NCBI GenBank assembly: GCA_038216165.1
Contig: JBBQQJ010000001.1
Coordinates: 1-50,831, forward strand
Length of the DNA stretch: 50,831 bases
Direction: 5' to 3'
Source: Gemmatimonadales bacterium
Lineage (GTDB): Bacteria > Gemmatimonadota > Gemmatimonadetes > Gemmatimonadales > GWC2-71-9
Part shown: positions 1-50,831 of the stretch, in pieces
How the letters are laid out: the number at the start of each line of letters is the position of its first letter
Position numbering within the stretch: the stretch's first letter is position 1
The notes under the pieces: model-generated
What the model saw: the letters and a program-made list of their open reading frames with translations, nothing else
Databases searched by the model: none
What the model was told of the DNA's origin: nothing
Position numbers and translations under genes: made by a program

Positions 1-1095
1 CTGCAACTCGATGCGCACCGCATCGGTCACCGTGGCCGCCAGCGTGCTGTCGGGCGTCCGATTGGCAAACTCCGCCACCATCACGATGTCATCGGCCGCG
101 AGCACGTCGCTACCGATCAACGTGCCGAAGCGTCCTTCGGCCCGGACCCAGGCAAAGGCCGCCACGGCAATCACCACCACTGCGGCCACGGCGATCAGCG
201 GCCAGCGCCGCCTGGGCGCAGGTACTGCATGCCCACCGGTGTCGGCCACTCCGTCCAGCGCAGCAACGATCTCGGCGGCTGACTGCCAGCGCACCGCAGG
301 CTCCTTCTCAAGACAGCGCATGATGATCGCCGCGAGGGCGGGGGGCACGTCGGGGCGCCGGGCGATGAGGGGTTCGGGCATCTGGGCCAGATGCGCGGCG
401 AGGATCTGCTGCGCGGAGGTGCCGGCGAATGGCGGACTGCCGGCCAGCGCCTCGTAGGCCATGATGCCGAGCGCATAGATGTCGGCACGATGATCAGTAT
501 TCGGATCGCCAGCCACCTGCTCGGGCGCCATATAAGTTGGTGTGCCGAGCGAGGTGCCGACCTGCGTCAGCGTGAGGTTCCCCCCGTCGGCGCCCTCACC
601 GGCACCGGTCACCGCCTTGGCGATGCCGAAATCGGTGACCAAGGCATGCTGGCCCGAGCAGAGCACGTTCTCGGGCTTGATGTCGCGATGCACCACCCCA
701 CGCGCGTGCGCATGGGCGAGAGCATCGGCGACGTCGTGCATCAGCCGGATCCCGTTCGAAATCGTCAGCTTTCCCTCATGACGGAGCCGCGCACGGAGAG
801 TCTCGCCCTCCTCATACGGCATCACGTAGAAGAGCAGTCCGTCGGCGTCGCCTGAATCAAACAGCGGCAGGATGTGCGGGTGGTGAAGCCCTGCGGCGAT
901 CTCGATCTCGCGCCGGAACCGCTCGGCCCCCATCGCGGCCGCCAAATCAGCGCGCAACACCTTCACGGCGACCTGCCGACGATGCTTCAGATCCTGGGCG
1001 AGGTACACCGTCGCCATACCGCCGGAACCGACCTCGCGCTCGAACTGATAGCGGTCGCCCAGGGCAGCGGAGAGGCGGTCGAGCACATCGGACAT
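1..1095 (-). CDS. Serine/threonine protein kinase, N-terminal part (gene continues past window start)
   Basis: Absent from the ORF track because it is open to the window edge. Reverse translation from ATG 1095-1093 gives MSDVLDRLSAALGDRYQFEREVGSGGMATVYLAQDLKHRRQVAVKVL. It continues with HRDIKPEN, DFG and GTPTYMAPE motifs. A hydrophobic TM-like stretch WPLIAVAAVVVIAVAAFAW follows. The frame is open for all 365 codons. Confidence 0.9.
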   Translation of the reverse strand, partial: MSDVLDRLSAALGDRYQFEREVGSGGMATVYLAQDLKHRRQVAVKVLRADLAAAMGAERFRREIEIAAGLHHPHILPLFDSGDADGLLFYVMPYEEGETLRARLRHEGKLTISNGIRLMHDVADALAHAHARGVVHRDIKPENVLCSGQHALVTDFGIAKAVTGAGEGADGGNLTLTQVGTSLGTPTYMAPEQVAGDPNTDHRADIYALGIMAYEALAGSPPFAGTSAQQILAAHLAQMPEPLIARRPDVPPALAAIIMRCLEKEPAVRWQSAAEIVAALDGVADTGGHAVPAPRRRWPLIAVAAVVVIAVAAFAWVRAEGRFGTLIGSDVLAADDIVMVAEFANRTPDSTLAATVTDAVRIELQ

Positions 1096-1185
1096 GGAGA
1101 CTCCGGAATCGGGGCAACGCGGGCACCGACAGCCCGTGGGGAGGCGGCAAGCACACTCGACGGATGACGGTATGCATGGAGTCTA

Positions 1186-1494
1186 ATGCCGCAGGGCCCC
1201 TACACGGTGATCGCGTGCGGTGGCGACTCTTCCGCTCCGACCACTCCACCGCCAGCCACCGGTAGCCGCTTCGTTCAGATCCCGGGACTCACCGGAGGCG
1301 GCACCCTCTGGCTGCCGGTGAGTGGGCCGGGCGGGTCTGCCACCACGCTCACCACGGCGCAGACGCTGTTCAGACTTGCCCCGGGGACCTACACAATGAC
1401 CGTATCGCCGGTGGTTGGAGCGACGTATACCGTTGCCGGACCAGCTCAGACCGACGCGACGGTTTCGACGGCCATCCCTTTCCCTCCCCGGTAG
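1186..1494 (+). CDS. Hypothetical protein (weak call)
   Basis: 102-aa ORF between two minus-strand genes. The T/G/P-rich sequence looks beta-sandwich-like (TLFRLAPGTYTMTVSPVVGATYTVAG). GC3 counted by eye is about 75%, lower than neighbouring genes. No clear RBS or signal peptide. Confidence 0.2.
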   Translation: MPQGPYTVIACGGDSSAPTTPPPATGSRFVQIPGLTGGGTLWLPVSGPGGSATTLTTAQTLFRLAPGTYTMTVSPVVGATYTVAGPAQTDATVSTAIPFPPR

Positions 1495-1544
1495 GTGCAA
1501 GGATGACACACCGACGCACGTCGCCATCATCCATTGATCCGTAC

Positions 1545-2462
1545 TTAGCGCACCCGCAATCCGATGCGGTGCGTTGCCCCCGGTCCATCGTACTGCTGGA
1601 ATGCGTAGTCGAGTGCGATCCGGTCCACGCCGAGCGTGGCGCCGAAGGTCATCGCGGACTCCCCACGCCGTGCGGCCCCGGAGACATCCTGCGCGCCGAT
1701 CCGTCCCGTGATCTCCCAGCCACTCACCGGGAGGTAGCTCAACTCGATCCCACCAGCGGGGCGGACCTCGCCATTCTTGTCGATCGTCACAGAGGCGGCC
1801 GCCCCGAGGTCGAACCAGAGCCCCACCGGCATGCGCGCGGCCATGCCGCTGAAGCTGACCCGGGTCGGCAGGCGAAAGCCATTCTCCGCCCCCTTCGCCA
1901 ACACGCCATCGGCATCGTGCAGCACCATCGCGACGGTGACCGGACCGAGATCCGTGGCGAAGCCGAGGTCCATCGTCGGCATGCTGCGGCGCCCACTCGC
2001 CACGGTCTGGGCGAGATACTTGGTCGAGAGACCGATGCGCACGCCGTTCCGTTCGATCGCAGCGGAGAGCACTCCGGCAACGCCGGACGCCGTAAAGGTC
2101 CCACCGTGCGCCAACGCACCGGTGGTGATCCCACCGTCCCGGCTGGTGGCGGTGTACTCGAGGTACTGCACACCGGCACCGAGCGAGACGCCAATGGCGG
2201 AGGTGGTGGTGGCGAGGGAGAAGAGTGCCGCGCTGTTGTCGAAGCGTTGCCAGGCGATGGCGGTTTGGCGCACCTCACCCACCTGGGCGGGATTGTAGAA
2301 GACGACGTCGCCACCGGCCGCTGCGTCGTACGCACCCCCGAGGCCCATCGCACGCGTGGAGCCTTGCAGCAGCAGGAGAATGGGGACGGGAGCCTCCTGC
2401 TGCGCAGCGGCGGCGACCGGCCCGAACGTCAGGGCGACGGTCGCGATCATCCGGCGCATCAC
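1545..2462 (-). CDS. Putative outer-membrane beta-barrel protein
   Basis: Signal peptide MMRRMIATVALTFGPVAAAAQQ, followed by G/A/T-rich alternating beta-strand-like sequence. The start (GTG 2462 or ATG 2459) overlaps the stop of the upstream hydrolase gene. Confidence 0.6.
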   Translation of the reverse strand: MMRRMIATVALTFGPVAAAAQQEAPVPILLLLQGSTRAMGLGGAYDAAAGGDVVFYNPAQVGEVRQTAIAWQRFDNSAALFSLATTTSAIGVSLGAGVQYLEYTATSRDGGITTGALAHGGTFTASGVAGVLSAAIERNGVRIGLSTKYLAQTVASGRRSMPTMDLGFATDLGPVTVAMVLHDADGVLAKGAENGFRLPTRVSFSGMAARMPVGLWFDLGAAASVTIDKNGEVRPAGGIELSYLPVSGWEITGRIGAQDVSGAARRGESAMTFGATLGVDRIALDYAFQQYDGPGATHRIGLRVR

Positions 2463-4372
2463 GGGGCCGCCGGCACGAAGAAGTCCGGATGGATGTTCGA
2501 GAGGCCAATATCCGTGAGCATCACGGTGCCAGCCTTGGTTTGGTCGAAGAGCCAGCGAATCGACGTGAGTTGGCTCGGATCGAATTCTGGATCCTTGTCC
2601 CGGAAGTCCGTCAGCCGGATCACATAGGTCTGTGGCACCAGTTCGGCGAGTGAGCCAAACCGCGACTTGTCACTCCCGGCACGACGCAGGACGGTGACCG
2701 CCAGAGGCCGCCGGGGAAGGCCGTAGCGGGAGAGCGGCAGGGTGACTCGTGTCCCTGCGGCGTCGATCGCCTCAATCGAGAGCTCGATCGGGGTCGAGTC
2801 CTTCACTTCCTTCTTCGGCTTGGGTGTCAGCTCCTTTGCCTTCTTCTTGGCGGAGTCGGCCGTGGTCGAATCGCCTGTCGCCGCGGTGCTGTCCTTGGCG
2901 ACCTTCCGTGGCTTCGGCGTGTCATCGGTCACGGCGAGCGAGAATGCCAGCGCCGTCGCGGTGCCGACCGACCATGCCTGTCGCAGCGAGTCCGTCAGCG
3001 TCACGCCATACGCTGCGGGCGGTCCCATCTTGGTGGTGTCCTTCCCGGCCAGCTGATTGTTCCAGCCGAGCCAGACCGCGTAGCTCCCCACATTGCCGCT
3101 GCGCAGCGGCATCACGGCTTCCTTCCAGGTTGCGAGCGAGTCGCCGGTGATCGTGACCCCCGGCGCGCTCCCCGTGGTCACATTGATGTCCTCACTGAAA
3201 TTGGCGAGCGCATGGAAGTTGGCGTCCTGAAAGCGCGTCGCATACATCGTCTTCGGGAGCCACAGTCCGATGGTCCGGTGGTCGCGGAAGATCGGCAGGT
3301 ACTCGCGCTTCCCCTGGAGCGTGGCCTCGATGAAGGCAGAGAGATAGACCTCTGCCATGGCGCGCTGCTCCGGCTCCGGGAGCAGACCGCGCAGGTCGAG
3401 GTAGCGCGCGCTGCGTGGTCCGCTGTCACCGCTGCCCCACGCCGTGTTCCACTGGCCGTGGTTGGCGCGGTACATCCAGACCGCCGCCTTGAAGCCGGTG
3501 TTGCCCTCGGTGTAGCCGATGCGCGCATACTGCATCAAGCCCATGAACGCGGAGACATCGCCGTCATGCGACCCATGGATGACCAGATAATTGATGTCAT
3601 CCAGTGGGGTGGGCTTGCTGGAGGGCTTGTACTGACCATCCACAGGCGCAATCGCCACAATGGACGTGATGTCGAAGTTGAAGTCGAAGTCCAGCGTGGC
3701 ATCATCCGGGTAACGTGGCAGGCGATTGAACGCTGCCGCCACTGCCACGGCCTCGCCGCCGCGTGAATGACCCATCAGCGCAATCTTCGACATGTCGACC
3801 TTGCCATGGAACGGGCTGTCGGTCGCATCGTTGAAGGTCTTCCATGCCTTCAGGTGCTGGAGCAGCATCCAGCCGCGGGCATCGTTCTCGCCGCTGATCC
3901 CCCCATTCAGGAAGTTCTCGTCCACCGACGCGAAGATGTAGCCGCGACTGGCAAAGAGTTCCCCGAGATAGCCGTACCCCGGGTCGGAATAATCCTTCAT
4001 GTCGTGATTGCCGTGGACGATCAACACCAGGGGAAACGGCCCGTGGCCCTCGGGATACCAGACACGACCATTCACAGGCATCGAGTCCATGCCGAAGCCC
4101 CAATACTTCTTCCGGTCGGGTGTGGCAGTGGCGAGCTTGCTGCCGTCCACCGGCTGGGTCGTGAAGGTGACGCCATCCCGGTACTCCGGGCGGTGCCGGT
4201 CGGTGCCGCTCCCGTAGAACATCGTGTGTACCGGGAAGGAGCCGCGAGTCGCCGGATTCGGGGCACGGAGGTCGAGGTGGGCCAGGACCGTCGGCGCGTC
4301 GTTCCGCGCGAGGCGGAGCGGTTGCACGCAGCCGAGCACACCGAGCGTGAGGAGGAGGAGCAGGCTTCGCAT
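2459..4372 (-). CDS. Lipoprotein alpha/beta hydrolase (PAF-acetylhydrolase/lipase-like)
   Basis: Preferred start is MRSLLLLLTLGVLGC, a lipobox signal at 4372; the track ORF extends to 4420. Nucleophile elbow MGHSRGGEAV (GxSxG). Lys-rich low-complexity linker near the C-terminus. Confidence 0.8.
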   Translation of the reverse strand: MRSLLLLLTLGVLGCVQPLRLARNDAPTVLAHLDLRAPNPATRGSFPVHTMFYGSGTDRHRPEYRDGVTFTTQPVDGSKLATATPDRKKYWGFGMDSMPVNGRVWYPEGHGPFPLVLIVHGNHDMKDYSDPGYGYLGELFASRGYIFASVDENFLNGGISGENDARGWMLLQHLKAWKTFNDATDSPFHGKVDMSKIALMGHSRGGEAVAVAAAFNRLPRYPDDATLDFDFNFDITSIVAIAPVDGQYKPSSKPTPLDDINYLVIHGSHDGDVSAFMGLMQYARIGYTEGNTGFKAAVWMYRANHGQWNTAWGSGDSGPRSARYLDLRGLLPEPEQRAMAEVYLSAFIEATLQGKREYLPIFRDHRTIGLWLPKTMYATRFQDANFHALANFSEDINVTTGSAPGVTITGDSLATWKEAVMPLRSGNVGSYAVWLGWNNQLAGKDTTKMGPPAAYGVTLTDSLRQAWSVGTATALAFSLAVTDDTPKPRKVAKDSTAATGDSTTADSAKKKAKELTPKPKKEVKDSTPIELSIEAIDAAGTRVTLPLSRYGLPRRPLAVTVLRRAGSDKSRFGSLAELVPQTYVIRLTDFRDKDPEFDPSQLTSIRWLFDQTKAGTVMLTDIGLSNIHPDFFVPAAP

Positions 4373-4507
4373 GACGGCCCGAGGGGAGAGGAAGGGGGAG
4401 GAACGGCCGAAGAGTACCACCCCCCGCCGACGAGGGGAACGGCCGGGCGGTGCAAGTATGTTCTCTCCTCAGCGCGCCGGCACCCGATCACCACATCCCC
4501 AGGAGTC

Positions 4508-4876
4508 ATGATGCCACCATCCGTCGTCAACCTCGGCCAGAAGCTCGGACTGATCGGTGAACAGTGGTCGCCGCGCGTCGTGGCGGAAATGAACGACTAC
4601 CAGTTCAAGCTCGCCAAGCTGCAGGGCGATTTTGTCTGGCACGCGCACCCGGATACCGACGAGACCTTTCTCGTGGTCGAGGGCGTGCTGCACCTGGCCT
4701 TTCGCGATGGTGAGCTGACCCTCTGCGCGGGGGAGATGTGCGTGGTACCGGCAGGGGTGGAGCACAAGCCGCACGCCGACGACGAGTGCCACGTGCTGCT
4801 GATCGAGCCGCGCGGCGTGGTGAACACCGGCGATGCGGGCGGCGAGCGCACCGCACCGAACGATGTGTGGGTGTGA
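4508..4876 (+). CDS. Cupin domain protein
   Basis: C-terminal 122 aa of track ORF 3767..4876. Starts at ATGATG 4508. Cupin motifs: FVWHAHPDTDETFLVVEG ... VVPAGVEHKPHA. Confidence 0.8.
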   Translation: MMPPSVVNLGQKLGLIGEQWSPRVVAEMNDYQFKLAKLQGDFVWHAHPDTDETFLVVEGVLHLAFRDGELTLCAGEMCVVPAGVEHKPHADDECHVLLIEPRGVVNTGDAGGERTAPNDVWV

Positions 4877-4977
4877 CGCGCCCCCGGGGCACGTCGATCT
4901 GATCTGTCGCGATCCTGCCGTGCGCCGGTGTGACGCCATGCGTGGGGACGGCGCCACGCGCAACGTCACATGCGGGC

Positions 4978-5739
4978 CTAGATGTTCGCCTTCCGCTGCC
5001 CGCCATCGACACCGAGACACACGCCCGTGATCCAGCTCGCTCGCGCAGAGACCAGAAAGACGGCGGCGTTGGCCACCTCTTCCGGGGTGCCCATCCGGCT
5101 CCACGGAATGGTCCCGAGCATACTCGCGTAGAAGTCCGGATTGCTCTGCTTGGTCTCCTCCCACAGTCCACCTGCGAACTCAATCGACCCTGGCGCGATG
5201 ACGTTGACGCGGATCTTCTGCGGCGCGAGTGCAACCGCCAGCGTCTTCGAGTGACTGATGAGGGCGGCCTTTGCGGCGGCGTAGGCTGGTGGCGAGCCGG
5301 CTTCCAGCCCAGACGCGGACGAGATATGCAGGAGGGCTCCGCCACCGCGCTCGGCGAACCAGGGTACCACCTTCCAACTGGCCCGCACGGCGGCCATGAT
5401 GTCCACGTCGAAGCTGCTGCGCCATCCGGCTTCGTCATCGGCGAAGGCGCTGGCGAGTGCGGACGGATTGTTGACGAGGATATCGACACCACCGAGCGCC
5501 GTCCGGGCCGCTTCGAGAAAGCCGTCCAGGGCCGCCGGATCGGCCACATCGCACCCGGCAGCGTAGACCGTGACGCCCTGCTCGCGCAGCTCCCGCTCCG
5601 TATCACGCAATGCCTCGTGGCCTCGAGCGCAGATGGCCACGTGCGCCCCTTCCTGCGCCAGCCCGAGCGCGATGGCGCGGCCAATGCCTTTGCTGCCGCC
5701 GGTGACCACCGCGCATTTCCCGCGCAGTCCAAAATCCAC
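4978..5739 (-). CDS. SDR family oxidoreductase
   Basis: GTG start preceded by GAGGAGGG. N-terminal Rossmann motif VVTGGSKGIGRAIA. Typical short-chain dehydrogenase length (253 aa), with YAAAK as the YxxxK active-site motif. Confidence 0.9.
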   Translation of the reverse strand: MDFGLRGKCAVVTGGSKGIGRAIALGLAQEGAHVAICARGHEALRDTERELREQGVTVYAAGCDVADPAALDGFLEAARTALGGVDILVNNPSALASAFADDEAGWRSSFDVDIMAAVRASWKVVPWFAERGGGALLHISSASGLEAGSPPAYAAAKAALISHSKTLAVALAPQKIRVNVIAPGSIEFAGGLWEETKQSNPDFYASMLGTIPWSRMGTPEEVANAAVFLVSARASWITGVCLGVDGGQRKANI

Positions 5740-5802
5740 GCACCCTCCTCAGAACGGGTCGGCCCAACGTTTACTGCTGCTGCGAGCGGGGCCGGATATG
5801 GC

Positions 5803-5819
5803 CACCGCGTACCGCGGTG
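5803..5819 (-). terminator. Short perfect hairpin downstream of the 5849..6364 gene
   Basis: CACCGCG-tac-CGCGGTG: 7-bp perfect stem with a 3-nt loop, about 30 nt after the minus-strand stop. No U-tract. Confidence 0.3.
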
Positions 5820-5848
5820 ACTCCAGCGCGCGATCGCCTTGCTTCAGA

Positions 5849-6364
5849 TCACTCCACCGGCAGGACGATCGTGGCCACGACCGGGGATGGGACACCGCCG
5901 ATGGACGCAACCCCGACACGCACCAGCGTGCGGTCGATGATGGTGCTGTTCACCTCTGGGGGTACCGGGCGGACGGCTGCCCGTATCCACAAGGACACGC
6001 TGTCCGACGACCCCATCGGGCGATGCATCCGCATGATCCGGAGCGCAAAGCGCCCATCGGCATCCGTATCATCGTACACGGTATTGCACTGCCCCCCATC
6101 GGCACTTGGGGCTGGCCCGACAGAGACACCAGACAGCGGCTGACCGTTGGCACCAACCACCCGGCCCTCGATTAGTTCCCGAACTCTCCGCTCGTCGCAC
6201 ACGCGAGTGGATCGGCACTCGCTGGCATGGGCCCACTGCACCCGGCGGATGACGCCACGGCCAGGGAGAGCGTTGCCGAGATTGCAGGTGCTGTCTGTCG
6301 CCACCACGATCGCATCATGGGCATGTACGAGTATCCCTGGCACTGATTCGAGCCGCAACCCCAC
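5849..6364 (-). CDS. Carboxypeptidase-regulatory-like domain protein (start uncertain)
   Basis: Contains IEGRVVGANGQPLSGVSVG...YDDTDADGRFALR, the usual CarboxypepD_reg-type pattern. The N-terminal third has no signal peptide and lower GC3, so the real start may be internal. Confidence 0.4.
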   Translation of the reverse strand: MGLRLESVPGILVHAHDAIVVATDSTCNLGNALPGRGVIRRVQWAHASECRSTRVCDERRVRELIEGRVVGANGQPLSGVSVGPAPSADGGQCNTVYDDTDADGRFALRIMRMHRPMGSSDSVSLWIRAAVRPVPPEVNSTIIDRTLVRVGVASIGGVPSPVVATIVLPVE

Positions 6365-6527
6365 GTGTCGCCCCCATCATGGTCCAGCGCCGGAGACCTT
6401 CAGCAGCGGTTTCTGCCCGCTGGTCCTCCCGACAGCGCGTGACGTGCGCCGGACTCAGGGCCGCCGGCACCGGGTCGAGAAGCCGGGGAAGCGCATCGAG
6501 CGGTGCCGCGTGTGGCGGTCGTCCCCG

Positions 6528-8465
6528 CTACGGCTTCGGCAGGTCGATCGCTGGATTGCGCGCAAAAAAGCCGACCGGACGGATCTCGAAGCTGTGCTTC
6601 GCCACCGGCATCAACGGCCAATCCTCCGGACGCGGCACGTGATGGAACCCCATCGTCACCCAGGCGACGATGTCCCTGTTCACGATCGATTCGTCATTCG
6701 CGGTCCATGCCGGAAGCCCCTCGCCTGCCGGGTGCACGGTCGGATAGTCCCCCGCCGCATACAATTGGGTGCGATCATACGGAGTGACCCAGAGCATGTG
6801 ATTGGTGAAGCCGGCGCGCTGGAGCATGTAGTCGTCAGGGGCAAGCAGTGGCATCGCGCTGTGGCTGTCGATCTGGTAGCCCACAAACCCGCTGTAGGGG
6901 CCCTTCACCGCCGGGTTCACGACGCGCCAGAGCTCCGGCGCCGCCATCGTGGACATCCGCATCCCCTCGTGCTCGGTCCGTGCCTCCACTGTCGTGGCCG
7001 TCCAGACGCTGCGCCGCGGATTGTCCGCCGGGAGCTGCTGTGTGCGCAGCTGATCCACGTGCAGCGAGTTCGCCGTGCCATCCACATCGAGGTCAATGCG
7101 GAACGAGAAGAAGTGACTGTGGTTGATCCCCACGCGTCCCGGCGCAATGAGGCGGCCGTACGCTGCATCTGCCGCAGTGCCCGACGCCGCCTTCGTGGCG
7201 TCCATCCCGGTGGCCGACGCGTCCATCTTGAGGGTGCCGTCCTGCTGGAACACCCAGTCGAAGAGGTAGTCGTAGTTGCCGGCGGTCATGTACATGCGCA
7301 GGACGAGGTCGGTCTTGGGGCGCGTCTCGACCGTGTTGCCTTTCTCGTGGCCGTGCCGCCACGCCACATCCCCGGCGTTGCGCTCGAAGAGGCACGCTGC
7401 CCGCGGGCGTTGACGCGGACGACCATTCGGCATCGCCACCCAGGCATCGACGTAGGTCGCGTAGTCTGGACACTCCACGCCGCGCTCGAGCGAGCTCGCG
7501 ATGCCACCGAAGGCGTGCGGATAGGTCCCAAGATCGAAGAACCCCTGATAATTCCACGGCGTGTTGGCATCCATGTACGGCACGAAGAGTTCCGAGAGCG
7601 AACCTTGGTACATGATCGAGCGATCGCGTCCGCCGTCGGCATACCGCACCTGCGAGACCACCACGCCACGCCGCGGATCCACGCGGAACTGGAACTTCCA
7701 GTTTTGCCACTCCACCTGTTGCCCCTCGAGCGTGTAGCTCGGCCCGCCCGGCTGTACCATCATCACGCGATTGGGCGGCGTGCGTGTCGGACCGATCGCC
7801 TCGGCATCGAAATCACCGACCGGGCCACCACGCTGCCGCACGCCGGTGTCAATCACCCGCAGCACCTTCTTCTCGGTGAGATCCACCACGGCCACGAGTC
7901 CCTCGAAGTCCTCGCCGTAGGCGAGCACGCGTCCCTGGTCCGTGCCACACACCACGTGGATCACGCGGCGACCCCGCTCTTCGGGGAGATCGAAGTAGCC
8001 GTGGTTCGCATGACTGCATCCGACCAGAGTCCAGTCAGTGACGCCGCGCTTCGCGATCCCCTCACGCATCCGCGGATCGGCGAGCGCGAGCTGCTCGGCG
8101 ATACCGTTCTCGACATTGTTGGTCATGTACCGCTGACCGGGCACGTCACTCCACGACAGGACCGACTTCGCGTTGAGGTCCACGATGGCCTCGAACCCCT
8201 GTCCCAACTGCACCAGCTGGACGAGTGCCTCGCGGCGGAACGGCTGGCCAGCGCGCCAGGCGAGCACCTCGGACTTGGGCGGTTCGTTGAGGCCGACGTA
8301 CAGATAGTTCGTGGTGCTGTCGGTCCGGCCGGAGGCGACCAGGGCGTCGCGGACCGTCCAGTGCTCGCGGGCCGAGAGTCCGTCGAGCGGGTGCGTTGGA
8401 GCCTGCGCCTTCACGGCAGGTGCAAGGACAAGCAGGGCCACGAGGGCCGACGCGAGACGTCGCAT
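6528..8465 (-). CDS. Copper-containing primary amine oxidase (topaquinone enzyme)
   Basis: TAGNYDYLFDWVF carries the N-Y-D/E topaquinone precursor consensus, and the length fits a copper amine oxidase. Preferred start is MRRLASALVALLVLAPAVKAQ, a signal peptide at 8465; the track ORF starts at 8567. Confidence 0.9.
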   Translation of the reverse strand: MRRLASALVALLVLAPAVKAQAPTHPLDGLSAREHWTVRDALVASGRTDSTTNYLYVGLNEPPKSEVLAWRAGQPFRREALVQLVQLGQGFEAIVDLNAKSVLSWSDVPGQRYMTNNVENGIAEQLALADPRMREGIAKRGVTDWTLVGCSHANHGYFDLPEERGRRVIHVVCGTDQGRVLAYGEDFEGLVAVVDLTEKKVLRVIDTGVRQRGGPVGDFDAEAIGPTRTPPNRVMMVQPGGPSYTLEGQQVEWQNWKFQFRVDPRRGVVVSQVRYADGGRDRSIMYQGSLSELFVPYMDANTPWNYQGFFDLGTYPHAFGGIASSLERGVECPDYATYVDAWVAMPNGRPRQRPRAACLFERNAGDVAWRHGHEKGNTVETRPKTDLVLRMYMTAGNYDYLFDWVFQQDGTLKMDASATGMDATKAASGTAADAAYGRLIAPGRVGINHSHFFSFRIDLDVDGTANSLHVDQLRTQQLPADNPRRSVWTATTVEARTEHEGMRMSTMAAPELWRVVNPAVKGPYSGFVGYQIDSHSAMPLLAPDDYMLQRAGFTNHMLWVTPYDRTQLYAAGDYPTVHPAGEGLPAWTANDESIVNRDIVAWVTMGFHHVPRPEDWPLMPVAKHSFEIRPVGFFARNPAIDLPKP

Positions 8466-8563
8466 GGAGTCGATCCGATGGGATGGGGAGATGCCACCCG
8501 GGGGTGGCGTGCCGGCAAAGGTATGGAACCGTACCGACTTCCGCCATGCGCGCCCGCGTTGCA

Positions 8564-9265
8564 TCAATTGTCACCCGGGCCGCTCACCGCGGTCCCCGCC
8601 GGCAGCGCCGCACGGGCGGCAACGTCTTCCATCTGCTGCCGTCGGGTGCGCGCCCACCGGGGCAACAGGAGCGCACGTGACGCGAACGCGGCCGCGCCGG
8701 CGAGCCCGAGCGAGACCAGGGCGACCACCATGCCCGTATCGCCTGGTGCCCCCTGCATGGCGGCCCCCACCAGCGCGGCCACGGAGACCCCCATGCTTGC
8801 CAGCCCCAGCGACAACATCCCGACCGCGTCGCCCTTGACCGTGCGAAGGCGGAGGCGGTCGCCCGACGGTGTCGGCTCGACCAGCGCCTGCAGGTTGCCG
8901 TTGGTCCACTGGCGCAACGAGCCGTCGCGCTGCACCCGACCGCGCGCGCCGAAGGCCTCACGCAGGTCGACCACGAGTCGATCCCACTCCTCGTCAGACA
9001 ACCGCCGACCCAACGGCACCGCATGCGACACGCCGATCGGCAGCCCCAGAAAGCGCCGCGTGGTGGAGGCCTCGGGAAGGGCCACCGCGTGGGCTGCGCG
9101 GGCGATGGCACCGGCGGGAATACCCACCTCGCGCCCGATCTCCTCCAGCTCCCCCAGCGTCAGCCCGTGGGCCGATGCCGCCGCGCGCACACCCTGGGGC
9201 GGCGTCTCCGTGGCGCGCTGGAAGATGTCGGTGATTTCCTGCTCGGTGTAGCGGCGCTCAGTCAT
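8564..9265 (-). CDS. Hypothetical membrane protein
   Basis: Preferred start is MTERRYTEQEITDIF at 9265. The C-terminal half has two hydrophobic helices (GMLSLGLASMGVSVAALVGAAM and MVVALVSLGLAGAAAFA). High GC3. Confidence 0.6.
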   Translation of the reverse strand: MTERRYTEQEITDIFQRATETPPQGVRAAASAHGLTLGELEEIGREVGIPAGAIARAAHAVALPEASTTRRFLGLPIGVSHAVPLGRRLSDEEWDRLVVDLREAFGARGRVQRDGSLRQWTNGNLQALVEPTPSGDRLRLRTVKGDAVGMLSLGLASMGVSVAALVGAAMQGAPGDTGMVVALVSLGLAGAAAFASRALLLPRWARTRRQQMEDVAARAALPAGTAVSGPGDN

Positions 9266-9325
9266 GCTGGATAATGTCGGGCTGCGCTGGTCGGCGCAAC
9301 GCACGGCCGGTCGCGCGACTTCGCG

Positions 9326-9454
9326 CTACTCGAAAATTCCGATGCCGCCCAGCAGCCACCACAGGAGGAGGAACACCAGGACGGTGGTGAAGCAGCCGCC
9401 CCCCAGCTTCTTCGCGCCCCACCCGGCCGCAATCCCGCGCAGAATCTTGCTCAC
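9326..9454 (-). CDS. Small hydrophobic protein (42 aa), not in ORF track
   Basis: GTG 9454-9452 is preceded by GAGGAG. Translation: VSKILRGIAAGWGAKKLGGGCFTTVLVFLLLWWLLGGIGIFE*. About 90% GC3 by hand count, which supports coding. Confidence 0.4.
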   Translation of the reverse strand: MSKILRGIAAGWGAKKLGGGCFTTVLVFLLLWWLLGGIGIFE

Positions 9455-9502
9455 GATGCTCCTCGCTGATGTTGCGATGCCACCGCGTGGCACCGGGCTG
9501 CG

Positions 9503-10384
9503 TTACGCGCCGATCGGCTCCGAATGTCGGGCGACACCCAGCCGCCCCTGCTTGGCCACGTACATCGCGAGGTCGGCACACTTGAGCAGCCCGACCGCGG
9601 TGGTGGCATCGTCGGGGAAGATGGCGACGCCGATGCTCGCGCCGACGGCGGCGCTGACGCCGTCAATGACCATCGGTTCGGCGATGATGCCACGGAGCAT
9701 CATCGCGAGTGCAATGGTCGAGGCATCCTCCTGCATCTCGAGCGCCAACACGAGAAATTCATCGCCCCCGCGACGTCCGACGGTATCCCCGCCACGGACC
9801 GCCCCGGCCAGTCGTGTCGCCACCTCCTGCAACACGCGGTCGCCAACATCGTGACCGTGCGCATCATTGACCTGCTTGAAGCCGTCGAGGTCGATGAATA
9901 TCACGGCGAGCCGCCACCCATGTCGTTCCGCCTGCTCGAGGTCGTGCTCGAGACGATCGCGGACCAGCGTGCTGTTGGGCAGCCCCGTGAGGGCGTCGTG
10001 GAGCGCGCGATGACGCGACGCCTCCTCGGCGGCCTGACTGGTCGAGAGGGCGGACTCGCCCTGCCGAACGCGATGCTCCAGCGAATCACGCTCGGCGACC
10101 TCACCGGCCAGGGCGTCGTTGACCACGACCAGTTCCGCAGCAGCCTCCTGTACCTTCGCCTCGGCCGCTTCGTTCTTGTCGAGTGCCTGCTGCACCTGCA
10201 CCAATGGGACGCCCTGTGCCACGTCATCCTGAAGATCCGAATTCACCTCGGACAATTCGACCGCCGCCGTCTCCACCTTTTCCTTCACCTGTTCGCTCTG
10301 GTCGAGCACCCGCTGCAACGGCGGGGCATCGGCGTCGCCCGGTTCGGGCATCGTCGTGTCGTGATCGAAACTCATGCGTGTCAT
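9503..10384 (-). CDS. Diguanylate cyclase (GGDEF domain) with N-terminal coiled-coil region
   Basis: RGGDEFLVLAL active-site motif with upstream DLDGFKQVNDAHGHDVGD. The N-terminal ~110 aa are E/Q/A-rich and look like coiled coil. No recognisable sensor domain. Confidence 0.9.
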   Translation of the reverse strand: MTRMSFDHDTTMPEPGDADAPPLQRVLDQSEQVKEKVETAAVELSEVNSDLQDDVAQGVPLVQVQQALDKNEAAEAKVQEAAAELVVVNDALAGEVAERDSLEHRVRQGESALSTSQAAEEASRHRALHDALTGLPNSTLVRDRLEHDLEQAERHGWRLAVIFIDLDGFKQVNDAHGHDVGDRVLQEVATRLAGAVRGGDTVGRRGGDEFLVLALEMQEDASTIALAMMLRGIIAEPMVIDGVSAAVGASIGVAIFPDDATTAVGLLKCADLAMYVAKQGRLGVARHSEPIGA

Positions 10385-10571
10385 CTCCAGCGTCCGTGTC
10401 CCGGCCCCGCGCGCACCCCGTGCCGCGGCGGATCCCCAAGGCTGGCAGCGCCGCTCCGTCCTCGGACCCTAAAGCTGAATCGGGACGACGTCGTGCGCCA
10501 TCGGTCGATGGGTCATCGCTCTTAGGGATGAGGGAACCGGTCGGCGCAAGCCGGACCCCGCCGTTCGCCGT

Positions 10572-11828
10572 TCACTCAATCGCCTGATACACCCCGGTCC
10601 GGAACCGATCCTGCAGCACCGACCCGTTGGCCGGCATCAACTGCACCATCAACACCGCCACCAGTTCCTTCGCGGGATCCACCCAGTAGGTCGTGTGGTA
10701 TGCCCCCCCCCAGTCCCACTGCCCCGGTTCGCCGTATCGACCGGCCCGGGCAGGGTGGTGCAATATCTCGAACCCGAGACCGAACCCCGACACGCCATCG
10801 GCGTCATAGACCGGGCCGAGATGGTCACGCGTCATGAGCACCACACTGGCCGGTGACAGGATGCGATGGCCCAGGTGCCGCCCGCCCTGGCGCAACATCT
10901 CGAGAAAGACCGCATAATCGGCTGCCGTGCTCACCAACCCTGCCCCCCCCGCGAATGCGGTGCACGGCCCATCGACATAGTCACCTTGCCCGAGCGGCCC
11001 CGCCGGCGCGCGGGTGAGCACACCATCTCGCAGGGCGTAGACCGCGGCCAACTGCGCGGCATCCGATGCCGGCACGCAGAACGACGTCCCCGTCATGCCC
11101 AGCGGCTCGGTGATCCGCGCCTGCACCACCGCCGCCAGCGATTGTCCCGTCACCTTTTCGACGAGGCAGCCGAGCACGTCGGTCGCGTAGCCGTACACGA
11201 AACGCTCCCCCGGCTGCGCCACCAGCGGCAGCTCCGCGAGGGGAGCCAGCGCCGTGCAGATGTCCGTCGCCTTGTGCGCGAAGTACCACCCCGAACCGGC
11301 CTCGCTCCCCAGCCCGCGCGCCGCGTAGGCCGCCGCGACGAACGCCTCCCGGCCGTAGGACATCCCGGCCGAGTGGGTCAGCAGGTCGCGCACCGTGATT
11401 GCGCGGCAAAGTGGCACCAGCTGCCGCCCGCCGGTGGCACTGTCGGGCACCGACACCTTCGCGTCGGCAAACCCCGGCAACCAGCGCGTGATCCGATCGG
11501 AGAGCGCCATCCTCCCCTCCTCGATCAATGTCATGATGACCACGCTGGTGATCGCCTTCGTCTGCGAGGCGATGCGGAAACGGGTATCCATCGTCATCGC
11601 GCGCCCGGCCTCGCGATCCGCCATCCCGGTGGCATGCTCGTACACTACCCGACCGTGCTGCAGCACCACGGCGACGATCCCTGCCGCGCGCCCCTCGGCC
11701 ACGGTCCCCTCGAGCGTCGCGGTGAGGCGGGCGGCGGCCTCCGCATGCAGGGGAGCGCGGGCAGTGGGGAGCTGCGCAGCGAGTGGGGTGGTCACACACA
11801 GGACAAGACCGAGCAACGGAGGCCGCAT
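10572..11828 (-). CDS. Serine hydrolase, beta-lactamase/transpeptidase-like family
   Basis: Real start is MRPPLLGLVLCVTTPLAAQ at 11828. The rest of the 858-aa track ORF is R/G-rich shadow. SxxK motif in RIASQTKAITSVV. Confidence 0.85.
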   Translation of the reverse strand: MRPPLLGLVLCVTTPLAAQLPTARAPLHAEAAARLTATLEGTVAEGRAAGIVAVVLQHGRVVYEHATGMADREAGRAMTMDTRFRIASQTKAITSVVIMTLIEEGRMALSDRITRWLPGFADAKVSVPDSATGGRQLVPLCRAITVRDLLTHSAGMSYGREAFVAAAYAARGLGSEAGSGWYFAHKATDICTALAPLAELPLVAQPGERFVYGYATDVLGCLVEKVTGQSLAAVVQARITEPLGMTGTSFCVPASDAAQLAAVYALRDGVLTRAPAGPLGQGDYVDGPCTAFAGGAGLVSTAADYAVFLEMLRQGGRHLGHRILSPASVVLMTRDHLGPVYDADGVSGFGLGFEILHHPARAGRYGEPGQWDWGGAYHTTYWVDPAKELVAVLMVQLMPANGSVLQDRFRTGVYQAIE

Positions 11829-11933
11829 GGAGGGATCCTCTGGAATGGGGAGATTCCGTAATCTACGCCTTCGGGCACCAATGGGTGAGAGGCCGCCCTT
11901 TCGGGATCTGCACGCCTCGCCCACGTTTCGGGG

Positions 11934-13085
11934 ATGATCTCTCGCCTGCCGCGATGGATCGGAATCGGAGGCGCCCTCCTCGGCTTCGTTGCCGGGTGGG
12001 TCAATGCTGTGGGCCTCCTCGACTTCCGCCATCAGGCCGTATCCTATGTGACGGGCAGCGTCGCCGAAGTGGGCGTGGCACTTGCCAGTGCCGACATCGG
12101 CATGGCGCTGCACCTTGCGCTGATCGTCCTCGCCTTCATCGTTGGCGCCACCGGCAGCGGTCTCGTGGTGCGCGACGCCTCGATCGGCCGTGGCCGCAAC
12201 TATGCCGCGGCCCTCGGCCTCGAGTCGGTCCTCGTTGTCGCCGCCATTCCGCTCCTCACCCGCGAGATCGCGGCGGGGCAATACCTGCTGAGCGCGGCGT
12301 GCGGCCTGCAGAACGCCCTCGCCTCCACCTTCAGCGGCGCCGTGGTCCGCACCACCCACCTCACCGGCATCGCCACCGATCTCGGGGTTCTCCTGGGCCA
12401 CCGGCTGCGCGGGCTGCGCGTCGATGCCCGCCACGTGCGCCTGTTTGGCGCGATCCTCGCCGGCTTCACCACCGGTGCCGTCGCAGGCGCGCTCGCCTTC
12501 GCCCAGCTCGGCCCGCTGGCCCTCGTGGTCCCCGGGCTGCTCACCGCGGGGGCTGCGGTGGCCTCCACCCGGCTCCGTGCACCCAGCCGCGGTGATGGGC
12601 CGCTCGCGGTCACCCTGCATCACGCCACCAAGGGTGACCTCCCGGCCCTCTCCGACCTCTATGCCCGTGCCGTCGACCAACTTGCGGATGCCCACTACGA
12701 CGCCGCCGCCCGCGAGGCATGGGCCGGCTTTGCCAAACAAGAGGCCTTCGCCGCCTTCGTGCTCGAGGCCGAGACCCTGGTGGCCCGCACCGATGGGCTG
12801 GCCGTCGGCTTCGCGGGCCTGACGCCCCGCGGGCATATCGCCTCGCTCTACGTGGCCCCCGAAGCCGCCGGCCGCGGCGTGGCACGCACCCTCGTGGAGG
12901 CACTCCTCGTGCGCGCACGCGAGCTCGGGCACGCGGTCGTCAGCACCGACGCCAGCGCCGTCTCCCGACCCATCTTCGAGCGCCTCGGCTTCGCCGTGGT
13001 CACCGAGGAGCGCGTACCCCGCCACGGCGCCATCTTTCTCCGGTACCAGATGCAGCGCTCCCTCCCTCCCCAACCGATCGCGTGA
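11934..13085 (+). CDS. YoaK/DUF1275 membrane domain fused to GNAT N-acetyltransferase
   Basis: The N-terminal ~230 aa have DUF1275-type motifs ([33 protein letters not shown]). The C-terminal ~150 aa are GNAT-like ([25 protein letters not shown]). Confidence 0.8.
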
Positions 13086-13089
13086 CGCC

Positions 13090-13509
13090 ATGACGATGCC
13101 ACCGTTCCATCTCGCCTTCCCCGTCGATGACCTCGATGCTGCGCGCAACTTCTACGGCGGGCTCCTCGGCTGCGCCGAGGGACGCAGCAGCGACCAGTGG
13201 ATTGACTTCGACTTCTTCGGCCATCAGGTGGTCGCCCATCTCGCGCCCGATGAGTGCAGCCCCACCAGCACCAGTGCAGTCGATGGCCACGCCGTCCCGG
13301 TGCGGCACTTCGGCGTGGTGCTCGACTGGGACGTCTGGCAGGGGATGGCCGAGCGCCTCGCCGGGGCGGGGATCCACTTCATCATCGAACCCGGCATCCG
13401 CTTTCAGGGCCAGGTGGGTGAACAAGCCACGATGTTCTTCCTCGACCCGGCCGGCAATGCGCTCGAATTCAAGGCGTTCCGGGACAAGACGCAGTTGTTT
13501 GCGAAGTGA
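13090..13509 (+). CDS. VOC (glyoxalase/bleomycin-resistance/dioxygenase) family protein
   Basis: [28 protein letters not shown]... is a typical VOC N-terminus. 139 aa. The start lies 4 nt after the upstream stop. Confidence 0.85.
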
Positions 13510-13540
13510 GGGGTGAGGGGTGGGGGGTTAAAGGTGAAAC
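13506..13540 (+). repeat. Heptanucleotide array GTGAGGG GTGAGGG GTGGGGG GTTAAAG GTGAAAC
   Basis: Five consecutive 7-nt units begin with GT. The first unit contains the VOC stop codon TGA (13507-13509). G-tracts at 13510-13527. Confidence 0.8.
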
Positions 13541-13664
13541 GGGAACAGCCACAGCGCGCGGGGGGACCCTCTCGCAGCGGCCCTTGGCTGGCCACGTGCC
13601 CGGCGCGGGATCACGTCCCCGCACGGCCAGACGGAGGCCGCGGAGCGAGGTGGTCTCCCGGCGG
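13541..13664 (+). repeat. Long-hairpin repeat element, diverged copy (same family as 15149-15425)
   Basis: Shares GGGAAC...GACCCTCTCGCAGCGGCCCTTGGCTGGCCAC (31 nt identical) with the downstream copies. Also shares the right arm GGCCAG.CG.AGGCCGCGGAG.GAG..GGTC..CCGG.GG. The central part differs. Confidence 0.75.
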
Positions 13665-13804
13665 CGGCAGGGATGGGCAACGATCCATCGCCGAGCCGAG
13701 AGATCCAGGGCCATCCTGTGCGAGGAGTCAGCCTCCGTGGCGCCGGACAACCCCAGAGCTCTCGCTGCGCTCGAGATGACTTCCAGCCACACACGAGGCA
13801 CACC

Positions 13805-15094
13805 ATGACCAGCCGACTTGCCGTTGCTGCATTGCTCCCGCTCCTGGCCTGTGCCCCATCGGCACCCCCGGCCACCACCCCGGCCGGCGCCGCGACCCTC
13901 ACCCTCGCCGAGGGACTCCGCATCGCCGATCAGTATCGCGTGGCGGCCATCACCGAACGGCGCACCACGCACGCGGAGTACTGGCAGGCCATCGCCCCCT
14001 CGCTCGCCTCACCGCGGCTCCGGGTCGAGGAGGTCGGTCGGTCGACTCAAGGGCGCGCGCTCCGTAGCATCACCTTCGGGAACGGCCCCATCACCGTCCT
14101 CCTCTGGAGCCAGATGCACGGCGACGAGCCCACCGCCACGATGGCGCTCGCCGACATCTTCGCGTGGATGGCCGCGCCGGGTAGCGACCCGCTTCGCGAT
14201 CGCCTCATGCAGGAACTCACCGTCGTCATCCTCCCGATGCTCAACCCCGACGGGGCACAGCGCTATCAGCGCCAGAACGCTGGTGGTATCGACATCAATC
14301 GCGACGCACGCAACCTCAGCACGCCCGAGGGCCGCACGCTCAAGGCGCTGCGTGATCGGTTGCAGCCGCAGTTCGGGTTCAACCTGCATGACCAGAGCGC
14401 GCGCACGCGCGTCGGCCGCAACGGCCCGCAGGCCGCCATCGCCCTCCTGGCACCTGCGGCCGATGCCGAGCGCAGCTGGGGCCCGGTGCGGAGCAGGGCG
14501 CGCCAGGTCGCGGCGGGTATCGCCCGCACCCTCGCGCCGGAACTCCCTGGGCGCATTGCCCAGTATGACGACGGCTTCAACCCACGCGCCTTCGGCGACC
14601 TCATGCAGACCTGGGGCACCAGCACCGTCCTCATCGAAAGCGGTGCGCTCCCGAACGACCCCGAGAAGCAGCAGCTTCGCCGCCTCCACGTTCCCGCCAT
14701 CCTGGGTGCGCTCGACGCCATCGCCAGCGGCGCCTATGCCGCGGCCAATATCACGGATTACGATCGCCTCCCCTTCAACACCGGCGGCGCCGTGGACCTC
14801 CTCGTTCGAGGTGGTCAGATTGTCCTCCCCGGTTCGCCGCCGTATCGCGCCGACGTCGCCATCAACTTCGACGACGCCGTCGCCCGCACCGGCGGACGCA
14901 TTGAAGAGATCGGCGACCTCAGCGCGGTCGTCGCGATTGATACACTCGATGCCACCGGCCGCTACCTGCACCCGGGCACCGAAGCACTGGCCCGCGACGG
15001 CGTGCGACTCTGGCTCCCGATCGACAACCCGGCGGTGTTCGACCTGCGGGAGACCGCGGCCGCAAGTGGACCAGTGGTCCGCAGGATTCGGTGA
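13805..15094 (+). CDS. M14 family zinc carboxypeptidase (secreted)
   Basis: Preferred start is MTSRLAVAALLPLLACAP (signal/lipobox) at 13805. LWSQMHGDEPTAT is the HxxE zinc motif. Overall M14-like. Confidence 0.85.
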   Translation: MTSRLAVAALLPLLACAPSAPPATTPAGAATLTLAEGLRIADQYRVAAITERRTTHAEYWQAIAPSLASPRLRVEEVGRSTQGRALRSITFGNGPITVLLWSQMHGDEPTATMALADIFAWMAAPGSDPLRDRLMQELTVVILPMLNPDGAQRYQRQNAGGIDINRDARNLSTPEGRTLKALRDRLQPQFGFNLHDQSARTRVGRNGPQAAIALLAPAADAERSWGPVRSRARQVAAGIARTLAPELPGRIAQYDDGFNPRAFGDLMQTWGTSTVLIESGALPNDPEKQQLRRLHVPAILGALDAIASGAYAAANITDYDRLPFNTGGAVDLLVRGGQIVLPGSPPYRADVAINFDDAVARTGGRIEEIGDLSAVVAIDTLDATGRYLHPGTEALARDGVRLWLPIDNPAVFDLRETAAASGPVVRRIR

Positions 15095-15148
15095 TGGACG
15101 GGTGAGGGGTGACGGGGTGAGGGTGAGGGGTTGAGGCGTGGGTGGAGA
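15095..15148 (+). repeat. G-rich approximately 7-nt periodic array (GGTGAGG/GGTGACG type), G-quadruplex-capable
   Basis: It starts immediately after the M14 stop (TGA 15092-94). Sequence: GGGTGAGGGGTGACGGGGTGAGGGTGAGGGGTTGAGG. Five G3-4 tracts separated by 3-4 nt lie at 15100-15130. Confidence 0.8.
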
Positions 15149-15425
15149 AAGGGGAACCACCGCACCCGCCGGGTGACCCTCTCGCAGCGGCCCTTGGCTG
15201 GCCACTGGCCCGTCTTGCGATCGCTCCCTCGCGCGGCCAGGCGCAGGCCGCGGAGAGAGTCGGTCAGCCGGTGGGGGGGGAGCGAGACGTGAGACGTGGT
15301 AGGGGAACCAGCGCACCCGCCGGGTGACCCGCTCGCAGCGGCCCTTGGCTGGCCACTGGCCCGTCTTGCGATCGCTCCCTCGCGCGGCCAGGCGCAGGCC
15401 GCGGAGAGAGTCGGTCAGCCGGTGG
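15149..15425 (+). repeat. Tandem pair of ~125-nt long-hairpin repeat elements (period 152 bp)
   Basis: Copy 1 (15149-15274) and copy 2 (15301-15425) differ at 2 positions by eye. The 26-nt spacer includes G8 and the heptads GCGAGAC GTGAGAC GTGGTAG. Each copy is an imperfect palindrome centred on GCGATCGC, with pairing blocks CCGG.TGACC, CTCTC, GCGGCC and CTGGCC. Confidence 0.85.
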
Positions 15426-15434
15426 ACATCCCGC

Positions 15435-16091
15435 TCACACCCCGGGCATGAACCGACACCCCGCATCCTGCGCCCGGATCGCCGCGAAGAACCCCGACGG
15501 CTGCAGAATCACCCCCGGGATCAGGTTCGCCATCGCCGCCGCACGCGCATCGGCCGCCGGCACCTTCCCGCCATCGCGATAGCGAGCCACCGCGAAACGG
15601 AACGCCAGGTCACACGCCAGCACGATCCCCCCCCCGGCAATGAACCCCTCCATCGTCATCATCGCACGCGCCGGTGATGTCCCCTCGGGGACCGCACGCA
15701 TCGGATTCACCACAAACCACTTCTTCGTCCGGGGATTCTTCCACTTGGCCTCCTTGGCCACCGGAAAGCGCGCCCAGTGCGCATCGTGCATTGCCAGATC
15801 GATCGCGTTGTGGCGGATCACCAGCACCGTCGAACAGGTCGTCGCCTCGCCGTAGACACTCCGCACCTGCCCCGACCACATCCCGGCACGGAAGATCCCG
15901 ACACCCTCCTCCACCTCGGGCACGTCGAACACCGCGCGGAACTGCCCCGTCACCCGGTCCACCCAGGACATGTCCACGTCAGCCGCAACCGGCGACGGCA
16001 GCGGCGTGGCGGCGTGGGCATTGCCGGGCAGCGCCGGCAGCAGGGCACCGGCGCCGAGGGCGCCAACAAAATGACGACGAGAGGAAATCAT
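15435..16091 (-). CDS. Tat-signal exported protein of unknown function
   Basis: Preferred start is MISSRRHFVGALGAGALLPALPGNAHA, a twin-arginine signal at 16091. Last gene of the amidohydrolase string. Confidence 0.65.
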   Translation of the reverse strand: MISSRRHFVGALGAGALLPALPGNAHAATPLPSPVAADVDMSWVDRVTGQFRAVFDVPEVEEGVGIFRAGMWSGQVRSVYGEATTCSTVLVIRHNAIDLAMHDAHWARFPVAKEAKWKNPRTKKWFVVNPMRAVPEGTSPARAMMTMEGFIAGGGIVLACDLAFRFAVARYRDGGKVPAADARAAAMANLIPGVILQPSGFFAAIRAQDAGCRFMPGV

Positions 16092-16127
16092 GCGCGGCGC
16101 TCCAAGAAAGGACGGTGATCCCAATAG

Positions 16128-17462
16128 CTACGGGCGTGAAATGAACATCTCATACAGCTGCTCGTGCTTGCTGCCAAGCGGCACTTCGCGCCCATCGATG
16201 AACAGGTGCTTGGTCAGCGTTGTCGCCTCGAGCAGGTCGCCGGTGGTCACCACCAGATTCGCGATCTTCCCCGGCTCCAGCGAGCCCAGTCGGTCGGCCA
16301 CGCCAAACATCTCGGCCGGGGCCAGCGTCACAGACCGCAGCGCATCCGCCGGCGACAGCCCGAACGCCGAGGCCATCCCGGCCACGTAGGGCAGGTTGCG
16401 GCTCTCCGCGCCCTCGTCGCCCGACGTGATCGCGAAGCGCACGCCGGCGGCAGCCAGCTTGGCCGGCGCAGTGAAGTTCGCGTCGTACGGATCGTCCTCG
16501 CGGCCGGGGAGCGACATCACGCCGGTGAGGACCACCGGGATATCCTTCGCCTTCAACTCGTCGACCATCATCCAGGCGTCGCGACCGCCCATGATGATCG
16601 GGCGGAGCCCCGCTTCCTCCGCGAACGTCATCGCCGCGCGGATATCGGTCACCCGATCGGCGGCGAAGATCACCGGCATGCTGCCGTTGAGCATCGGGAG
16701 CAGCGCGGCGAGCTGCAGATCATGGCGTGGCCGCGGCAACGCGGCGTCCTTCGCGTAGGCGGCGTGCGCCTTTTCGTAGGCCTTGGCGTCCGCAAAAAAG
16801 GCCTTGAGCGAATCGAGCTGTGCCTCGCGCGCGCGATCGGCGTCCTGCGTGCTCCCGGCCGGGCGTGCGCCGAAGCGCCCGCCCCCGAAACCCGAACGCG
16901 GCAGCGTCATCATCATCGCCACATTCGGCACCACCGCCATCTGGGGGGGGGTGTCACCTGCGAGGTGGATCAACGTCGCCTGGCCGCTGATCACCCCGCT
17001 CCGCGGACTCGACACCACGTGGGTGATCCCCACGACACGGGTCACGCCCACATGCGCGCTGTGTGGATTGATCCCGTTGAGCGCCTGCGCATTCGGGTTG
17101 ATGTTGCCCACCTCGGAGGCGTCCATCGTTGCGGTCGCCCCCTGCGGGATCTCCGCCAGGCCCATCGTGGTGCCGGCATCCATCATCCCCGGCCAGACAT
17201 GGAGGCCGGTGCCGTCGATCACGCGGGCGCCGGCCGGCACGGTCGCGTCAGCACCCACGGCGACGATCTTCCCATCGCTGATCACCACGGTCCCGCGCGG
17301 CAGCACCGGCCCGCTCACCGGGTGGACCATCGCGCCCCGGATGGCGACCGTCTCGCGCGGGCCGGACCGCGGGTTGTAAGAGCCGAGCTGCGCGGCGAGG
17401 GGCGCGGTACCGAGCACCAGCGCGGTCGCGACGACGGGGAACCACTGCGGACGGGCGCTCAT
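16128..17462 (-). CDS. Amidohydrolase-family protein, HxH motif absent
   Basis: Signal peptide plus amidohydrolase-like fold. At the position of the metal-binding D-x-H-x-H it reads PGMMDAGTTMG. Joined to the upstream gene by an ATGA overlap (17459-17462). Confidence 0.8.
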   Translation of the reverse strand: MSARPQWFPVVATALVLGTAPLAAQLGSYNPRSGPRETVAIRGAMVHPVSGPVLPRGTVVISDGKIVAVGADATVPAGARVIDGTGLHVWPGMMDAGTTMGLAEIPQGATATMDASEVGNINPNAQALNGINPHSAHVGVTRVVGITHVVSSPRSGVISGQATLIHLAGDTPPQMAVVPNVAMMMTLPRSGFGGGRFGARPAGSTQDADRAREAQLDSLKAFFADAKAYEKAHAAYAKDAALPRPRHDLQLAALLPMLNGSMPVIFAADRVTDIRAAMTFAEEAGLRPIIMGGRDAWMMVDELKAKDIPVVLTGVMSLPGREDDPYDANFTAPAKLAAAGVRFAITSGDEGAESRNLPYVAGMASAFGLSPADALRSVTLAPAEMFGVADRLGSLEPGKIANLVVTTGDLLEATTLTKHLFIDGREVPLGSKHEQLYEMFISRP

Positions 17463-18838
17463 CGGTCGGTCTCCTGCTGCGTGGTGCTGGGGTGCGCGGG
17501 GCGGGCACCCGCGGCGCCTCCCCGTCCGGCGTTGGGCGTGCGATTCGGCTCGGCCTGCTCGAGCCTCGTGCGCTCGGCGGCCAGCGCCTCCCGCATCGTG
17601 AGATCACGGGCACGATCGAAGGTCACCTCGCCATCGGCAAACGTCGTCTCGACCCGCGCGTACACCGAGAACGGATGCGCCGTCCAGATCGCGAGATCGG
17701 CGTCCTTGCCCACCTCGATCGATCCGGTCCGCTGCTCCATCCCGAGCTGCACCGCGCCGTTGTAGGTGATCAGGCGCATCGCCTCGTTCTCGGTGAGACC
17801 GCCGTAGCGCATCTGCTTGGCCGCGTCGATGTTGAGCCGACGGATCCGCTCGTCGGAGTCGGAATTGATCGTGGTCAGCACGCCGTGGCGCACCAGGATC
17901 GCCGCGTTGTGCGGGATCGCGTCGTACGCCTCGATCTTGTACGACCACGAATCGGCAAACGTCGAGAGCCCGGCGCCGTGCGTGGCGATTTCGGAGGCGA
18001 TCTTGTAGCCCTCGAGCCCGTGCTGCAGCGTCTTGATCTTGAAGCCGAATTCGTCGGCCAGGTTCAGGAGCATCAACATCTCGTCGGCGCGGTACGAGTG
18101 CGCGTGCACCAGGCGCGTCCCCTCGAGCACCTCCACCAGCGGCTCCAGCGCCAGATCACGACGCGGCGGCACCCCGCGCATCCCACCCGTGCGGTAGGCT
18201 GCCCACTCGACCCGGTAGTCCGCTGCCCGCACGAAGGCATCACGCAGCACCTCCGCCTGGCCCATCCGGGTGAACGGGTAGCGACGCTGCGTCTGGTTGG
18301 TCACGTTCGAACTCTTGCGCGTCACGTTCTCGCCGAGCGCGAACTTGATGCCCGGCGGCGCACCGGGCACCAGCATCTCGGCAGCGGTCCTGCCCGGCTT
18401 GAGCTTGACGGTGGCGTTCTGCCCGCCGATCGTGTTGGCGCTGCCGTGCAGGATGTTGATCATCGTCACCCCACCCGCGGCGGCACGATAGATCCCCACC
18501 GACGTCGGGTTCAGCACGTCCTGGATGCGGACCATCGACGTGACCGACAGCGAGCCCTCGTTGATCGCATCGCTCATCAGGTGCGAGTGCGGGTCGATGA
18601 TCCCCGGCATCACGTACTGGCCGGTGGCATCGATCACGGTGGCCCCGGCCGGGGCGCGCAGCCCAGCGCCGATCGCGGTGATCTTGCCGCCCTGCAGCAG
18701 CAGGTCGGTTGCCGTCAGCGTCTCCCCGGTGACGGTGAACACGGTGGCGTTGCGGATATGAGTCGCCCCCTGCGCGGCGAGCGCGGGAGCGAACGACGTG
18801 ACGGCGGCGAGCATGGTCCAGACAGAGCGGTGCATCAT
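17459..18838 (-). CDS. Amidohydrolase (metal-dependent, canonical HxH)
   Basis: MPGIIDPHSHLMSD is the HxH motif. Further ligand candidates: HAHSYRADE and TINSDSD. Signal peptide MMHRSVWTMLAAVTSFAPALAAQ. Start at ATG 18838 or 18835, with GGAGG upstream. Confidence 0.9.
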   Translation of the reverse strand: MMHRSVWTMLAAVTSFAPALAAQGATHIRNATVFTVTGETLTATDLLLQGGKITAIGAGLRAPAGATVIDATGQYVMPGIIDPHSHLMSDAINEGSLSVTSMVRIQDVLNPTSVGIYRAAAGGVTMINILHGSANTIGGQNATVKLKPGRTAAEMLVPGAPPGIKFALGENVTRKSSNVTNQTQRRYPFTRMGQAEVLRDAFVRAADYRVEWAAYRTGGMRGVPPRRDLALEPLVEVLEGTRLVHAHSYRADEMLMLLNLADEFGFKIKTLQHGLEGYKIASEIATHGAGLSTFADSWSYKIEAYDAIPHNAAILVRHGVLTTINSDSDERIRRLNIDAAKQMRYGGLTENEAMRLITYNGAVQLGMEQRTGSIEVGKDADLAIWTAHPFSVYARVETTFADGEVTFDRARDLTMREALAAERTRLEQAEPNRTPNAGRGGAAGARPAHPSTTQQETDR

Positions 18839-18848
18839 GGCCTCCGGG

Positions 18849-20534
18849 TCAGCGGGTGGTGGAGCGAGGACGACCGGCGGCGCCGGCGGCACCCTCCGGT
18901 GCGGGACGGGTCCCGCTGAAGCGGCCCAGCGCGTGCCCGACGATCGACACGCCGCCGCGCACCGCGTTGCCCGTGAGGTTGCCGACGAACACCGCTTCCT
19001 CGGTGCCCTCCTTGACCGTCACCGGGGCGGTGAATCGAAACTCGCCATCTGCCCCCACCTCGCCATGACTGATCTCGGCCACGCCCAGCGCGCCCTGCAT
19101 CGACCCGGTGAGCTTGTCACCCTGCTGGGTCAGCGCCATCGTCACGGTGTAATCCGCCCCTTCGAGCCCCACCGTCACCGTCCAGGTGCCGCTCAACGTG
19201 GCCGCGGCCCGGCCGTTGCCGTCACCCGCCGCGGCGGCCGTTGGGGCCGGGATCTCGATCACCGCACCATCGACCACCACATGGGTCACCCGGCTCGATG
19301 CCTCGAACAGGTCGCCCTTCACGATCGCCAAGTGGGCGGCCTTCCCCACCTCGAGCGACCCGAGGCGCGTGGCAACCCCGAGCAGCTCGGCGGCCCCGAG
19401 CGTGTGCGCCCGGAGCGCGGCATCGGCGGCGAGGCCACCCGCCACCGCGCGGCGCAGGTTGGGGAGATGCTCCGTCCAGGTGGCACCGCCCGATGTGAAG
19501 GCGAACCGCACCCCGGCGGCCGCGAGGCGGCCCGGGTTCTTGGGGGCCTCCACCCGCTCACGCAGCACGCGCACCGGCTCGGGATCGGCATCGGCCGACG
19601 GCGCCGCCGTGCGGCGCGGGAAATTGAGCGACAGCAGCATCGGCACGTTGGCCGCCTTGAGCTGGTCGGCCACCTTCCACGCCTCGTCGCCCCCGGCGAT
19701 GATCGGCTTGAGGTTGAATTCCTTCGCGAAGCTCAACGCGCGGAGGATCTCCCGCTCCGAGTCGGCGAGGAAAATCACCGGCATCGTCCCGGCCAGCGCG
19801 GGCTGCAGCGCCTCCAACGACGGATCCCACGCCGGACGCGGCCGGCTCCGCGGATCGCGCGCCGCCGCAGCCACCTCGGCCCCGTACCGCTGGGCATCGA
19901 GGAACATCTGTCGCATCGCCGCAAAGACGCCCATCAATGACCCCGGGAACTGCCCCCGGATCCCCTGGAACGCGAGCACCTGCGCCACCGGGGTGCGGAC
20001 CACCAGCGCCGGCACCGCGCCCTGGCCCAGCGCCACCACGGCCGAGGTGCCGCGGAACATCCCGCTCGCCTGCGCCGTGTGGGCCACCGTGATCCCGGCC
20101 CCATGCGGCCCGCTCCACTGGGCGGCATCGGGGCGGAGCAGGTCCACCACCGACATTTCGGGGCGCTGCCCCTCGGGATAGGCTGAGTTGGAGGGGGACG
20201 GCTCGGGCGCCTGACCTCCACCGCCGGCGCCAGCCGGGGGCCGGGGGAGGGCGAGCGTGCCGGCCGCGTCGATCAGCCCCGGATAAATCGAGAGCCCGGC
20301 GCCATCGATGACGCGGGCATCGGCCGGAACGGCAGCGTTGGCGCCAATCGCGGCGATCAGGCCGTCACGAAGCACGATCGTACCGCTGGGGATGACGGGA
20401 CCGCTGACCGGCACGAGTCGGGCACCGGTGATCGCCACCACCGAGGGCGGGGAGGGCGGACGCTGGGCGACGAGGCTGGGCGCAGACAACGCGCCGCACG
20501 CCGCCACGCCGGCCAGGCGGACGAACAGGGACAT
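18849..20534 (-). CDS. Amidohydrolase-family protein, HxH motif absent, with extra C-terminal beta-rich domain
   Basis: Preferred start is MSLFVRLAGVAACGALSAPSLVAQ at 20534. PGLIDAAGTLAL replaces the HxH motif. A ~110-aa C-terminal extension follows (TWTVTVGLEGADYTVTMALTQQGDKLTGSMQG...). Confidence 0.8.
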   Translation of the reverse strand: MSLFVRLAGVAACGALSAPSLVAQRPPSPPSVVAITGARLVPVSGPVIPSGTIVLRDGLIAAIGANAAVPADARVIDGAGLSIYPGLIDAAGTLALPRPPAGAGGGGQAPEPSPSNSAYPEGQRPEMSVVDLLRPDAAQWSGPHGAGITVAHTAQASGMFRGTSAVVALGQGAVPALVVRTPVAQVLAFQGIRGQFPGSLMGVFAAMRQMFLDAQRYGAEVAAAARDPRSRPRPAWDPSLEALQPALAGTMPVIFLADSEREILRALSFAKEFNLKPIIAGGDEAWKVADQLKAANVPMLLSLNFPRRTAAPSADADPEPVRVLRERVEAPKNPGRLAAAGVRFAFTSGGATWTEHLPNLRRAVAGGLAADAALRAHTLGAAELLGVATRLGSLEVGKAAHLAIVKGDLFEASSRVTHVVVDGAVIEIPAPTAAAAGDGNGRAAATLSGTWTVTVGLEGADYTVTMALTQQGDKLTGSMQGALGVAEISHGEVGADGEFRFTAPVTVKEGTEEAVFVGNLTGNAVRGGVSIVGHALGRFSGTRPAPEGAAGAAGRPRSTTR

Positions 20535-20646
20535 CCGGAACTCTCCGAGGATGGGGAACATCTTGGGGAACACCAATCTACGCACGACCTCGCCGCTGGG
20601 TTGGCCCGACTATCTTTCAAAAGGACCAAACTTCAAGCGAGAGAAC

Positions 20647-21120
20647 ATGTTGCGCCGTAACCTGACCATCGCCTCCCTGCTCCTCCTGGCCGCCTGCGGC
20701 GGGGAGACTGCACCTGCCACGCCCGAGGGCCCGTTGCCGATTGAACAGACCACCTTTGCCGCCGATCTCGGCGTCGACCTCGGCGCCTCCACCAAGTCCG
20801 CCACCGGCCTCTACACCCGCACTCTGGTCGAGGGCGACGGCGCGATCGTCACCGCCGGCCAGACGGTCGATGTGTACTATGACGGCCGCCTCGCCAACGG
20901 CACACGCTTCGACGCCACCACGCCGGGCTCGCCGTTCACCTTCCTGGTCGGGCGTGGTCGTGTGATCGCTGGCTGGGACGAGGGCGTGGCTGGGATGAAG
21001 ATCGGCGGCAAGCGCCAGCTCATCATCCCGCCCGCGCTCGGCTACGGCGCGAGCGGCGTCGGCCCGATCCCGCCCAACGCGACCCTCGTCTTCACCGTTG
21101 AGGTTCTGGGCGCCCGATGA
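20647..21120 (+). CDS. FKBP-type peptidyl-prolyl cis-trans isomerase, lipoprotein
   Basis: [19 protein letters not shown] is a lipobox signal. The FKBP core reads [16 protein letters not shown]...[36 protein letters not shown]. Confidence 0.9.
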
Positions 21121-21535
21121 GCTGGACCCGCCCGACCGACGAGGCGCTGCGCGCCCGGCTCACCCCGCTGCAGTTCAAGGTCACGCAGCAGGAGGGGACC
21201 GAGCCGCCGTTCGAGAACGAGTACTGGGACGAGCAGCGCGACGGCCTGTACGTGGATCGCGTCTCGGGCGAGCCGCTCTTTTCCTCGCATGACAAGTTCG
21301 ACTCCGGCACGGGATGGCCGTCGTTCACGCAGCCCATCACGCCGGAGCACGTGGTCACCCGGGTCGACCGCACCCTCTGGATGAAGCGCACCGAGGTGCG
21401 GTCCGTGCACGGCGACGCGCACCTCGGCCACGTCTTTCCTGATGGACCCGCCCCGACGGGGCAGCGCTTCTGCATGAACTCCGCGTCACTCCGCTTCATC
21501 CCGGTCGAGCAGCTCGAGGCCGAAGGGTATGGTGC

Positions 21536-22965
<1,430 letters not shown>

Positions 22966-22969
<4 letters not shown>

Positions 22970-23718
22970 GGGCAGCGGTCGTGCTCGGACTGGTCGTGAC
23001 GGGGGTCGGCGCGCTGCCGGCCCAGGCGCCCACCGCCTGGGCGATCCATGACCTCGCGCGGCCGCGACCCACGGTGGTCCACCCCGGGGGGGCCGCCCTC
23101 ATCCCCCCCCCAGCCGATGCGGTGGTGCTCTTCAACGGCACCGCGCTCGATGCCTGGGTCGGGGCCGACAGCGCCCCGGCCCGGTGGCGCATCGTGGATG
23201 GTGCCCTTGAGGTCGCCCCCGGCACCGGCAACCTCACCACCCGCCGCAGCTTCGGTGACGTGCAACTCCACGTCGAGTGGCGCGCCCCCACCCCACCCAC
23301 GGGCGAGGGCCAGGGTCGCGGCAACAGCGGCATCTTCTTGATGGGTCGCTACGAGGTGCAGGTACTCGACTCGTGGGAGAACCCCACCTACGCCGATGGC
23401 CAGGCCGCCGCGCTCTACGGCCAGTATCCGCCCCGCGTGAACGCCGCGCTCGCGCCCGGCGAGTGGCAGAGCTACGACATCATCTTCCGCCGGCCGCGCT
23501 TCGATGCCAAGGGCGGCGTCACCCGGCCCGCCCGCGTCACCGTCCTGCACAACGGCGTGCTCGTCCATGATGGCGCCGAACTGATCGGCCCCACCTCGCA
23601 TCGGGTGCGTGAGCCGTATCTGGCGCATCCGGCCGCCCTGCCGATCACCCTGCAGGACCACGGCGACCTCGTGCGGTTCCGGAACATCTGGGTCCGGCCC
23701 CTGCAAGAGCGGCCGTGA
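22966..23718 (+). CDS. DUF1080 (3-keto-disaccharide hydrolase-like) secreted protein
   Basis: GTGA overlap with the helicase stop. Signal peptide. Motifs: LFNGTALDAW, WRIVDGALEV, FGDVQLHVEWR, GNSGIFLMGRYEVQVLD, FRNIWVRPL. Confidence 0.85.
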
Positions 23719-24497
23719 TCCTCGATCGGTTCGGGCGCCGCTTTGCCCGGTTCCTCAGCACGCCGCGGCCCGACCGCGTCCAGCTCGCCACCGCCGACCC
23801 CGCGATCCTGCCCACCGTGCTCCGGCCCGGCGACATCCTCCTGATCGAGGGCAGTTCGCGGATCTCGGTGGCCATCAAGTACCTCACGCAGTCGAGTTGG
23901 TCCCACGCCGCTCTCTGCATTGCCCCCCCCCAGCCGCTCGGCAATGAGGACACCGCCCCGGCCATCATGCTCGAGGCCGACGTCACCGAGGGGGTGCGGC
24001 TCGTCCCCCTCGAGCGCTTCGCCGCGCTCCACAACCGGATCTGTCGACCCGTCGGCCTCACCGATCAGGAGCTCGAGGCCATGATTCATTTCGCGATGGC
24101 GCGCGTGGGCCATCGCTACGACATGAAGAACATCATCGACTTGGCCCGCTACCTCCTGCCCACCCCGCCCGTCTCCTCCCGCTATCGCCGGCGACTCATC
24201 GCTCTCGGCAGCGGCGACCCAACCCGGGCGATCTGCTCCTCCCTCATCGCGGAGGCGTTCCAGTCGGTCGGCTACCCCATCCTCCCGACCCGGCGGCTCC
24301 TCCCCCCGGATTCCCCGGCAGCGGCCGAGGAGCACCGGGAGGCACTCCACATCCGGCATCATTCGCTCTTTACCCCCCGCGACTTCGACGTCTCCCCCTA
24401 CTTCCGGATCGTCAAGCCGACCATCGAGCAGGGCTTCGACCCCCACCGCCTCCTCCTCATCCCCCCCGACCTGCGCGGCGAGCCCGCCCGGGACTGA
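23715..24497 (+). CDS. YiiX/NlpC-P60-superfamily permuted papain-like protein
   Basis: GTGA overlap with the upstream gene. Motifs: LRPGDILLIEGSSRISVAIKYLTQSSWSHAAL, then HRYDMKNIIDL and AICSSLIAEAF (candidate Cys nucleophile). Confidence 0.6.
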   Translation: MILDRFGRRFARFLSTPRPDRVQLATADPAILPTVLRPGDILLIEGSSRISVAIKYLTQSSWSHAALCIAPPQPLGNEDTAPAIMLEADVTEGVRLVPLERFAALHNRICRPVGLTDQELEAMIHFAMARVGHRYDMKNIIDLARYLLPTPPVSSRYRRRLIALGSGDPTRAICSSLIAEAFQSVGYPILPTRRLLPPDSPAAAEEHREALHIRHHSLFTPRDFDVSPYFRIVKPTIEQGFDPHRLLLIPPDLRGEPARD

Positions 24498-24584
24498 CAG
24501 GCCCGGTGTCTTGCCGTTCTGCCTGCCGCCCGCCACGTTAGAGATCCGCCCAGCCCCCGTGTCCCGGACCGGAGCGACCCCGTC

Positions 24585-24983
24585 ATGCCCGAGATCAACC
24601 TCCTCGCCGTCTTCCTTGCCGCGCTGTCAGGATTCATCATCGGCGGCATCTGGTATGGCCCGCTGTTCGGTCGCGCCTGGATGGCCCAGCTGGGATACAC
24701 GATGGAAGACCTGCGGAAGGACTTCAACGGCCCGAAGACCTACGGTCTCGCCTTTCTCTTCGGGCTGATCATGTCCTACACCTTCGCCATCTTCCTTGGC
24801 TCCGGCGTCGGCCTGCCCACCGGCGCCCTCTACGGCTTCACCGCCGGCTTTGCGTGGGTGGGGATGTCGCTGGCCACGAGCTATCAGTTTGAACGGCGCA
24901 GCAACACCCTGCTCATGATCAATGCCGGCTACCACACCGTGCAGTTCACTGCCATCGGTGCGATCCTCGGAGCGATGAACTGA
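24585..24983 (+). CDS. DUF1761 family membrane protein
   Basis: MPEINLLAVFLAALSGFIIGGIWYGPLFGRAWM... 132 aa with four hydrophobic segments. Confidence 0.75.
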   Translation: MPEINLLAVFLAALSGFIIGGIWYGPLFGRAWMAQLGYTMEDLRKDFNGPKTYGLAFLFGLIMSYTFAIFLGSGVGLPTGALYGFTAGFAWVGMSLATSYQFERRSNTLLMINAGYHTVQFTAIGAILGAMN

Positions 24984-25447
24984 CCGGACAACTCCTCGCG
25001 TGGTGGGAGCGCCTGCGTCCGCTGCCCGGCGGACGCTGGCTGTTCTCCCGCCTGATCGGCCGATTCGTCCCCTACAGCGGCTCCATCGGGGCGCGCGTCG
25101 AGGCGCTTGCCGCCGGCAGTGCCGTGCTGTCCCTGCGGGACCGCCGCGCCGTGCGCAATCACCTCGGCAGTGTCCACGCCATCGCCCTCGTCAACCTGGC
25201 CGAGCTCACCAGCGGCCTGGCCATGCTCGGTGGGTTGGGCACGCGCGTCCGGGGGATCGTCACGGGACTCAGCATCACCTACCACAAGAAGGCGCGCGGT
25301 CCGCTCATGGCCACGTCGGTGGTGCAGGTGCCGGAGGTGACGGGCCCCACGGAGTTCGTCGTTACCGCGACCATTCATGATGCCAGTGGTGAGGCCGTCG
25401 CGGAGGCGCAGGTCCGCTGGCTCCTGGGCCCGGTGCCCACCGCATGA
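24980..25447 (+). CDS. DUF4442/hotdog-fold thioesterase-like protein; non-canonical start likely
   Basis: The first canonical start is GTG 25124. However, coding-like sequence (about 85% GC3) extends back to the DUF1761 stop: LTGQLLAWWERLRPLPGGRWLFSRLIGRFVPYSGSIGARVEAL. No in-frame ATG, GTG or TTG occurs there. CTG 24980 overlaps TGA 24981-83. Confidence 0.55.
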   Translation: MTGQLLAWWERLRPLPGGRWLFSRLIGRFVPYSGSIGARVEALAAGSAVLSLRDRRAVRNHLGSVHAIALVNLAELTSGLAMLGGLGTRVRGIVTGLSITYHKKARGPLMATSVVQVPEVTGPTEFVVTATIHDASGEAVAEAQVRWLLGPVPTA

Positions 25448-26424
25448 GCGGCCGCCCCACGCGCGACACCTTCCTGCACCAGGCCGGCGTGGACGTGCCG
25501 CTCCTCTGCGGCCCGATGTACCCGTGCTCCAACCCGGAGCTGGTCGCCGCGGCCTCGGCCGCCGGCGCTCTGGGGGTGGTGCAGCCGATCTCGCTCACCT
25601 ACGTGCATGGATGGGACTACCGCGAGGGGTTGCGCCACATCCGCTCCCTCACCGACCGCCCGATCGGAATGAACGCCCTCATCGAGCAGTCCTCCACGAC
25701 CTATCGGGACCGGATGGAGCGCTGGATCCAGATCTCGCTGGAGGAGGGCGTGCGCTTCTTCCTCACCTCCCTGGGGAACCCCAAGTGGGTCGTGGAGATG
25801 GTGCGTCCGCATGGCGGCGTGGTCTACCACGATGTCACCGAGGCCAAGTGGGCGGCCAAGGCAGTGGCCGGCGGGGTGGATGGCCTGATCGCCGTCAACA
25901 ACCGCGCCGGCGGGCACGCCGGCACGCGCACCCCCGAGGCGCTCCTTGATGAGCTGCTCCCGTTCGGCCTGCCCGTGGTGGCCGCGGGCGGTGTGGGCGA
26001 CCCGGCCGGGTTCCGCGCCATGCTCGATCTTGGCTACGCCGCCGTGCAGTGCGGCACCCGGTTCATTGCCACCACCGAATGCACCGCCAGCGCGCCCTAC
26101 AAGGCGGCGATCCTGGCCGCCGAGGCCAGCGACATCGTCCTCTCCGAGCGGATCACCGGGGTGCCGGTGGCGGTCATCAACACCCCCTACATCCAGCGGA
26201 TGGGGCTCCGGGCGGGGCCGGTCGCCCGGCGGATGCTGCGGGGGGGGCGCACCAAGCACTGGATGCGCAGCCTCTACGCCCTCAAGGCGCTCTGGCAGCT
26301 CAAGCGTTCATCCTACGATGCCGCGGGGAGCACGGAGTACTGGCAGGCCGGACGGAGCGTGGGGCAGATTGCGCGGGTCGAACCCGTGGCTGAGGTGGTC
26401 CGGCGGTTCGCCGCGGCGATGTAA
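25444..26424 (+). CDS. Nitronate monooxygenase / NAD(P)H-dependent flavin oxidoreductase family
   Basis: ATGA overlap with the upstream gene. Motifs: VDVPLLCGPMYPCSNPELVAAASAAGALGVVQP, NNRAGGHAG, VVAAGGVGD. Confidence 0.8.
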   Translation: MSGRPTRDTFLHQAGVDVPLLCGPMYPCSNPELVAAASAAGALGVVQPISLTYVHGWDYREGLRHIRSLTDRPIGMNALIEQSSTTYRDRMERWIQISLEEGVRFFLTSLGNPKWVVEMVRPHGGVVYHDVTEAKWAAKAVAGGVDGLIAVNNRAGGHAGTRTPEALLDELLPFGLPVVAAGGVGDPAGFRAMLDLGYAAVQCGTRFIATTECTASAPYKAAILAAEASDIVLSERITGVPVAVINTPYIQRMGLRAGPVARRMLRGGRTKHWMRSLYALKALWQLKRSSYDAAGSTEYWQAGRSVGQIARVEPVAEVVRRFAAAM

Positions 26425-26559
26425 CGACCGATCGCCCTCGTGGGGGGGGTCTTCCGCCGTGACGGACTCGTGACGATCTTTCTGGCAGGTTCGGGAGTGG
26501 GACCCCGGCCTCCGTGCTGTGTACCCTTCCCTACTTTCCCCATCATTGAGGTCGTCCGC

Positions 26560-29118
26560 ATGTTCCTGAGGAACGTTCGGCTCGGCGCCCTGACCCTCCT
26601 CGCCTTGCTCGTGTCGGGTGGCGTGGCGTCAGTGGCAGCGCAGGAAACCGCCACCATTCGTGGTACCATCACCATCGCCGGTGGAACGGAGCCGCTCGCC
26701 GGGGTCCAGATCACCATCATCGGAACCGGCCTCGCCACCGTCTCGGCGCCCAACGGCCGCTACGTGATCCAGCGCGTGCCGCGTGGCGAGGTGACGCTCG
26801 TCTACCGATGGCTCGGCTACGCCCCGTATGAGCGCACGGTCACCATCACCGGCGATCAGACCGTCGACATCTCCCTCGAGCCGAAGCCGGTCTCGCTGGG
26901 TGACCTCACCGTCTCGGCCGCCTCGCGCGAGCCCGAGCGACTGACGGAGGCCCCCGCCGCGGTTACCATGATCGAGCCCCGCGTGCTGGCGAACACCGCC
27001 CCCACCGGGCAGGCGCCGTTGGCACTCGCCGAGGCACCGGGCGTGGACTTGGTGCAGAGCGGCGTGAATGACTTCAATATCAATGCGCGCGGCTTCAACT
27101 CGTCGCTGAATCGCCGGGTGCTCACGCTGCTCGACGGGCGCGACCTCGCCATCGCCTTCCTCGGCTCGCAGGAGTGGAACACCCTCCCGGTGGCCCTCGA
27201 CGAGCTCGCCAGCATGGAACTGGTCCGCGGCCCCGGCTCGGCCCTCTACGGTGCCAACGCCTTTGCCGGCGTGATCAGCCTCACCACGCTCTCGCCGCGC
27301 GAGGCACAGGGCGCCAAGATCTCCGTCTCGGGCGGTGAGCTCGAGTCGTTCAAGACCGATGGCCGCTATGCCACGGTGTTCGGGCAGGGGCGCTTCGGGT
27401 TCCGGCTCAACGCCGGCTACTCGACCAACGACACCTGGACCCGTTCGCGGACGCTGGTCGATCGCACGGCACTGCAGCAGGAGTATGCACCGGCAATCGA
27501 AGGCACCGACATCACCATCGGGCTGATGTCGTCCCCCGAGGTGCGCGCGCTCTCCGGCCAGACCTGTGGCGGGGACACCGAAGTGTGCGCCACGCTCGAC
27601 CGTACCCCGCAGGGTGACCGCGACCCGATCACCGCCATGTACGGATCGGCCCGACTCGACTACTACCTCGACAACGGCGGCGCCGTCACCGTCGAGGGTG
27701 GCGCGTCGCAGGTCGAGAACGAGACGCTCGTCACCGGCATTGGCCGCGTGCAGATCGTCAAGGGCTTCAAGCCGTACGGGCGCGTCGCGTACAACAGCGA
27801 CCGGCTGAACATCTTCGCCTACGCCAACCGGCGTGAGTCGAAGGAGCCGCAGTACTCGCTCGCCTCCGGCGCGGGGCTCCTCGAGAAGTCCACCATCTCC
27901 CACGTGGAGGCCCAGGGCAACCAGGGCTTCATGGACGGCAGGGCCCGGATCATCGCCGGTACCTCCTTCCGGCAGTACAACGTCAACACCGAGGGCACGC
28001 TGATGCGCCCCGAGGATGACGATCGGTCCGACAAGGTCTACTCCGCGTACGGCCAGGTCGAGTATCGCCTGGGTGACAAGATCCGCCTGGTCGGTGCCAT
28101 TCGCTATGACGAGGGCGACCTCTTCGAGGGCCAGGTCTCGCCGAAGGGTGCGATCGTCTATTCGCCCAACGCGAACCACTCGTTCCGCGCCACCGTCAAC
28201 CGCGCCTTCCAGACGCCGAACTACTCGGAGTTCTTCCTCCGGGCAGCGGCTGGAGCGCCGGCCAACTTTGCGCCGCTCGAAGCCGGTCTCCGCGCCTCGC
28301 CCCTCGGCGCTGCCCTCGCCGGCGTGCCGCAGGGCCAGCTCTTCACCAACAGTGCTGCGGTGCCGGTGTTCGCCCGCGGCAACGCCAACCTCGACGTCGA
28401 GAAGACCCTCGGCTACGAGCTCGGCTACAAGGGCGCGCTGTCGAGCCGGATCTACGTGACCATCGATGCGTACCTCAACAACATCACCGACTTCGTTACG
28501 GACCTCCTGCCGGGCGTGAATCCGACCTTCGGCGCGTGGACGGCGCCGGACGCCGTGCCGGCACAGTTCCGTGCCGCGCTCGAGGGGGCCGTCCGCCAGC
28601 AGCTCAGCGCCTCGCCAGCCACGGCGCTCGCCGCCGCCGGCCTCACCCGCATCGAGAACGGCAACACCGCTATCGTCGTCTCCTACACCAACGAGGGTGA
28701 CGTCGACCAGAAGGGCTTCGACGTCGGCCTCGGGTTCCGGGTCAGCGACGAGATCCGCCTCGACGGCACCTTCTCGTACTTCGACTTCACGGTGAACTCA
28801 CAGCGGGCCGGGGACCAGCTCATCCCCAACACCCCGGACAAGAAGGGGAGCCTCACGGCGGCCTATGCCGGGCTCCGCAACGGGCTCGACGCCAGCCTCT
28901 CGGTCCGTGCCGTCGCCGCCTACGACTGGGCCGCCGGCGTCTTCGTGGGCAGGGTGCCGAGCAGCGAGTTCGTCACCGCCTCGCTGGGCTATCGCGTGAA
29001 CCAGAACTTCCGGGTGTTCGCGGTCGGTACCAACATCTTCGACCAGCAGCGCTACCAGCTCTTCGGTGGCTCGGTGATCGGTCGTCGCGTGTTGGGCGGG
29101 ATCACGGCGATCTTCTAG
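26560..29118 (+). CDS. TonB-dependent outer-membrane receptor with N-terminal CarboxypepD_reg domain
   Basis: GAGG lies 8 nt upstream of ATG 26560. Signal peptide. IRGTITIAGGTEPLAGVQITIIGTGLATVSAPNGRYVIQRVP, then a plug domain (VDLVQSGVNDFNINARGF), and the C-terminal barrel ends ...GGITAIF. Confidence 0.9.
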   Translation: MFLRNVRLGALTLLALLVSGGVASVAAQETATIRGTITIAGGTEPLAGVQITIIGTGLATVSAPNGRYVIQRVPRGEVTLVYRWLGYAPYERTVTITGDQTVDISLEPKPVSLGDLTVSAASREPERLTEAPAAVTMIEPRVLANTAPTGQAPLALAEAPGVDLVQSGVNDFNINARGFNSSLNRRVLTLLDGRDLAIAFLGSQEWNTLPVALDELASMELVRGPGSALYGANAFAGVISLTTLSPREAQGAKISVSGGELESFKTDGRYATVFGQGRFGFRLNAGYSTNDTWTRSRTLVDRTALQQEYAPAIEGTDITIGLMSSPEVRALSGQTCGGDTEVCATLDRTPQGDRDPITAMYGSARLDYYLDNGGAVTVEGGASQVENETLVTGIGRVQIVKGFKPYGRVAYNSDRLNIFAYANRRESKEPQYSLASGAGLLEKSTISHVEAQGNQGFMDGRARIIAGTSFRQYNVNTEGTLMRPEDDDRSDKVYSAYGQVEYRLGDKIRLVGAIRYDEGDLFEGQVSPKGAIVYSPNANHSFRATVNRAFQTPNYSEFFLRAAAGAPANFAPLEAGLRASPLGAALAGVPQGQLFTNSAAVPVFARGNANLDVEKTLGYELGYKGALSSRIYVTIDAYLNNITDFVTDLLPGVNPTFGAWTAPDAVPAQFRAALEGAVRQQLSASPATALAAAGLTRIENGNTAIVVSYTNEGDVDQKGFDVGLGFRVSDEIRLDGTFSYFDFTVNSQRAGDQLIPNTPDKKGSLTAAYAGLRNGLDASLSVRAVAAYDWAAGVFVGRVPSSEFVTASLGYRVNQNFRVFAVGTNIFDQQRYQLFGGSVIGRRVLGGITAIF

Positions 29119-29140
29119 CCGACACGCATCACCACGACCG

Positions 29141-29181
29141 ATGATGGCTGTCCGGGTATCTTTCCGGGCAGCCATCGTTTT
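29141..29181 (+). terminator. Rho-independent terminator after the TonB-dependent receptor gene
   Basis: GATGGCTGTCCGG-gtatcttt-CCGGGCAGCCATC: 13-bp stem with one G-U pair, followed by GTTTT. It begins 23 nt after the stop. Confidence 0.75.
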
Positions 29182-29186
29182 GGGAG

Positions 29187-29256
29187 GTCGTCAGTCGTAG
29201 GTCGTAAGTCAGAAATCGTAGGATGGTGGGTTGCCCGTTCACCGTTCACCGAGCGC
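29187..29256 (+). repeat. Heptanucleotide array GTCGTCA GTCGTAG GTCGTAA GTCAGAA ATCGTAG GATGGTG GGTTGCC CGTTCAC CGTTCAC
   Basis: Read directly from the sequence. A strict 7-nt register holds for 9-10 units. (CTCACCC)2 follows at 29303-29316. Confidence 0.8.
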
Positions 29257-30134
29257 GGCGAAGCCACGTCCCCCTCCGGCGGCTGACGTCGCCGGCTGAT
29301 AGCTCACCCCTCACCCTCCCAACTATTCCTCTCTCTCCGCTTCCCCTCCCGATCCCTCTCGAAGGCCCGCTGCCGTCGCTCTGGTCGCTTGGCGCCATCA
29401 CGGGGCCCGGCGATGCCGTGCGCGAGGTGCAGCTCGCGGCCCCGCCGGGGTGGGATCCGGTCACAGGGCCGGCGTTGCCGGTGCTCTACCTCCAGGATGG
29501 GCAGAACCTCTTTGATCCGGCCACGAGTTTTGCGGGGCATTGGGGCGTGCTCGAGACCCTCGCTGAGCTGGGGGGGGCACATCCCATGCTGGTGGTCGGG
29601 GTGCCGAATCTCGGCGTGGGTCGCCTCAAGGAATACTCACCATTCGACGACGCGATCCGCGGGATCGGCGAGGGGGTGGGCTACCTCAAGTGGCTCAGCA
29701 CGGTGGTGAAGCCGCTGGTGGATGCGCATTGCGCCACGCTGCCAGGGCGAGCGCACACCGCCGTGGGCGGTTCCTCCATGGGCGGATTGTTCGCGATCTA
29801 CGCGGTCTTGGGGGGGGCCGCGACCTTCGGCGCGGCGGTGGTGATGAGTCCGGCGCTCTGGTATGCGGACGGGGCGGTCTTCCGCTGGCTGCGCCGGCAG
29901 CCGGGGCCGGTGGGGGAGGTGTACCTGGATGTCGGCCTGCTCGAGGGGGAGGACACCGTCTTCGACGCGCGGCGGATGCATGACCTGTTGCTCGACCGAG
30001 GCTGGACACTCGGCACCTCGCTGCACTACCTGGAGGACGCCGAGGGGGATCACGACGAAGCGACGTGGGCCAGGCGGCTGCGGGCGCAGTGGGTGCGGAT
30101 TGTGGGAATGATCTCCCCGCCCCCGGGCAAGTGA
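29223..30134 (+). CDS. Esterase-family alpha/beta hydrolase (IroE/enterochelin-esterase-like); N-terminus uncertain
   Basis: LPVLYLQDGQNLFD and GGSSMGGLFAIY (GxSxG). The first ~50 codons of the track ORF are made of the heptad repeats and have lower GC3. An in-frame GTG at 29418 or a non-canonical start near 29370-29400 is possible. Confidence 0.7.
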   Translation: MVGCPFTVHRARRSHVPLRRLTSPADSSPLTLPTIPLSPLPLPIPLEGPLPSLWSLGAITGPGDAVREVQLAAPPGWDPVTGPALPVLYLQDGQNLFDPATSFAGHWGVLETLAELGGAHPMLVVGVPNLGVGRLKEYSPFDDAIRGIGEGVGYLKWLSTVVKPLVDAHCATLPGRAHTAVGGSSMGGLFAIYAVLGGAATFGAAVVMSPALWYADGAVFRWLRRQPGPVGEVYLDVGLLEGEDTVFDARRMHDLLLDRGWTLGTSLHYLEDAEGDHDEATWARRLRAQWVRIVGMISPPPGK

Positions 30135-30222
30135 GATCCCAGCCGGCGGTTGCCTGCCCTGAGCGCAGTCGAAGGGTCAGTCGCCGGGGCCTCCTCGCTA
30201 GCTGACGCGCAAGCGGAATTAG

Positions 30223-30261
30223 CCCAACCCAACCCAACCCAACCCAACCCAACCCAACCCA
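30223..30261 (+). repeat. Pentanucleotide microsatellite (CCCAA)7.8, equal to (TTGGG)n on the minus strand
   Basis: Perfect tandem repeat counted base by base, lying in the convergent intergenic region. Confidence 0.95.
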
Positions 30262-30330
30262 CGTTACCGAAGGATTTCTGGCCTGTCAGGCGCGATCTGG
30301 GACGATGGGAATGGATCATTGGGATGCTCT

Positions 30331-30481
30331 CCCCGCCCCGCGAAGCGGCGGCGGGGCCTCCTCGCTAGCCGACGAGCAAACGCTTCTCAAACACCACCCG
30401 CCCGATCCCTCGCTACGCTCGGGATGACGGGGTTCCGTGATGCGCCACTCGCTACCCCGCCGCCGCTGACGCGGGGCGGGG
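30331..30481. repeat. 151-bp element bounded by inverted GC-rich hairpins (MITE/REP-like)
   Basis: Left end 30331-30356: CCCCGCCCCGC-GAA-GCGGCGGCGGGG. Right end 30455-30481: CCCCGCCGCCGC-TGAC-GCGGGGCGGGG. The two are reverse complements of each other apart from the loops. The interior carries CCTCGCTACGCTCGGGATGAC. The right hairpin lies ~32 nt after the RND gene stop and may double as its terminator. Confidence 0.6.
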
Positions 30482-30512
30482 CAGGCGCGAGGCCGGCAAT
30501 GAACAACACGCC

Positions 30513-33500
30513 TCACCCCTCCGTCACCACCGGGTGTTCCGCGGTCTTCGGTCCCCACGAGGCCGCCCCCCCGAACAGCCGACCCGCCAGACCCAGGAAC
30601 CACGCCCGCCATTCATCCAGAATCTCGTACACCGTCGGGATCACGATCAGCGTGAGCACCGCCGACGAGAGCACCCCGCCGATCACCGCGCGCCCGAGCG
30701 GCGCCCGGAAGTCGGCCCCCTCGCCAAGCCCAAGTGCCACCGGCACCATCCCCGCGATCAGCGCAAAGGTGGTCATCAGAATCGGCCGCAGCCGGATGCG
30801 CCCCGCCTCGATCAATGCCTCGCGCAGCGGCATCCCCTGCTTTTCGCGCGCCCACTTCGCGAAGTCGATCAACAGGATGGCGTTCTTCGCCACCAGCCCC
30901 ATGAGCAGGATCACGCCGATGAGCGACATGATGTTCAGCGTGTCCCCGGTGAGCAGCAACGCCAGCACCACACCAATCAGCGAAAGCGGCAGCGACACCA
31001 GGATCGCGAGCGGATCGAGGAACGACCCGAACTGCAGCACCAGGATGAGGTACATCATCAACACCGCAATCCCGAGCGCGGTGAAGACGTTCAAGAACAC
31101 CTCGGCCTGATCGCGGCCCTGGCCGCCCACCATCACCGAGTAGCCCGGCGGGAAGGTCATCTTCGCGAGCTCGGCCTGGATGCCAGCCTGGACCTCGTTG
31201 AGTGCCACCCCCTCAGGGTTGGCCTCAAGCGTCACCACGGTCTCGCGATCGAGGTGATCAATCTGCCCCGGCGCCTGACCCAACTCCACCTTCGCCACCT
31301 GGCCGAGCGGGATGAGAGTCGTGCCGCCAGATGCGGTGCGGACGGTGATCGGCAACTGCGCGAGGTCGGTCGTGCGCGTCCGTGCCTCGGGCGCCAAGCG
31401 CACGCGCACATCGCGCGTCTCACCCATGGGGTCCACCCAGTCGCCGGCAGCGATCCCGGCAAACGCCGGACGCATCGCCTGCGCCACCTGCCCCACGGTC
31501 AGACCCAGCGAGCTCGCCAGCCCACGATCGAGCGTGACCGTGAGCTCCTCGCGCGCACCGCGCACCGACAGCCCCACATCGGCCGCCCCCGGCACCGTGC
31601 GCGCCCGCGTCGCCGCCTCCTCCGCGAGGCGCGTGAGCACGCCGGCGTTCGGACCGCGCAGCTCCAACTGGATCTGCTTCATCGCCCCGCCGAAGCCGCC
31701 CGAGAAGACGGCCACGTTGACGCCGCCCACCTGCGTGAGCTCGCGACGCAGCTGCGCCCCGAGTTCGTCCTGGTTCATCGTGCGCTCAGCCTTTGGCACC
31801 AGCTTGATGAACAGCGAGGCTTGGTCCACACCCGGGGTGCGGGCCGGGAGTGCATTCCCCACCGTCACGTAGGTGTAGGCCACTTCCGAGTGCTGCCGCG
31901 CGATTGCCGCCACGGCCTCGGTCCGCTCCCTGGTGAAGTCGAGATTCGCGCTCGGCGGCGCCTCCACGATCACCTCGATCTCCGAACGGTCCGACACCGG
32001 TACGAACCCCACCCCACCGAACGCGCCCTGCAGCCAGATCGCCCCGGCAAAGGTGCCGATCGCCAGCGTCATGACAGCGATGCGGTGATCGAGCGCCCAG
32101 CCGATCAGCCGCGCATAGCGCTCCGTCTGCCGATCAAACCAGGCATTGAAGCGATCGAGGAGCTTGGTCAGCCATGACTTCTCATGCGCTTTCAGTTCAG
32201 GATCGGGCCAATAGGCAGAGAGCATCGGGTCGAGCGAGAACGAGACGAAGAGCGACACCAACACCGCGCAGGCGATCGTAAGGGCAAACGGCTTGAACCA
32301 TTGACCCGATATCCCCGACATGAACGCAATCGGGATGAACACCACCACGATCGAGAAGGTCGTCGCCGCCACTGCTAACCCGATCTCGGCCGTTCCCTCC
32401 CGCGCAGCGGTGAGATGGTCTTTGCCCATCGCCACATGGCGCACGATGTTTTCGCGCACCACGATCGCGTCGTCAATCAGGATGCCGATCGCCAGCGAGA
32501 GACCGAGGAGCGACATCGTGTTGAGCGTGAAGCCGAACGCCCACACGGCGATGAAGCTCGCCAGCACGGACACCGGCAACGCCAAGCCGGTGATGACGGT
32601 CGATCGCCACGAGTTGAGGAAGATGAACACCACCAGCACCGTGAGGATGGCGCCCTCGATCAATGCCGACTGCACGTTGGCCACCGCCCGCTCGACCCGG
32701 AAGCCGGCATCGCGGACGATCTCCACCTTGGCATCCCCCGGCAACTGCTCCTGCACCGCGGCGATCTCTGCCTTGAGGTTGTCCACCACCTGCGTCGTGG
32801 AGTAGCCCTTCGACTTCTTGATCTCGATCCCCACGGCCGGGCTGCCGTTGAACGCCGCGGCGGTGCGTGGCTCCTGGGTCCCCTCGCGCACGTCCGCCAC
32901 GTCGCCGAGCCGGACCTGACGGTCCCCGCGCTGGGCCACCACGATCTGGCGGAATGCCGCCGCGTCCTCGAGCCGTCCCTTGAGCCGAATCGAGCGCTCC
33001 TCGAGCGCCGTGTTGAGGCGCCCGACGGGCACCGCGAGGTTCTGCGACCGCAGCGCCGCCACCACCTCGTCGATCCCGACGCCGGCCGCCTGCATCGCGG
33101 CGGGGCGCACTTCCACCGTGAGTTCCGGATAGGTGCCACCGAGTACCCTCGCCTCGGCCACACCCGGTACGCCGCGCAAGGCACTCACCACCACCGGATC
33201 GGCCAGCTGCGTGAGCATCCGTGCATCCATCGTGGCCGACGTGACCGTCAGCGAGAGGATGGATTGCTCCATCGGATCGAACCGCGTGATGATCGGATCC
33301 TCGATCTCGGTCGGCAGATCGCCCCGGATGGTGCTCAGCGCATCGCGCACGTCCTGCGACGCCTGGGAGAGCGACGTCTTGAAGTCGAAGAAGACGGTGA
33401 TCTGCGCCAGCCCGTCCACGCTGTTCGATCGGGTCTTGGTCCGATCCACTCCCGCCAGCGCGAAGATCGCTTCCTCCACCGGCTCCACCACCTCCCGCTC

Positions 33501-33677
33501 GACGATGTCGGGCGAGGCGCCGGGGTAGGGGATCGCCACCGAGACGATCGGCTGCGCGATGTCCGGGAATTCATCGGTCTGCAGGTTGATCAGGGCGGCC
33601 ACACCAAATGCCACCAGCGCCAACATGGTGACGATGGTGACCAGCGGGCGCTTGATCGCGAAATCGGAAATCCACAT
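30513..33677 (-). CDS. RND efflux transporter permease (AcrB/HAE1-like)
   Basis: Preferred start is MWISDFAIKRPLVTIVTMLALVAFG at 33677, with GGAG upstream. About 1054 aa with the 12-TM RND architecture and conserved LAIGILIDDAIVVREN. Confidence 0.95.
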   Translation of the reverse strand: MWISDFAIKRPLVTIVTMLALVAFGVAALINLQTDEFPDIAQPIVSVAIPYPGASPDIVEREVVEPVEEAIFALAGVDRTKTRSNSVDGLAQITVFFDFKTSLSQASQDVRDALSTIRGDLPTEIEDPIITRFDPMEQSILSLTVTSATMDARMLTQLADPVVVSALRGVPGVAEARVLGGTYPELTVEVRPAAMQAAGVGIDEVVAALRSQNLAVPVGRLNTALEERSIRLKGRLEDAAAFRQIVVAQRGDRQVRLGDVADVREGTQEPRTAAAFNGSPAVGIEIKKSKGYSTTQVVDNLKAEIAAVQEQLPGDAKVEIVRDAGFRVERAVANVQSALIEGAILTVLVVFIFLNSWRSTVITGLALPVSVLASFIAVWAFGFTLNTMSLLGLSLAIGILIDDAIVVRENIVRHVAMGKDHLTAAREGTAEIGLAVAATTFSIVVVFIPIAFMSGISGQWFKPFALTIACAVLVSLFVSFSLDPMLSAYWPDPELKAHEKSWLTKLLDRFNAWFDRQTERYARLIGWALDHRIAVMTLAIGTFAGAIWLQGAFGGVGFVPVSDRSEIEVIVEAPPSANLDFTRERTEAVAAIARQHSEVAYTYVTVGNALPARTPGVDQASLFIKLVPKAERTMNQDELGAQLRRELTQVGGVNVAVFSGGFGGAMKQIQLELRGPNAGVLTRLAEEAATRARTVPGAADVGLSVRGAREELTVTLDRGLASSLGLTVGQVAQAMRPAFAGIAAGDWVDPMGETRDVRVRLAPEARTRTTDLAQLPITVRTASGGTTLIPLGQVAKVELGQAPGQIDHLDRETVVTLEANPEGVALNEVQAGIQAELAKMTFPPGYSVMVGGQGRDQAEVFLNVFTALGIAVLMMYLILVLQFGSFLDPLAILVSLPLSLIGVVLALLLTGDTLNIMSLIGVILLMGLVAKNAILLIDFAKWAREKQGMPLREALIEAGRIRLRPILMTTFALIAGMVPVALGLGEGADFRAPLGRAVIGGVLSSAVLTLIVIPTVYEILDEWRAWFLGLAGRLFGGAASWGPKTAEHPVVTEG

Positions 33678-33693
33678 GGTGTCGGGGCTCCGC

Positions 33694-34818
33694 TCAGGTG
33701 TCGGCGCGCGTGATGCGCACCGTGGCGCCGACCGGCGTCGAGATCGCGGCACCGATGAGCACGGTATCACCGACACTCACGCCGCTGGTGATCTCGACCC
33801 GTTCACGCAGGTCATCGCGGGCACCCACCGTCACGGCCACCGATTCCACCACGCCGTTCCGTACCCGGCGCACCGTGGGCGTGGTCGCCGTCACGTCGAG
33901 CGCCGTGAGTGGCACCGCCACCCCACGCACACTGGTCACCGCCACCCGCCCCTCGGCAAAGAGCCCAGCGGCGAGCTTGCGGTCGGCATTGGGGACCCGC
34001 ACGTAGAGGCGGATCTGGCCGGTCATCGCGTCCACGGTCGGGTTGAGCCGGGCAATTGCACCGCGAAACGCCTCGCCCGGAAACGCCGGCACCGCGAACT
34101 CCACCATCGTCCCGGTCTGCAGCACGCCGAGGTGCGAGGACGCGACCGTCGCTTCGAGGTCAAGCACGCTCGGGTCCACCACCGTCGCGATCGCGCCCGC
34201 GTTGCCACTCGTCTGCACCACGTCGCCGACGCTCACCGGCACCTCGCTCACCACCCCGGCAAACGGAGCGCGGACGAACGCCATCTCCAGTTGCTTCCGC
34301 GCGCTCGCCAGACGGCTCCGCGCCTCCGCGAGCGCGGCAGTGGCGGCGAGGGCCTGGTCCTCGGCCAGCTCCGTGTCGCGTGCGGCAATGGCACCGGCCG
34401 CGAGCAGCTCCCGGCTCCGCTCGAGGTTGCGCGCTGCCGAACGCGCCGCCGCCTCGGCGCTTTGCAGCGCGAGTCGCGCCGAGCGCGCCTGCTCGGCGAT
34501 CGCCATCGTGTCGATCACCGCCAAGAGCTGGCCGGCCGTGACCGGCTGGCCCTCCTGCACCAGCAGCGAGAGCACCGTGCCGCCCACCTGCGCCCGCAGT
34601 TGTGCGGTGCGCGCGGCCACCAGCGTACCGGAGAGCGTCGGGCCGGTCTCGACCAGCGCGCTGTCCACCACGCTGATGTTCATTGCGGCGATCTGGATCG
34701 CCGGTGGGGCCTCCGGCACCACCTCGGCATCCCCCCCCCCACAGGCGGCGAGGACAAGCAGGGCCACCGCAGGCGCGGCAGAACGCACGGAGGCGCGTGT
34801 TGGCATCGATCGGTTCAT
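33694..34818 (-). CDS. Efflux RND periplasmic adaptor (membrane fusion protein), lipoprotein
   Basis: Lipobox LLVLAACGG. Coiled-coil hairpin region (AEQARSARLALQSAEAAARSAARNLERSRELL). HlyD-like barrel. ATGA-type overlap with the tolC-like gene. Confidence 0.9.
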   Translation of the reverse strand: MNRSMPTRASVRSAAPAVALLVLAACGGGDAEVVPEAPPAIQIAAMNISVVDSALVETGPTLSGTLVAARTAQLRAQVGGTVLSLLVQEGQPVTAGQLLAVIDTMAIAEQARSARLALQSAEAAARSAARNLERSRELLAAGAIAARDTELAEDQALAATAALAEARSRLASARKQLEMAFVRAPFAGVVSEVPVSVGDVVQTSGNAGAIATVVDPSVLDLEATVASSHLGVLQTGTMVEFAVPAFPGEAFRGAIARLNPTVDAMTGQIRLYVRVPNADRKLAAGLFAEGRVAVTSVRGVAVPLTALDVTATTPTVRRVRNGVVESVAVTVGARDDLRERVEITSGVSVGDTVLIGAAISTPVGATVRITRADT

Positions 34819-36311
34819 CGGGTCGGTCCCATCAGGGCGGCACCCGCGCCCAGCGGAAGGTCACGCAGCAGCAGCACCCGGAGGCGGGCCACTTGCAGGT
34901 CCCGCGCAGCCTGCGCGCGGTTCGCCTCGGCCTGCTGCAACTGCAGCCGGGCATCGTTCAATTCGGTCTGGGTCGAGATCCCCTCGCGGAGTCGCACCTC
35001 GGCGATCGCATACGCCCGTGCCGCCTGGTCCGCCGTGCTCCGGCTCGCCTCCCACAGCGCCACCGCGGCCGCGAGCTGGTTCTGCACGTCCACCTGCTCC
35101 CGCTCGGCCTGCTCCTGCACCTGGCGCATCCGGAGCCGCGCCTCGTCGGCGGCGGCTTCCGCCGCCACCACCTCACCCCGGATCCGCCCACCCGTGAAGA
35201 GCGGGATGCTCACCCGTATTGATGCGGTCCAGTCGGTCAGGAAGCGCTCCCACCGGAACACCTCGTCGGGAAAGGTGATCTTGGCATAGTTGCTGGAGAG
35301 CCGCACGCTCGGCCGCCCGCTGCCGCGCGTACTGGAGAGCAGCCCCTCCGCCGCATCCACCCCCGCCTCGGCTTCGCGCACCGCGGCGCGCGACGCCACC
35401 ATGGTGTCATTGGCGAGTGCCGCCGTCAGGATGTGTGACGGTAGCGACACGTTCGCGCTGTCCCCGAGCGGCGTGGTCAGCTCGAGCGCCGCCGTGGGCG
35501 GCAGGTCCAGCAACTGGCGCAGCCGCAGGAAGGCCTGGTCACGCTGGGTCCGGCGCAGGATCACCACCGGCTTCTGGTTGTCACGCGCCACGCCGGCCCG
35601 CAACTCGTCGAACTCCGCTGCCGTCCCGACCTGCCGTGCCACCGCCACATCCGCGTACGTCCGCTCTGCCTGCACCAGCGTCAGCTCCGCGATGTCGAGC
35701 AGTCGCGCGGCGAGCTGGGCGTCGGTGTAGGCGAGCGCCACCTCGAGCACCGCCTGCGCGCGCGCGCCCTCCAGGGCGGCCGCCGCCGCCGTCGCCCCTG
35801 CGCGCGCTGCGCGGATCCGGCCACCGAGCGTGGGGTCGAACAGCGTCTGCGACGCCTCCAACCCGAAGCTCCACTGGTTGGCACGACCAAATGGCAGGTT
35901 GCTGAAATCAATGCCACCGTTGCCGTTGGCGGTGCAATCGAGGCCACGCTCCAGTGCCGTCACACGTTGATCGAACGGCAGCGACGGATCGGGAGTGAAG
36001 CGGATGCAGTTCACCGGAGAGGGGGGGGGAGGCTCACTGCTCCCGCTGTCGCCACCCTCCTGCAACGCGGCGAACTGGGTCTCGAGGGTGCGGGTGTAGA
36101 GCACCGACCCCGCGAGCTGCGGCAGCCAACCGCTCCGGGCCTGCTGCACCCGGCCATCGGCTCCGCGGACGCCCGCCCGCGCGATCCCGACCGCCTCGGA
36201 GGCGGAGTCGGCGCGCTGGAGTGCGTCACTCAGCGAGAGCCGGAGCGGCGCCTGGGCCCCGAGCCCCGCAGGCGGTGCGGCGAGCAGCACCGCCAGCCAT
36301 GCCGCCCTCAC
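34815..36311 (-). CDS. TolC-family outer-membrane efflux protein
   Basis: Signal peptide MRAAWLAVLLAAPPAGLGAQ. Two OEP repeats with a typical Q/A/L-rich coiled-coil pattern. 4-nt overlaps on both sides. Confidence 0.9.
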   Translation of the reverse strand: MRAAWLAVLLAAPPAGLGAQAPLRLSLSDALQRADSASEAVGIARAGVRGADGRVQQARSGWLPQLAGSVLYTRTLETQFAALQEGGDSGSSEPPPPSPVNCIRFTPDPSLPFDQRVTALERGLDCTANGNGGIDFSNLPFGRANQWSFGLEASQTLFDPTLGGRIRAARAGATAAAAALEGARAQAVLEVALAYTDAQLAARLLDIAELTLVQAERTYADVAVARQVGTAAEFDELRAGVARDNQKPVVILRRTQRDQAFLRLRQLLDLPPTAALELTTPLGDSANVSLPSHILTAALANDTMVASRAAVREAEAGVDAAEGLLSSTRGSGRPSVRLSSNYAKITFPDEVFRWERFLTDWTASIRVSIPLFTGGRIRGEVVAAEAAADEARLRMRQVQEQAEREQVDVQNQLAAAVALWEASRSTADQAARAYAIAEVRLREGISTQTELNDARLQLQQAEANRAQAARDLQVARLRVLLLRDLPLGAGAALMGPTR

Positions 36312-36886
36312 GACACCACCCGGGCGCCCAGCGCCCTGAGCGTCAGGTCCACGAAAGCGTCCACGGCCTGGTCCGGCGTGAGCGAAGTACAGCCCGGAAT
36401 GACGTCCCGGGTGATTCCATCCATGAAGATCGCATTCATCAGCATCACGGTCGCCGCTTCCAGCGACCCCTCGGTGTCAATGAGCCCGAGTTCCCGCGCC
36501 CGGGTCAGGTACCCCACCATGTCTGCCATCGCCTGCAACGCCCCCTCGCATGTGACCGGCGCGAGCTCGGGATGTTCCTCGAACTCCGCCAGCGAGGTCC
36601 GGATCACCTTGGCATGCCGGGTCGCGTGCCCATGGAGGGCGAGTCCCCACCCGAGGAGTTCCGTGCGCAGGTGCTCCGGGTGGGGGGGGAGGCGCGGAGG
36701 CAGGTCGGCCGCCCCCACATGCTGGATCGCCGCCTGGAGCAACGCCTCCTTGGAGCCGAAGTGCCGGAACAGCGTCACCTCATTCACGCCGGCCGCCGTG
36801 GCCACCTTCCGCGTGGTCGTACCCCGCCAGCCGGATTCGGCAAAGATCCGCACGGTCACGTCCAGCAACAGTTGCTTGGTATCCAT
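36308..36886 (-). CDS. TetR/AcrR family transcriptional regulator
   Basis: N-terminal HTH: LLDVTVRIFAESGWRGTTTRKVATAAGVNEVTLFRHFGSKEALL. First gene of the efflux operon. Confidence 0.9.
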   Translation of the reverse strand: MDTKQLLLDVTVRIFAESGWRGTTTRKVATAAGVNEVTLFRHFGSKEALLQAAIQHVGAADLPPRLPPHPEHLRTELLGWGLALHGHATRHAKVIRTSLAEFEEHPELAPVTCEGALQAMADMVGYLTRARELGLIDTEGSLEAATVMLMNAIFMDGITRDVIPGCTSLTPDQAVDAFVDLTLRALGARVVS

Positions 36887-36894
36887 GGGGGCAC

Positions 36895-36967
36895 ATTCTA
36901 CTGAATGATGTTCAGCGATGCAAGCAGGTACTTACACAACGTTACAATATGTTTCAGCTGTGAAACA
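36895..36967. promoter_or_regulatory. Divergent control region: candidate -10 for tetR plus two palindromic operator candidates
   Basis: On the minus strand, TAGAAT (36900-36895) ends 8 nt before the tetR ATG, with TTGCAT 17 nt upstream. IR1: CTGAA-tgatg-TTCAG at 36901-36915. IR2: TGTTTCA-gctg-TGAAACA at 36950-36967. A plus-strand TACAAT lies at 36943-36948. This is a locally AT-rich island. Confidence 0.45.
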
Positions 36968-37133
36968 ACCTCGCCCGAAGTCCGGGGGAACAGTGGGCCC
37001 ATCCACACGATCGTCTGCTCGGGATGGCCCCGCTTTCCCCCGCACCCGTTGTCCCCTTCATCCGTTTTCCCCCTGCACGTTTTACGTTTCTCCACCGACA
37101 GTACCCACCCCCGCGCCAAGGACCTCCCCACCG

Positions 37134-37859
37134 ATGTGGCATCGCTCCACGCATACCTGGAACTCGGCCGCCCTCGGGGGTCGGCCGATGGAGCTCGTCA
37201 TCCATGGCCACGCCGGGGCCCGCACGCTCGTGTTCCCGACCTCGATGGGGTGGAACCAGGAGTGGGAAGATCGGGGGATGTGCGAGGCGGTGGGTGACCT
37301 GCTTGCCGCCGGTGAGCTGCAACTGATCTGCGTGCCGAGCATGGACGCGGAGAGCTGGTACGACACGACAGCGCATCCGCGCCAGATGGCGGAGGTCCAT
37401 GCGGCCTACGACGCCTATCTATATAGAGAGGTCCTGCCGTTCACCCTGGCGGCCAACCGGAACCCGTTCGTGATCACCGCGGGTGCCTCGTTCGGCGGAT
37501 ACCATGCCCTCAACTTCGCGGCGCGCTATCCGCACATCGTCGGACGTGCGGTGGTGATGAGTGGCCTCGTCGACATCACCCGGCTCACCCATGGCTGGTC
37601 GGACGACCTGGTGTACTTTCACAACCCGGCGGCGTTCCTCCGCCAGGAGAATGATCCCGGGCGGGTCGCCGCGCTCCAGCGGCTCGACCTGATCCTCGCC
37701 GTTGGGCGGGACGACACCTTGCGCGCGCAGAACGAGTCGCTGTCCGCCGCCCTCTGGCAGCGCGGCATCGGCAGCGCCCTGCGTCTCTGGGACGGCTGGG
37801 CGCATGACTGGCCCTGGTGGCGCCAGATGTTCCGGATGTATGTCGGCGGACATGATTAG
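37134..37859 (+). CDS. Esterase-family alpha/beta hydrolase (first gene of amidoligase operon)
   Basis: CCAAGGACC lies upstream of ATG 37134. MWHRSTHTWNSAALGGRPMELVIHGHAGARTLVFPTS..., with nucleophile elbow GASFGGYHAL. Confidence 0.8.
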   Translation: MWHRSTHTWNSAALGGRPMELVIHGHAGARTLVFPTSMGWNQEWEDRGMCEAVGDLLAAGELQLICVPSMDAESWYDTTAHPRQMAEVHAAYDAYLYREVLPFTLAANRNPFVITAGASFGGYHALNFAARYPHIVGRAVVMSGLVDITRLTHGWSDDLVYFHNPAAFLRQENDPGRVAALQRLDLILAVGRDDTLRAQNESLSAALWQRGIGSALRLWDGWAHDWPWWRQMFRMYVGGHD

Positions 37860-37865
37860 GGGGTC

Positions 37866-37984
37866 GATGTTGGATGTTGGATGTTGGACACTCGACATCG
37901 GCAACTCGATCCTGGTGAGCGACAGCGATGGTCGACTCCAATATCCACCATCCCATTACCGACATCCACACCAAGGACCCCTAC
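37866..37984 (+). repeat. Heptanucleotide-periodic intergenic spacer, starting with (GATGTTG)3
   Basis: The 119 nt (17 x 7) run from 6 nt after the esterase stop up to the ATP-grasp ATG. Units in register: GATGTTG x3, GACACTC, GACATCG, GCAACTC, GATCCTG, GTGAGCG ... ATCCACC, ATCCCAT, TACCGAC, ATCCACA, CCAAGGA, CCCCTAC. Confidence 0.75.
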
Positions 37985-38938
37985 ATGACACCACAACCCC
38001 AACGATCCATCGGCCTCCTCGTCGGTCGCGAATGGTCGTGGCCACCGGCCTTCATCGAGGAGGTCAACCGTCGCGGCGCCGGGGTCCATGCCGAGTTCGT
38101 CTCTCTGGGCGCGCCTCGCCTCGATGACCCCAAGCGCTACGACGTGGTGGTCGACCGGATCTCGCACGAGGTGCCGTTCTACCGGACCTGGCTCAAGCAC
38201 ACCGTGGTGAAGGGGACGCGGGTGATGAACTCCCCGCTGATGTGGACCGCCGACGACAAGTTCTTCGGCGCCACCCTCGCGGAGGCCAATGGGATCGCGT
38301 CACCGAAGACGGTCCTGCTCCCCAACAAGGAGTACATCCCCGGCATCAAGCACGAGGAGTCACTCCGCAACCTGGCCTATCCGCTCGATTGGCAAGCGGT
38401 GGTGGATCACATCGGGCTCCCCTGCGTGCTCAAGGACGCGCACGGCGGCGGCTGGCGCGACGTGTATATCTGCCACACACTGGAGGAGCTGCTCCACCAC
38501 TACAACCAGTCGGGGCTGCTCACGATGATTGTGCAGGAGTTCATCGTCTGGGACGAGTTCGTGCGCTGCATCTGCGTGGGGCACAAACACGTGGCGGTGA
38601 TCAAGTACGACCCGACCACCCGCACCTACCACGAGACGGAGGATTTTCTCCCCCTCGGGCTGCACGACACGATCGTCGAGCAGGCGCGCACCCTCTGCCG
38701 CGCGCTCGGCTACGGGATGAACTCGCTCGAGTTCGCGATTCGTGACGGCATTCCCTACGCCATCGATTTCATGAACCCCGCCCCCGACTTCGACATCAAC
38801 TCCCTCGGTCCGAAGTGGTTCGAGTGGGTGGTCCGCACCATGGCCGATGTGACGATCGCCATGGCGCTCGAGGACCGGGCCCTGCCGAAGCCGACGGCGC
38901 ACGCGCTGATCCGGGGCCGGGGAAAGCAGCGCGGGTGA
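37985..38938 (+). CDS. ATP-grasp domain protein (RimK/glutathione-synthetase-like ligase)
   Basis: AAGGA lies 7 nt upstream of ATG 37985. IGLPCVLKDAHGGGWRDVYICHTLEEL, MIVQEFIVWDEFVRCICVG and SLEFAIRDGIPYAIDFMN fit the ATP-grasp nucleotide-binding and Mg-site layout. Confidence 0.8.
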   Translation: MTPQPQRSIGLLVGREWSWPPAFIEEVNRRGAGVHAEFVSLGAPRLDDPKRYDVVVDRISHEVPFYRTWLKHTVVKGTRVMNSPLMWTADDKFFGATLAEANGIASPKTVLLPNKEYIPGIKHEESLRNLAYPLDWQAVVDHIGLPCVLKDAHGGGWRDVYICHTLEELLHHYNQSGLLTMIVQEFIVWDEFVRCICVGHKHVAVIKYDPTTRTYHETEDFLPLGLHDTIVEQARTLCRALGYGMNSLEFAIRDGIPYAIDFMNPAPDFDINSLGPKWFEWVVRTMADVTIAMALEDRALPKPTAHALIRGRGKQRG

Positions 38939-40287
38939 GCCACGATCCGGCGGCCGCGTGGCACGCGCTCCTCGACGACGACCTCGCCGCCGAGACCGAC
39001 GCATGGCTGGCGGCGCGACAGGTCGAGCGCGGCCTCACGTTCGGGACGCGGCCGCTCTGCACCGTGCTGCGCCCGCGCTTCCTTGACACCGCCGCATACG
39101 ACGCGCTCCGGCTCGCCACCCGCGAGCTGATGGGCGCGCTGAACACCGCCGGCGAGGCGGCCCTGGTCGATCCCGCCTTCCGCGCCGCGTTTCACCTTGC
39201 CGAGTGGGAGGAGACGCTGCTCGCGCGGATGCCGCGACTCTCCGCGCTCACGCCATTCGCACGGCTCGACACCTTCATCGACCCCGAGACCGGCATTGCG
39301 CGCCTCACCGAGTGCAACGGCGAGACCCCGGCCGGCACCGGCTATTCCGACGCCCTCACCGATCTCTTTCTGGCGGCACCGCCGATGCGGCAGTTCGCCC
39401 GCGATTGGGTGGTGCGCCCGCTCCCCGGCCTCCCCCACCTGCTCGGCGTGCTGCTCGACGCGTGGCAGCACTTCCGCGGCACCCGCGAGGCACCCTCGCT
39501 CGCCATCGTGGACTGGGCGGATGTGCCCACACAGGGCGAGTTCCGACTCTGCCAGGAGTACTTCGGGCGGATGGGGGTGCCGTGTCGCATCACCACACCC
39601 GAAGCGCTCCGCTATGCGCAGGGGGTGCTGCGCGACGACGATGGCACGCCGATCACGCTCGTGTACAAGCGGGTGCTGCTGCATGAACTCGTCGCGCGCG
39701 CGGGGATCGACCACCCGATGCTGCGCGCGGTCGCCGATGGCGCCGCCTGCATGGTGAACCCCATCCACGGCAAGCCGCTCCACAAGAAGGCGGCCCTCGC
39801 CGTGCTCTCCGACGAGCGGCACGCCGACCGCTTCACCGCCACCCAGCACGCCGCCATCGCGCGGCATGTGCCCTGGACCCGCGTGGTCGAGTCGCGCACC
39901 ACCCTGATCGACGGCGCAGCGGTGGACCTGCTCCCGTGGGCCGCGGAACACCGCGACGAGCTGGTGCTCAAACCGAATGATGACTATGGCGGCGCCGGTA
40001 TCGTCCTCGGCTGGGAAGTGGATCAGACCGCCTGGGACAGCGCACTTGAGCGCGCCGTCGCCCAGCCCTACATCGTGCAGCGGCGGATCGCCCTCCCGAC
40101 CGAGACGTTCCCCGCCATCGTCGACGGGCGCATGGTCCTCGATCCGCGCATTGTCGACGTCGCACCGTTCGCCTGGCAGGGCCGGTATGCAGAGTCCTGC
40201 CTCTCCCGCATCTCCACCTCGACGTTGGTCAACGTCACCGCGGGCGGCGGCTCCACCGTCCCCACTTTTGTCGTGGAGCACCGATGA
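38935..40287 (+). CDS. Second ATP-grasp-type amidoligase (circularly-permuted type-2 / glutathionylspermidine-synthase-like)
   Basis: GTGA overlap with the upstream stop. Motifs: [86 protein letters not shown]. The assignment comes from memory of family patterns and needs an HMM search. Confidence 0.7.
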
Positions 40288-41390
40288 AGGCCCCTTCGCT
40301 CACCATCGGGATCGAGGAGGAGTATCAGATCATCGATCCCGAGACCCGGGAGTTGCGCAGCTACATCACCGAGATCCTCCAGGAGGATTCCGTGATGCTC
40401 GGCGAGATCAAGCCCGAGCTGCACCAGTCGATGGTCGAGATCGGCACCTCCGTCTGCCACACCCCGGCCGAGGTGCGGACCGAGCTGATTCGCCTGCGTC
40501 GGCTGGTGATGAATCTCGCCGCGCGGAAGGGACTCGTGATCGCCGCCGCCGGCACTCATCCGTTTTCGTCGTGGATCGATCAGGAGATCACCCCGCTGGA
40601 GCGCTACATCGTGGTCAAGGAAGACCTGCAGGAGCTGGCGCAGTCGCTCCTGATCTTCGGGACCCACGTCCACATCGGCATCGAGGACCCGGAGTTCCGG
40701 ATCGATGCGATGAACGTCTGTCGCTACTTCCTGCCACACGTGCTCGCACTGAGCACGTCGTCGCCGTTCTGGATGGGCCGCAACACCGGGCTCAAGAGCT
40801 ACCGCAGCGTGGTGTTCCGATCGTTCCCGCGCACCGGGATTCCCCGCACGCTCAACTCGCATGCCGACTACGAAGAATTCGTGAACGTGATGGTCGCCAC
40901 CCGGTCGATCCCGGACGCCAGCAAACTCTGGTGGGACGTGCGGCCGCACCACAAATTTCCGACCCTCGAGTTCCGGGTCTGCGATGTCTGCACCCGGGTG
41001 GACGAGGCGGTCTGCATCGGGGCCATCTTCCAGGCGCTCATCGCCAAGCTCTGGAAGTTGCGCCGCGACAACATCACCTTTCGGCAGTACGCCCCGAGCC
41101 TGATCGAGGAGAACAAGTGGCGCGCCACGCGCTACGGCCTTGGCGGGCACCTCATCGACTTCGGGCGCGGGGAGCAGAAGCCCGCGACGAGCCTGATCGA
41201 AGAGTTGCTCGCCTGGTTCCTCGATGACGTGCTCGATGAGCTCGGGTCGCGGAAGGAAGTGGAATACGCCCTCACCATCCTGCGCGAGGGCACCAGCGCA
41301 GATCGGCAGCTCGCCACCTGGCGTGCCACCGGCTCCCTGCACGCCGTCGTGGACCAGCTCGTGCGCGAAACCGCCGAGGGAGTGATCTGA
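40284..41390 (+). CDS. Carboxylate-amine ligase, YbdK/GCS2 family
   Basis: ATGA overlap with the upstream gene. [24 protein letters not shown]..., HVHIGI and the [15 protein letters not shown] motifs are typical of glutamate-cysteine ligase family 2. Confidence 0.9.
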
Positions 41391-41392
41391 CG

Positions 41393-42166
41393 ATGTCCGT
41401 TCGCCGTCCGCTGGTCGGGGTGACCACCCAGACCCTTCACGCCATCGAAGGGATCCCCGACGGCCTCCCCGATTCGTGGGTCATGAACCAGCGGTATGTA
41501 CATGCCGTGATGGCTGCCGGCGCCCTTCCGGTGCTGGTCCCGTTGCTGGCGGAGGATCCCGCCACCCTGCACGCGATCTACGAGCGGCTCGACGGCGTGG
41601 TCGTGCCGGGCGGCATCGACGTCGACCCGGCCTACTACCGGGCCCCGCGGCATGAGGCGCTCGGGCGCCTCGATCCGGCGCGCGACACCACGGAGATGAT
41701 TCTCGCGCGCTGGGCGCTCCGCGACAGGAAGCCGTTCCTCGGCCTCTGTCGCGGCATGCAGATCCTCAACGTCGTCACCGGCGGCTCCCTCTGGCAGGAC
41801 CTCGAGGCCGAGCGCGAGGGCTCCCTCAAGCACGACTACTTCCCGACCGCCGGCTGGGAGCGCGACCATCTCGCCCATCCCATCGAGATCGTCCGCACCT
41901 CCCGGCTCGGTGACGCGCTGCACGCGGCCAGCGCACCGGTCAACTCGATGCACCATCAGGGCGTCCGCGACGTCGGCTTCGGCCTCGTCCCCACGGCGTG
42001 GTCCCCCGACGGATTGATCGAGGCCGTGGAGGCGGAACAGGGCTTCGCCGTGGGCGTGCAGTGGCACCCGGAAATGTTCACCCCCGGCGCAGCGTCGGTC
42101 GGCGAGCTCTTCGCCGCCTTCGTCGATGCCGCTGGGGGGGGCACCAAACCGGCGCGCCTCGCATGA
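41393..42166 (+). CDS. Gamma-glutamyl-gamma-aminobutyrate-hydrolase-like protein (peptidase C26, class-I glutamine amidotransferase fold)
   Basis: Starts 2 nt after the upstream stop. GLCRGMQILNVV (Cys nucleophile), VNSMHHQGV and GVQWHPE motifs. Confidence 0.9.
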   Translation: MSVRRPLVGVTTQTLHAIEGIPDGLPDSWVMNQRYVHAVMAAGALPVLVPLLAEDPATLHAIYERLDGVVVPGGIDVDPAYYRAPRHEALGRLDPARDTTEMILARWALRDRKPFLGLCRGMQILNVVTGGSLWQDLEAEREGSLKHDYFPTAGWERDHLAHPIEIVRTSRLGDALHAASAPVNSMHHQGVRDVGFGLVPTAWSPDGLIEAVEAEQGFAVGVQWHPEMFTPGAASVGELFAAFVDAAGGGTKPARLA

Positions 42167-42549
42167 CCGCCCTCGCGGTGGCCGGTGGGGGCGCGCTCGG
42201 GGCGCTGTTGCGCTGGGCCGTCGGCACCTGGGTCGTCCGGGGCCATGCCGACGCCTTCCCCTGGGCCACCCTCGCCGTGAACATCATCGGGTCCGCCCTG
42301 CTCGGCGGCATTACCGTCTGGGCCACCGAAACCGGCGGCTTCTCACAGGCCACTCGGCTCTTCCTGACGGTGGGCCTCTGCGGCGGCTTCACCACCTTCA
42401 GTACCTTCGCCTACGAGACCGCCGACTTCGCCGCGCGTGGCCTCCAGGGGCGTGCCGCCCTCTACGCGCTGCTCAGCGTGACGCTCTGTGTTGGGGCCGT
42501 CATCGCCGGCGGGGCAGTGGGGCAGGCGGTGGCCGGCAGGGGGGACTAG
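42163..42549 (+). CDS. crcB: Fluoride ion channel CrcB/FluC
   Basis: ATGA overlap with the upstream gene. MTALAVAGGGALGALLRW..., NIIGSALLG and GLCGGFTTFSTF are conserved CrcB motifs. 128 aa. Confidence 0.9.
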   Translation: MTALAVAGGGALGALLRWAVGTWVVRGHADAFPWATLAVNIIGSALLGGITVWATETGGFSQATRLFLTVGLCGGFTTFSTFAYETADFAARGLQGRAALYALLSVTLCVGAVIAGGAVGQAVAGRGD

Positions 42550-42598
42550 GGTGAACGGTGAACCGGGGCCGCGCGTCAGTCTGGTTCACCGCGTCACC
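42550..42598. terminator. Hairpin between convergent crcB and the DUF5916 gene (possible bidirectional terminator)
   Basis: GGTGAACGGTGAACC (42550-64) pairs with GGTTCACCGCGTCACC (42583-98). That gives 9 bp plus 5 bp with a small internal loop and an 18-nt apical loop. No U-tract. The arms are themselves heptad repeats. Confidence 0.4.
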
Positions 42599-42627
42599 CA
42601 TCACGGCCGACCTCCCCCGTTCCCCAT

Positions 42628-44979
42628 TCACCCCTGCATCCGAAACAGATACGACAGCTTCAGGAAGAACCCGTCCTCCGTGCGCCGGAGCTGCCGCCGG
42701 CCATCGCGATCGGGTTCCTCGTGCGACGCTCCGTACCCCAGGTACACCAGCGTGCCCGGTGTCGGGAGGTAGGTGAAGAGGAAGTCGGTGCGCAGCGCGC
42801 CCTGGCGCCCGCCGAGGTCGCGCGTAAAGGCGCCGGTGGCGGGGTGCCGCACCACCAGCGGCAGCTCGGTGCGGGAGTTGTCGCGCAACGAGTCCTGGAT
42901 GTCGAGCGTGTACTGCGAGATGATCCGGACCTGCATCGCCCGGGAGAGCTGGTATTCCAGCCGCGCCCGCGGCACAATCCGCAGCGAGACGCGCGAGTCG
43001 TCCAACGGGCGGTTGACCTGCTGGTGATTGTACGAGAGGATCACCCGCGCCTGTTCGCTCGGCCGCAGCGTGGCGCTCGCCGTGATCCAGAGCAGGTCCC
43101 CGCTTGCCCACTCGAAAAAGTTTTCGTCGCGTCCCCAGAGCAGGAAGGCGTTGAACTGCGCGACGCGAAACGCGGGCGACCCCACCGTCACGAGGTAGTC
43201 GCGATTGGGAAGCCGCGGCGTCCCCACGAACGGCAGCACCGCGCCGGAGGGGGCCAGCACGCCATGGTTGCGGTACAGCGACGGATCGTACCCGAACGAC
43301 TCCTCGAGCCACGACGCCCCGACGCTCCAGCCACCGCGCCAGCGGGAGTTCACGTTGAAGTGCAGTTTGCGATCCTGGATCTGGCCACCATGCACGAAGT
43401 CGTCGTACTGCCAGGTGCCGTCGAGCACCACTTCGCCGGTGAGTGCTTCCAGGGCCGCCCCTTCGCGCAACCGCGTGAGTGAGTGCGCCACCGCCGCCTG
43501 CGCGATGCCCGGGCGGGTGATGAAGCCGGTGCGTGTGCGGAAATCGGCGTCAATCCCCGACAACGTGTACCGGGCACGAAAGCTCCGCCCGTTCCGCGTG
43601 TAGCCGGCCGACCACAACGGGGCGGTGGTGGCGGTCCCGTTCACCTCGTCCCGTGCAACGGCGCCGTGGAAGGTGAAGGAATGGATGCCACCGAGCACGA
43701 CGCGGCCATCGGCCGCCACCACCCGGTTCGCATCGGGCCCGTCGGATTGCTCGGTCCACGTCATCCCCAGCCGGGAGCCGGGCCCGAGGTCGCGGGTGAG
43801 GCGCATCACCCCGAAGCGGGGATGATCGCCGTGCCGCGAGGCGGCGCGGTCATCGAGCGCGGCCAAGAGGCCCACCTGCGTCCCGGCCACGCGCCCCGCC
43901 ATCTTGGTGGCCGCCACCGGCTGCACGATGCGGCGCGTGTAGATCAGGCGCGACGGCGCATCGAACTGCTCGATCCCATCCAGAAAGAACGGCCGCCGCT
44001 CCGGAAAGAAGAGCGCTTGGCGCGGGTCGAACGCGAACTGCCCCGCGTCGCTCTCCACCTGCGAGAAATCCGGATTGGCCGTGCCATTGAGGGTCAGGTT
44101 GGGGGTGATCCCCCACCGCACCGTGCCGCCCACCTCGGGAGCGCCGCCATCGTAGCCCCACCGCCCGACTGGCCCACTCCCCCCCCCACGCACCGCCGCG
44201 GTGAGGGTCGGGATGATGTCCACCACCACGCCGCGCTGCAATCCCTCGAGGCCAGCGAGCTGCCCGGATTGGGCGAGGAACGACGCCGCCGCCCGGGTGG
44301 CCGGTGTCCAGGTCTGCTCCTGACCGCTGCGCTGCACCACGCGCAGCACGTTGATTCCCCACGCCTGGCGCGCCCCCGACTGGAAGCGGATGCTCTTGAA
44401 CGGAATGCGGAGCTCCACCGCGTAGCCATCGGCGAGCAGGCGGCCCTTCGATGCCCAGACGAAGTCCTGCGACAGGTCCGGCGCCTCGCGCGTGGACACC
44501 GCGCAGTTGAAGCCGCCGCAGGCGCGTCCGCCACTCTCGTTCAGGGCGCCGTCGGCCTGCACCCCGAGCGGGTTCACGGCCAGGAAGGTGGCCTGGCGGC
44601 CGTCGTTGAAGGTCGAGAGGAAGAGCTGCACCTGGTCGTCGCTGCCGATCCGGTCGCGCTCGGCCAGCGTCGCGCGCACCGCCCCGGCCACGTCCCACGC
44701 CCGGATCCCCACGTGCAACGCCGTGGGCGAGTACCACACCCGCACCTCGGTGGAGTCGGTCGCGGCCACCTGGTCCACCGGGGCGTACTGGGAGAACCCC
44801 GTGAGGATCGCCGCCTGCTGCCACACCGGCTCGTCGAGCACCCCGTCCACCGTGATGCTCGCCTCGATCCGGGGTGGCCGCACCATGAGGTCACCCAGGC
44901 GGCCGTGATAGACCAACGAGTCGTTCGGACCGGCAACAAGGGCAAGCGCAAACAGGGGCAGCAGGGCCATGCGGTCCAT
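42628..44979 (-). CDS. CBM9-like / DUF5916 domain outer-membrane-associated protein
   Basis: Preferred start is MDRMALLPLFALALVAG at 44979 (or 44970). ITVDGVLDEPVWQQAAILTGFSQYAP is CBM9-like. The long beta-rich C-terminal region ends ...FFLKLSYLFRMQG. Confidence 0.75.
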   Translation of the reverse strand: MDRMALLPLFALALVAGPNDSLVYHGRLGDLMVRPPRIEASITVDGVLDEPVWQQAAILTGFSQYAPVDQVAATDSTEVRVWYSPTALHVGIRAWDVAGAVRATLAERDRIGSDDQVQLFLSTFNDGRQATFLAVNPLGVQADGALNESGGRACGGFNCAVSTREAPDLSQDFVWASKGRLLADGYAVELRIPFKSIRFQSGARQAWGINVLRVVQRSGQEQTWTPATRAAASFLAQSGQLAGLEGLQRGVVVDIIPTLTAAVRGGGSGPVGRWGYDGGAPEVGGTVRWGITPNLTLNGTANPDFSQVESDAGQFAFDPRQALFFPERRPFFLDGIEQFDAPSRLIYTRRIVQPVAATKMAGRVAGTQVGLLAALDDRAASRHGDHPRFGVMRLTRDLGPGSRLGMTWTEQSDGPDANRVVAADGRVVLGGIHSFTFHGAVARDEVNGTATTAPLWSAGYTRNGRSFRARYTLSGIDADFRTRTGFITRPGIAQAAVAHSLTRLREGAALEALTGEVVLDGTWQYDDFVHGGQIQDRKLHFNVNSRWRGGWSVGASWLEESFGYDPSLYRNHGVLAPSGAVLPFVGTPRLPNRDYLVTVGSPAFRVAQFNAFLLWGRDENFFEWASGDLLWITASATLRPSEQARVILSYNHQQVNRPLDDSRVSLRIVPRARLEYQLSRAMQVRIISQYTLDIQDSLRDNSRTELPLVVRHPATGAFTRDLGGRQGALRTDFLFTYLPTPGTLVYLGYGASHEEPDRDGRRQLRRTEDGFFLKLSYLFRMQG

Positions 44980-45106
44980 CCGGAGCGGGAGTGACAGGGG
45001 ATGGGAAGCGGTACGAGCAGGCAGGACCGGGAGTTTCCCCGCCACACTAGATTCCGGTGAGACACTCCCCCGTGCACCGTTCACCCTCCCCACCCCAGAG
45101 CCTCCC

Positions 45107-46024
45107 ATGCGACTCCTCGCCCTGGTGCTCCTCGCCACCGCCCCCCTCGCCGCCCAATGGCCGGCCGTCCAGCGCGACGCCGCCCTCGAACGGCAACTCG
45201 CCACGCTGGCTGCCGAGGTCGATGGCGAGGTCGGGATCTACGTGCGCCATCTCCCCACCGGACGCGGGGCGCTGCTGCGCGCCGACGAGCTGTTTCCCAC
45301 CGCCTCGATGGTCAAGGTGCCGATCCTTCTCACGACCTTCGACCAGGTCGCGCGGGGCACCTTCGCCTTCGATACCACCCTCGTCTGGGCCGACTCGCTC
45401 CGCTATGGGGGCGAGGACGATCTCTTCGACAAGCTGCGCGACAGCGCCCGCGTGCCGCTGAGCCAGGTGACCCAGGCGATGATCTCCAGCAGCGACAACG
45501 CCGCGTCACTCTGGCTCCAGGCGCTCGTCGGGGGGGGGGCGGCCATCAACACCTGGCTCGCCGCCAACGGCTTCGACTCCACCCGCGTCAACTCGCGCAC
45601 CCCCGGCCGGCGGGAGATCTGGCAAAAGTACGGCTGGGGCCAGACCACCCCGCGCGAGATCGCCGAAATGGTGGTGGGCCTCCGCGAGGGGCGGCTGGTG
45701 AGTCGCGCGGCCAGCGAGGCGATGTACCGACACCTCACGCGCATCCACTGGAACGGCGAGGCACTCTCCCAGTTGCCGCCCTGGGTGCAGGCCGCGTCCA
45801 AGCAGGGCGCCGTCAATCGCTCGCGCTCCGAGGTGGTGCTCGTCAACGCTCCGGGAGGCGACTATGTCTTCGCGGTCATCACCCGCAACCAGGGAGACGA
45901 GTCCTGGACGCCAGCCAACCAGGGCTACGTCCTCCTGCGCAAGGTCTCGGCGCTGCTGTGGGGGACCTTCGCCCCGGGGCATCCGTATACCCCACCACCG
46001 GACGCGCCGCGATACCTGCCGTAG
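45107..46024 (+). CDS. Class-A beta-lactamase-like serine hydrolase
   Basis: Signal peptide MRLLALVLLATAPLAAQ. SxxK (TASMVKV), SDN (SSSDNAA) and a KTG-equivalent (SKQGAV). Confidence 0.75.
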   Translation: MRLLALVLLATAPLAAQWPAVQRDAALERQLATLAAEVDGEVGIYVRHLPTGRGALLRADELFPTASMVKVPILLTTFDQVARGTFAFDTTLVWADSLRYGGEDDLFDKLRDSARVPLSQVTQAMISSSDNAASLWLQALVGGGAAINTWLAANGFDSTRVNSRTPGRREIWQKYGWGQTTPREIAEMVVGLREGRLVSRAASEAMYRHLTRIHWNGEALSQLPPWVQAASKQGAVNRSRSEVVLVNAPGGDYVFAVITRNQGDESWTPANQGYVLLRKVSALLWGTFAPGHPYTPPPDAPRYLP

Positions 46025-46141
46025 CGCCGGTGTGTGCGCCCGTCGTCCCGGCGGCGTCCCCTCTTGCTGAGTGGCCCACCCCCCATGGCCCTGGGCCCTC
46101 GGCCGGGATGGTTCCGGTCTCCACCATTTCGAGGAGTGTGT

Positions 46142-46651
46142 ATGCGCAACGGACTGATCGCGGGTGTTGCCCTGGTACTGATGGCTGCTGCCGCACCACT
46201 GGCAGCACAGGATATCGGCTGGACGGTCGGCGTCAACGGTGGCCTCACCCTGCCGATGGGTGACGCGGCGGACGCCTACGATGCCGGCTTCGGTGGCGGC
46301 GTGATCATCGGAATGCGGCCAGCACTGCGGGGCATCGGCTATGGCGTCGAGGCGCAGATCCATCGCCTTGCCCTCAAGAACGTCGACGGCAACCTGACCG
46401 GCTTCGCGGCCTTCGGTCGCCTCAACTTCCCCGTGGCAGAGCAGGTGTACCTGATCGGCGGCGCCGGCGCCTTCCGCAGCGAGGCCACGCTCGACAACAC
46501 CGATGTCAAGGGCACCAGCACGGACCTCGCCCTCCAGGGTGGAGTCGGGTTCAACTTCGGCCGCAACCTCTTTGCCGAGGCCAAGCTGATCAACGTCTTC
46601 GGCGATGACTCCTCCCAGTTCATCCCCATCACGATTGGGATCCGCTTCTAG
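46142..46651 (+). CDS. Small outer-membrane beta-barrel protein (OmpA-like/OmpW-like barrel)
   Basis: GAGGAG lies 6 nt upstream of the ATG. Signal peptide [23 protein letters not shown]. Alternating strands, with a C-terminal ...ITIGIRF ending in aromatic Phe. Confidence 0.75.
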
Positions 46652-46674
46652 CACCGATGCTGGAAACGCTCCTG

Positions 46675-46711
46675 ACGCAACGCCCCGGCGAGACCTGCCG
46701 GGGCGTTGCGT
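46675..46711 (+). terminator. Perfect 15-bp stem-loop after the OM barrel gene
   Basis: ACGCAACGCCCCGGC-gagacct-GCCGGGGCGTTGCGT, 24 nt after the stop. No U-tract. Confidence 0.6.
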
Positions 46712-46764
46712 GCGTCTGGCACCCAACGCCCTTGTTCGGCACGGTCCCTGCTCAAGTGGGACCC

Positions 46765-49758
46765 ATGATGACCACCCGAGCGCCCGCCGACCCAATTCAC
46801 GCCTTCCTGGCCAAGGAATCGCGCGAGGGTGTGTTGGTATTGGACAGCGAGGGGCGCATCCTTGAGGCGAATGCCGCATTTGTCACACGCTGTGGACGCC
46901 CCACGGACGAGATCCTGGGCGCCACTGTCGACAGTGTCCTCGCAACGGGCGAGACCGCGGACGCCTTTGAATCCGCCCACCACCTGCTTCGCGACCACAC
47001 CGGCCACGCCCATCCGGTCGAATTGCGGATCGCCGAACTCCCGGGCGGCGGACGCGTGGTGATGGTGCAGGAGCTGACCCCCCGCCGAGCGGAGGCGGAT
47101 CTGCGGGAGCGCGACCACAGCTTCCGCGAGACAATGCAGGCCGCACGGGTCGCAGTCTGGGAAATGCATCAGACGACCGGGGAGCTGACGGTCTCGGAGG
47201 TGCACCGGGAGCTGTTTGGCCTCGGACCGAACGATGCACTCCCGACCACGATCGCCGAGTTGCGGGCCATGGTCCACCCGGACGACCGAGGCGAGATGAT
47301 CGCCCGCCGGGAGGGCCTGTCGGCCACCCCCGGTGACGGGCCCGTGCCGTTCGAGGCGGAGTATCGGATCATCACGCCCGCAGGCGACGTCCGCTGGATG
47401 CGCACGCGCGGCGAACTGCGGCGGCGTGCGGCGGACGACCCCGGCATCGTCCGAGCAGTCACCCGGGAGATCACCACCGAGATCAAGATGCGCTTCGCGC
47501 TGGCCGAGAGCGAGGAGCGCTTCCGGTCCGCCTTCGATACCTCGCCGATCGGCAAGGTCATCCTCACCACCACTGGCGAGACCGTGCGGGTCAATGCGGC
47601 CCTGGCCACCATAGTTGGCTACGACATGCCGACGCTCGGCACGATGCGCTGGACCGACCTCGTGCATCCCGACGATCGTGCAGTCATGACCACCAACTTC
47701 GCCCGGCTCCTGTCGGGCGAGGTGCCCGCGGCGCGCGCCGAGCGGCGGCTCGTGCATCGCGACGGGTCGGTGGTCGACGTCAGCATCACCAGCTCCGCCC
47801 TGCACGACGCGACGGGTGCGGTGCAGACGGCCTTCGTGCTGGTGGAGGACATCACCGCGGCCAAGGCGATGCGCCGGGCGCGCGAGGAGAGCGAACAGCG
47901 GCTCGAGTTGGTGCTCGACGCCACTCGCGACGGGATCTGGGACTGGGACGTGGCCACCGGCAATGCCTACTTCGGTCCGCAGTGGTTCGGGATGCTCGGC
48001 TACCCGGCCGAGGGGTCCTGGGCGGGTCCTGATGTCTTCATCGACTTGATCCATCCAGAGGATCGGCCCGGCGTGTGGGCGGCCAACGAACGCCAGATCT
48101 TCGACCCGGCGGCGCCGGACTACGACCACATCTTCCGGATGCGTCGGGCCGATGGCACCTGGGCCTGGATCCGCTCTCGCGGAAGCGCGGTCGTTCGCGA
48201 CGCCGACGGTCGGGCGACGCGCATCGTGGGGACACACAACAACGTCTCCGCGCAAATGGAAGCCGACATCGCGCGACGGCGCAGCGAGGAACGCTTCGGC
48301 CTCGTCGTCGAGGCGCTCCAGGACGGCATCTGGGACCACAATCTGGAGACCGGGCGCGGCTACATCTCGCCGCGCTACTTCGGCATGCTCGGGTACCCGC
48401 CGCGGGATGAGGCAAGCTACGAGGACTTTCTGCAGCTCGTCCACCCGGACGATCTCGCGGACGTCATCGCCGCGAACAGCAGGCAGATCGACGACCCCGA
48501 GGCCGAACCGTACGACATCGAGCTGCGGATGCTGCGCGCCGATGGCACCTGGGCACGGATCCGCGCACGCGGGCGCGTGGTCGAGCGTGCCCCGGATGGT
48601 CGGCCGCTCCGCGCCATCGGCGCCCACACCGACGTGACGGCCCAGCGCTCCCTCGAGGAGCAGTTCCGCCAGTCCCAGAAGATGGAGGCGATCGGCAAGC
48701 TCGCCGGCGGGCTGGCCCACGACTTCAACAACCTGCTCACGGCGATCACGGCGACGACCGGTATCCTCCTCGAGGATCTTCCCGACGCGGACCCGTCACG
48801 GGCCGACCTCGAGCAGATCGCCAGGGCGGCCAACCGCGGCACCACGATCACCCGGCAACTCCTCGCCTTCTCCCGTCAGGAAGTGGAGCGCCTGCAGGTC
48901 GTCGGGCTCGACGAGGCGGTCGCGCAGGCCACCCCGCTGCTGCACCGATTGCTCTCCCCCGGGCAGTCCCTCACCATCAGCGGCAACACCCACCATGCCG
49001 CCGTGCAGATCGATCCGGCCCAGCTCGAGCTGGCCCTGCTCAACCTCGTGGCCAACGCCCGGGACGCGATGCTGGCGGGCGGCGTGGTCACCCTCCGGAC
49101 GCGTCGCGGCACCGGCACCGCGGCCGGGATGGTGCTGCTGGAGGTGGCCGACACCGGGACGGGAATGGATGCCACGGTCCGGACCCGGTTGTTCGAGCCC
49201 TTCTTCACCACGAAGCCGCAGGGGGAAGGCACCGGACTCGGCCTGCCGACCGTCTATGGCTTCGTGCAGCGGATGGGCGGGACGATTCAGGTCGAGAGCA
49301 CCCCGGGAAAGGGGAGCTGCTTCACCCTGACACTGCCGGTGGTCACGGCAGCGGAGACTGCGCGGCCAGCGGCACCGCGCAACGCCATCGCGGCCCCCCG
49401 GAAGGTGCACCGGATCCTCGTGGTGGACGACGACGACGTGGTGCGGCAGACCACCAGTCGGCTGCTGCGACGGCACGGCTACGAGGTCCTCGAAGCCCCG
49501 GGGGCCGACGCGGCAAGCGCGCTCTTGGGAGGCGCCGAGACGACGGTGGATGTGGTGCTCAGCGATTACGCGATGCCCGGCCGGACCGGAGAGGCGTTGC
49601 TCCGGGAAGTCGTCGCACGCCATCCCGCCGTACGTGGGGTGTTGATGTCGGGCTTTGCCGAAGATGGTTTCGTCCGGCAGGCGATCGCCGGGCACCAGAT
49701 CGCCTTCCTCGCCAAGCCCTTCACGCTCGACGAGCTGGTCCGGGCCGTCGAGGGGTAA
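46765..49758 (+). CDS. Multi-PAS hybrid sensor histidine kinase with C-terminal receiver
   Basis: Preferred start is ATGATG at 46765. Several PAS/PAC repeats recur (WEM/WDW...P.Y/F...LG...HPDD...R.DG.WAWIR). H-box [16 protein letters not shown]. HATPase motifs (DTGTGM, GTGLGL). Receiver domain ([10 protein letters not shown]...DYAMPG...AKPF). Confidence 0.9.
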
Positions 49759-49761
49759 CCG

Positions 49762-50831
49762 TCACCGCCGGCGCGGCACCCCGCGCACCGCCGTGGCCGT
49801 GAGCGGGTCCTCCGGCCAGTGGTGTCGGGGGTAGCGTCCGCGCAACTCCCGCCGCACATCGGCATAGCCGCTGCGCCAGAACGAGGCGAGGTCGCGCGTC
49901 ACCTGCACGGGCCGATACCCGGGCGAGAGCAGGTGCATCACCACCGGTACCACCCCATCGAGCACACGCGGCGTGGCATGCATCCCGAAGCACTCCTGGA
50001 GGCGCACGGCGAGCACAGGCGCGTGCGGGTCCGTGTAGTCCACGGTGATGCGCGATCCCGTGGGCACCTCGATTCGGTCCGGGGCGAGGCGGTCCAGCGC
50101 GGCGCGGCGCTCCCACGACAACTCCGCCAGCAAGGTAGCCGCCAGGTCCACGCGGGCCAGATCCTCCCACCGCGCGACTCCGTCGAGGAACGGGCCGAGC
50201 CACGTCGCGAGCCGCTCCAGCAGTGCGGCGTCCGACACATCGGGCCAACTGGCGTGGTGGGCATGAACACAGCGCAGCCGGTCCCGTGTGCGTCCCCCCC
50301 CCTCGGACCACGGCAGGGCGTGCACCCCCTCGGTGCGGATGCCCTCGAGCATGGCGCGGCGCAGCGCCTCAGGCGCCGGGCGCGCGAGCGCGCGTGCGTC
50401 CACCGTGATCGCCCCGAGTCGGGTCACCCGCCGCGACGCCACTCGCCGGCGCTCCGCATCCCAGCCGGTGTCGTCGGTCACGGTCCCTGCCGCCGCCACC
50501 AGCGCGGCCGCCGCGGCCGCCTCCAGCGGCGCCGCGAGCTGGATCCGCCCCTCGCGGCCGGTGTCATCCACGGCCACCGCCACCAGCCACTCCTCCCGGG
50601 CGAGCGGATCCCCAGCCGGCAGGGTTGCCCCGCGACCGTTCCGCAGCAGGAACCGGCCCGCCTCCACCCGGCGCCGCGCCACGCGGTCGGGATAGGCGAG
50701 CGCGAGCAGGGTCCCCACCTCCGCCGCCTCCCCGGGATCCGGTGCCGGCGCGCCAACCCGCTGGCGCCACCGTTCGGCGGCCTCGCGCACGCGCGCGGCC
50801 CCCGCACCGTCAATCGGAATCCCGGCCGCAC
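49762..50831 (-). CDS. hrpB: ATP-dependent helicase HrpB, C-terminal part (5' end beyond window)
   Basis: The frame is open to the window end. The C-terminal HrpB-specific region reads RLQECFGMHATPRVLDGVVPVVMHLLSPGYRPVQVTRDLASFWRSGYADVRRELRGRYPRHHWPEDPL. The stop is 3 nt from the convergent kinase stop. Confidence 0.85.
   Translation of the reverse strand, partial: AAGIPIDGAGAARVREAAERWRQRVGAPAPDPGEAAEVGTLLALAYPDRVARRRVEAGRFLLRNGRGATLPAGDPLAREEWLVAVAVDDTGREGRIQLAAPLEAAAAAALVAAAGTVTDDTGWDAERRRVASRRVTRLGAITVDARALARPAPEALRRAMLEGIRTEGVHALPWSEGGGRTRDRLRCVHAHHASWPDVSDAALLERLATWLGPFLDGVARWEDLARVDLAATLLAELSWERRAALDRLAPDRIEVPTGSRITVDYTDPHAPVLAVRLQECFGMHATPRVLDGVVPVVMHLLSPGYRPVQVTRDLASFWRSGYADVRRELRGRYPRHHWPEDPLTATAVRGVPRRR

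Follow-up and report, generated by a model that had tools for sequence, protein, structure and literature searches.

The tandem array of 7-nt units that overlaps the stop codon of a VOC/glyoxalase-fold gene at position 13506 of the window (the whole stretch of 50,831 nt analysed here, contig C1 of the assembly) is, at moderate confidence, one copy of a genome-wide, labile, REP-like class of intergenic elements that consist of tandem 7-nt units and lie at transcript ends. The genome (G000) is a Gemmatimonadales MAG of 2.8 Mb in 343 contigs with 69% GC, fragmented and about 90% complete, and the relatives compared are MAGs labelled Gemmatimonadales or Gemmatimonadota (phylum Gemmatimonadota). 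Genes were called with a crude codon-usage caller of our own, which yields 2665 genes covering 91% of the genome and whose stop positions are independent of the choice of start codon. Tandem arrays were scored genome-wide by a lag-k self-match scan, with TRF as second method. The closest relative, G013, shares a median protein identity of 79% with G000; a sample of 1.49 Mb was gene-called, and 819 of its orthologous gene ends were paired with those of G000. Beyond G000, array densities refer to four genomes, G013, G047, G053 and G042.

At the VOC gene end, the preliminary description of a GTGAGGG array that overlaps the TGA and runs into a hairpin repeat proved correct (Table 1). Hereby, TRF reports 3.3 copies, which read GTGAGGG GTGAGGG GTGGGGG G, and the GGGAAC that follows at 13541 begins an element of about 125 nt. 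Five units had been described, of which the first three or so are sound, whereas GTTAAAG and GTGAAAC (13528-13540) are degenerate. The first unit had furthermore been taken to supply the VOC stop codon. This is contradicted by the orthologues in 11 genomes of the same genus, all of which end at the same residue (FAK or FAR, then the stop, which is TGA in seven of the 11) while none of these gene ends carries a heptad array. Judged by this comparison, the VOC stop appears to be older than the array, which merely abuts it. In four of the 11 congeners the M14 peptidase gene starts no more than about 10 nt from the VOC stop, and the spacer of about 295 nt in G000 is therefore an operon-splitting insertion. 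The VOC-M14 spacer of G013 holds the homologous hairpin element free of heptads, which indicates that the focal array is separable from the element it adjoins. At this locus the original stop would thus have been kept, and a partnerless array would have been added between the stop and an older hairpin element.

Within 250 nt of the focal array no complementary partner was found, the best reverse-complement match being 10/14, and the predicted fold of 13500-13680 has an energy no better than that of shuffled sequences (z = +0.59). Exact-pattern scans for the VOC/array junction in metagenome contigs and genome contigs gave zero matches. With respect to MITE features, the site is empty in more distant congeners and the spacer is shared with G013 in diverged form; inverted arms are present, no target-site duplication is readable, and no transposase is linked. 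Of the roles suggested earlier, the one of a repeat element is supported, in the sense of insertion or turnover, by presence and absence among relatives.

Table 1. Features of the window discussed in the text.
Feature	Position	Strand	Evidence and remarks
VOC/glyoxalase-fold gene	13090..13509	+	ORF; TGA stop 13507-13509 overlapped by first heptad; C-terminus kept in 11 congeners
Focal heptad array, GTGAGGG x3.3	13506..13528	+	TRF period 7; G-rich in mRNA sense; partnerless downstream
Degenerate array tail, TTAAAG GTGAAAC	13529..13540	+	Sequence reading
Imperfect-palindrome repeat element, about 125 nt	13541..13667	+	Opens with GGGAAC; homologous copy in same G013 spacer, heptad-free
7/8-nt array, GGTGAGG type	15097..15140	+	TRF; begins 3 nt past M14 peptidase stop (15092-15094)
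Two tandem copies (period 151) of the ~125-nt hairpin element	15150..15425	+	TRF, repeat comparison
Short C-rich stretch CCCGCTCACACCCC (minus strand GGGGTGTGAGCGGG)	15430..15443	-	Holds stop 15435-15437 of convergent gene 15435..16091
GGTGAAC x2 (42550-42563), loop, complementary GGTTCACCGCGTCACC	42550..42598	+	Directly after crcB TAG 42547-42549
GGGTGAA TGGGGAA CGGGGGA	42613..42633	-	First unit contains DUF5916 gene stop 42628-42630
TGAACGG CGAACGG	10559..10574	-	First unit holds stop 10572-10574 of beta-lactamase-fold serine hydrolase gene
GATGTTG x3.3	37866..37888	+	Begins 6 nt past esterase stop; complementary partner downstream
GTCGTAG-type array, then CCGTTCA array	29187..29251	+	Just 3' of canonical hairpin-plus-TTTT terminator that follows gene 26440..29118

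The four further gene ends that had been cited together with the VOC gene (M14, crcB, DUF5916 and the serine hydrolase) all check out, those of crcB, DUF5916 and the hydrolase with merely two to three units each, which makes them weak evidence taken alone. Downstream of the M14 array, the C-rich stretch at 15430 may be a degenerate partner of the array at 15097. The crcB array has its partner at 42583-42598, giving a hairpin with heptad arms between the convergent genes crcB and DUF5916, and the fold of 42540-42640 is not better than shuffles (z = -1.23). A consensus scan of 9000-17000 for rho-independent terminators found none at the VOC, M14 and hydrolase gene ends, and no T run follows the focal, M14 or crcB/DUF5916 arrays. 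A search against Rfam 15 at gathering score was negative for the whole window, as was one of 13400-15500 at E <= 1.

Genome-wide, the lag-k scan detects 111 period-7 arrays in intergenic and 21 in coding DNA of G000 (0.44 vs 0.008 per kb). Per kb, intergenic DNA thus has about 55 times as many period-7 arrays as coding DNA, which does not hold for other periods; each of the other periods from 4 to 15 yields at most 25 intergenic arrays. TRF agrees, with 214 intergenic period-7 rows. Overall, G000 has about 69 arrays per Mb with a median length of 23 nt. A strong enrichment near stop codons, for which the preliminary description had proposed a genome scan, is evident: the 5' end of the G-rich strand falls within -25 to +15 nt of a same-strand stop in 46 of 148 intergenic arrays, as compared to 8.9 ± 2.9 (maximum 17) in 500 random placements in non-coding DNA and to nine arrays in the control with the C-rich strand. 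Counted by gene, 105 of 2407 ends show at least two exact heptads within -12 to +43 of the stop; the same count gives 10 at period 8 and 4 at period 9. At gene ends, period 7 gives 51 runs with 10 or more lag matches, and periods 5, 6 and 8-11 give at most five. The stop codon is touched or contained by about 43 of the 105 gene-end arrays (about 40%). By type of spacer, density amounts to 0.37 per kb in divergent, 0.65-0.81 in tandem and 0.98 in convergent spacers, and the 21 arrays in divergent spacers of G000 argue against the reading as transcript-end elements.

The frequent overlap with stop codons could mean that the arrays are stop-codon cassettes. As 7 equals 2 x 3 + 1, three units with TGA would close all frames and thereby guard against read-through or frameshift products, which corresponds to the out-of-frame TGA backstop considered earlier. 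In line with this, a sense-strand stop triplet is present in 43% of the gene-end arrays, compared to 24% after letter shuffling and 9% on the antisense strand, and many stops lie inside units. However, 57% of the gene-end arrays lack any stop triplet, no frame is closed in 60 of 105 arrays and all three are closed in just 11 of 105, so that the backstop idea is weak. Moreover, 11 of the 46 distinct units carry a stop, the excess being driven by two abundant families, the focal array closes two frames only (0 and +1), and there are arrays remote from stops as well as in divergent spacers. We consider a cassette function very improbable.

The idea that an array supplies the stop of its gene, not supported for the VOC gene, does hold elsewhere for a subset of genes. 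Where arrays start at least 3 nt upstream of the stop, none of six orthologue alignments reaches both C-termini, compared to a background of 53%. Many G000 proteins possess array-encoded C-terminal tails (GEG, NGER and SER, also CGERCEG, each followed by the stop), and one carries an array-encoded extension of seven residues. Read from these alignments and tails, the array appears really to supply the stop codon in such genes.

The arrays are strictly oriented. In co-directional spacers, arrays adjoining the stop are G-rich in mRNA sense, and those near the next start are C-rich. The same order emerges in a test that does without gene annotation: of neighbouring arrays, 23 pairs run G-then-C and two C-then-G, and a G array has its reverse-complement partner (at least 12/14) on the right in 28 cases vs two. 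A palindrome that starts with its G arm does so whichever strand is read, and in a convergent pair the G-rich arm therefore comes first for either gene. A partner of at least 12/14 within 250 nt exists for 18 of the 46 stop-proximal arrays, while reversed and complemented controls give 0-1. We rely here on explicit arm complementarity with these controls and not on folding energy, because in this DNA of 69% GC folding energies equal those of shuffles and are uninformative (z near 0); the predicted folds do show arm-to-arm stems. On this evidence, about 40% of the stop-proximal arrays are clearly hairpin arms, and some 40-50% of the arrays constitute the 5' arm of a long hairpin whose 3' arm is a complementary C-rich array downstream, a pairing that the preliminary description had not noted. 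The gap between the arms has a median of 50 nt (range 8-169 nt) and often accommodates a second GC-rich hairpin element. GTGAGGG arrays, for instance, commonly flank an element of about 55 nt, GGGGGAACA..GGGCC ... GGCCC..TGTTCCCCC. Six copies of the 125-nt hairpin element are spread over five loci, four of which have G-rich heptads directly after a stop and ahead of the element.

The G-rich sense strand raises the question of G-quadruplexes acting on transcription or translation at gene ends, as proposed for the repeats of Xanthomonas and Nostoc, and folding of GGGAATC repeats into G4 structures has been shown by Rehm et al. (PMC4692102). In the window, the stretch 15100-15130 of the M14 array contains five G3-4 tracts, and the focal array offers GGGG, GGGG and GGGGGG. 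These are, however, just three separate tracts in the focal array, most units of G000 and G013 are devoid of G3 tracts (GGTGAAC, GGCGAAC, GGATGTT, GGTCGTA, GGTGAAA, GATTGGC), and paired complementary arms would compete with G4 folding. A G-quadruplex function is thus unlikely to a high degree, if a shade less so than the stop cassette. The G-rich arm might alternatively act through stacked Shine-Dalgarno-like motifs (GGTGA, GGAG, GAGG) by which ribosomes would be retained or reloaded once translation has terminated. Motifs of this kind generally resemble the complement of the 16S 3' tail, and the commonest units do open with GGTGA or GGAGA on the sense strand right after stops. In contrast, GGTCGTA, GGATGTT, GATTGGC and GACCAGT are unlike Shine-Dalgarno sites, and in tandem spacers the next start follows the C-rich and not the G-rich arm; we give this reading as little credence as the cassettes. 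As general accounts, TGA backstop, G-quadruplex and Shine-Dalgarno stack were all discarded, each of them fitting only some of the units.

Comparison with relatives reveals rapid turnover. At the M14 gene end, G013 is the only congener with an array, namely a long hairpin of a different unit, GGTGAAA, and across the phylum three of 52 M14 orthologues have any heptads nearby. A quinone-oxidoreductase-like gene (QOR, contig C91) ends in arrays in three genomes, with the units GGTGCGG, GACCAGT and ATAGACG; each array overlaps the stop, and beyond the conserved FGKVVL no two of the proteins have the same tail. Of three array-overlapped genes looked for in five congeners, one, a ferrochelatase-like gene (contig C33), had no orthologue in any of the five. 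Across the 819 paired ends, an array is present in G013 at 16 of 39 ends with and 73 of 780 ends without an array in G000 (41% vs 9.4%; odds ratio 6.7, p = 5e-7), with different units in nearly all cases. When both spacers measure at least 60 nt, the co-occurrence drops to 50% vs 25% (p = 0.026), and for convergent pairs conditioning on the spacer abolishes it (29% vs 29%). In G013, a quarter to a half of the spacers after genes carry an array. The signal at the same gene ends is therefore largely one of available space: in most cases arrays fill whatever real spacer follows a gene. The suggestion that arrays define, or are selected at, 3' ends is sustained in part, namely with regard to their strong directional concentration at gene 3' ends, whereas much of the co-occurrence between relatives reflects spacer length.

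Such lability is what would be expected of neutral slippage microsatellites that have neither function nor spreading mechanism and are confined to intergenic DNA only by their lethality within genes. In relatives the arrays vary and are frequently missing, spacer length accounts for much of the positional co-occurrence, and contig ends carry twice the expected number of arrays, which fits assembly breaks at variable repeats. On the other hand, the non-triplet periods 4, 5, 8, 10 and 11 would be equally disruptive in genes and are not enriched between them, and neither the strict G-first orientation and stop proximity nor the existence of complementary paired arms is accounted for. Slippage at random seeds would also not lead to a few units dominating each genome: the leading units are GGTGAAC (35), GGTGAGG (28) and GGCGAAC (19) in G000, which also has GTGAGGG, GGATGTT and GGTCGTA, and GGTGAAA (150), GGTCGTA (48) and GGTGAAC (33) in G013. 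This dominance argues for spread or homogenisation within the genome rather than for independent local slippage. Purely neutral microsatellites therefore appear improbable, albeit less so than quadruplexes.

A candidate for a trans-acting partner is provided by S23p (PF05635), the protein of rRNA intervening sequences. S23p, a relative of the DGR protein Avd, folds as a four-helix bundle and is pentameric. A solved structure is available from Xanthomonas (PMC4990558). In the 23S rRNA intervening sequence of Coxiella burnetii, a long terminal inverted-repeat stem encloses the S23p ORF, tandem GACAGAT heptamers beside this ORF vary in number between strains, and the stem is cut by RNase III (Warrier et al. 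2016, PMC4990558). S23p genes are present in 31 of 41 genomes of the genus studied here and are likewise nearly always enclosed, in their case by inverted heptad arrays, whereas the arrays of the window enclose no S23p gene and are not located in rRNA. At the 32 S23p loci of the genus, complementary 7/8-nt arrays flank the gene on both sides in 20 and on at least one side in 31; for comparison, the background among all G013 genes is 3.1% and 26%, respectively. G013 has three S23p genes, each within inverted arrays of GGTCGTA, GGTGAAA or the 8-mer AAAGAGAG, i.e. all three are enclosed by that genome's top unit families.

Unit type also differs between the two S23p clades. In S23p clade 1, which has 16 loci, all 15 with a detected array have pyrimidine-containing units of the GTCGT/GAGTC kind, and purine-rich units are found at 11 of the 16 loci outside this clade. 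On the tree, unit type requires six changes vs 9.2 in shuffles, with 10 of 500 shuffles as low, a statistic that is inflated by kinship. Three sampled genomes without S23p have 18, about 20 and 61 (G042) arrays per Mb, compared to 215 per Mb in G013. It is conceivable, though on the unlikely side, that there is a family in which array-enclosed S23p genes, kin of the 23S intervening sequences, are the full members and heptad hairpins that lack a gene make up the non-autonomous majority, and that S23p recognises or propagates the stems. Put as a rival to the class assignment given at the outset, the hairpins would be non-autonomous relatives of selfish, intervening-sequence-like elements that carry S23p, and their location at gene ends would reflect target preference or mere tolerance; this we regard as similarly improbable. 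The Coxiella precedent of variable heptamers next to an S23p gene supports such a kinship. However, no S23p gene was detected in the window or anywhere in G000, which nevertheless has 69 arrays per Mb (in an assembly that is about 90% complete and fragmented), and G042 reaches its 61 per Mb without S23p. Heptad arrays can therefore exist without a detectable S23p gene. The match between flanking units and abundant units could furthermore be simple sampling, and no mobility mechanism is known for S23p.

Returning to the assignment to a labile class of tandem 7-nt repeats, close counterparts have been described in other phyla. Rehm et al. (2015, PLoS One, PMC4692102) reported heptameric repeats, GGGAATC in Xanthomonas and GGGGA(C/T)T in Nostoc PCC 7120, which are intergenic and rare between divergent ORFs. 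Their G-rich sense strand lies within 50 bp of stops, some overlapping the stop, their C-rich strand lies close upstream of ORFs, and each genome has 70-75 convergent inverted pairs (PMC4692102). The repeats are mostly transcribed, and transcripts tend to start or stop there; earlier work cited there found heptamers to be over-represented among bacterial SSRs (PMC4692102). G000 shares the over-representation of 7-nt over other unit lengths, the position of the G-rich sense strand at or across the stop (46/148, with the focal array overlapping its TGA), the scarcity in coding DNA and divergent spacers, and the frequent convergent inverted pairs (23 vs 2), even though the focal array itself is partnerless. 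It differs in that most of its units lack G3 tracts, only the GTGAGGG family qualifying for a G-quadruplex. In addition, dozens of unit sequences coexist per genome, the arrays are shorter, inner GC-rich hairpin elements often lie between the arms, and the phylum is a different one. By these shared features, the focal array is an ordinary member of the repeat class known from Xanthomonas and cyanobacteria, here in another phylum. We found no published report of such arrays in this phylum.

Several other systems show partial likeness. In 1990, Mazel and co-workers reportedly described the short tandemly repeated repetitive (STRR) heptanucleotides of the cyanobacteria Calothrix and Nostoc. To our knowledge, the original STRR description holds neither a stop-codon rule nor an inverted-pair rule. 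Three heptanucleotides are given for Calothrix in the citation of that work by Rehm et al. (PMC4692102), and the STRR resemble the present arrays in that several distinct heptanucleotide units stand in tandem in the non-coding DNA of one genome, while phylum and units differ. In marine Beggiatoaceae, TAACTGA direct repeats form 169 sets in one draft genome (MacGregor 2015, PMC4679880). They resemble the focal units as a TGA-containing 7-nt unit in tandem at many intergenic sites, and are unlike them in that there is one unit, almost only in direct repeats (one indirect), with a proposed 5'-regulatory role, in another phylum.

The arrays of G000 also resemble REP/BIME elements as abundant, small palindromic repeats at gene ends. 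REP/BIME elements are thought to stabilise upstream mRNA. REPs proper are single palindromes of about 35 nt that contain a conserved tetranucleotide and are associated with a RAYT (Y1) gene. A search of G000 for Y1 transposases (PF01797) gave no match, and the single Y1 transposase gene of G013 is flanked by GTCGCTGAAGCGAC palindromes, not by heptads. RAYT-REP was therefore rejected as a general account.

Taken together, we propose that the arrays change in length by slippage, that they spread or are homogenised within the genome, and that they persist at transcript ends since they are tolerated there. This account offers no reason for the period of 7. Their persistence might in addition be favoured by a role as double-stranded RNA stems at transcript ends, which could hinder 3' exonucleases or be cut by RNase III, similar to the rRNA intervening-sequence stems. 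Position and hairpin architecture make a role in RNA 3'-end formation or stability plausible, and an intervening-sequence-like origin and a function as RNase III substrate are plausible by analogy. Any action of the arrays would most likely be that of a double-stranded RNA stem at the 3' ends of mRNAs. That they overlap stop codons would be a by-product of arrays abutting a gene end or extending into the final codons, where units with TGA or TAG would close the frame and leave short array-encoded tails.

Many bacterial genomes contain more heptamer repeats than expected, and G000 adds a clean, quantified case. Hereby, a strict rule holds in this genome, with the G-rich arm first and starting at the stop, and is combined with a fast replacement of units between species. 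The large number of unrelated units, most of them incapable of G4 formation, weakens the G-quadruplex explanation. In practical terms, some proteins have their last codons rewritten by an array, operons are split, and short-read assemblies break at the arrays. The near-universal enclosure of S23p genes by arrays in the genus offers a concrete candidate for a trans-acting partner, and if the S23p reading were true, it would explain both the accumulation of heptamers in bacteria and the function of S23p.

Among the relatives of the genome under study (G000), inverted arrays of 7- or 8-nt units enclose nearly every gene for S23p (PF05635), the 23S rRNA intervening-sequence protein, in this genus (32 loci, L126-L157). 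Arrays lie on both sides at 20 of these 32 loci, compared to a background of 3.1% when the same test is applied to all genes of the closest relative, G013, and on at least one side at 31 of 32 (background 26%). The unit type differs between the two S23p clades. G013 also carries one Y1/RAYT-like transposase gene (C18:232482-232820; L278), flanked by REP palindromes of the GTCGCTGAAGCGAC type; together these form a repeat system distinct from the heptads.

In G000, heptad arrays encode the terminal residues of many proteins (GEG*, NGER*, SER*, CGERCEG*), and the resulting C-terminal tails are unlike those of the orthologues. A GEG* end is likewise array-encoded in a ferrochelatase-like gene (C33:16301-17503), for which no orthologue was found in five congeners at E <= 1e-30. 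Contig C33 could be contamination, or the gene could be lineage-specific; the contamination rating of the assembly is 7%. Within 100 nt of G000 contig ends, 10 heptad arrays are found where 4.7 are expected, about twice as many. Short-read assembly probably breaks at these arrays, which are thus probably under-counted.

Locations of arrays, array-encoded protein ends and S23p genes (examples of each), and of palindromic repeats
Feature	Location	Strand
Heptad array at contig end	G000 C8:13-76	
Heptad array at contig end	G000 C50 end	
Heptad array at contig end	G000 C153 end	
Array-encoded protein end	G000 C25:739-1335	-
Array-encoded protein end	G000 C258:2254-3207	
Array-encoded protein end	G000 C87:3873-4349	-
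Array-encoded protein end	G000 C91:3323-4294	-
S23p locus	G013:C14:116640-116942	
S23p locus	G013:C15:64119-64427	
S23p locus	G013:C13:61651-61932	
~125-nt palindromic repeat	window 13541-13667	
~125-nt palindromic repeat	window 15150-15425	
~125-nt palindromic repeat	G000 C71:1256-1381	
~125-nt palindromic repeat	G000 C15:18517-18622	
~125-nt palindromic repeat	G000 C14:10521-10622	

Other elements also occur 3' of genes in the window. A canonical-looking intrinsic terminator (29140-29195; stem GATGGCTGTCCGG..CCGGGCAGCCATC followed by GTTTT) lies downstream of gene 26440..29118, with heptad arrays immediately 3' of this terminator, and in G013 (AAAGAGAG)n immediately follows the stop of the orthologue. 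A perfect pentamer array, (CCCAA)x7.8, occupies 30223-30261, about 90 nt 3' of gene 29418..30134, whose G013 orthologue has a GAGTCGT heptad hairpin across its stop.

The imperfect-palindrome repeat of about 125 nt (core ..GACCCTCTCGCAGCGGCCCTTGGCTGGCCAC..) is present in six copies at five loci, has a diverged homologue at the equivalent position in G013 and gave no match in Rfam. In G000 and G013 the VOC-M14 spacer measures 280-295 nt and contains a hairpin element. When positions 13510-13804 of the window are compared with L005, L007, L008 and L009, M14 starts no more than about 10 nt from the VOC stop in several congeners, so that the pair resembles an operon.

Follow-up and report, generated by a model that had tools for sequence, protein, structure and literature searches.

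The two near-identical copies of a long-hairpin element at positions 15149-15425 of the window (the whole stretch of 50,831 nucleotides analyzed here, from contig C1 of a 2.8-Mb Gemmatimonadales MAG with 343 contigs, 90% completeness, and 69% GC) represent one member, locally duplicated, of a dispersed family of structured repeats. This family is previously undescribed and lineage specific, occurring in one family of Gemmatimonadales, and its members, referred to here as modules, are multicopy, patchily distributed, polymorphic, and intergenic. The long hairpin predicted for them is strongly supported by covariation. By analogy with other bacterial repeats, we lean toward the view that the module is an ERIC/REP-like nonautonomous element that would act mainly as an RNA hairpin in 3' untranslated regions (UTRs) and intercistronic spacers, where it may hold back exonucleases and/or offer a site for processing or binding.

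A duplicated module downstream of an M14 carboxypeptidase gene

Tandem Repeats Finder (TRF) describes the array at 15150-15425 as 1.8 copies with 98% matches (score 538) and a period of 151 nt, correcting the period of 152 given in an earlier sequence-only reading of this DNA, and a second repeat search of the window returned two 151-nt units at 15122-15272 and 15273-15423. As that reading had it, the two copies differ at two internal places (CCACCGCA versus CCAGCGCA and CCCTCTCGC versus CCCGCTCGC), which corresponds to 98% identity. Each repeat unit of ∼125 nt is composed of a 17-nt 5' tail starting with (A/T)AGGGGAACC and a long imperfect hairpin that takes up the last ∼109 nt, in line with the ∼110-nt imperfect palindrome proposed for each copy, and GGGGAACC indeed opens both copies, at 15151-15158 and 15302-15309. 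The duplicated segment consists of the module and a 25-nt spacer and ends exactly where the second hairpin ends. The tandem pair is most simply the product of slippage or unequal exchange, and similar tandem clusters of module plus flank are found in four further genomes (G042, G257, G228, and G278).

The surroundings of the pair are rich in short tandem repeats (Table 1). A G-rich heptad array begins at the stop codon of the M14 gene, with TGA present in several frames, and leads up to copy A; behind copy B, CCCGCTCACACCCC holds the TGA stop (15435-15437, minus strand) of a convergent gene. In a 361-nt fold, the heptads can pair with CCCGCTCACACCCC around both modules. A third, diverged copy sits in the spacer between the glyoxalase and M14 genes, and the array that separates it from the glyoxalase stop codon includes this TGA within its first heptad unit.

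Table 1. Features around the module copies in the window (contig C1) and further copies in the same genome
Feature	Positions	Strand	Remarks
Glyoxalase/VOC-family gene	13090-13509	+	Pfam PF00903, E = 1.5e-10; codon-position GC pattern
Heptad array GTGAGGG GTGAGGG GTGGGGG GTTAAAG GTGAAAC	13506-13548	+	TRF period 7, 3.3 copies
Third window copy, diverged	13549-13668	+	79% identical to copy A; BLAST match 13538-13664; CM 99.9 bits
M14 zinc-carboxypeptidase gene	13673-15094	+	Pfam PF00246; module copies on both sides
G-rich heptad array	15092-15148	+	GGGTGAG GGGTGAC GGGGTGAG GGTGAG GGGTTGAG ...; TRF 15097-15140, periods 7/8/14
Module copy A	15149-15274	+	5' tail AAGGGGAACCACCGCA, hairpin 15166-15274; CM R1 116.5 bits
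Spacer in 151-nt unit	15275-15299	+	GGGGGGAGCGAGAC GTGAGAC GTGGT; 2-unit GAGACGT repeat (15284-15298)
Module copy B	15300-15425	+	Hairpin 15317-15425; CM 114.6 bits
CCCGCTCACACCCC	15430-15443		Short complement of upstream GGGGTGAG heptads
Convergent 229-aa gene	15435-16124	-	No Pfam match; twin-arginine-like N terminus; end 10 nt from copy B
Own-genome copy	C71:1257-1383	-	BLAST
Own-genome copy	C15:18517-18640	-	BLAST
Own-genome copy, diverged sixth	C14:10509-10627		nhmmer

The module belongs to a dispersed family

The genome of the window contains six copies, five retrieved by BLAST and one by nhmmer. BLAST searches of 40 relatives and congeners yielded nothing real, just partial chance matches in GC-rich DNA, so that covariance models (CMs) were needed to find the true relatives. 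A first model, built from the six own-genome copies, retrieved full-length diverged copies in four congeners; its fifth match, in G045, was discarded as a false positive within a coding region. A second model extended the family to two other genera. Of the 151 genomes sampled from the same bacterial family, 45 were positive by a third model, built from 22 copies and applied with strict filters; they represent 33 of the 78 genera of that family and carry 1 to at least 19 copies each. At the level of the phylum, 17/71 genomes of this family (f1) were positive, versus 0/79 in eleven other families. The suggestion that the pair belongs to a dispersed family was therefore confirmed well beyond its own genome.

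Scanning 185,579 species genomes for an exact two-block core pattern (CGTCAGTGAGCGG-N25-50-GCGAACTGCAG) gave 116 stretches; among the matches listed, all records are MAGs, and their titles name Gemmatimonadota, Gemmatimonadales, or Gemmatimonadaceae. For the subfamily to which the window copies belong, a first metagenome scan gave 0 stretches and one with a relaxed pattern gave 5, none of them a module. Across the family, the module measures ∼118 to 125 nt, has a GC content of 66 to 80%, and is noncoding, which bears out the earlier descriptions of it as devoid of coding capacity and longer than a simple REP. Copies from different genera are 80 to 85% identical within otherwise unalignable spacers. 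In a full-text literature search, no account of palindromic repeats in Gemmatimonadetes came up.

Covariation supports a long hairpin with a conserved center

The four arm pairs named in the sequence-only reading (CCGG.TGACC/GGTCAGCCGG, CTCTC/GAGAG, GCGGCC/GGCCGC, and CTGGCC/GGCCAG) are all present in both the MFE and the consensus structures. Single-copy folding z-scores are -1.9 for the sense and -1.3 for the antisense strand; in a genome of 69% GC, folding energy alone is weak evidence, and the structure rests on covariation instead. In a model-fitted alignment of 10 genus-level copies, standard pairs occupy 91.6% of the pair cells, versus 35 to 47% when the 3' partners are slid by 1 to 3 columns; 17 of the 37 pairs show changes on both sides, and none of 500 shuffles attained any of the five measures. 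For 22 copies of three genera, aligned with MAFFT and fitted to no structure, RNAalifold returned 27 pairs, 21 of them with double compensatory changes. The check for covariation proposed with the earlier reading thus came out positive in both alignments. Arm-to-arm conversion at the DNA level, without selection on an RNA, is another way in which a palindrome can acquire compensatory changes.

The consensus was derived from 60 nonredundant copies of ∼35 genomes. Its outer stem, P1 (∼17 to 25 bp), is variable in sequence yet paired, and some of its subfamilies, e.g., GCGCAGCATGCCGGTGCGTCCC, are common across genera. The P1-P2 junction reads CG-nAG on the 5' strand and GGAG or GAAG on the 3' strand and is followed by the covarying 6-bp P2 (GCGGGC, CGCGCG, GGACGC, GCAGGC, and others). 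In the core, CGT-CAGT-GA-GCGG on the 5' strand pairs with (C)CGC-GA-ACTG-CAG on the 3' strand, so that a 2×2 loop is followed by a 4-bp helix, a tandem G.A loop, and a further helix. The apical region holds a small GCCC...GGG hairpin and the motif TTGGGATC. In the window's own subfamily, CTTGG-CTGGCC / GGCCAG-GCGGA replaces the CAGT-GA-GCGG block, and the tandem GA is absent. GCGATCGC, which had been taken for the center of the palindrome, turns out to be a copy-specific, local variant of the family-wide TTGGGATC loop motif in the window copies and does not define a center of symmetry.

Throughout the 60-copy alignment, the center and several unpaired purines are conserved and the ends are the most variable parts, which is the opposite of what is seen in MITEs defined by terminal inverted repeats (TIRs), REPINs, and attC sites. 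The MFE is lower for the sense strand in 52 of the 60 copies (means of -71.4 versus -65.1 kcal/mol; Wilcoxon P = 2.7e-9), and G.U cells outnumber A.C cells by 86 to 23 in this set and by 31 to 6 in the genus set. This strand asymmetry indicates the structure of one particular single strand, either RNA or single-stranded DNA, rather than a symmetric duplex site, and it disfavors the symmetric double-stranded form of the recombination or anchoring site that had been one of three candidate identities. G.T wobble would likewise favor one strand of single-stranded DNA.

Modules lie close to stop codons and often nest in heptad arrays

All five own-genome loci lie 8 to 55 nt past the stop codon of a gene on the same strand. 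The upstream genes are unrelated to each other (glyoxalase/VOC, M14 carboxypeptidase, rhodanese, a WYL/PafC-type regulator, and DUF547). The modules of G006 and G042 likewise follow a stop codon, that of a cutC-like gene, judged by its translation, in G006, and further neighbors across the carriers include Uma2-like genes and BNR/sortilin proteins. To describe the context family-wide, we used 96 classifiable copies from a pattern scan, for which gene calls were crude and based on GC3. By these calls, 58 of the 96 lie in codirectional spacers, 40 in sense and 18 in antisense orientation (2.2:1), 22 in convergent spacers, and 16 in divergent ones. Whatever their orientation, modules tend to sit nearer the stop codon before them than the start codon that follows, with median distances of ∼66 and 154 nt, respectively, in one orientation and 29 and 82 nt in the other. 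Given that ∼30% of the copies in codirectional spacers are antisense and 16/96 are in divergent spacers, a role as sense RNA at 3' ends would not apply to every copy.

Behind the hairpin, TTTT within 15 nt was found in 0 of 107 copies, with a mean of 1 T in 12 nt, which makes simple intrinsic termination unlikely. Within 13300-15700 of the window, there is neither a σ70-like promoter consensus nor an intrinsic-terminator consensus. Independent genes for structured small RNAs, another of the earlier candidates, are unlikely, since no conserved promoter or terminator flanks were seen.

Heptad arrays occur at gene ends throughout the genome, also without the element, and are a feature separate from it. 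The own genome holds 259 period-7 tandem arrays of at least 2.8 units, 58 of which begin on the sense strand between -12 and +40 nt of a gene stop (∼2,000 stops, crudely called), whereas just 7 of 173 arrays of a period-5 control occupy the same stop-proximal position. Units include GGTGAAC, GGCGAAC, GGTGAGG, GGTCGTA, and GGATGTT, often with the stop codon itself inside, and many arrays are followed by a complementary one, giving long hairpins. For example, the spacer after the orthologous M14 gene of G013 contains a (GGTGAAA)n...(TTTCACC)n hairpin with an MFE of -83 kcal/mol and no module, and G006 has another heptad hairpin.

The module often nests within or behind such arrays. Heptads lie on the 5' side at four of the five own-genome loci; the copy on contig C71 has GTGATTG GTGAGGG GTGAATC on one side and, on the other, the complementary TCACCCC TCATCCC TCACCCC of a convergent gene's end, and all five copies in G278 are flanked by GTGAAAN arrays and their complements. 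Family-wide, at least 3 heptads occur on the 5' side of 17 of 109 modules versus 4 on the 3' side, with a period-8 control that is also frequent (26), so that mixed 7/8-nt arrays probably exist. The earlier statement that heptads precede each copy of the pair holds for copy A; copy B has only the two-unit repeat in front of it, and the heptads are not part of the element.

Presence, absence, and rearrangement of modules

Among 25 M14 loci (the own one and those of 24 congeners), modules are present only in the genome of the window and its closest relative, G013, whose M14 orthologue is 76% identical at the amino acid level. In G013, a module sits in the orthologous glyoxalase/M14 spacer with its asymmetric apical part on the opposite strand, which could mean that the palindrome flipped or that the module inserted independently. 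After the M14 stop, the own genome has modules and G013 the plain heptad hairpin. Downstream synteny differs between the two genomes, and the empty site is thus not a strict one.

Modules are commonly found in close pairs, either inverted and head to head at distances of 40 to 190 nt (G139, G232, G073, and G126) or direct and in tandem (G042, G257, G228, and the window itself). The five clustered copies of G278 belong to a segmental duplication in which paralogous Uma2/DUF820-like genes carried their modules along. G139 has a unit of ∼340 bp that is built from a palindromic spacer and two modules in inverted orientation and is bounded by a 9-bp TIR, GCTCCGTGT...ACACGGAGC. It is found on three contigs with unrelated flanks at 77 to 87% identity and in this behaves as mobile DNA does; the G139 composites have no target-site duplication (TSD).

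For the single module, the search for TSDs proposed earlier found none that was consistent in 107 copies, and there are no TA ends; an excess of 2- to 3-nt flank matches is due to a fixed GAGCGA flank in one subfamily. An autonomous parent element was sought between the members of a 3-kb inverted pair in G073, but the intervening genes are just of the BNR/sortilin type. No mobilizing enzyme was found, with Y1/RAYT excluded as described below.

Relation to known repeats and RNAs

A search of Rfam 15 gave no match at an E value of ≤1 on the window region and only spurious miRNA-precursor matches to other hairpins on 12 relative loci; none of the 4,227 Rfam families, known ribozymes included, resembles the module. 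A riboswitch or leader was rejected on the grounds that the neighboring genes are functionally unrelated, in agreement with the earlier impression that no known riboswitch is present. The CAGUGAG...CGAAC core was compared by eye with the hammerhead, the hairpin ribozyme, and the K-turn, and its consensus positions do not fit. The missing U-tract (0/107 copies) speaks against an intrinsic terminator. Insertion of modules into the loops of preexisting terminator hairpins had been meant to explain unique outer stems, and this idea is weakened by the outer-stem subfamilies common across genera; the nesting in heptad hairpins is nevertheless real.

ERIC (or IRU), an imperfect palindrome of enterobacteria, is the nearest functional analogue that we can propose for the module. 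Both are of similar size (∼120 nt versus 127 bp) and form a single long imperfect hairpin; both are noncoding and strictly intergenic, lie near gene ends in either orientation in spacers that are transcribed or, for the module, presumably so, are conserved across genera, differ widely in copy number between related species, and have no known transposase. For ERIC, orientation-dependent effects on the stability of flanking mRNA are documented (PMC2229807). The two are unrelated in sequence, and the module differs in its occurrence in Gemmatimonadota, in its GC richness, in lacking conserved short TIRs, TA ends, and TSDs, in conserving the center rather than the outer stem, and in its frequent position within or behind heptad arrays.

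REPINs, which are REP doublets mobilized by RAYT transposases, are, like the module, extragenic hairpin repeats of ∼100 nt that form inverted doublets and persist within a lineage. Tandem clusters of near-identical units including flanks and common compensatory changes have been described for REPINs (PMC3116915), and extragenic hairpin doublets, compensatory changes, and tandem clusters with flanks are seen here as well. However, the module has low copy numbers (1 to 19), conserves the center of one hairpin instead of two terminal REPs, and shows no link to RAYT. Y1 transposase (PF01797) has 0 matches in the own genome, which is 90% complete. Y1 is found in 29/45 module-positive versus 63/106 module-negative genomes, i.e., 16 of the 45 positive genomes are without it, showing no association. 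Around six Y1 loci (±1.5 kb; in G139, G171, G273, and G278), no module was detected at an E value of <0.05 with filters off, nor are the core motifs there in the right arrangement. We therefore rejected membership in the REPIN/RAYT system.

The Correia/NEMIS, RUP, RPE, and YPAL MITEs resemble the module in being small, nonautonomous, and intergenic, and their transcripts fold into long stem-loops, as those of the module would; the RNA hairpins of Correia elements have been proposed as substrates of RNase III (PMC2229807). Of the three identities proposed earlier, a MITE-like element comes closest: the module is shorter than 200 bp, noncoding, intergenic, patchily distributed in multiple copies, and polymorphic in presence and absence between species, and the G139 composite has its 9-bp TIR. 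The single module, however, is without the classical MITE hallmarks, as its ends are its most variable parts and there are no TA termini or TSDs; nor is it A+T rich, and no related insertion sequence element was found.

Integron attC sites, like the module, are imperfect palindromes of 57 to 141 nt that fold on one strand and lie just downstream of co-oriented open reading frames (ORFs). They have the core sites R'' (RYYYAAC) and R' (GTTRRRY) at their ends, conserved ends, and a variable center. In contrast, the module lacks the R''/R' core motifs in the copies inspected, reverses this conservation, is mostly solitary, and follows no cassette logic.

Other 7-nt intergenic tandem arrays include TAACTGA in Beggiatoaceae and G-rich heptamers in Xanthomonas and Nostoc (PMC4679880 and PMC4692102), and the Gemmatimonadales heptads share with them the period of 7, the intergenic position and, in some cases, G richness and a tendency to form G4 structures. 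The arrays described here differ in that, on the sense strand, they start at the stop codon or extend over it, contain TGA or TAG in the unit, and often have a complementary partner array with which they form long hairpins. Our literature search found no description of stop-anchored heptad arrays for Gemmatimonadota.

Candidate explanations for the module

The reading that we prefer, if by no wide measure of confidence, combines DNA-level spread with RNA-level action. The element would spread and be lost as nonautonomous mobile or duplicative DNA, by way of a putative enzyme. Where it lies, in sense orientation, in the presumably transcribed tail of the gene upstream, it would act at the RNA level; since this is its usual position, RNA-level action seems the most likely, and ERIC and Correia elements offer precedents (PMC2229807). 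A long hairpin in a 3' UTR or an intercistronic spacer may block 3' exonucleases and/or provide a processing site, either for an RNase that is specific for double strands or for structure or for some other conserved binding protein.

It is less probable, though worth serious consideration, that the module is a purely selfish DNA-level element without RNA function, recognized as single-stranded DNA or a cruciform by a transposase, a recombinase, or a host DNA-binding protein, for which BIME/REP would be a parallel; pairing would then be kept by the transposition mechanism or by arm-to-arm conversion. The patchy multicopy distribution, the bounded TIR composite on three contigs in G139, the frequent head-to-head inverted pairs and nested palindromes, and the occurrence of both orientations, also in divergent spacers, all agree with this, as does the apical inversion at the orthologous site in G013, which resembles the flip/flop of a DNA palindrome, and even the strand asymmetry would fit one extruded DNA strand. 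Yet no transposase is linked to the module, with Y1/RAYT neither adjacent nor correlated and TnpB absent from the own genome; the genes between distant pairs are ordinary ones; the ends, where transposase recognition would be expected, are the most variable parts, whereas the center and unpaired bases are conserved; and the 2.2:1 sense bias relative to transcription and the closeness to stop codons also speak against such an element. We consider it rather unlikely that the module is instead a new functional structured RNA of Gemmatimonadales, i.e., a cis-regulatory or processing element with a dedicated protein or a small ribozyme, for which spread would be secondary. Functional RNAs typically combine, as the module does, a conserved center with a variable closing stem, the reverse of mobile DNA defined by TIRs, and the conserved unpaired purines (the nAG/GGAG P1-P2 junction, the tandem GA/GA internal loop, and the TTGGGATC apical motif), the identity of 80 to 85% between genera in unalignable spacers, the better folding of the sense strand, and the strong covariation point the same way. 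Against it stand the lack of a conserved gene association, the antisense copies in codirectional spacers, the missing Rfam similarity, and the inverted doublets and TIR composites, which look like DNA behavior; moreover, copy numbers of 0 to at least 19 and the absence from most congeners show that the family is dispensable.

A more specific proposal, which we also consider rather unlikely and put forward only tentatively, is that the module constitutes a new structured-RNA class of one Gemmatimonadales family that would act with the stop-anchored heptad hairpins in U-tract-free 3'-end formation or processing. Such a class would comprise a ∼118-nt hairpin with a core made of the P1-P2 purine junction, the tandem G.A loop, and the TTGGGAUC apical motif; this conserved core would be putatively catalytic or protein binding, and the module not mere selfish DNA. 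The idea that the modules are attC-like recombination sites of integron-type gene cassettes, in arrays of ORF plus site, draws on their length range, imperfect palindrome, strand-specific folding, and position behind co-oriented ORFs, on the order glyoxalase-site-M14-site-site in the window, and on the fourfold succession of ORF and site in G278. It is nonetheless very improbable and largely refuted: RYYYAAC/GTTRRRY cores are not visible at the ends of the copies inspected, the center is conserved and the ends vary, the array in G278 is a segmental duplication of paralogous Uma2-like genes sharing their flanks rather than a set of distinct cassettes, and copies are mostly solitary beside housekeeping-type genes, in both orientations and in divergent spacers too. 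Finally, a one-off local duplication of a chance GC-rich palindrome, without wider meaning, could appeal to the unimpressive single-copy folding z-scores in a GC-rich genome, but with six copies in the own genome, hundreds in related genomes including congeners and the wider family, and covariation, we regard it as refuted and give it almost no credence.

Implications for Gemmatimonadota

The Gemmatimonadota are abundant in soil, with hardly any of them in culture, and we found no published description of noncoding genome features for them. A lineage-restricted structured repeat is now defined in this phylum, together with a usable covariance model. In its design, with a conserved center, a closing stem that covaries, and folding specific to one strand, it departs from known small bacterial repeats, whose logic is defined by TIRs or REPs, and the lack of a RAYT partner implies either an unknown mobilization route or a function at the RNA level. 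In practical terms, the element breaks assemblies, generates shadow ORFs, and can be used as a lineage marker. Since neither the scanned region of the window nor the 107 copies examined showed a U-tract terminator, the module and the stop-anchored heptad hairpins together offer an entry point to the study of how transcripts are ended and processed in these high-GC bacteria.

Arrangement of the module and neighboring repeats

In the relative G139, two inverted copies of the long-hairpin module flank a palindromic spacer, giving a composite of ~340 bp whose outer limits are a 9-bp terminal inverted repeat (GCTCCGTGT/ACACGGAGC). This composite is embedded in unrelated flanks on three contigs, with no target-site duplication at any of them. 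In the orthologous glyoxalase|M14 spacer of G013, the closest relative and a congener, the asymmetric apical segment of the module lies on the strand opposite to that in the window. Either the palindrome has undergone a flip/flop, or the module was inserted independently into the same spacer.

We also found a second short repeat family of ~37 nt (TCGACTTCGGCGCTGCGCGCCTTCGCTCGGGATGACA), with at least eight copies in the source genome. Directly 3' of the module copy on contig C14 of this genome, there is a C-rich 15-nt tandem repeat (CCGTGCCCTCTGCCT) of three units.

Coordinates of the features described (window positions unless a locus or contig is given)
Feature	Position	Remark
G139 composite	L054:1275-1617; L060:1298-1632; L065:1484-1825	
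Module in glyoxalase|M14 spacer	13549-13668; L039:1500-1617	window; G013
~37-nt repeat	C71:1190-1226 (L003)	directly adjoins module
~37-nt repeat	C8, C62, C74, C18, C226, C119, C32	at least seven other contigs
~37-nt repeat, G042	L040 ~1260-1300, ~1530-1570	one behind each module
15-nt repeat	C14:10640-10700 (L036 ~1040-1100)	
Uma2/DUF820-like duplication	L095:2268-5559 (G278:C319)	
Overlapping ORFs	10572-13148(-); 11934-13085(+)	
Heptad arrays, window	13506-13528; 15097-15140; 37866-37888; 42550-42563	examples
Heptad arrays, congeners	L063:158-330; L064:340-490	examples

Heptad arrays at gene ends

In the relative G278, Uma2/DUF820-like paralogues form a tandem segmental duplication, in which each gene carries a heptad-module-heptad tail; the resemblance to an integron cassette array is only superficial. 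In the window, two long ORFs overlap on opposite strands, both with a coding-like GC3 pattern; only one of the two can be a true gene, and the gene call is ambiguous there.

Genome-wide, sense-strand tandem arrays of 7-nt units (GGTGAAC, GGCGAAC, GGTGAGG, GGTCGTA, and GGATGTT, among others) begin at a stop codon or overlap one. A complementary array often follows, and the heptad repeats then form the arms of very long hairpins. By crude gene calls, 58 of the 259 period-7 arrays in the source genome fall within -12 to +40 nt of gene stops. These stop-codon arrays look like the usual gene-end structure of the lineage.

Follow-up and report, generated by a model that had tools for sequence, protein, structure and literature searches.

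A widespread NRPS-independent amidoligase cassette in a Gemmatimonadales bacterium probably builds and recycles a small peptide or peptide-amine conjugate

Gene neighbourhoods defined by the Pfam family PF14403 were reportedly predicted by Iyer et al. in 2009 by comparative genomics; in them, a permuted ATP-grasp enzyme is linked with an α/β-hydrolase and a COOH-NH2 ligase of GCS2 type. Better understood are the glutathione and GspS systems, in which GCS-type and ATP-grasp enzymes carry out sequential ATP-dependent carboxylate-amine ligations and a γ-glutamyl hydrolase is on hand for turnover. PuuA/PuuD of E. coli and Pau/SpuA of Pseudomonas pair an ATP-dependent ligase with a C26 hydrolase, while RimK (poly-glutamylation of ribosomal protein S6) and the LysX/ArgX-LysW amino-group carrier systems act on proteins. 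In metabolite synthesis, ATP-grasp and COOH-NH2 ligases that are linked are known to carry out one ligation after another (PMC4431377). The fungal E-64 pathway assembles its pseudopeptide-amine without an NRPS, using the GS-fold ATP-grasp Cp1B, the PLP decarboxylase Cp1C and the ANL amide-bond synthetase Cp1D (PMC12568646).

The window, meaning the whole stretch of DNA analysed, is a deposited NCBI contig of 50,831 bp. Its host is a soil-type Gemmatimonadales bacterium. Six same-strand ORFs, together with the families assigned to them by an earlier sequence-only reading, were borne out by an ORF check and by profile searches (Table 1), and five of the six are identical to the deposited gene calls. 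For grasp1 we favour the start at 37985 over the deposited one, since about 120 homologues are of roughly 317 aa and M1 is invariant in alignment A2. The genes had been described as translationally coupled. Read directly off the sequence, grasp1 and cpgrasp overlap in GTGA (38935-38938), cpgrasp and ybdK in ATGA (40284-40287), and C26 and CrcB in ATGA (42163-42166), while ybdK and C26 are 2 nt apart (TGA-cg-ATG, 41388-41395). The chain therefore stands from grasp1 onwards but does not include est, which ends 125 nt before grasp1 (68 nt with the deposited start). The motifs quoted at the time (GASFGG, GLCRGMQ and HHQ) are present; their key residues, like the catalytic and nucleotide-binding motifs of each enzyme, show conservation of 97% or more among orthologues, of which 45-80 were compared per enzyme. 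The limits then set, 37134-42549, enclose all six ORFs, but the cassette probably reaches further, to the second esterase EST2.

Table 1. Features of the cassette and its upstream neighbours (positions in the window).
Feature	Description	Position	Strand	Support or remark
EST2	Second PF00756 esterase	29223..30134	+	PF00756 at E 2.2e-19
TetR-RND	Efflux operon	30513-36886	-	Separates EST2 from est
est	α/β-hydrolase 'esterase', 241 aa, first gene of conserved core	37134..37859	+	PF00756
grasp1	RimK/LysX/Ddl-type ATP-grasp ligase, 317 aa	37985..38938 (deposited start 37928)	+	Profile and fold matches
cpgrasp	Circularly permuted ATP-grasp, glutathione-synthetase/GspS-like fold, 450 aa	38935..40287	+	Profiles and AF2 fold
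ybdK	YbdK/GCS2-type carboxylate-amine ligase, 368 aa	40284..41390	+	PF04107
C26	Peptidase C26/class-I-GATase-fold γ-glutamyl hydrolase, 257 aa	41393..42166	+	PF07722
CrcB	Fluoride channel	42163..42549	+	TIGR00494, 87.7 bits vs cut-off 80.45

Synteny was examined in 80 loci of other species, and the denominators given here count only loci with enough flank. The order est-grasp1-cpgrasp-ybdK recurs on one strand, with est found in 58 of 66 loci, grasp1 in 72 of 75 and ybdK in 59 of 68. Carriers come from at least five phyla (Gemmatimonadota, Chloroflexota, Acidobacteriota, Planctomycetota and Bacteroidota), those in Chloroflexota belonging to the Anaerolineae, Ktedonobacteria, Chloroflexia, Ardenticatenaceae and Thermomicrobiales. 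This arrangement is far beyond chance. Co-conservation extends across phyla for these four genes, but not to the whole set: C26 (40 of 61 loci) is a lineage-variable, exchangeable accessory outside the core, its place being taken in other loci by another ATP-grasp or an S9 peptidase, and CrcB accompanies the cassette in just 4 of 58. Variants include est-grasp1-cpgrasp without ybdK or C26 in Anaerolineae, and loci with extra ATP-grasp_4 ligases attached. An S9 α/β-hydrolase peptidase is part of the Ktedonobacteria and Chloroflexia loci, and in L081 an S9 oligopeptidase gene overlaps ybdK. A PLP-dependent decarboxylase and a SAM methyltransferase each lie inside the cassette in one locus only (L023 and L037, respectively). 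Flanking genes are unrelated between phyla, and no small acidic carrier, S6 gene or conserved small ORF was found in or beside the cassette. Because median intergenic gaps within it are 25-65 nt, no precursor or carrier gene fits inside, and the earlier statement that the locus has no convincing ribosomal precursor holds.

The product of est exceeds the PF00756 cut-off (43.3 bits vs 22), and its nearest solved structures are the putative esterase 5vol, feruloyl esterases and FphF-type esterases. Across 62 orthologues, conservation of G-x-S119-x-G, D194 and H224 (HDW) is 97% or higher, and the predicted Ser-Asp-His triad is intact. EST2 shares 50% identity (E 1e-69) with the L015 esterase whose gene lies immediately upstream of est. 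Matches to EST2 (tblastn, 38-51% identity) occur in 35 of the 80 loci and in nearly all of these adjoin the cassette; EST2 is probably a displaced member of the ancestral cassette.

The placement of grasp1 in the ATP-grasp superfamily is upheld by profile A2, which reached the Ddl 3r23 at 1.1e-5 as well as carboxylases, LysX and RimK, and by its AF2 model (pLDDT 79.7). The best Foldseek matches of the model are RimK structures (7qyr/5zk6, E about 3e-13, TM 0.62-0.70; RimK 2.6e-13, TM about 0.65), including the RimK-RpsF complex 5zk6, and LysX/ArgX with LysW. Matches in Pfam and TIGRFAM are to ATP-grasp/RimK only and all sub-threshold. Grasp1 thus shares the fold and ATP-grasp motifs of RimK and LysX, its LKDAxGGGW and D261/N264 motif being invariant in orthologues, but falls well below the models of those enzymes (TIGR00768 rimK_fam, E 1.7e-13, 50.6 bits vs cut-off 143.4; LysX, 22 bits vs 275.6).

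Cpgrasp had been read as an ATP-grasp that is either circularly permuted or glutathionylspermidine-synthase-like, and profile and fold searches agree. Profile A1 matched 3n6x at 1.5e-6 and YgiC (7uk8) at 0.009, its positions 50-133, which end just past the E-x-N motif, aligning with YgiC. The AlphaFold (AF2) model (pLDDT 91.7) superposes best on plant, human and yeast GSH/hGSH synthetases (1e-17, TM about 0.7), followed by 3n6x, Cp1B, GspS, YjfC/YgiC and trypanothione synthetase; matches to glutathione synthetases, GspS and YgiC span E 1e-17 to 1e-12. That a glutathione synthetase is the best Foldseek match may merely reflect the scarcity of solved structures of the permuted fold. TExNxE(T/+)PA and VLKPNDxYGGxG are invariant across 80 orthologues. 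IMG labels orthologues 'uncharacterized circularly permuted ATP-grasp superfamily protein'. Among remote relatives, P0494 is a fusion with an AMP-binding enzyme and P0442 one with GCS2.

YbdK matches PF04107 (GCS2) at 187.8 bits, the 'carboxylate-amine ligase' model NF010039 at 524.5 bits (cut-off 371) and E. coli YbdK (1r8g) at E 8.4e-43, and is 65-93% identical to orthologues from other phyla. C26 matches PF07722 (Peptidase_C26) at 200.6 bits; its structural relatives are PuuD (6vtv, 2e-30), 3fij and 7d4r, a 'probable glutamine amidotransferase' of the type of SpuA-like γ-glutamyl-polyamine hydrolases. G-x-C119-R-G-x-Q and W-H-P-E are invariant and the Cys-His-Glu triad is intact.

Set against the described systems, the cassette resembles the PF14403-type neighbourhood, and function is a prediction for both. 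Unlike in that neighbourhood, the core here includes a PF00756 esterase and a RimK-like ligase that is invariant, and the accessory hydrolase is C26, of class-I GATase fold; the window's cpgrasp also falls short of the PF14403 (CP_ATPgrasp_2) gathering score (20.1 bits vs 32), a family matched at E<=0.01 by 17 of 20 orthologues. The cassette differs from glutathione and GspS systems in adding the RimK-like ligase and the esterase and in having no CHAP amidase domain. Its cpgrasp is only 13-18% identical to GS, GspS and YgiC enzymes and reaches neither the GS nor the GSP_synth models of Pfam (2 of 20 orthologues match GSP_synth, at E 0.004; the eukaryotic GS model gave no match at E<=0.01 in the window protein or these 20), and ybdK lies below the cut-offs of the curated glutamate-cysteine ligase models (NF010043, 356 bits vs 409). 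With the E-64 pathway it shares a predicted NRPS-free pseudopeptide-amine assembly by a GS-fold ATP-grasp, Cp1B (9cjn) matching cpgrasp at 5.6e-15, and both the decarboxylase in L023 and the AMP-binding fusion P0494 recall that pathway. The E-64 pathway, however, belongs to another kingdom and has no HMM-detectable sequence similarity, and the cassette encodes no epoxysuccinate-forming oxygenase.

The operon is an example of a widespread amidoligase cassette that works independently of any NRPS. We propose that, on balance, the cassette probably builds a cytoplasmic product, either a small peptide or a peptide-amine conjugate, which it later trims or recycles. It encodes, in fixed order, three predicted-intact ATP-dependent carboxylate-amine ligases of different kinds and a predicted-intact α/β-hydrolase. 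Cpgrasp relatives of known chemistry, such as hGSH synthetase and the peptide-spermidine ligases YgiC/YjfC, attach amino acids or polyamines to small carboxylates. Cp1B is a further example (PMC12568646). The small-product reading rests on this chemistry and on the family and fold assignments, conserved active sites, cross-phylum synteny and lack of room for a precursor or carrier gene. It also draws on accessory partners that act on small substrates (C26, the S9 oligopeptidase and the extra ATP-grasp_4 ligases), on the tailoring genes in L023 and L037, on the P0494 and P0442 fusions and on the precedent of linked ATP-grasp and COOH-NH2 ligases (PMC4431377). The earlier suggestion of synthesis and turnover of a small γ-glutamyl-type peptide or pseudopeptide is supported by fold placement, co-conservation and the lack of a precursor, with the product and the γ-glutamyl chemistry as inferences. 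In the literature searched we found no product of this cassette and, as had been supposed, no characterised pathway that fits the gene set; the cassette is a good orphan-pathway target, though not a new kind of system.

Each ligase would phosphorylate a carboxylate to an acyl-phosphate and then form one amide bond. The YbdK-type enzyme would make a γ-glutamyl-type bond, grasp1 may extend an α-carboxylate, and cpgrasp, by analogy with glutathione synthetase, GspS and YgiC/YjfC, may cap a terminal carboxylate with an amino acid or decarboxylated amine. C26 would then remove or recycle the γ-glutamyl unit, and the PF00756 hydrolase or hydrolases would bring the product to its mature form or break it down. 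Since est-grasp1-cpgrasp is also found by itself, two amide bonds are probably enough for the core product, in which case γ-glutamylation by YbdK and de-glutamylation by C26 would be an add-on.

Grasp1, with its modelled RimK/LysX fold, could equally well modify the C-terminus of a protein encoded elsewhere. Grasp1 and cpgrasp would then extend the C-terminal carboxylate of that protein or carrier with amino acids, as in RimK/S6 and LysX/LysW, and the neighbouring hydrolases would make the modification reversible by removing the tag. We consider such tagging quite unlikely, given that no target or carrier gene lies near the cassette, that its gaps are short and its flanks unrelated between phyla, that cpgrasp relatives of known chemistry use small molecules, that the substrates of C26 and S9 enzymes are small amides and oligopeptides, and that the TIGR00768 and LysX models are so far from being reached. 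The two hydrolases beside the ligases could equally be read as a salvage or catabolic route, in which YbdK γ-glutamylates an amine, the conjugate is processed and C26 releases it, as in the Puu/Pau polyamine pathways. A ligase paired with a C26 enzyme is the hallmark of such routes; the cassette has this pair, and its C26 is closest to PuuD and also matches 7d4r-type proteins. Yet the ligase is of GCS2/YbdK rather than GlnA type, no oxidative steps are encoded (no oxidase, dehydrogenase or aminotransferase) and C26 scores 115.8 bits against a PuuD equivalog (NF008471) cut-off of 266. C26 is moreover dispensable or replaceable by an S9 peptidase or another ligase, the invariant core occurs in Anaerolineae without either enzyme of the pair, and catabolism would hardly call for three to five ligases; a detoxifying or catabolic γ-glutamylation is therefore unlikely.

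RimK-type enzymes polymerise glutamate (5zct, a Foldseek match of grasp1) and C26 enzymes cut γ-glutamyl chains, so the cassette might make and mobilise a poly-amino-acid storage polymer or cofactor side chain (poly-glutamate, cyanophycin-like), the hydrolases serving as depolymerases. It adjoins glycogen synthase and a GH57 branching enzyme in several Gemmatimonadaceae, and a CBM48-subtilase lies upstream in L027. That adjacency is, however, seen in only a handful of related lineages, the presence of three ligase types points to different bonds and not to a single bond made over and over, and no known polymer synthetase architecture is present, all of which makes a polymer very unlikely. Less probable still is a metallophore or other exported and reimported metabolite, made by the ligases, exported by the RND pump, imported by a TonB-dependent receptor and freed of its cargo by Fes/IroE-like PF00756 esterases. 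The window does have a TonB-dependent receptor and EST2 upstream of the cassette, as do six further Gemmatimonadales loci, the TetR-RND operon sits between EST2 and est, and PF00756 includes enterochelin esterases (weak NF007758 match). The receptor and pump adjacency is nevertheless limited to one order, no TonB-dependent receptor lies beside the cassette in the four Chloroflexota loci that were inspected closely (L050, L060, L067 and L081), and neither esterase has an obvious signal peptide on reading the sequences; we regard this reading as highly improbable.

No fluoride riboswitch was found in the window. CrcB is a lineage-specific passenger outside the conserved system, and would be co-transcribed with the cassette through an accident of location.

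Carboxylate-amine ligases of three different kinds, all intact, are co-inherited in a fixed order with intact hydrolases, and no template, carrier or precursor gene accompanies them. In the window, all six open reading frames that the sequence-only reading had chained into one operon are present as it described, with junctions at GTGA (38935), ATGA (40284), TGA-cg-ATG (41388-41395) and ATGA (42163). Its coupling of the esterase gene est to the next gene was not borne out: the est stop codon (37859) lies 125 nt from the start of grasp1, which encodes a RimK-like ATP-grasp ligase. This start, at 37985, is backed by about 120 homologues of about 317 aa and by an invariant M1 in the alignment of grasp1 orthologues (A2), while the deposited start at 37928 makes the protein 19 codons longer than nearly all homologues. 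An AAGGA motif lies upstream of the start at 37985. The est-grasp1 spacer contains a perfect 3.3-copy GATGTTG tandem that belongs to an imperfect inverted repeat.

Features of the window and conservation of the cassette genes (loci: those with the gene on the same strand and in the same order, out of loci with enough flank)
Feature	Position	Strand	Loci	Remark
Copper amine oxidase gene	6528-8567	-		
tRNA-Ala(CGC), ARAGORN	9601-9696	+		96 nt, anticodon at 38
TonB-dependent receptor	26440-29118	+		CarboxypepD_reg domain; upstream of EST2
EST2	29223-30134	+		PF00756 esterase
Efflux operon	30513-36886	-		complete; TetR, outer-membrane factor (OMF), membrane-fusion protein (MFP), AcrB-type RND; 4-nt gene overlaps
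TetR	36308-36886	-		first gene of the efflux operon
Palindrome	36950-36967			
est	37134-37859	+	58/66	PF00756 esterase
Inverted repeat	37865-37900			imperfect
GATGTTG tandem	37866-37888			
grasp1	37985-38938	+	72/75	RimK-like ATP-grasp ligase
cpgrasp	38935-40287	+		permuted ATP-grasp ligase
ybdK	40284-41390	+	59/68	YbdK/GCS2 ligase
C26	41393-42166	+	40/61	hydrolase
crcB	42163-42549	+	4/58	
DUF5916 protein	42628-45204	-		858 aa, convergent
Beta-lactamase2-family (PF13354) protein	44969-46024	+		

The window spans a whole metagenome-assembled contig. GC content is uniform across the locus (65-72%), and all close homologues of the window proteins are from Gemmatimonadales or Gemmatimonadota, the exact proteins being recorded from this contig only. 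No internal terminators or sigma-70 promoters stood out above shuffled expectation (three terminator-like sites against 2.1 expected), no riboswitch or known RNA was found in the window at gathering thresholds, and the leader upstream of est (36940-37134) is not significantly structured (z = -0.97). The overlaps of stop and start codons, together with the lack of excess terminator-like sites, lend indirect support to a possible common transcript of the six genes. The 247 bp that separate est from the divergent TetR gene contain a perfect 7-nt palindrome (TGTTTCA-gctg-TGAAACA), which forms the sole confident hairpin of the leader fold and is a candidate TetR operator.

The sequence-only reading had named both grasp1 and cpgrasp as ATP-grasp enzymes, an assignment that holds on profile and fold matches alike. 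As a single sequence, grasp1 gives only sub-threshold RimK and ATP-grasp matches (rimK_fam, E 1.7e-13). Searched against the PDB, the A2 profile of 24 orthologues matches Ddl (1.1e-5), biotin-type carboxylases, LysX and RimK. The closest folds to its AlphaFold model (pLDDT 79.7) are RimK, Ddl and LysX/ArgX, with RimK matched by Foldseek at 2.6e-13 and TM 0.62-0.70. Across 72 orthologues, conservation of the motifs LKDAxGGGW, QE+I and AIDFMNPAPD is at least 97%, and the nucleotide- and Mg-binding residues, assigned by motif position and not by superposition, are kept. Scores lie below the curated cut-offs for TIGR00768 (50.6 bits against 143.4) and LysX (22 against 275.6); grasp1 has the RimK fold without membership of the RimK family.

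The guess that cpgrasp is circularly permuted or glutathionylspermidine-synthase-like was right. A profile of 20 orthologues (A1) matches the permuted ATP-grasp protein 3n6x (1.5e-6) and YgiC (0.009), and permuted ATP-grasp enzymes match the whole length of the AlphaFold model (pLDDT 91.7). Foldseek relates the model to eukaryotic glutathione and homoglutathione synthetases (E about 1e-17, TM about 0.7) and 3n6x (1e-15), with further matches to the E-64 ligase Cp1B, GspS, YjfC, YgiC and trypanothione synthetase. The E-x-N and K-P-x-x-x-G-G-x-G motifs are invariant in 80 orthologues. Against CP_ATPgrasp_2 (PF14403), cpgrasp scores 20.1 bits with a gathering threshold of 32; the family matches 17 of the 20 orthologues at E<=0.01 (best 4.6e-8), and many homologues carry a precomputed match. 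These scores suggest that cpgrasp is a borderline member of PF14403 or belongs to a sister family. It has more than 4,200 close homologues, and there are 431 clusters at 50% identity with E<=1e-30. Among its remote relatives, P0494 (990 aa) carries a fused AMP-binding (ANL) enzyme at its N-terminus, and P0442 (692 aa) a GCS2 domain, through either genuine fusion or the merging of two genes in the call.

The third ligase, ybdK, exceeds the thresholds for PF04107 (187.8 bits against 21) and the carboxylate-amine ligase model NF010039 (524.5 against 371), and matches the E. coli YbdK structure 1r8g (E 8.4e-43). It misses the glutamate-cysteine ligase equivalogs NF010043 (356.4 against 409), NF010042 (240 against 427) and TIGR02048 (71 against 249). 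The hydrolase C26 scores 200.6 bits against a threshold of 20.5 for PF07722, is closest to Lin1909 and PuuD, and lies below the equivalog for PuuD, the γ-glutamyl-GABA hydrolase (NF008471, 115.8 bits against 266). Since every one of these cut-offs is missed, the system falls outside the RimK, LysX, PuuD and GshA equivalog families. The esterase est scores 43.3 bits against 22 for PF00756. Active-site conservation was assessed in 45-80 orthologues per enzyme. In C26, C119 and W-H-P-E (the Cys-His-Glu triad) are invariant in 45 orthologues, and in est the Ser-Asp-His triad (S119, D194, H224) is at least 97% conserved in 62. The same level holds for the G-x-S-x-G, Asp and H-D-W elements of est, the acidic clusters of YbdK, and the Lys/Gly-loop and Mg-ligand motifs of both ATP-grasp enzymes. 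Judging from these residues, all five enzymes look active.

Scanning one genome per GTDB species recovered at least 586 encoded cpgrasp relatives, and the best 80 loci were analysed. These come from Gemmatimonadota, Chloroflexota (Anaerolineae, Ardenticatenaceae, Caldilineaceae, Chloroflexia/Ktedonobacteria-like and Thermomicrobiales), Acidobacteriota, Planctomycetota (Gemmatales), Bacteroidota and one bin labelled Proteobacteria. In some Anaerolineae and Ardenticatenaceae loci est-grasp1-cpgrasp stands alone, flanked by unrelated housekeeping genes, and this trio is therefore taken as the core. A fourth member, ybdK, is nearly constant, and C26 is an exchangeable accessory; crcB, the sixth gene of the proposed operon, is rarely near the cassette and is not part of the system. 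Ktedonobacteria/Chloroflexia-type loci carry an S9 prolyl-oligopeptidase-type peptidase 3' of ybdK (L075 and L081, with a 4-nt overlap in L081), and some Anaerolineales loci a further ATP-grasp_4 ligase at that position. Median gaps between cassette genes are 25-65 nt, too short to hold a conserved gene for a precursor or carrier, so a ribosomal precursor or carrier peptide encoded inside the cassette is ruled out. Single loci have an inserted gene: a tailoring gene for a PLP-dependent group-II decarboxylase (L023, 5408-6892) or a SAM methyltransferase (L037, 956-1723) between est and grasp1, and a RES-domain toxin (L007, 9458-10345) between cpgrasp and ybdK.

In Gemmatimonadaceae loci, est is preceded by EST2, another PF00756 esterase, and by a tandem of two additional ATP-grasp ligases. 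The window encodes an esterase 50% identical to EST2 (E 1e-69), preceded by a TonB-dependent receptor; a receptor 54-57% identical is also upstream of EST2 in six other Gemmatimonadales loci, where EST2 adjoins the ligase cassette. In the window the efflux operon separates EST2 from est, and the same pump adjoins the cassette in the closest relatives only (L001-L011). An ancestral EST2-est-grasp1-cpgrasp-ybdK-C26 array into which the efflux operon was inserted, or within which it was rearranged, is the most economical reading, and TetR therefore belongs to the pump and not to the ligase operon. A role for TetR as cassette regulator is unsupported, as it opens the minus-strand pump operon and is near the cassette only in those closest relatives.

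Pfam describes CP_ATPgrasp_2 with a Roseiflexus protein as prototype, in whose neighbourhood lie other amidohydrolases besides a GCS2-like ligase and an α/β-hydrolase peptidase. Iyer and co-workers reportedly predicted in 2009 that such neighbourhoods make small peptides. The cassette shares the linkage to a GCS2 ligase and to an α/β-hydrolase or peptidase (ybdK, est and the S9 peptidase) with this neighbourhood, and the Ktedonobacteria-type loci agree with the description. The Roseiflexus prototype was not found by name among the top 120 homologues of a Chloroflexota orthologue, all of which are Ktedonobacteraceae-like. As cpgrasp scores below the Pfam threshold, we set the window system down as a further case of a predicted, experimentally orphan kind. 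Literature searches returned no characterised pathway with this gene set and no assigned product; a paper on the ATP-grasp enzymes MyfA/MyfB of methylofuran is unrelated to the cassette. Cassettes of this kind appear to have been predicted computationally already, in line with a secondary citation in PMC4431377. The finding of the sequence-only reading is real, correctly interpreted and biologically coherent; the cassette is not a new kind of system and holds little to surprise amidoligase specialists.

ATP-grasp and GCS-type enzymes form amides via acyl-phosphates, PuuD-type C26 enzymes cleave γ-glutamyl amides, and GspS uses glutathione as the small carboxylate joined. Sets of free-standing amide ligases encoded in one operon are known as a way of making peptides without ribosomes or NRPSs, though one that is still largely unexplored. 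As established enzymology has it, those cpgrasp relatives whose chemistry is known couple small carboxylates with an amino acid or a polyamine. The carboxylate is γ-Glu-Cys for homoglutathione synthetase and epoxysuccinate for Cp1B (PMC12568646), and peptides for YgiC/YjfC (Pederick et al. 2023, as cited in PMC12568646). Where ATP-grasp and COOH-NH2 ligases are linked, they typically carry out ligations one after the other to build a metabolite (PMC4431377). We propose that the cassette probably encodes an NRPS-independent pathway of this general kind. The YbdK-type enzyme would form a γ-glutamyl-type bond, the RimK-like enzyme would extend an α-carboxylate, and the GS/GspS-like enzyme would attach an amino acid or amine to the terminal carboxylate as a cap, the product then being matured or recycled by the C26 and PF00756 hydrolases. 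The order of bonds and the substrates are guesses. The est-grasp1-cpgrasp trio also occurs on its own, so adding and removing the γ-glutamyl group may be an optional extra or a removable handle.

Other readings of the same genes appear less probable. A Puu-like catabolic route through γ-glutamylation is unlikely. Similarly unlikely is C-terminal tagging of a protein encoded elsewhere, a reading that rests on the RimK/LysX fold of grasp1, a protein placed outside both families. Synthesis of a poly-amino-acid polymer seems quite improbable, and a locus of metallophore type, an idea prompted by the receptor and pump close by and by the Fes-like esterases, very improbable.

With considerable doubt, we also entertain a more novel reading, in which Gemmatimonadota, Chloroflexota and their neighbours use the cassette to make a small molecule that is conserved, almost housekeeping in nature and never described before, such as an amine-capped γ-glutamyl-peptide. 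An example would be a glutathionylspermidine-like low-molecular-weight thiol or polyamine conjugate, made by a bacterial enzyme with a glutathione-synthetase fold. If so, the unusually high conservation of the enzymes across phyla (YbdK is 65-93% identical) would reflect a central physiological role. The cassette is widespread and strongly conserved in poorly studied soil and wastewater phyla, and its compactness (4-5 genes) suits heterologous expression. The finding would be useful for de-orphaning a compact ligase cassette that spans phyla. The identity of the product would give a function to the YbdK-type ligase, whose family has an unclear physiological role, and to two ATP-grasp families below every Pfam/NCBIfam gathering or curated cut-off. 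A possible outcome is a new metabolite class in these phyla (a thiol, polyamine conjugate or compatible solute).

Several further neighbours were observed. At a distance of 29 kb, the window has a gene for a copper amine oxidase; amines are candidate substrates of the operon, and linkage is not evident. By bacterial standards the tRNA-Ala(CGC) is unusually long; it may contain an intron or insertion, or be a false call. Glycogen synthase and GH57 branching enzyme genes adjoin the cassette in several Gemmatimonadota, upstream in L021, L026, L031, L033 and L043 and downstream in L038, L046 and L054, and an Anaerolineales locus (L027, 479-2125) has, upstream, a subtilase that carries a CBM48 glycogen-binding module; this proximity may be fortuitous or may point to storage metabolism. 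Downstream of the operon, two genes are conserved in place among the closest relatives: the DUF5916 protein gene holds the same position in L001, L006, L009 and L010, and the Beta-lactamase2-family gene in L001, L006 and L010.
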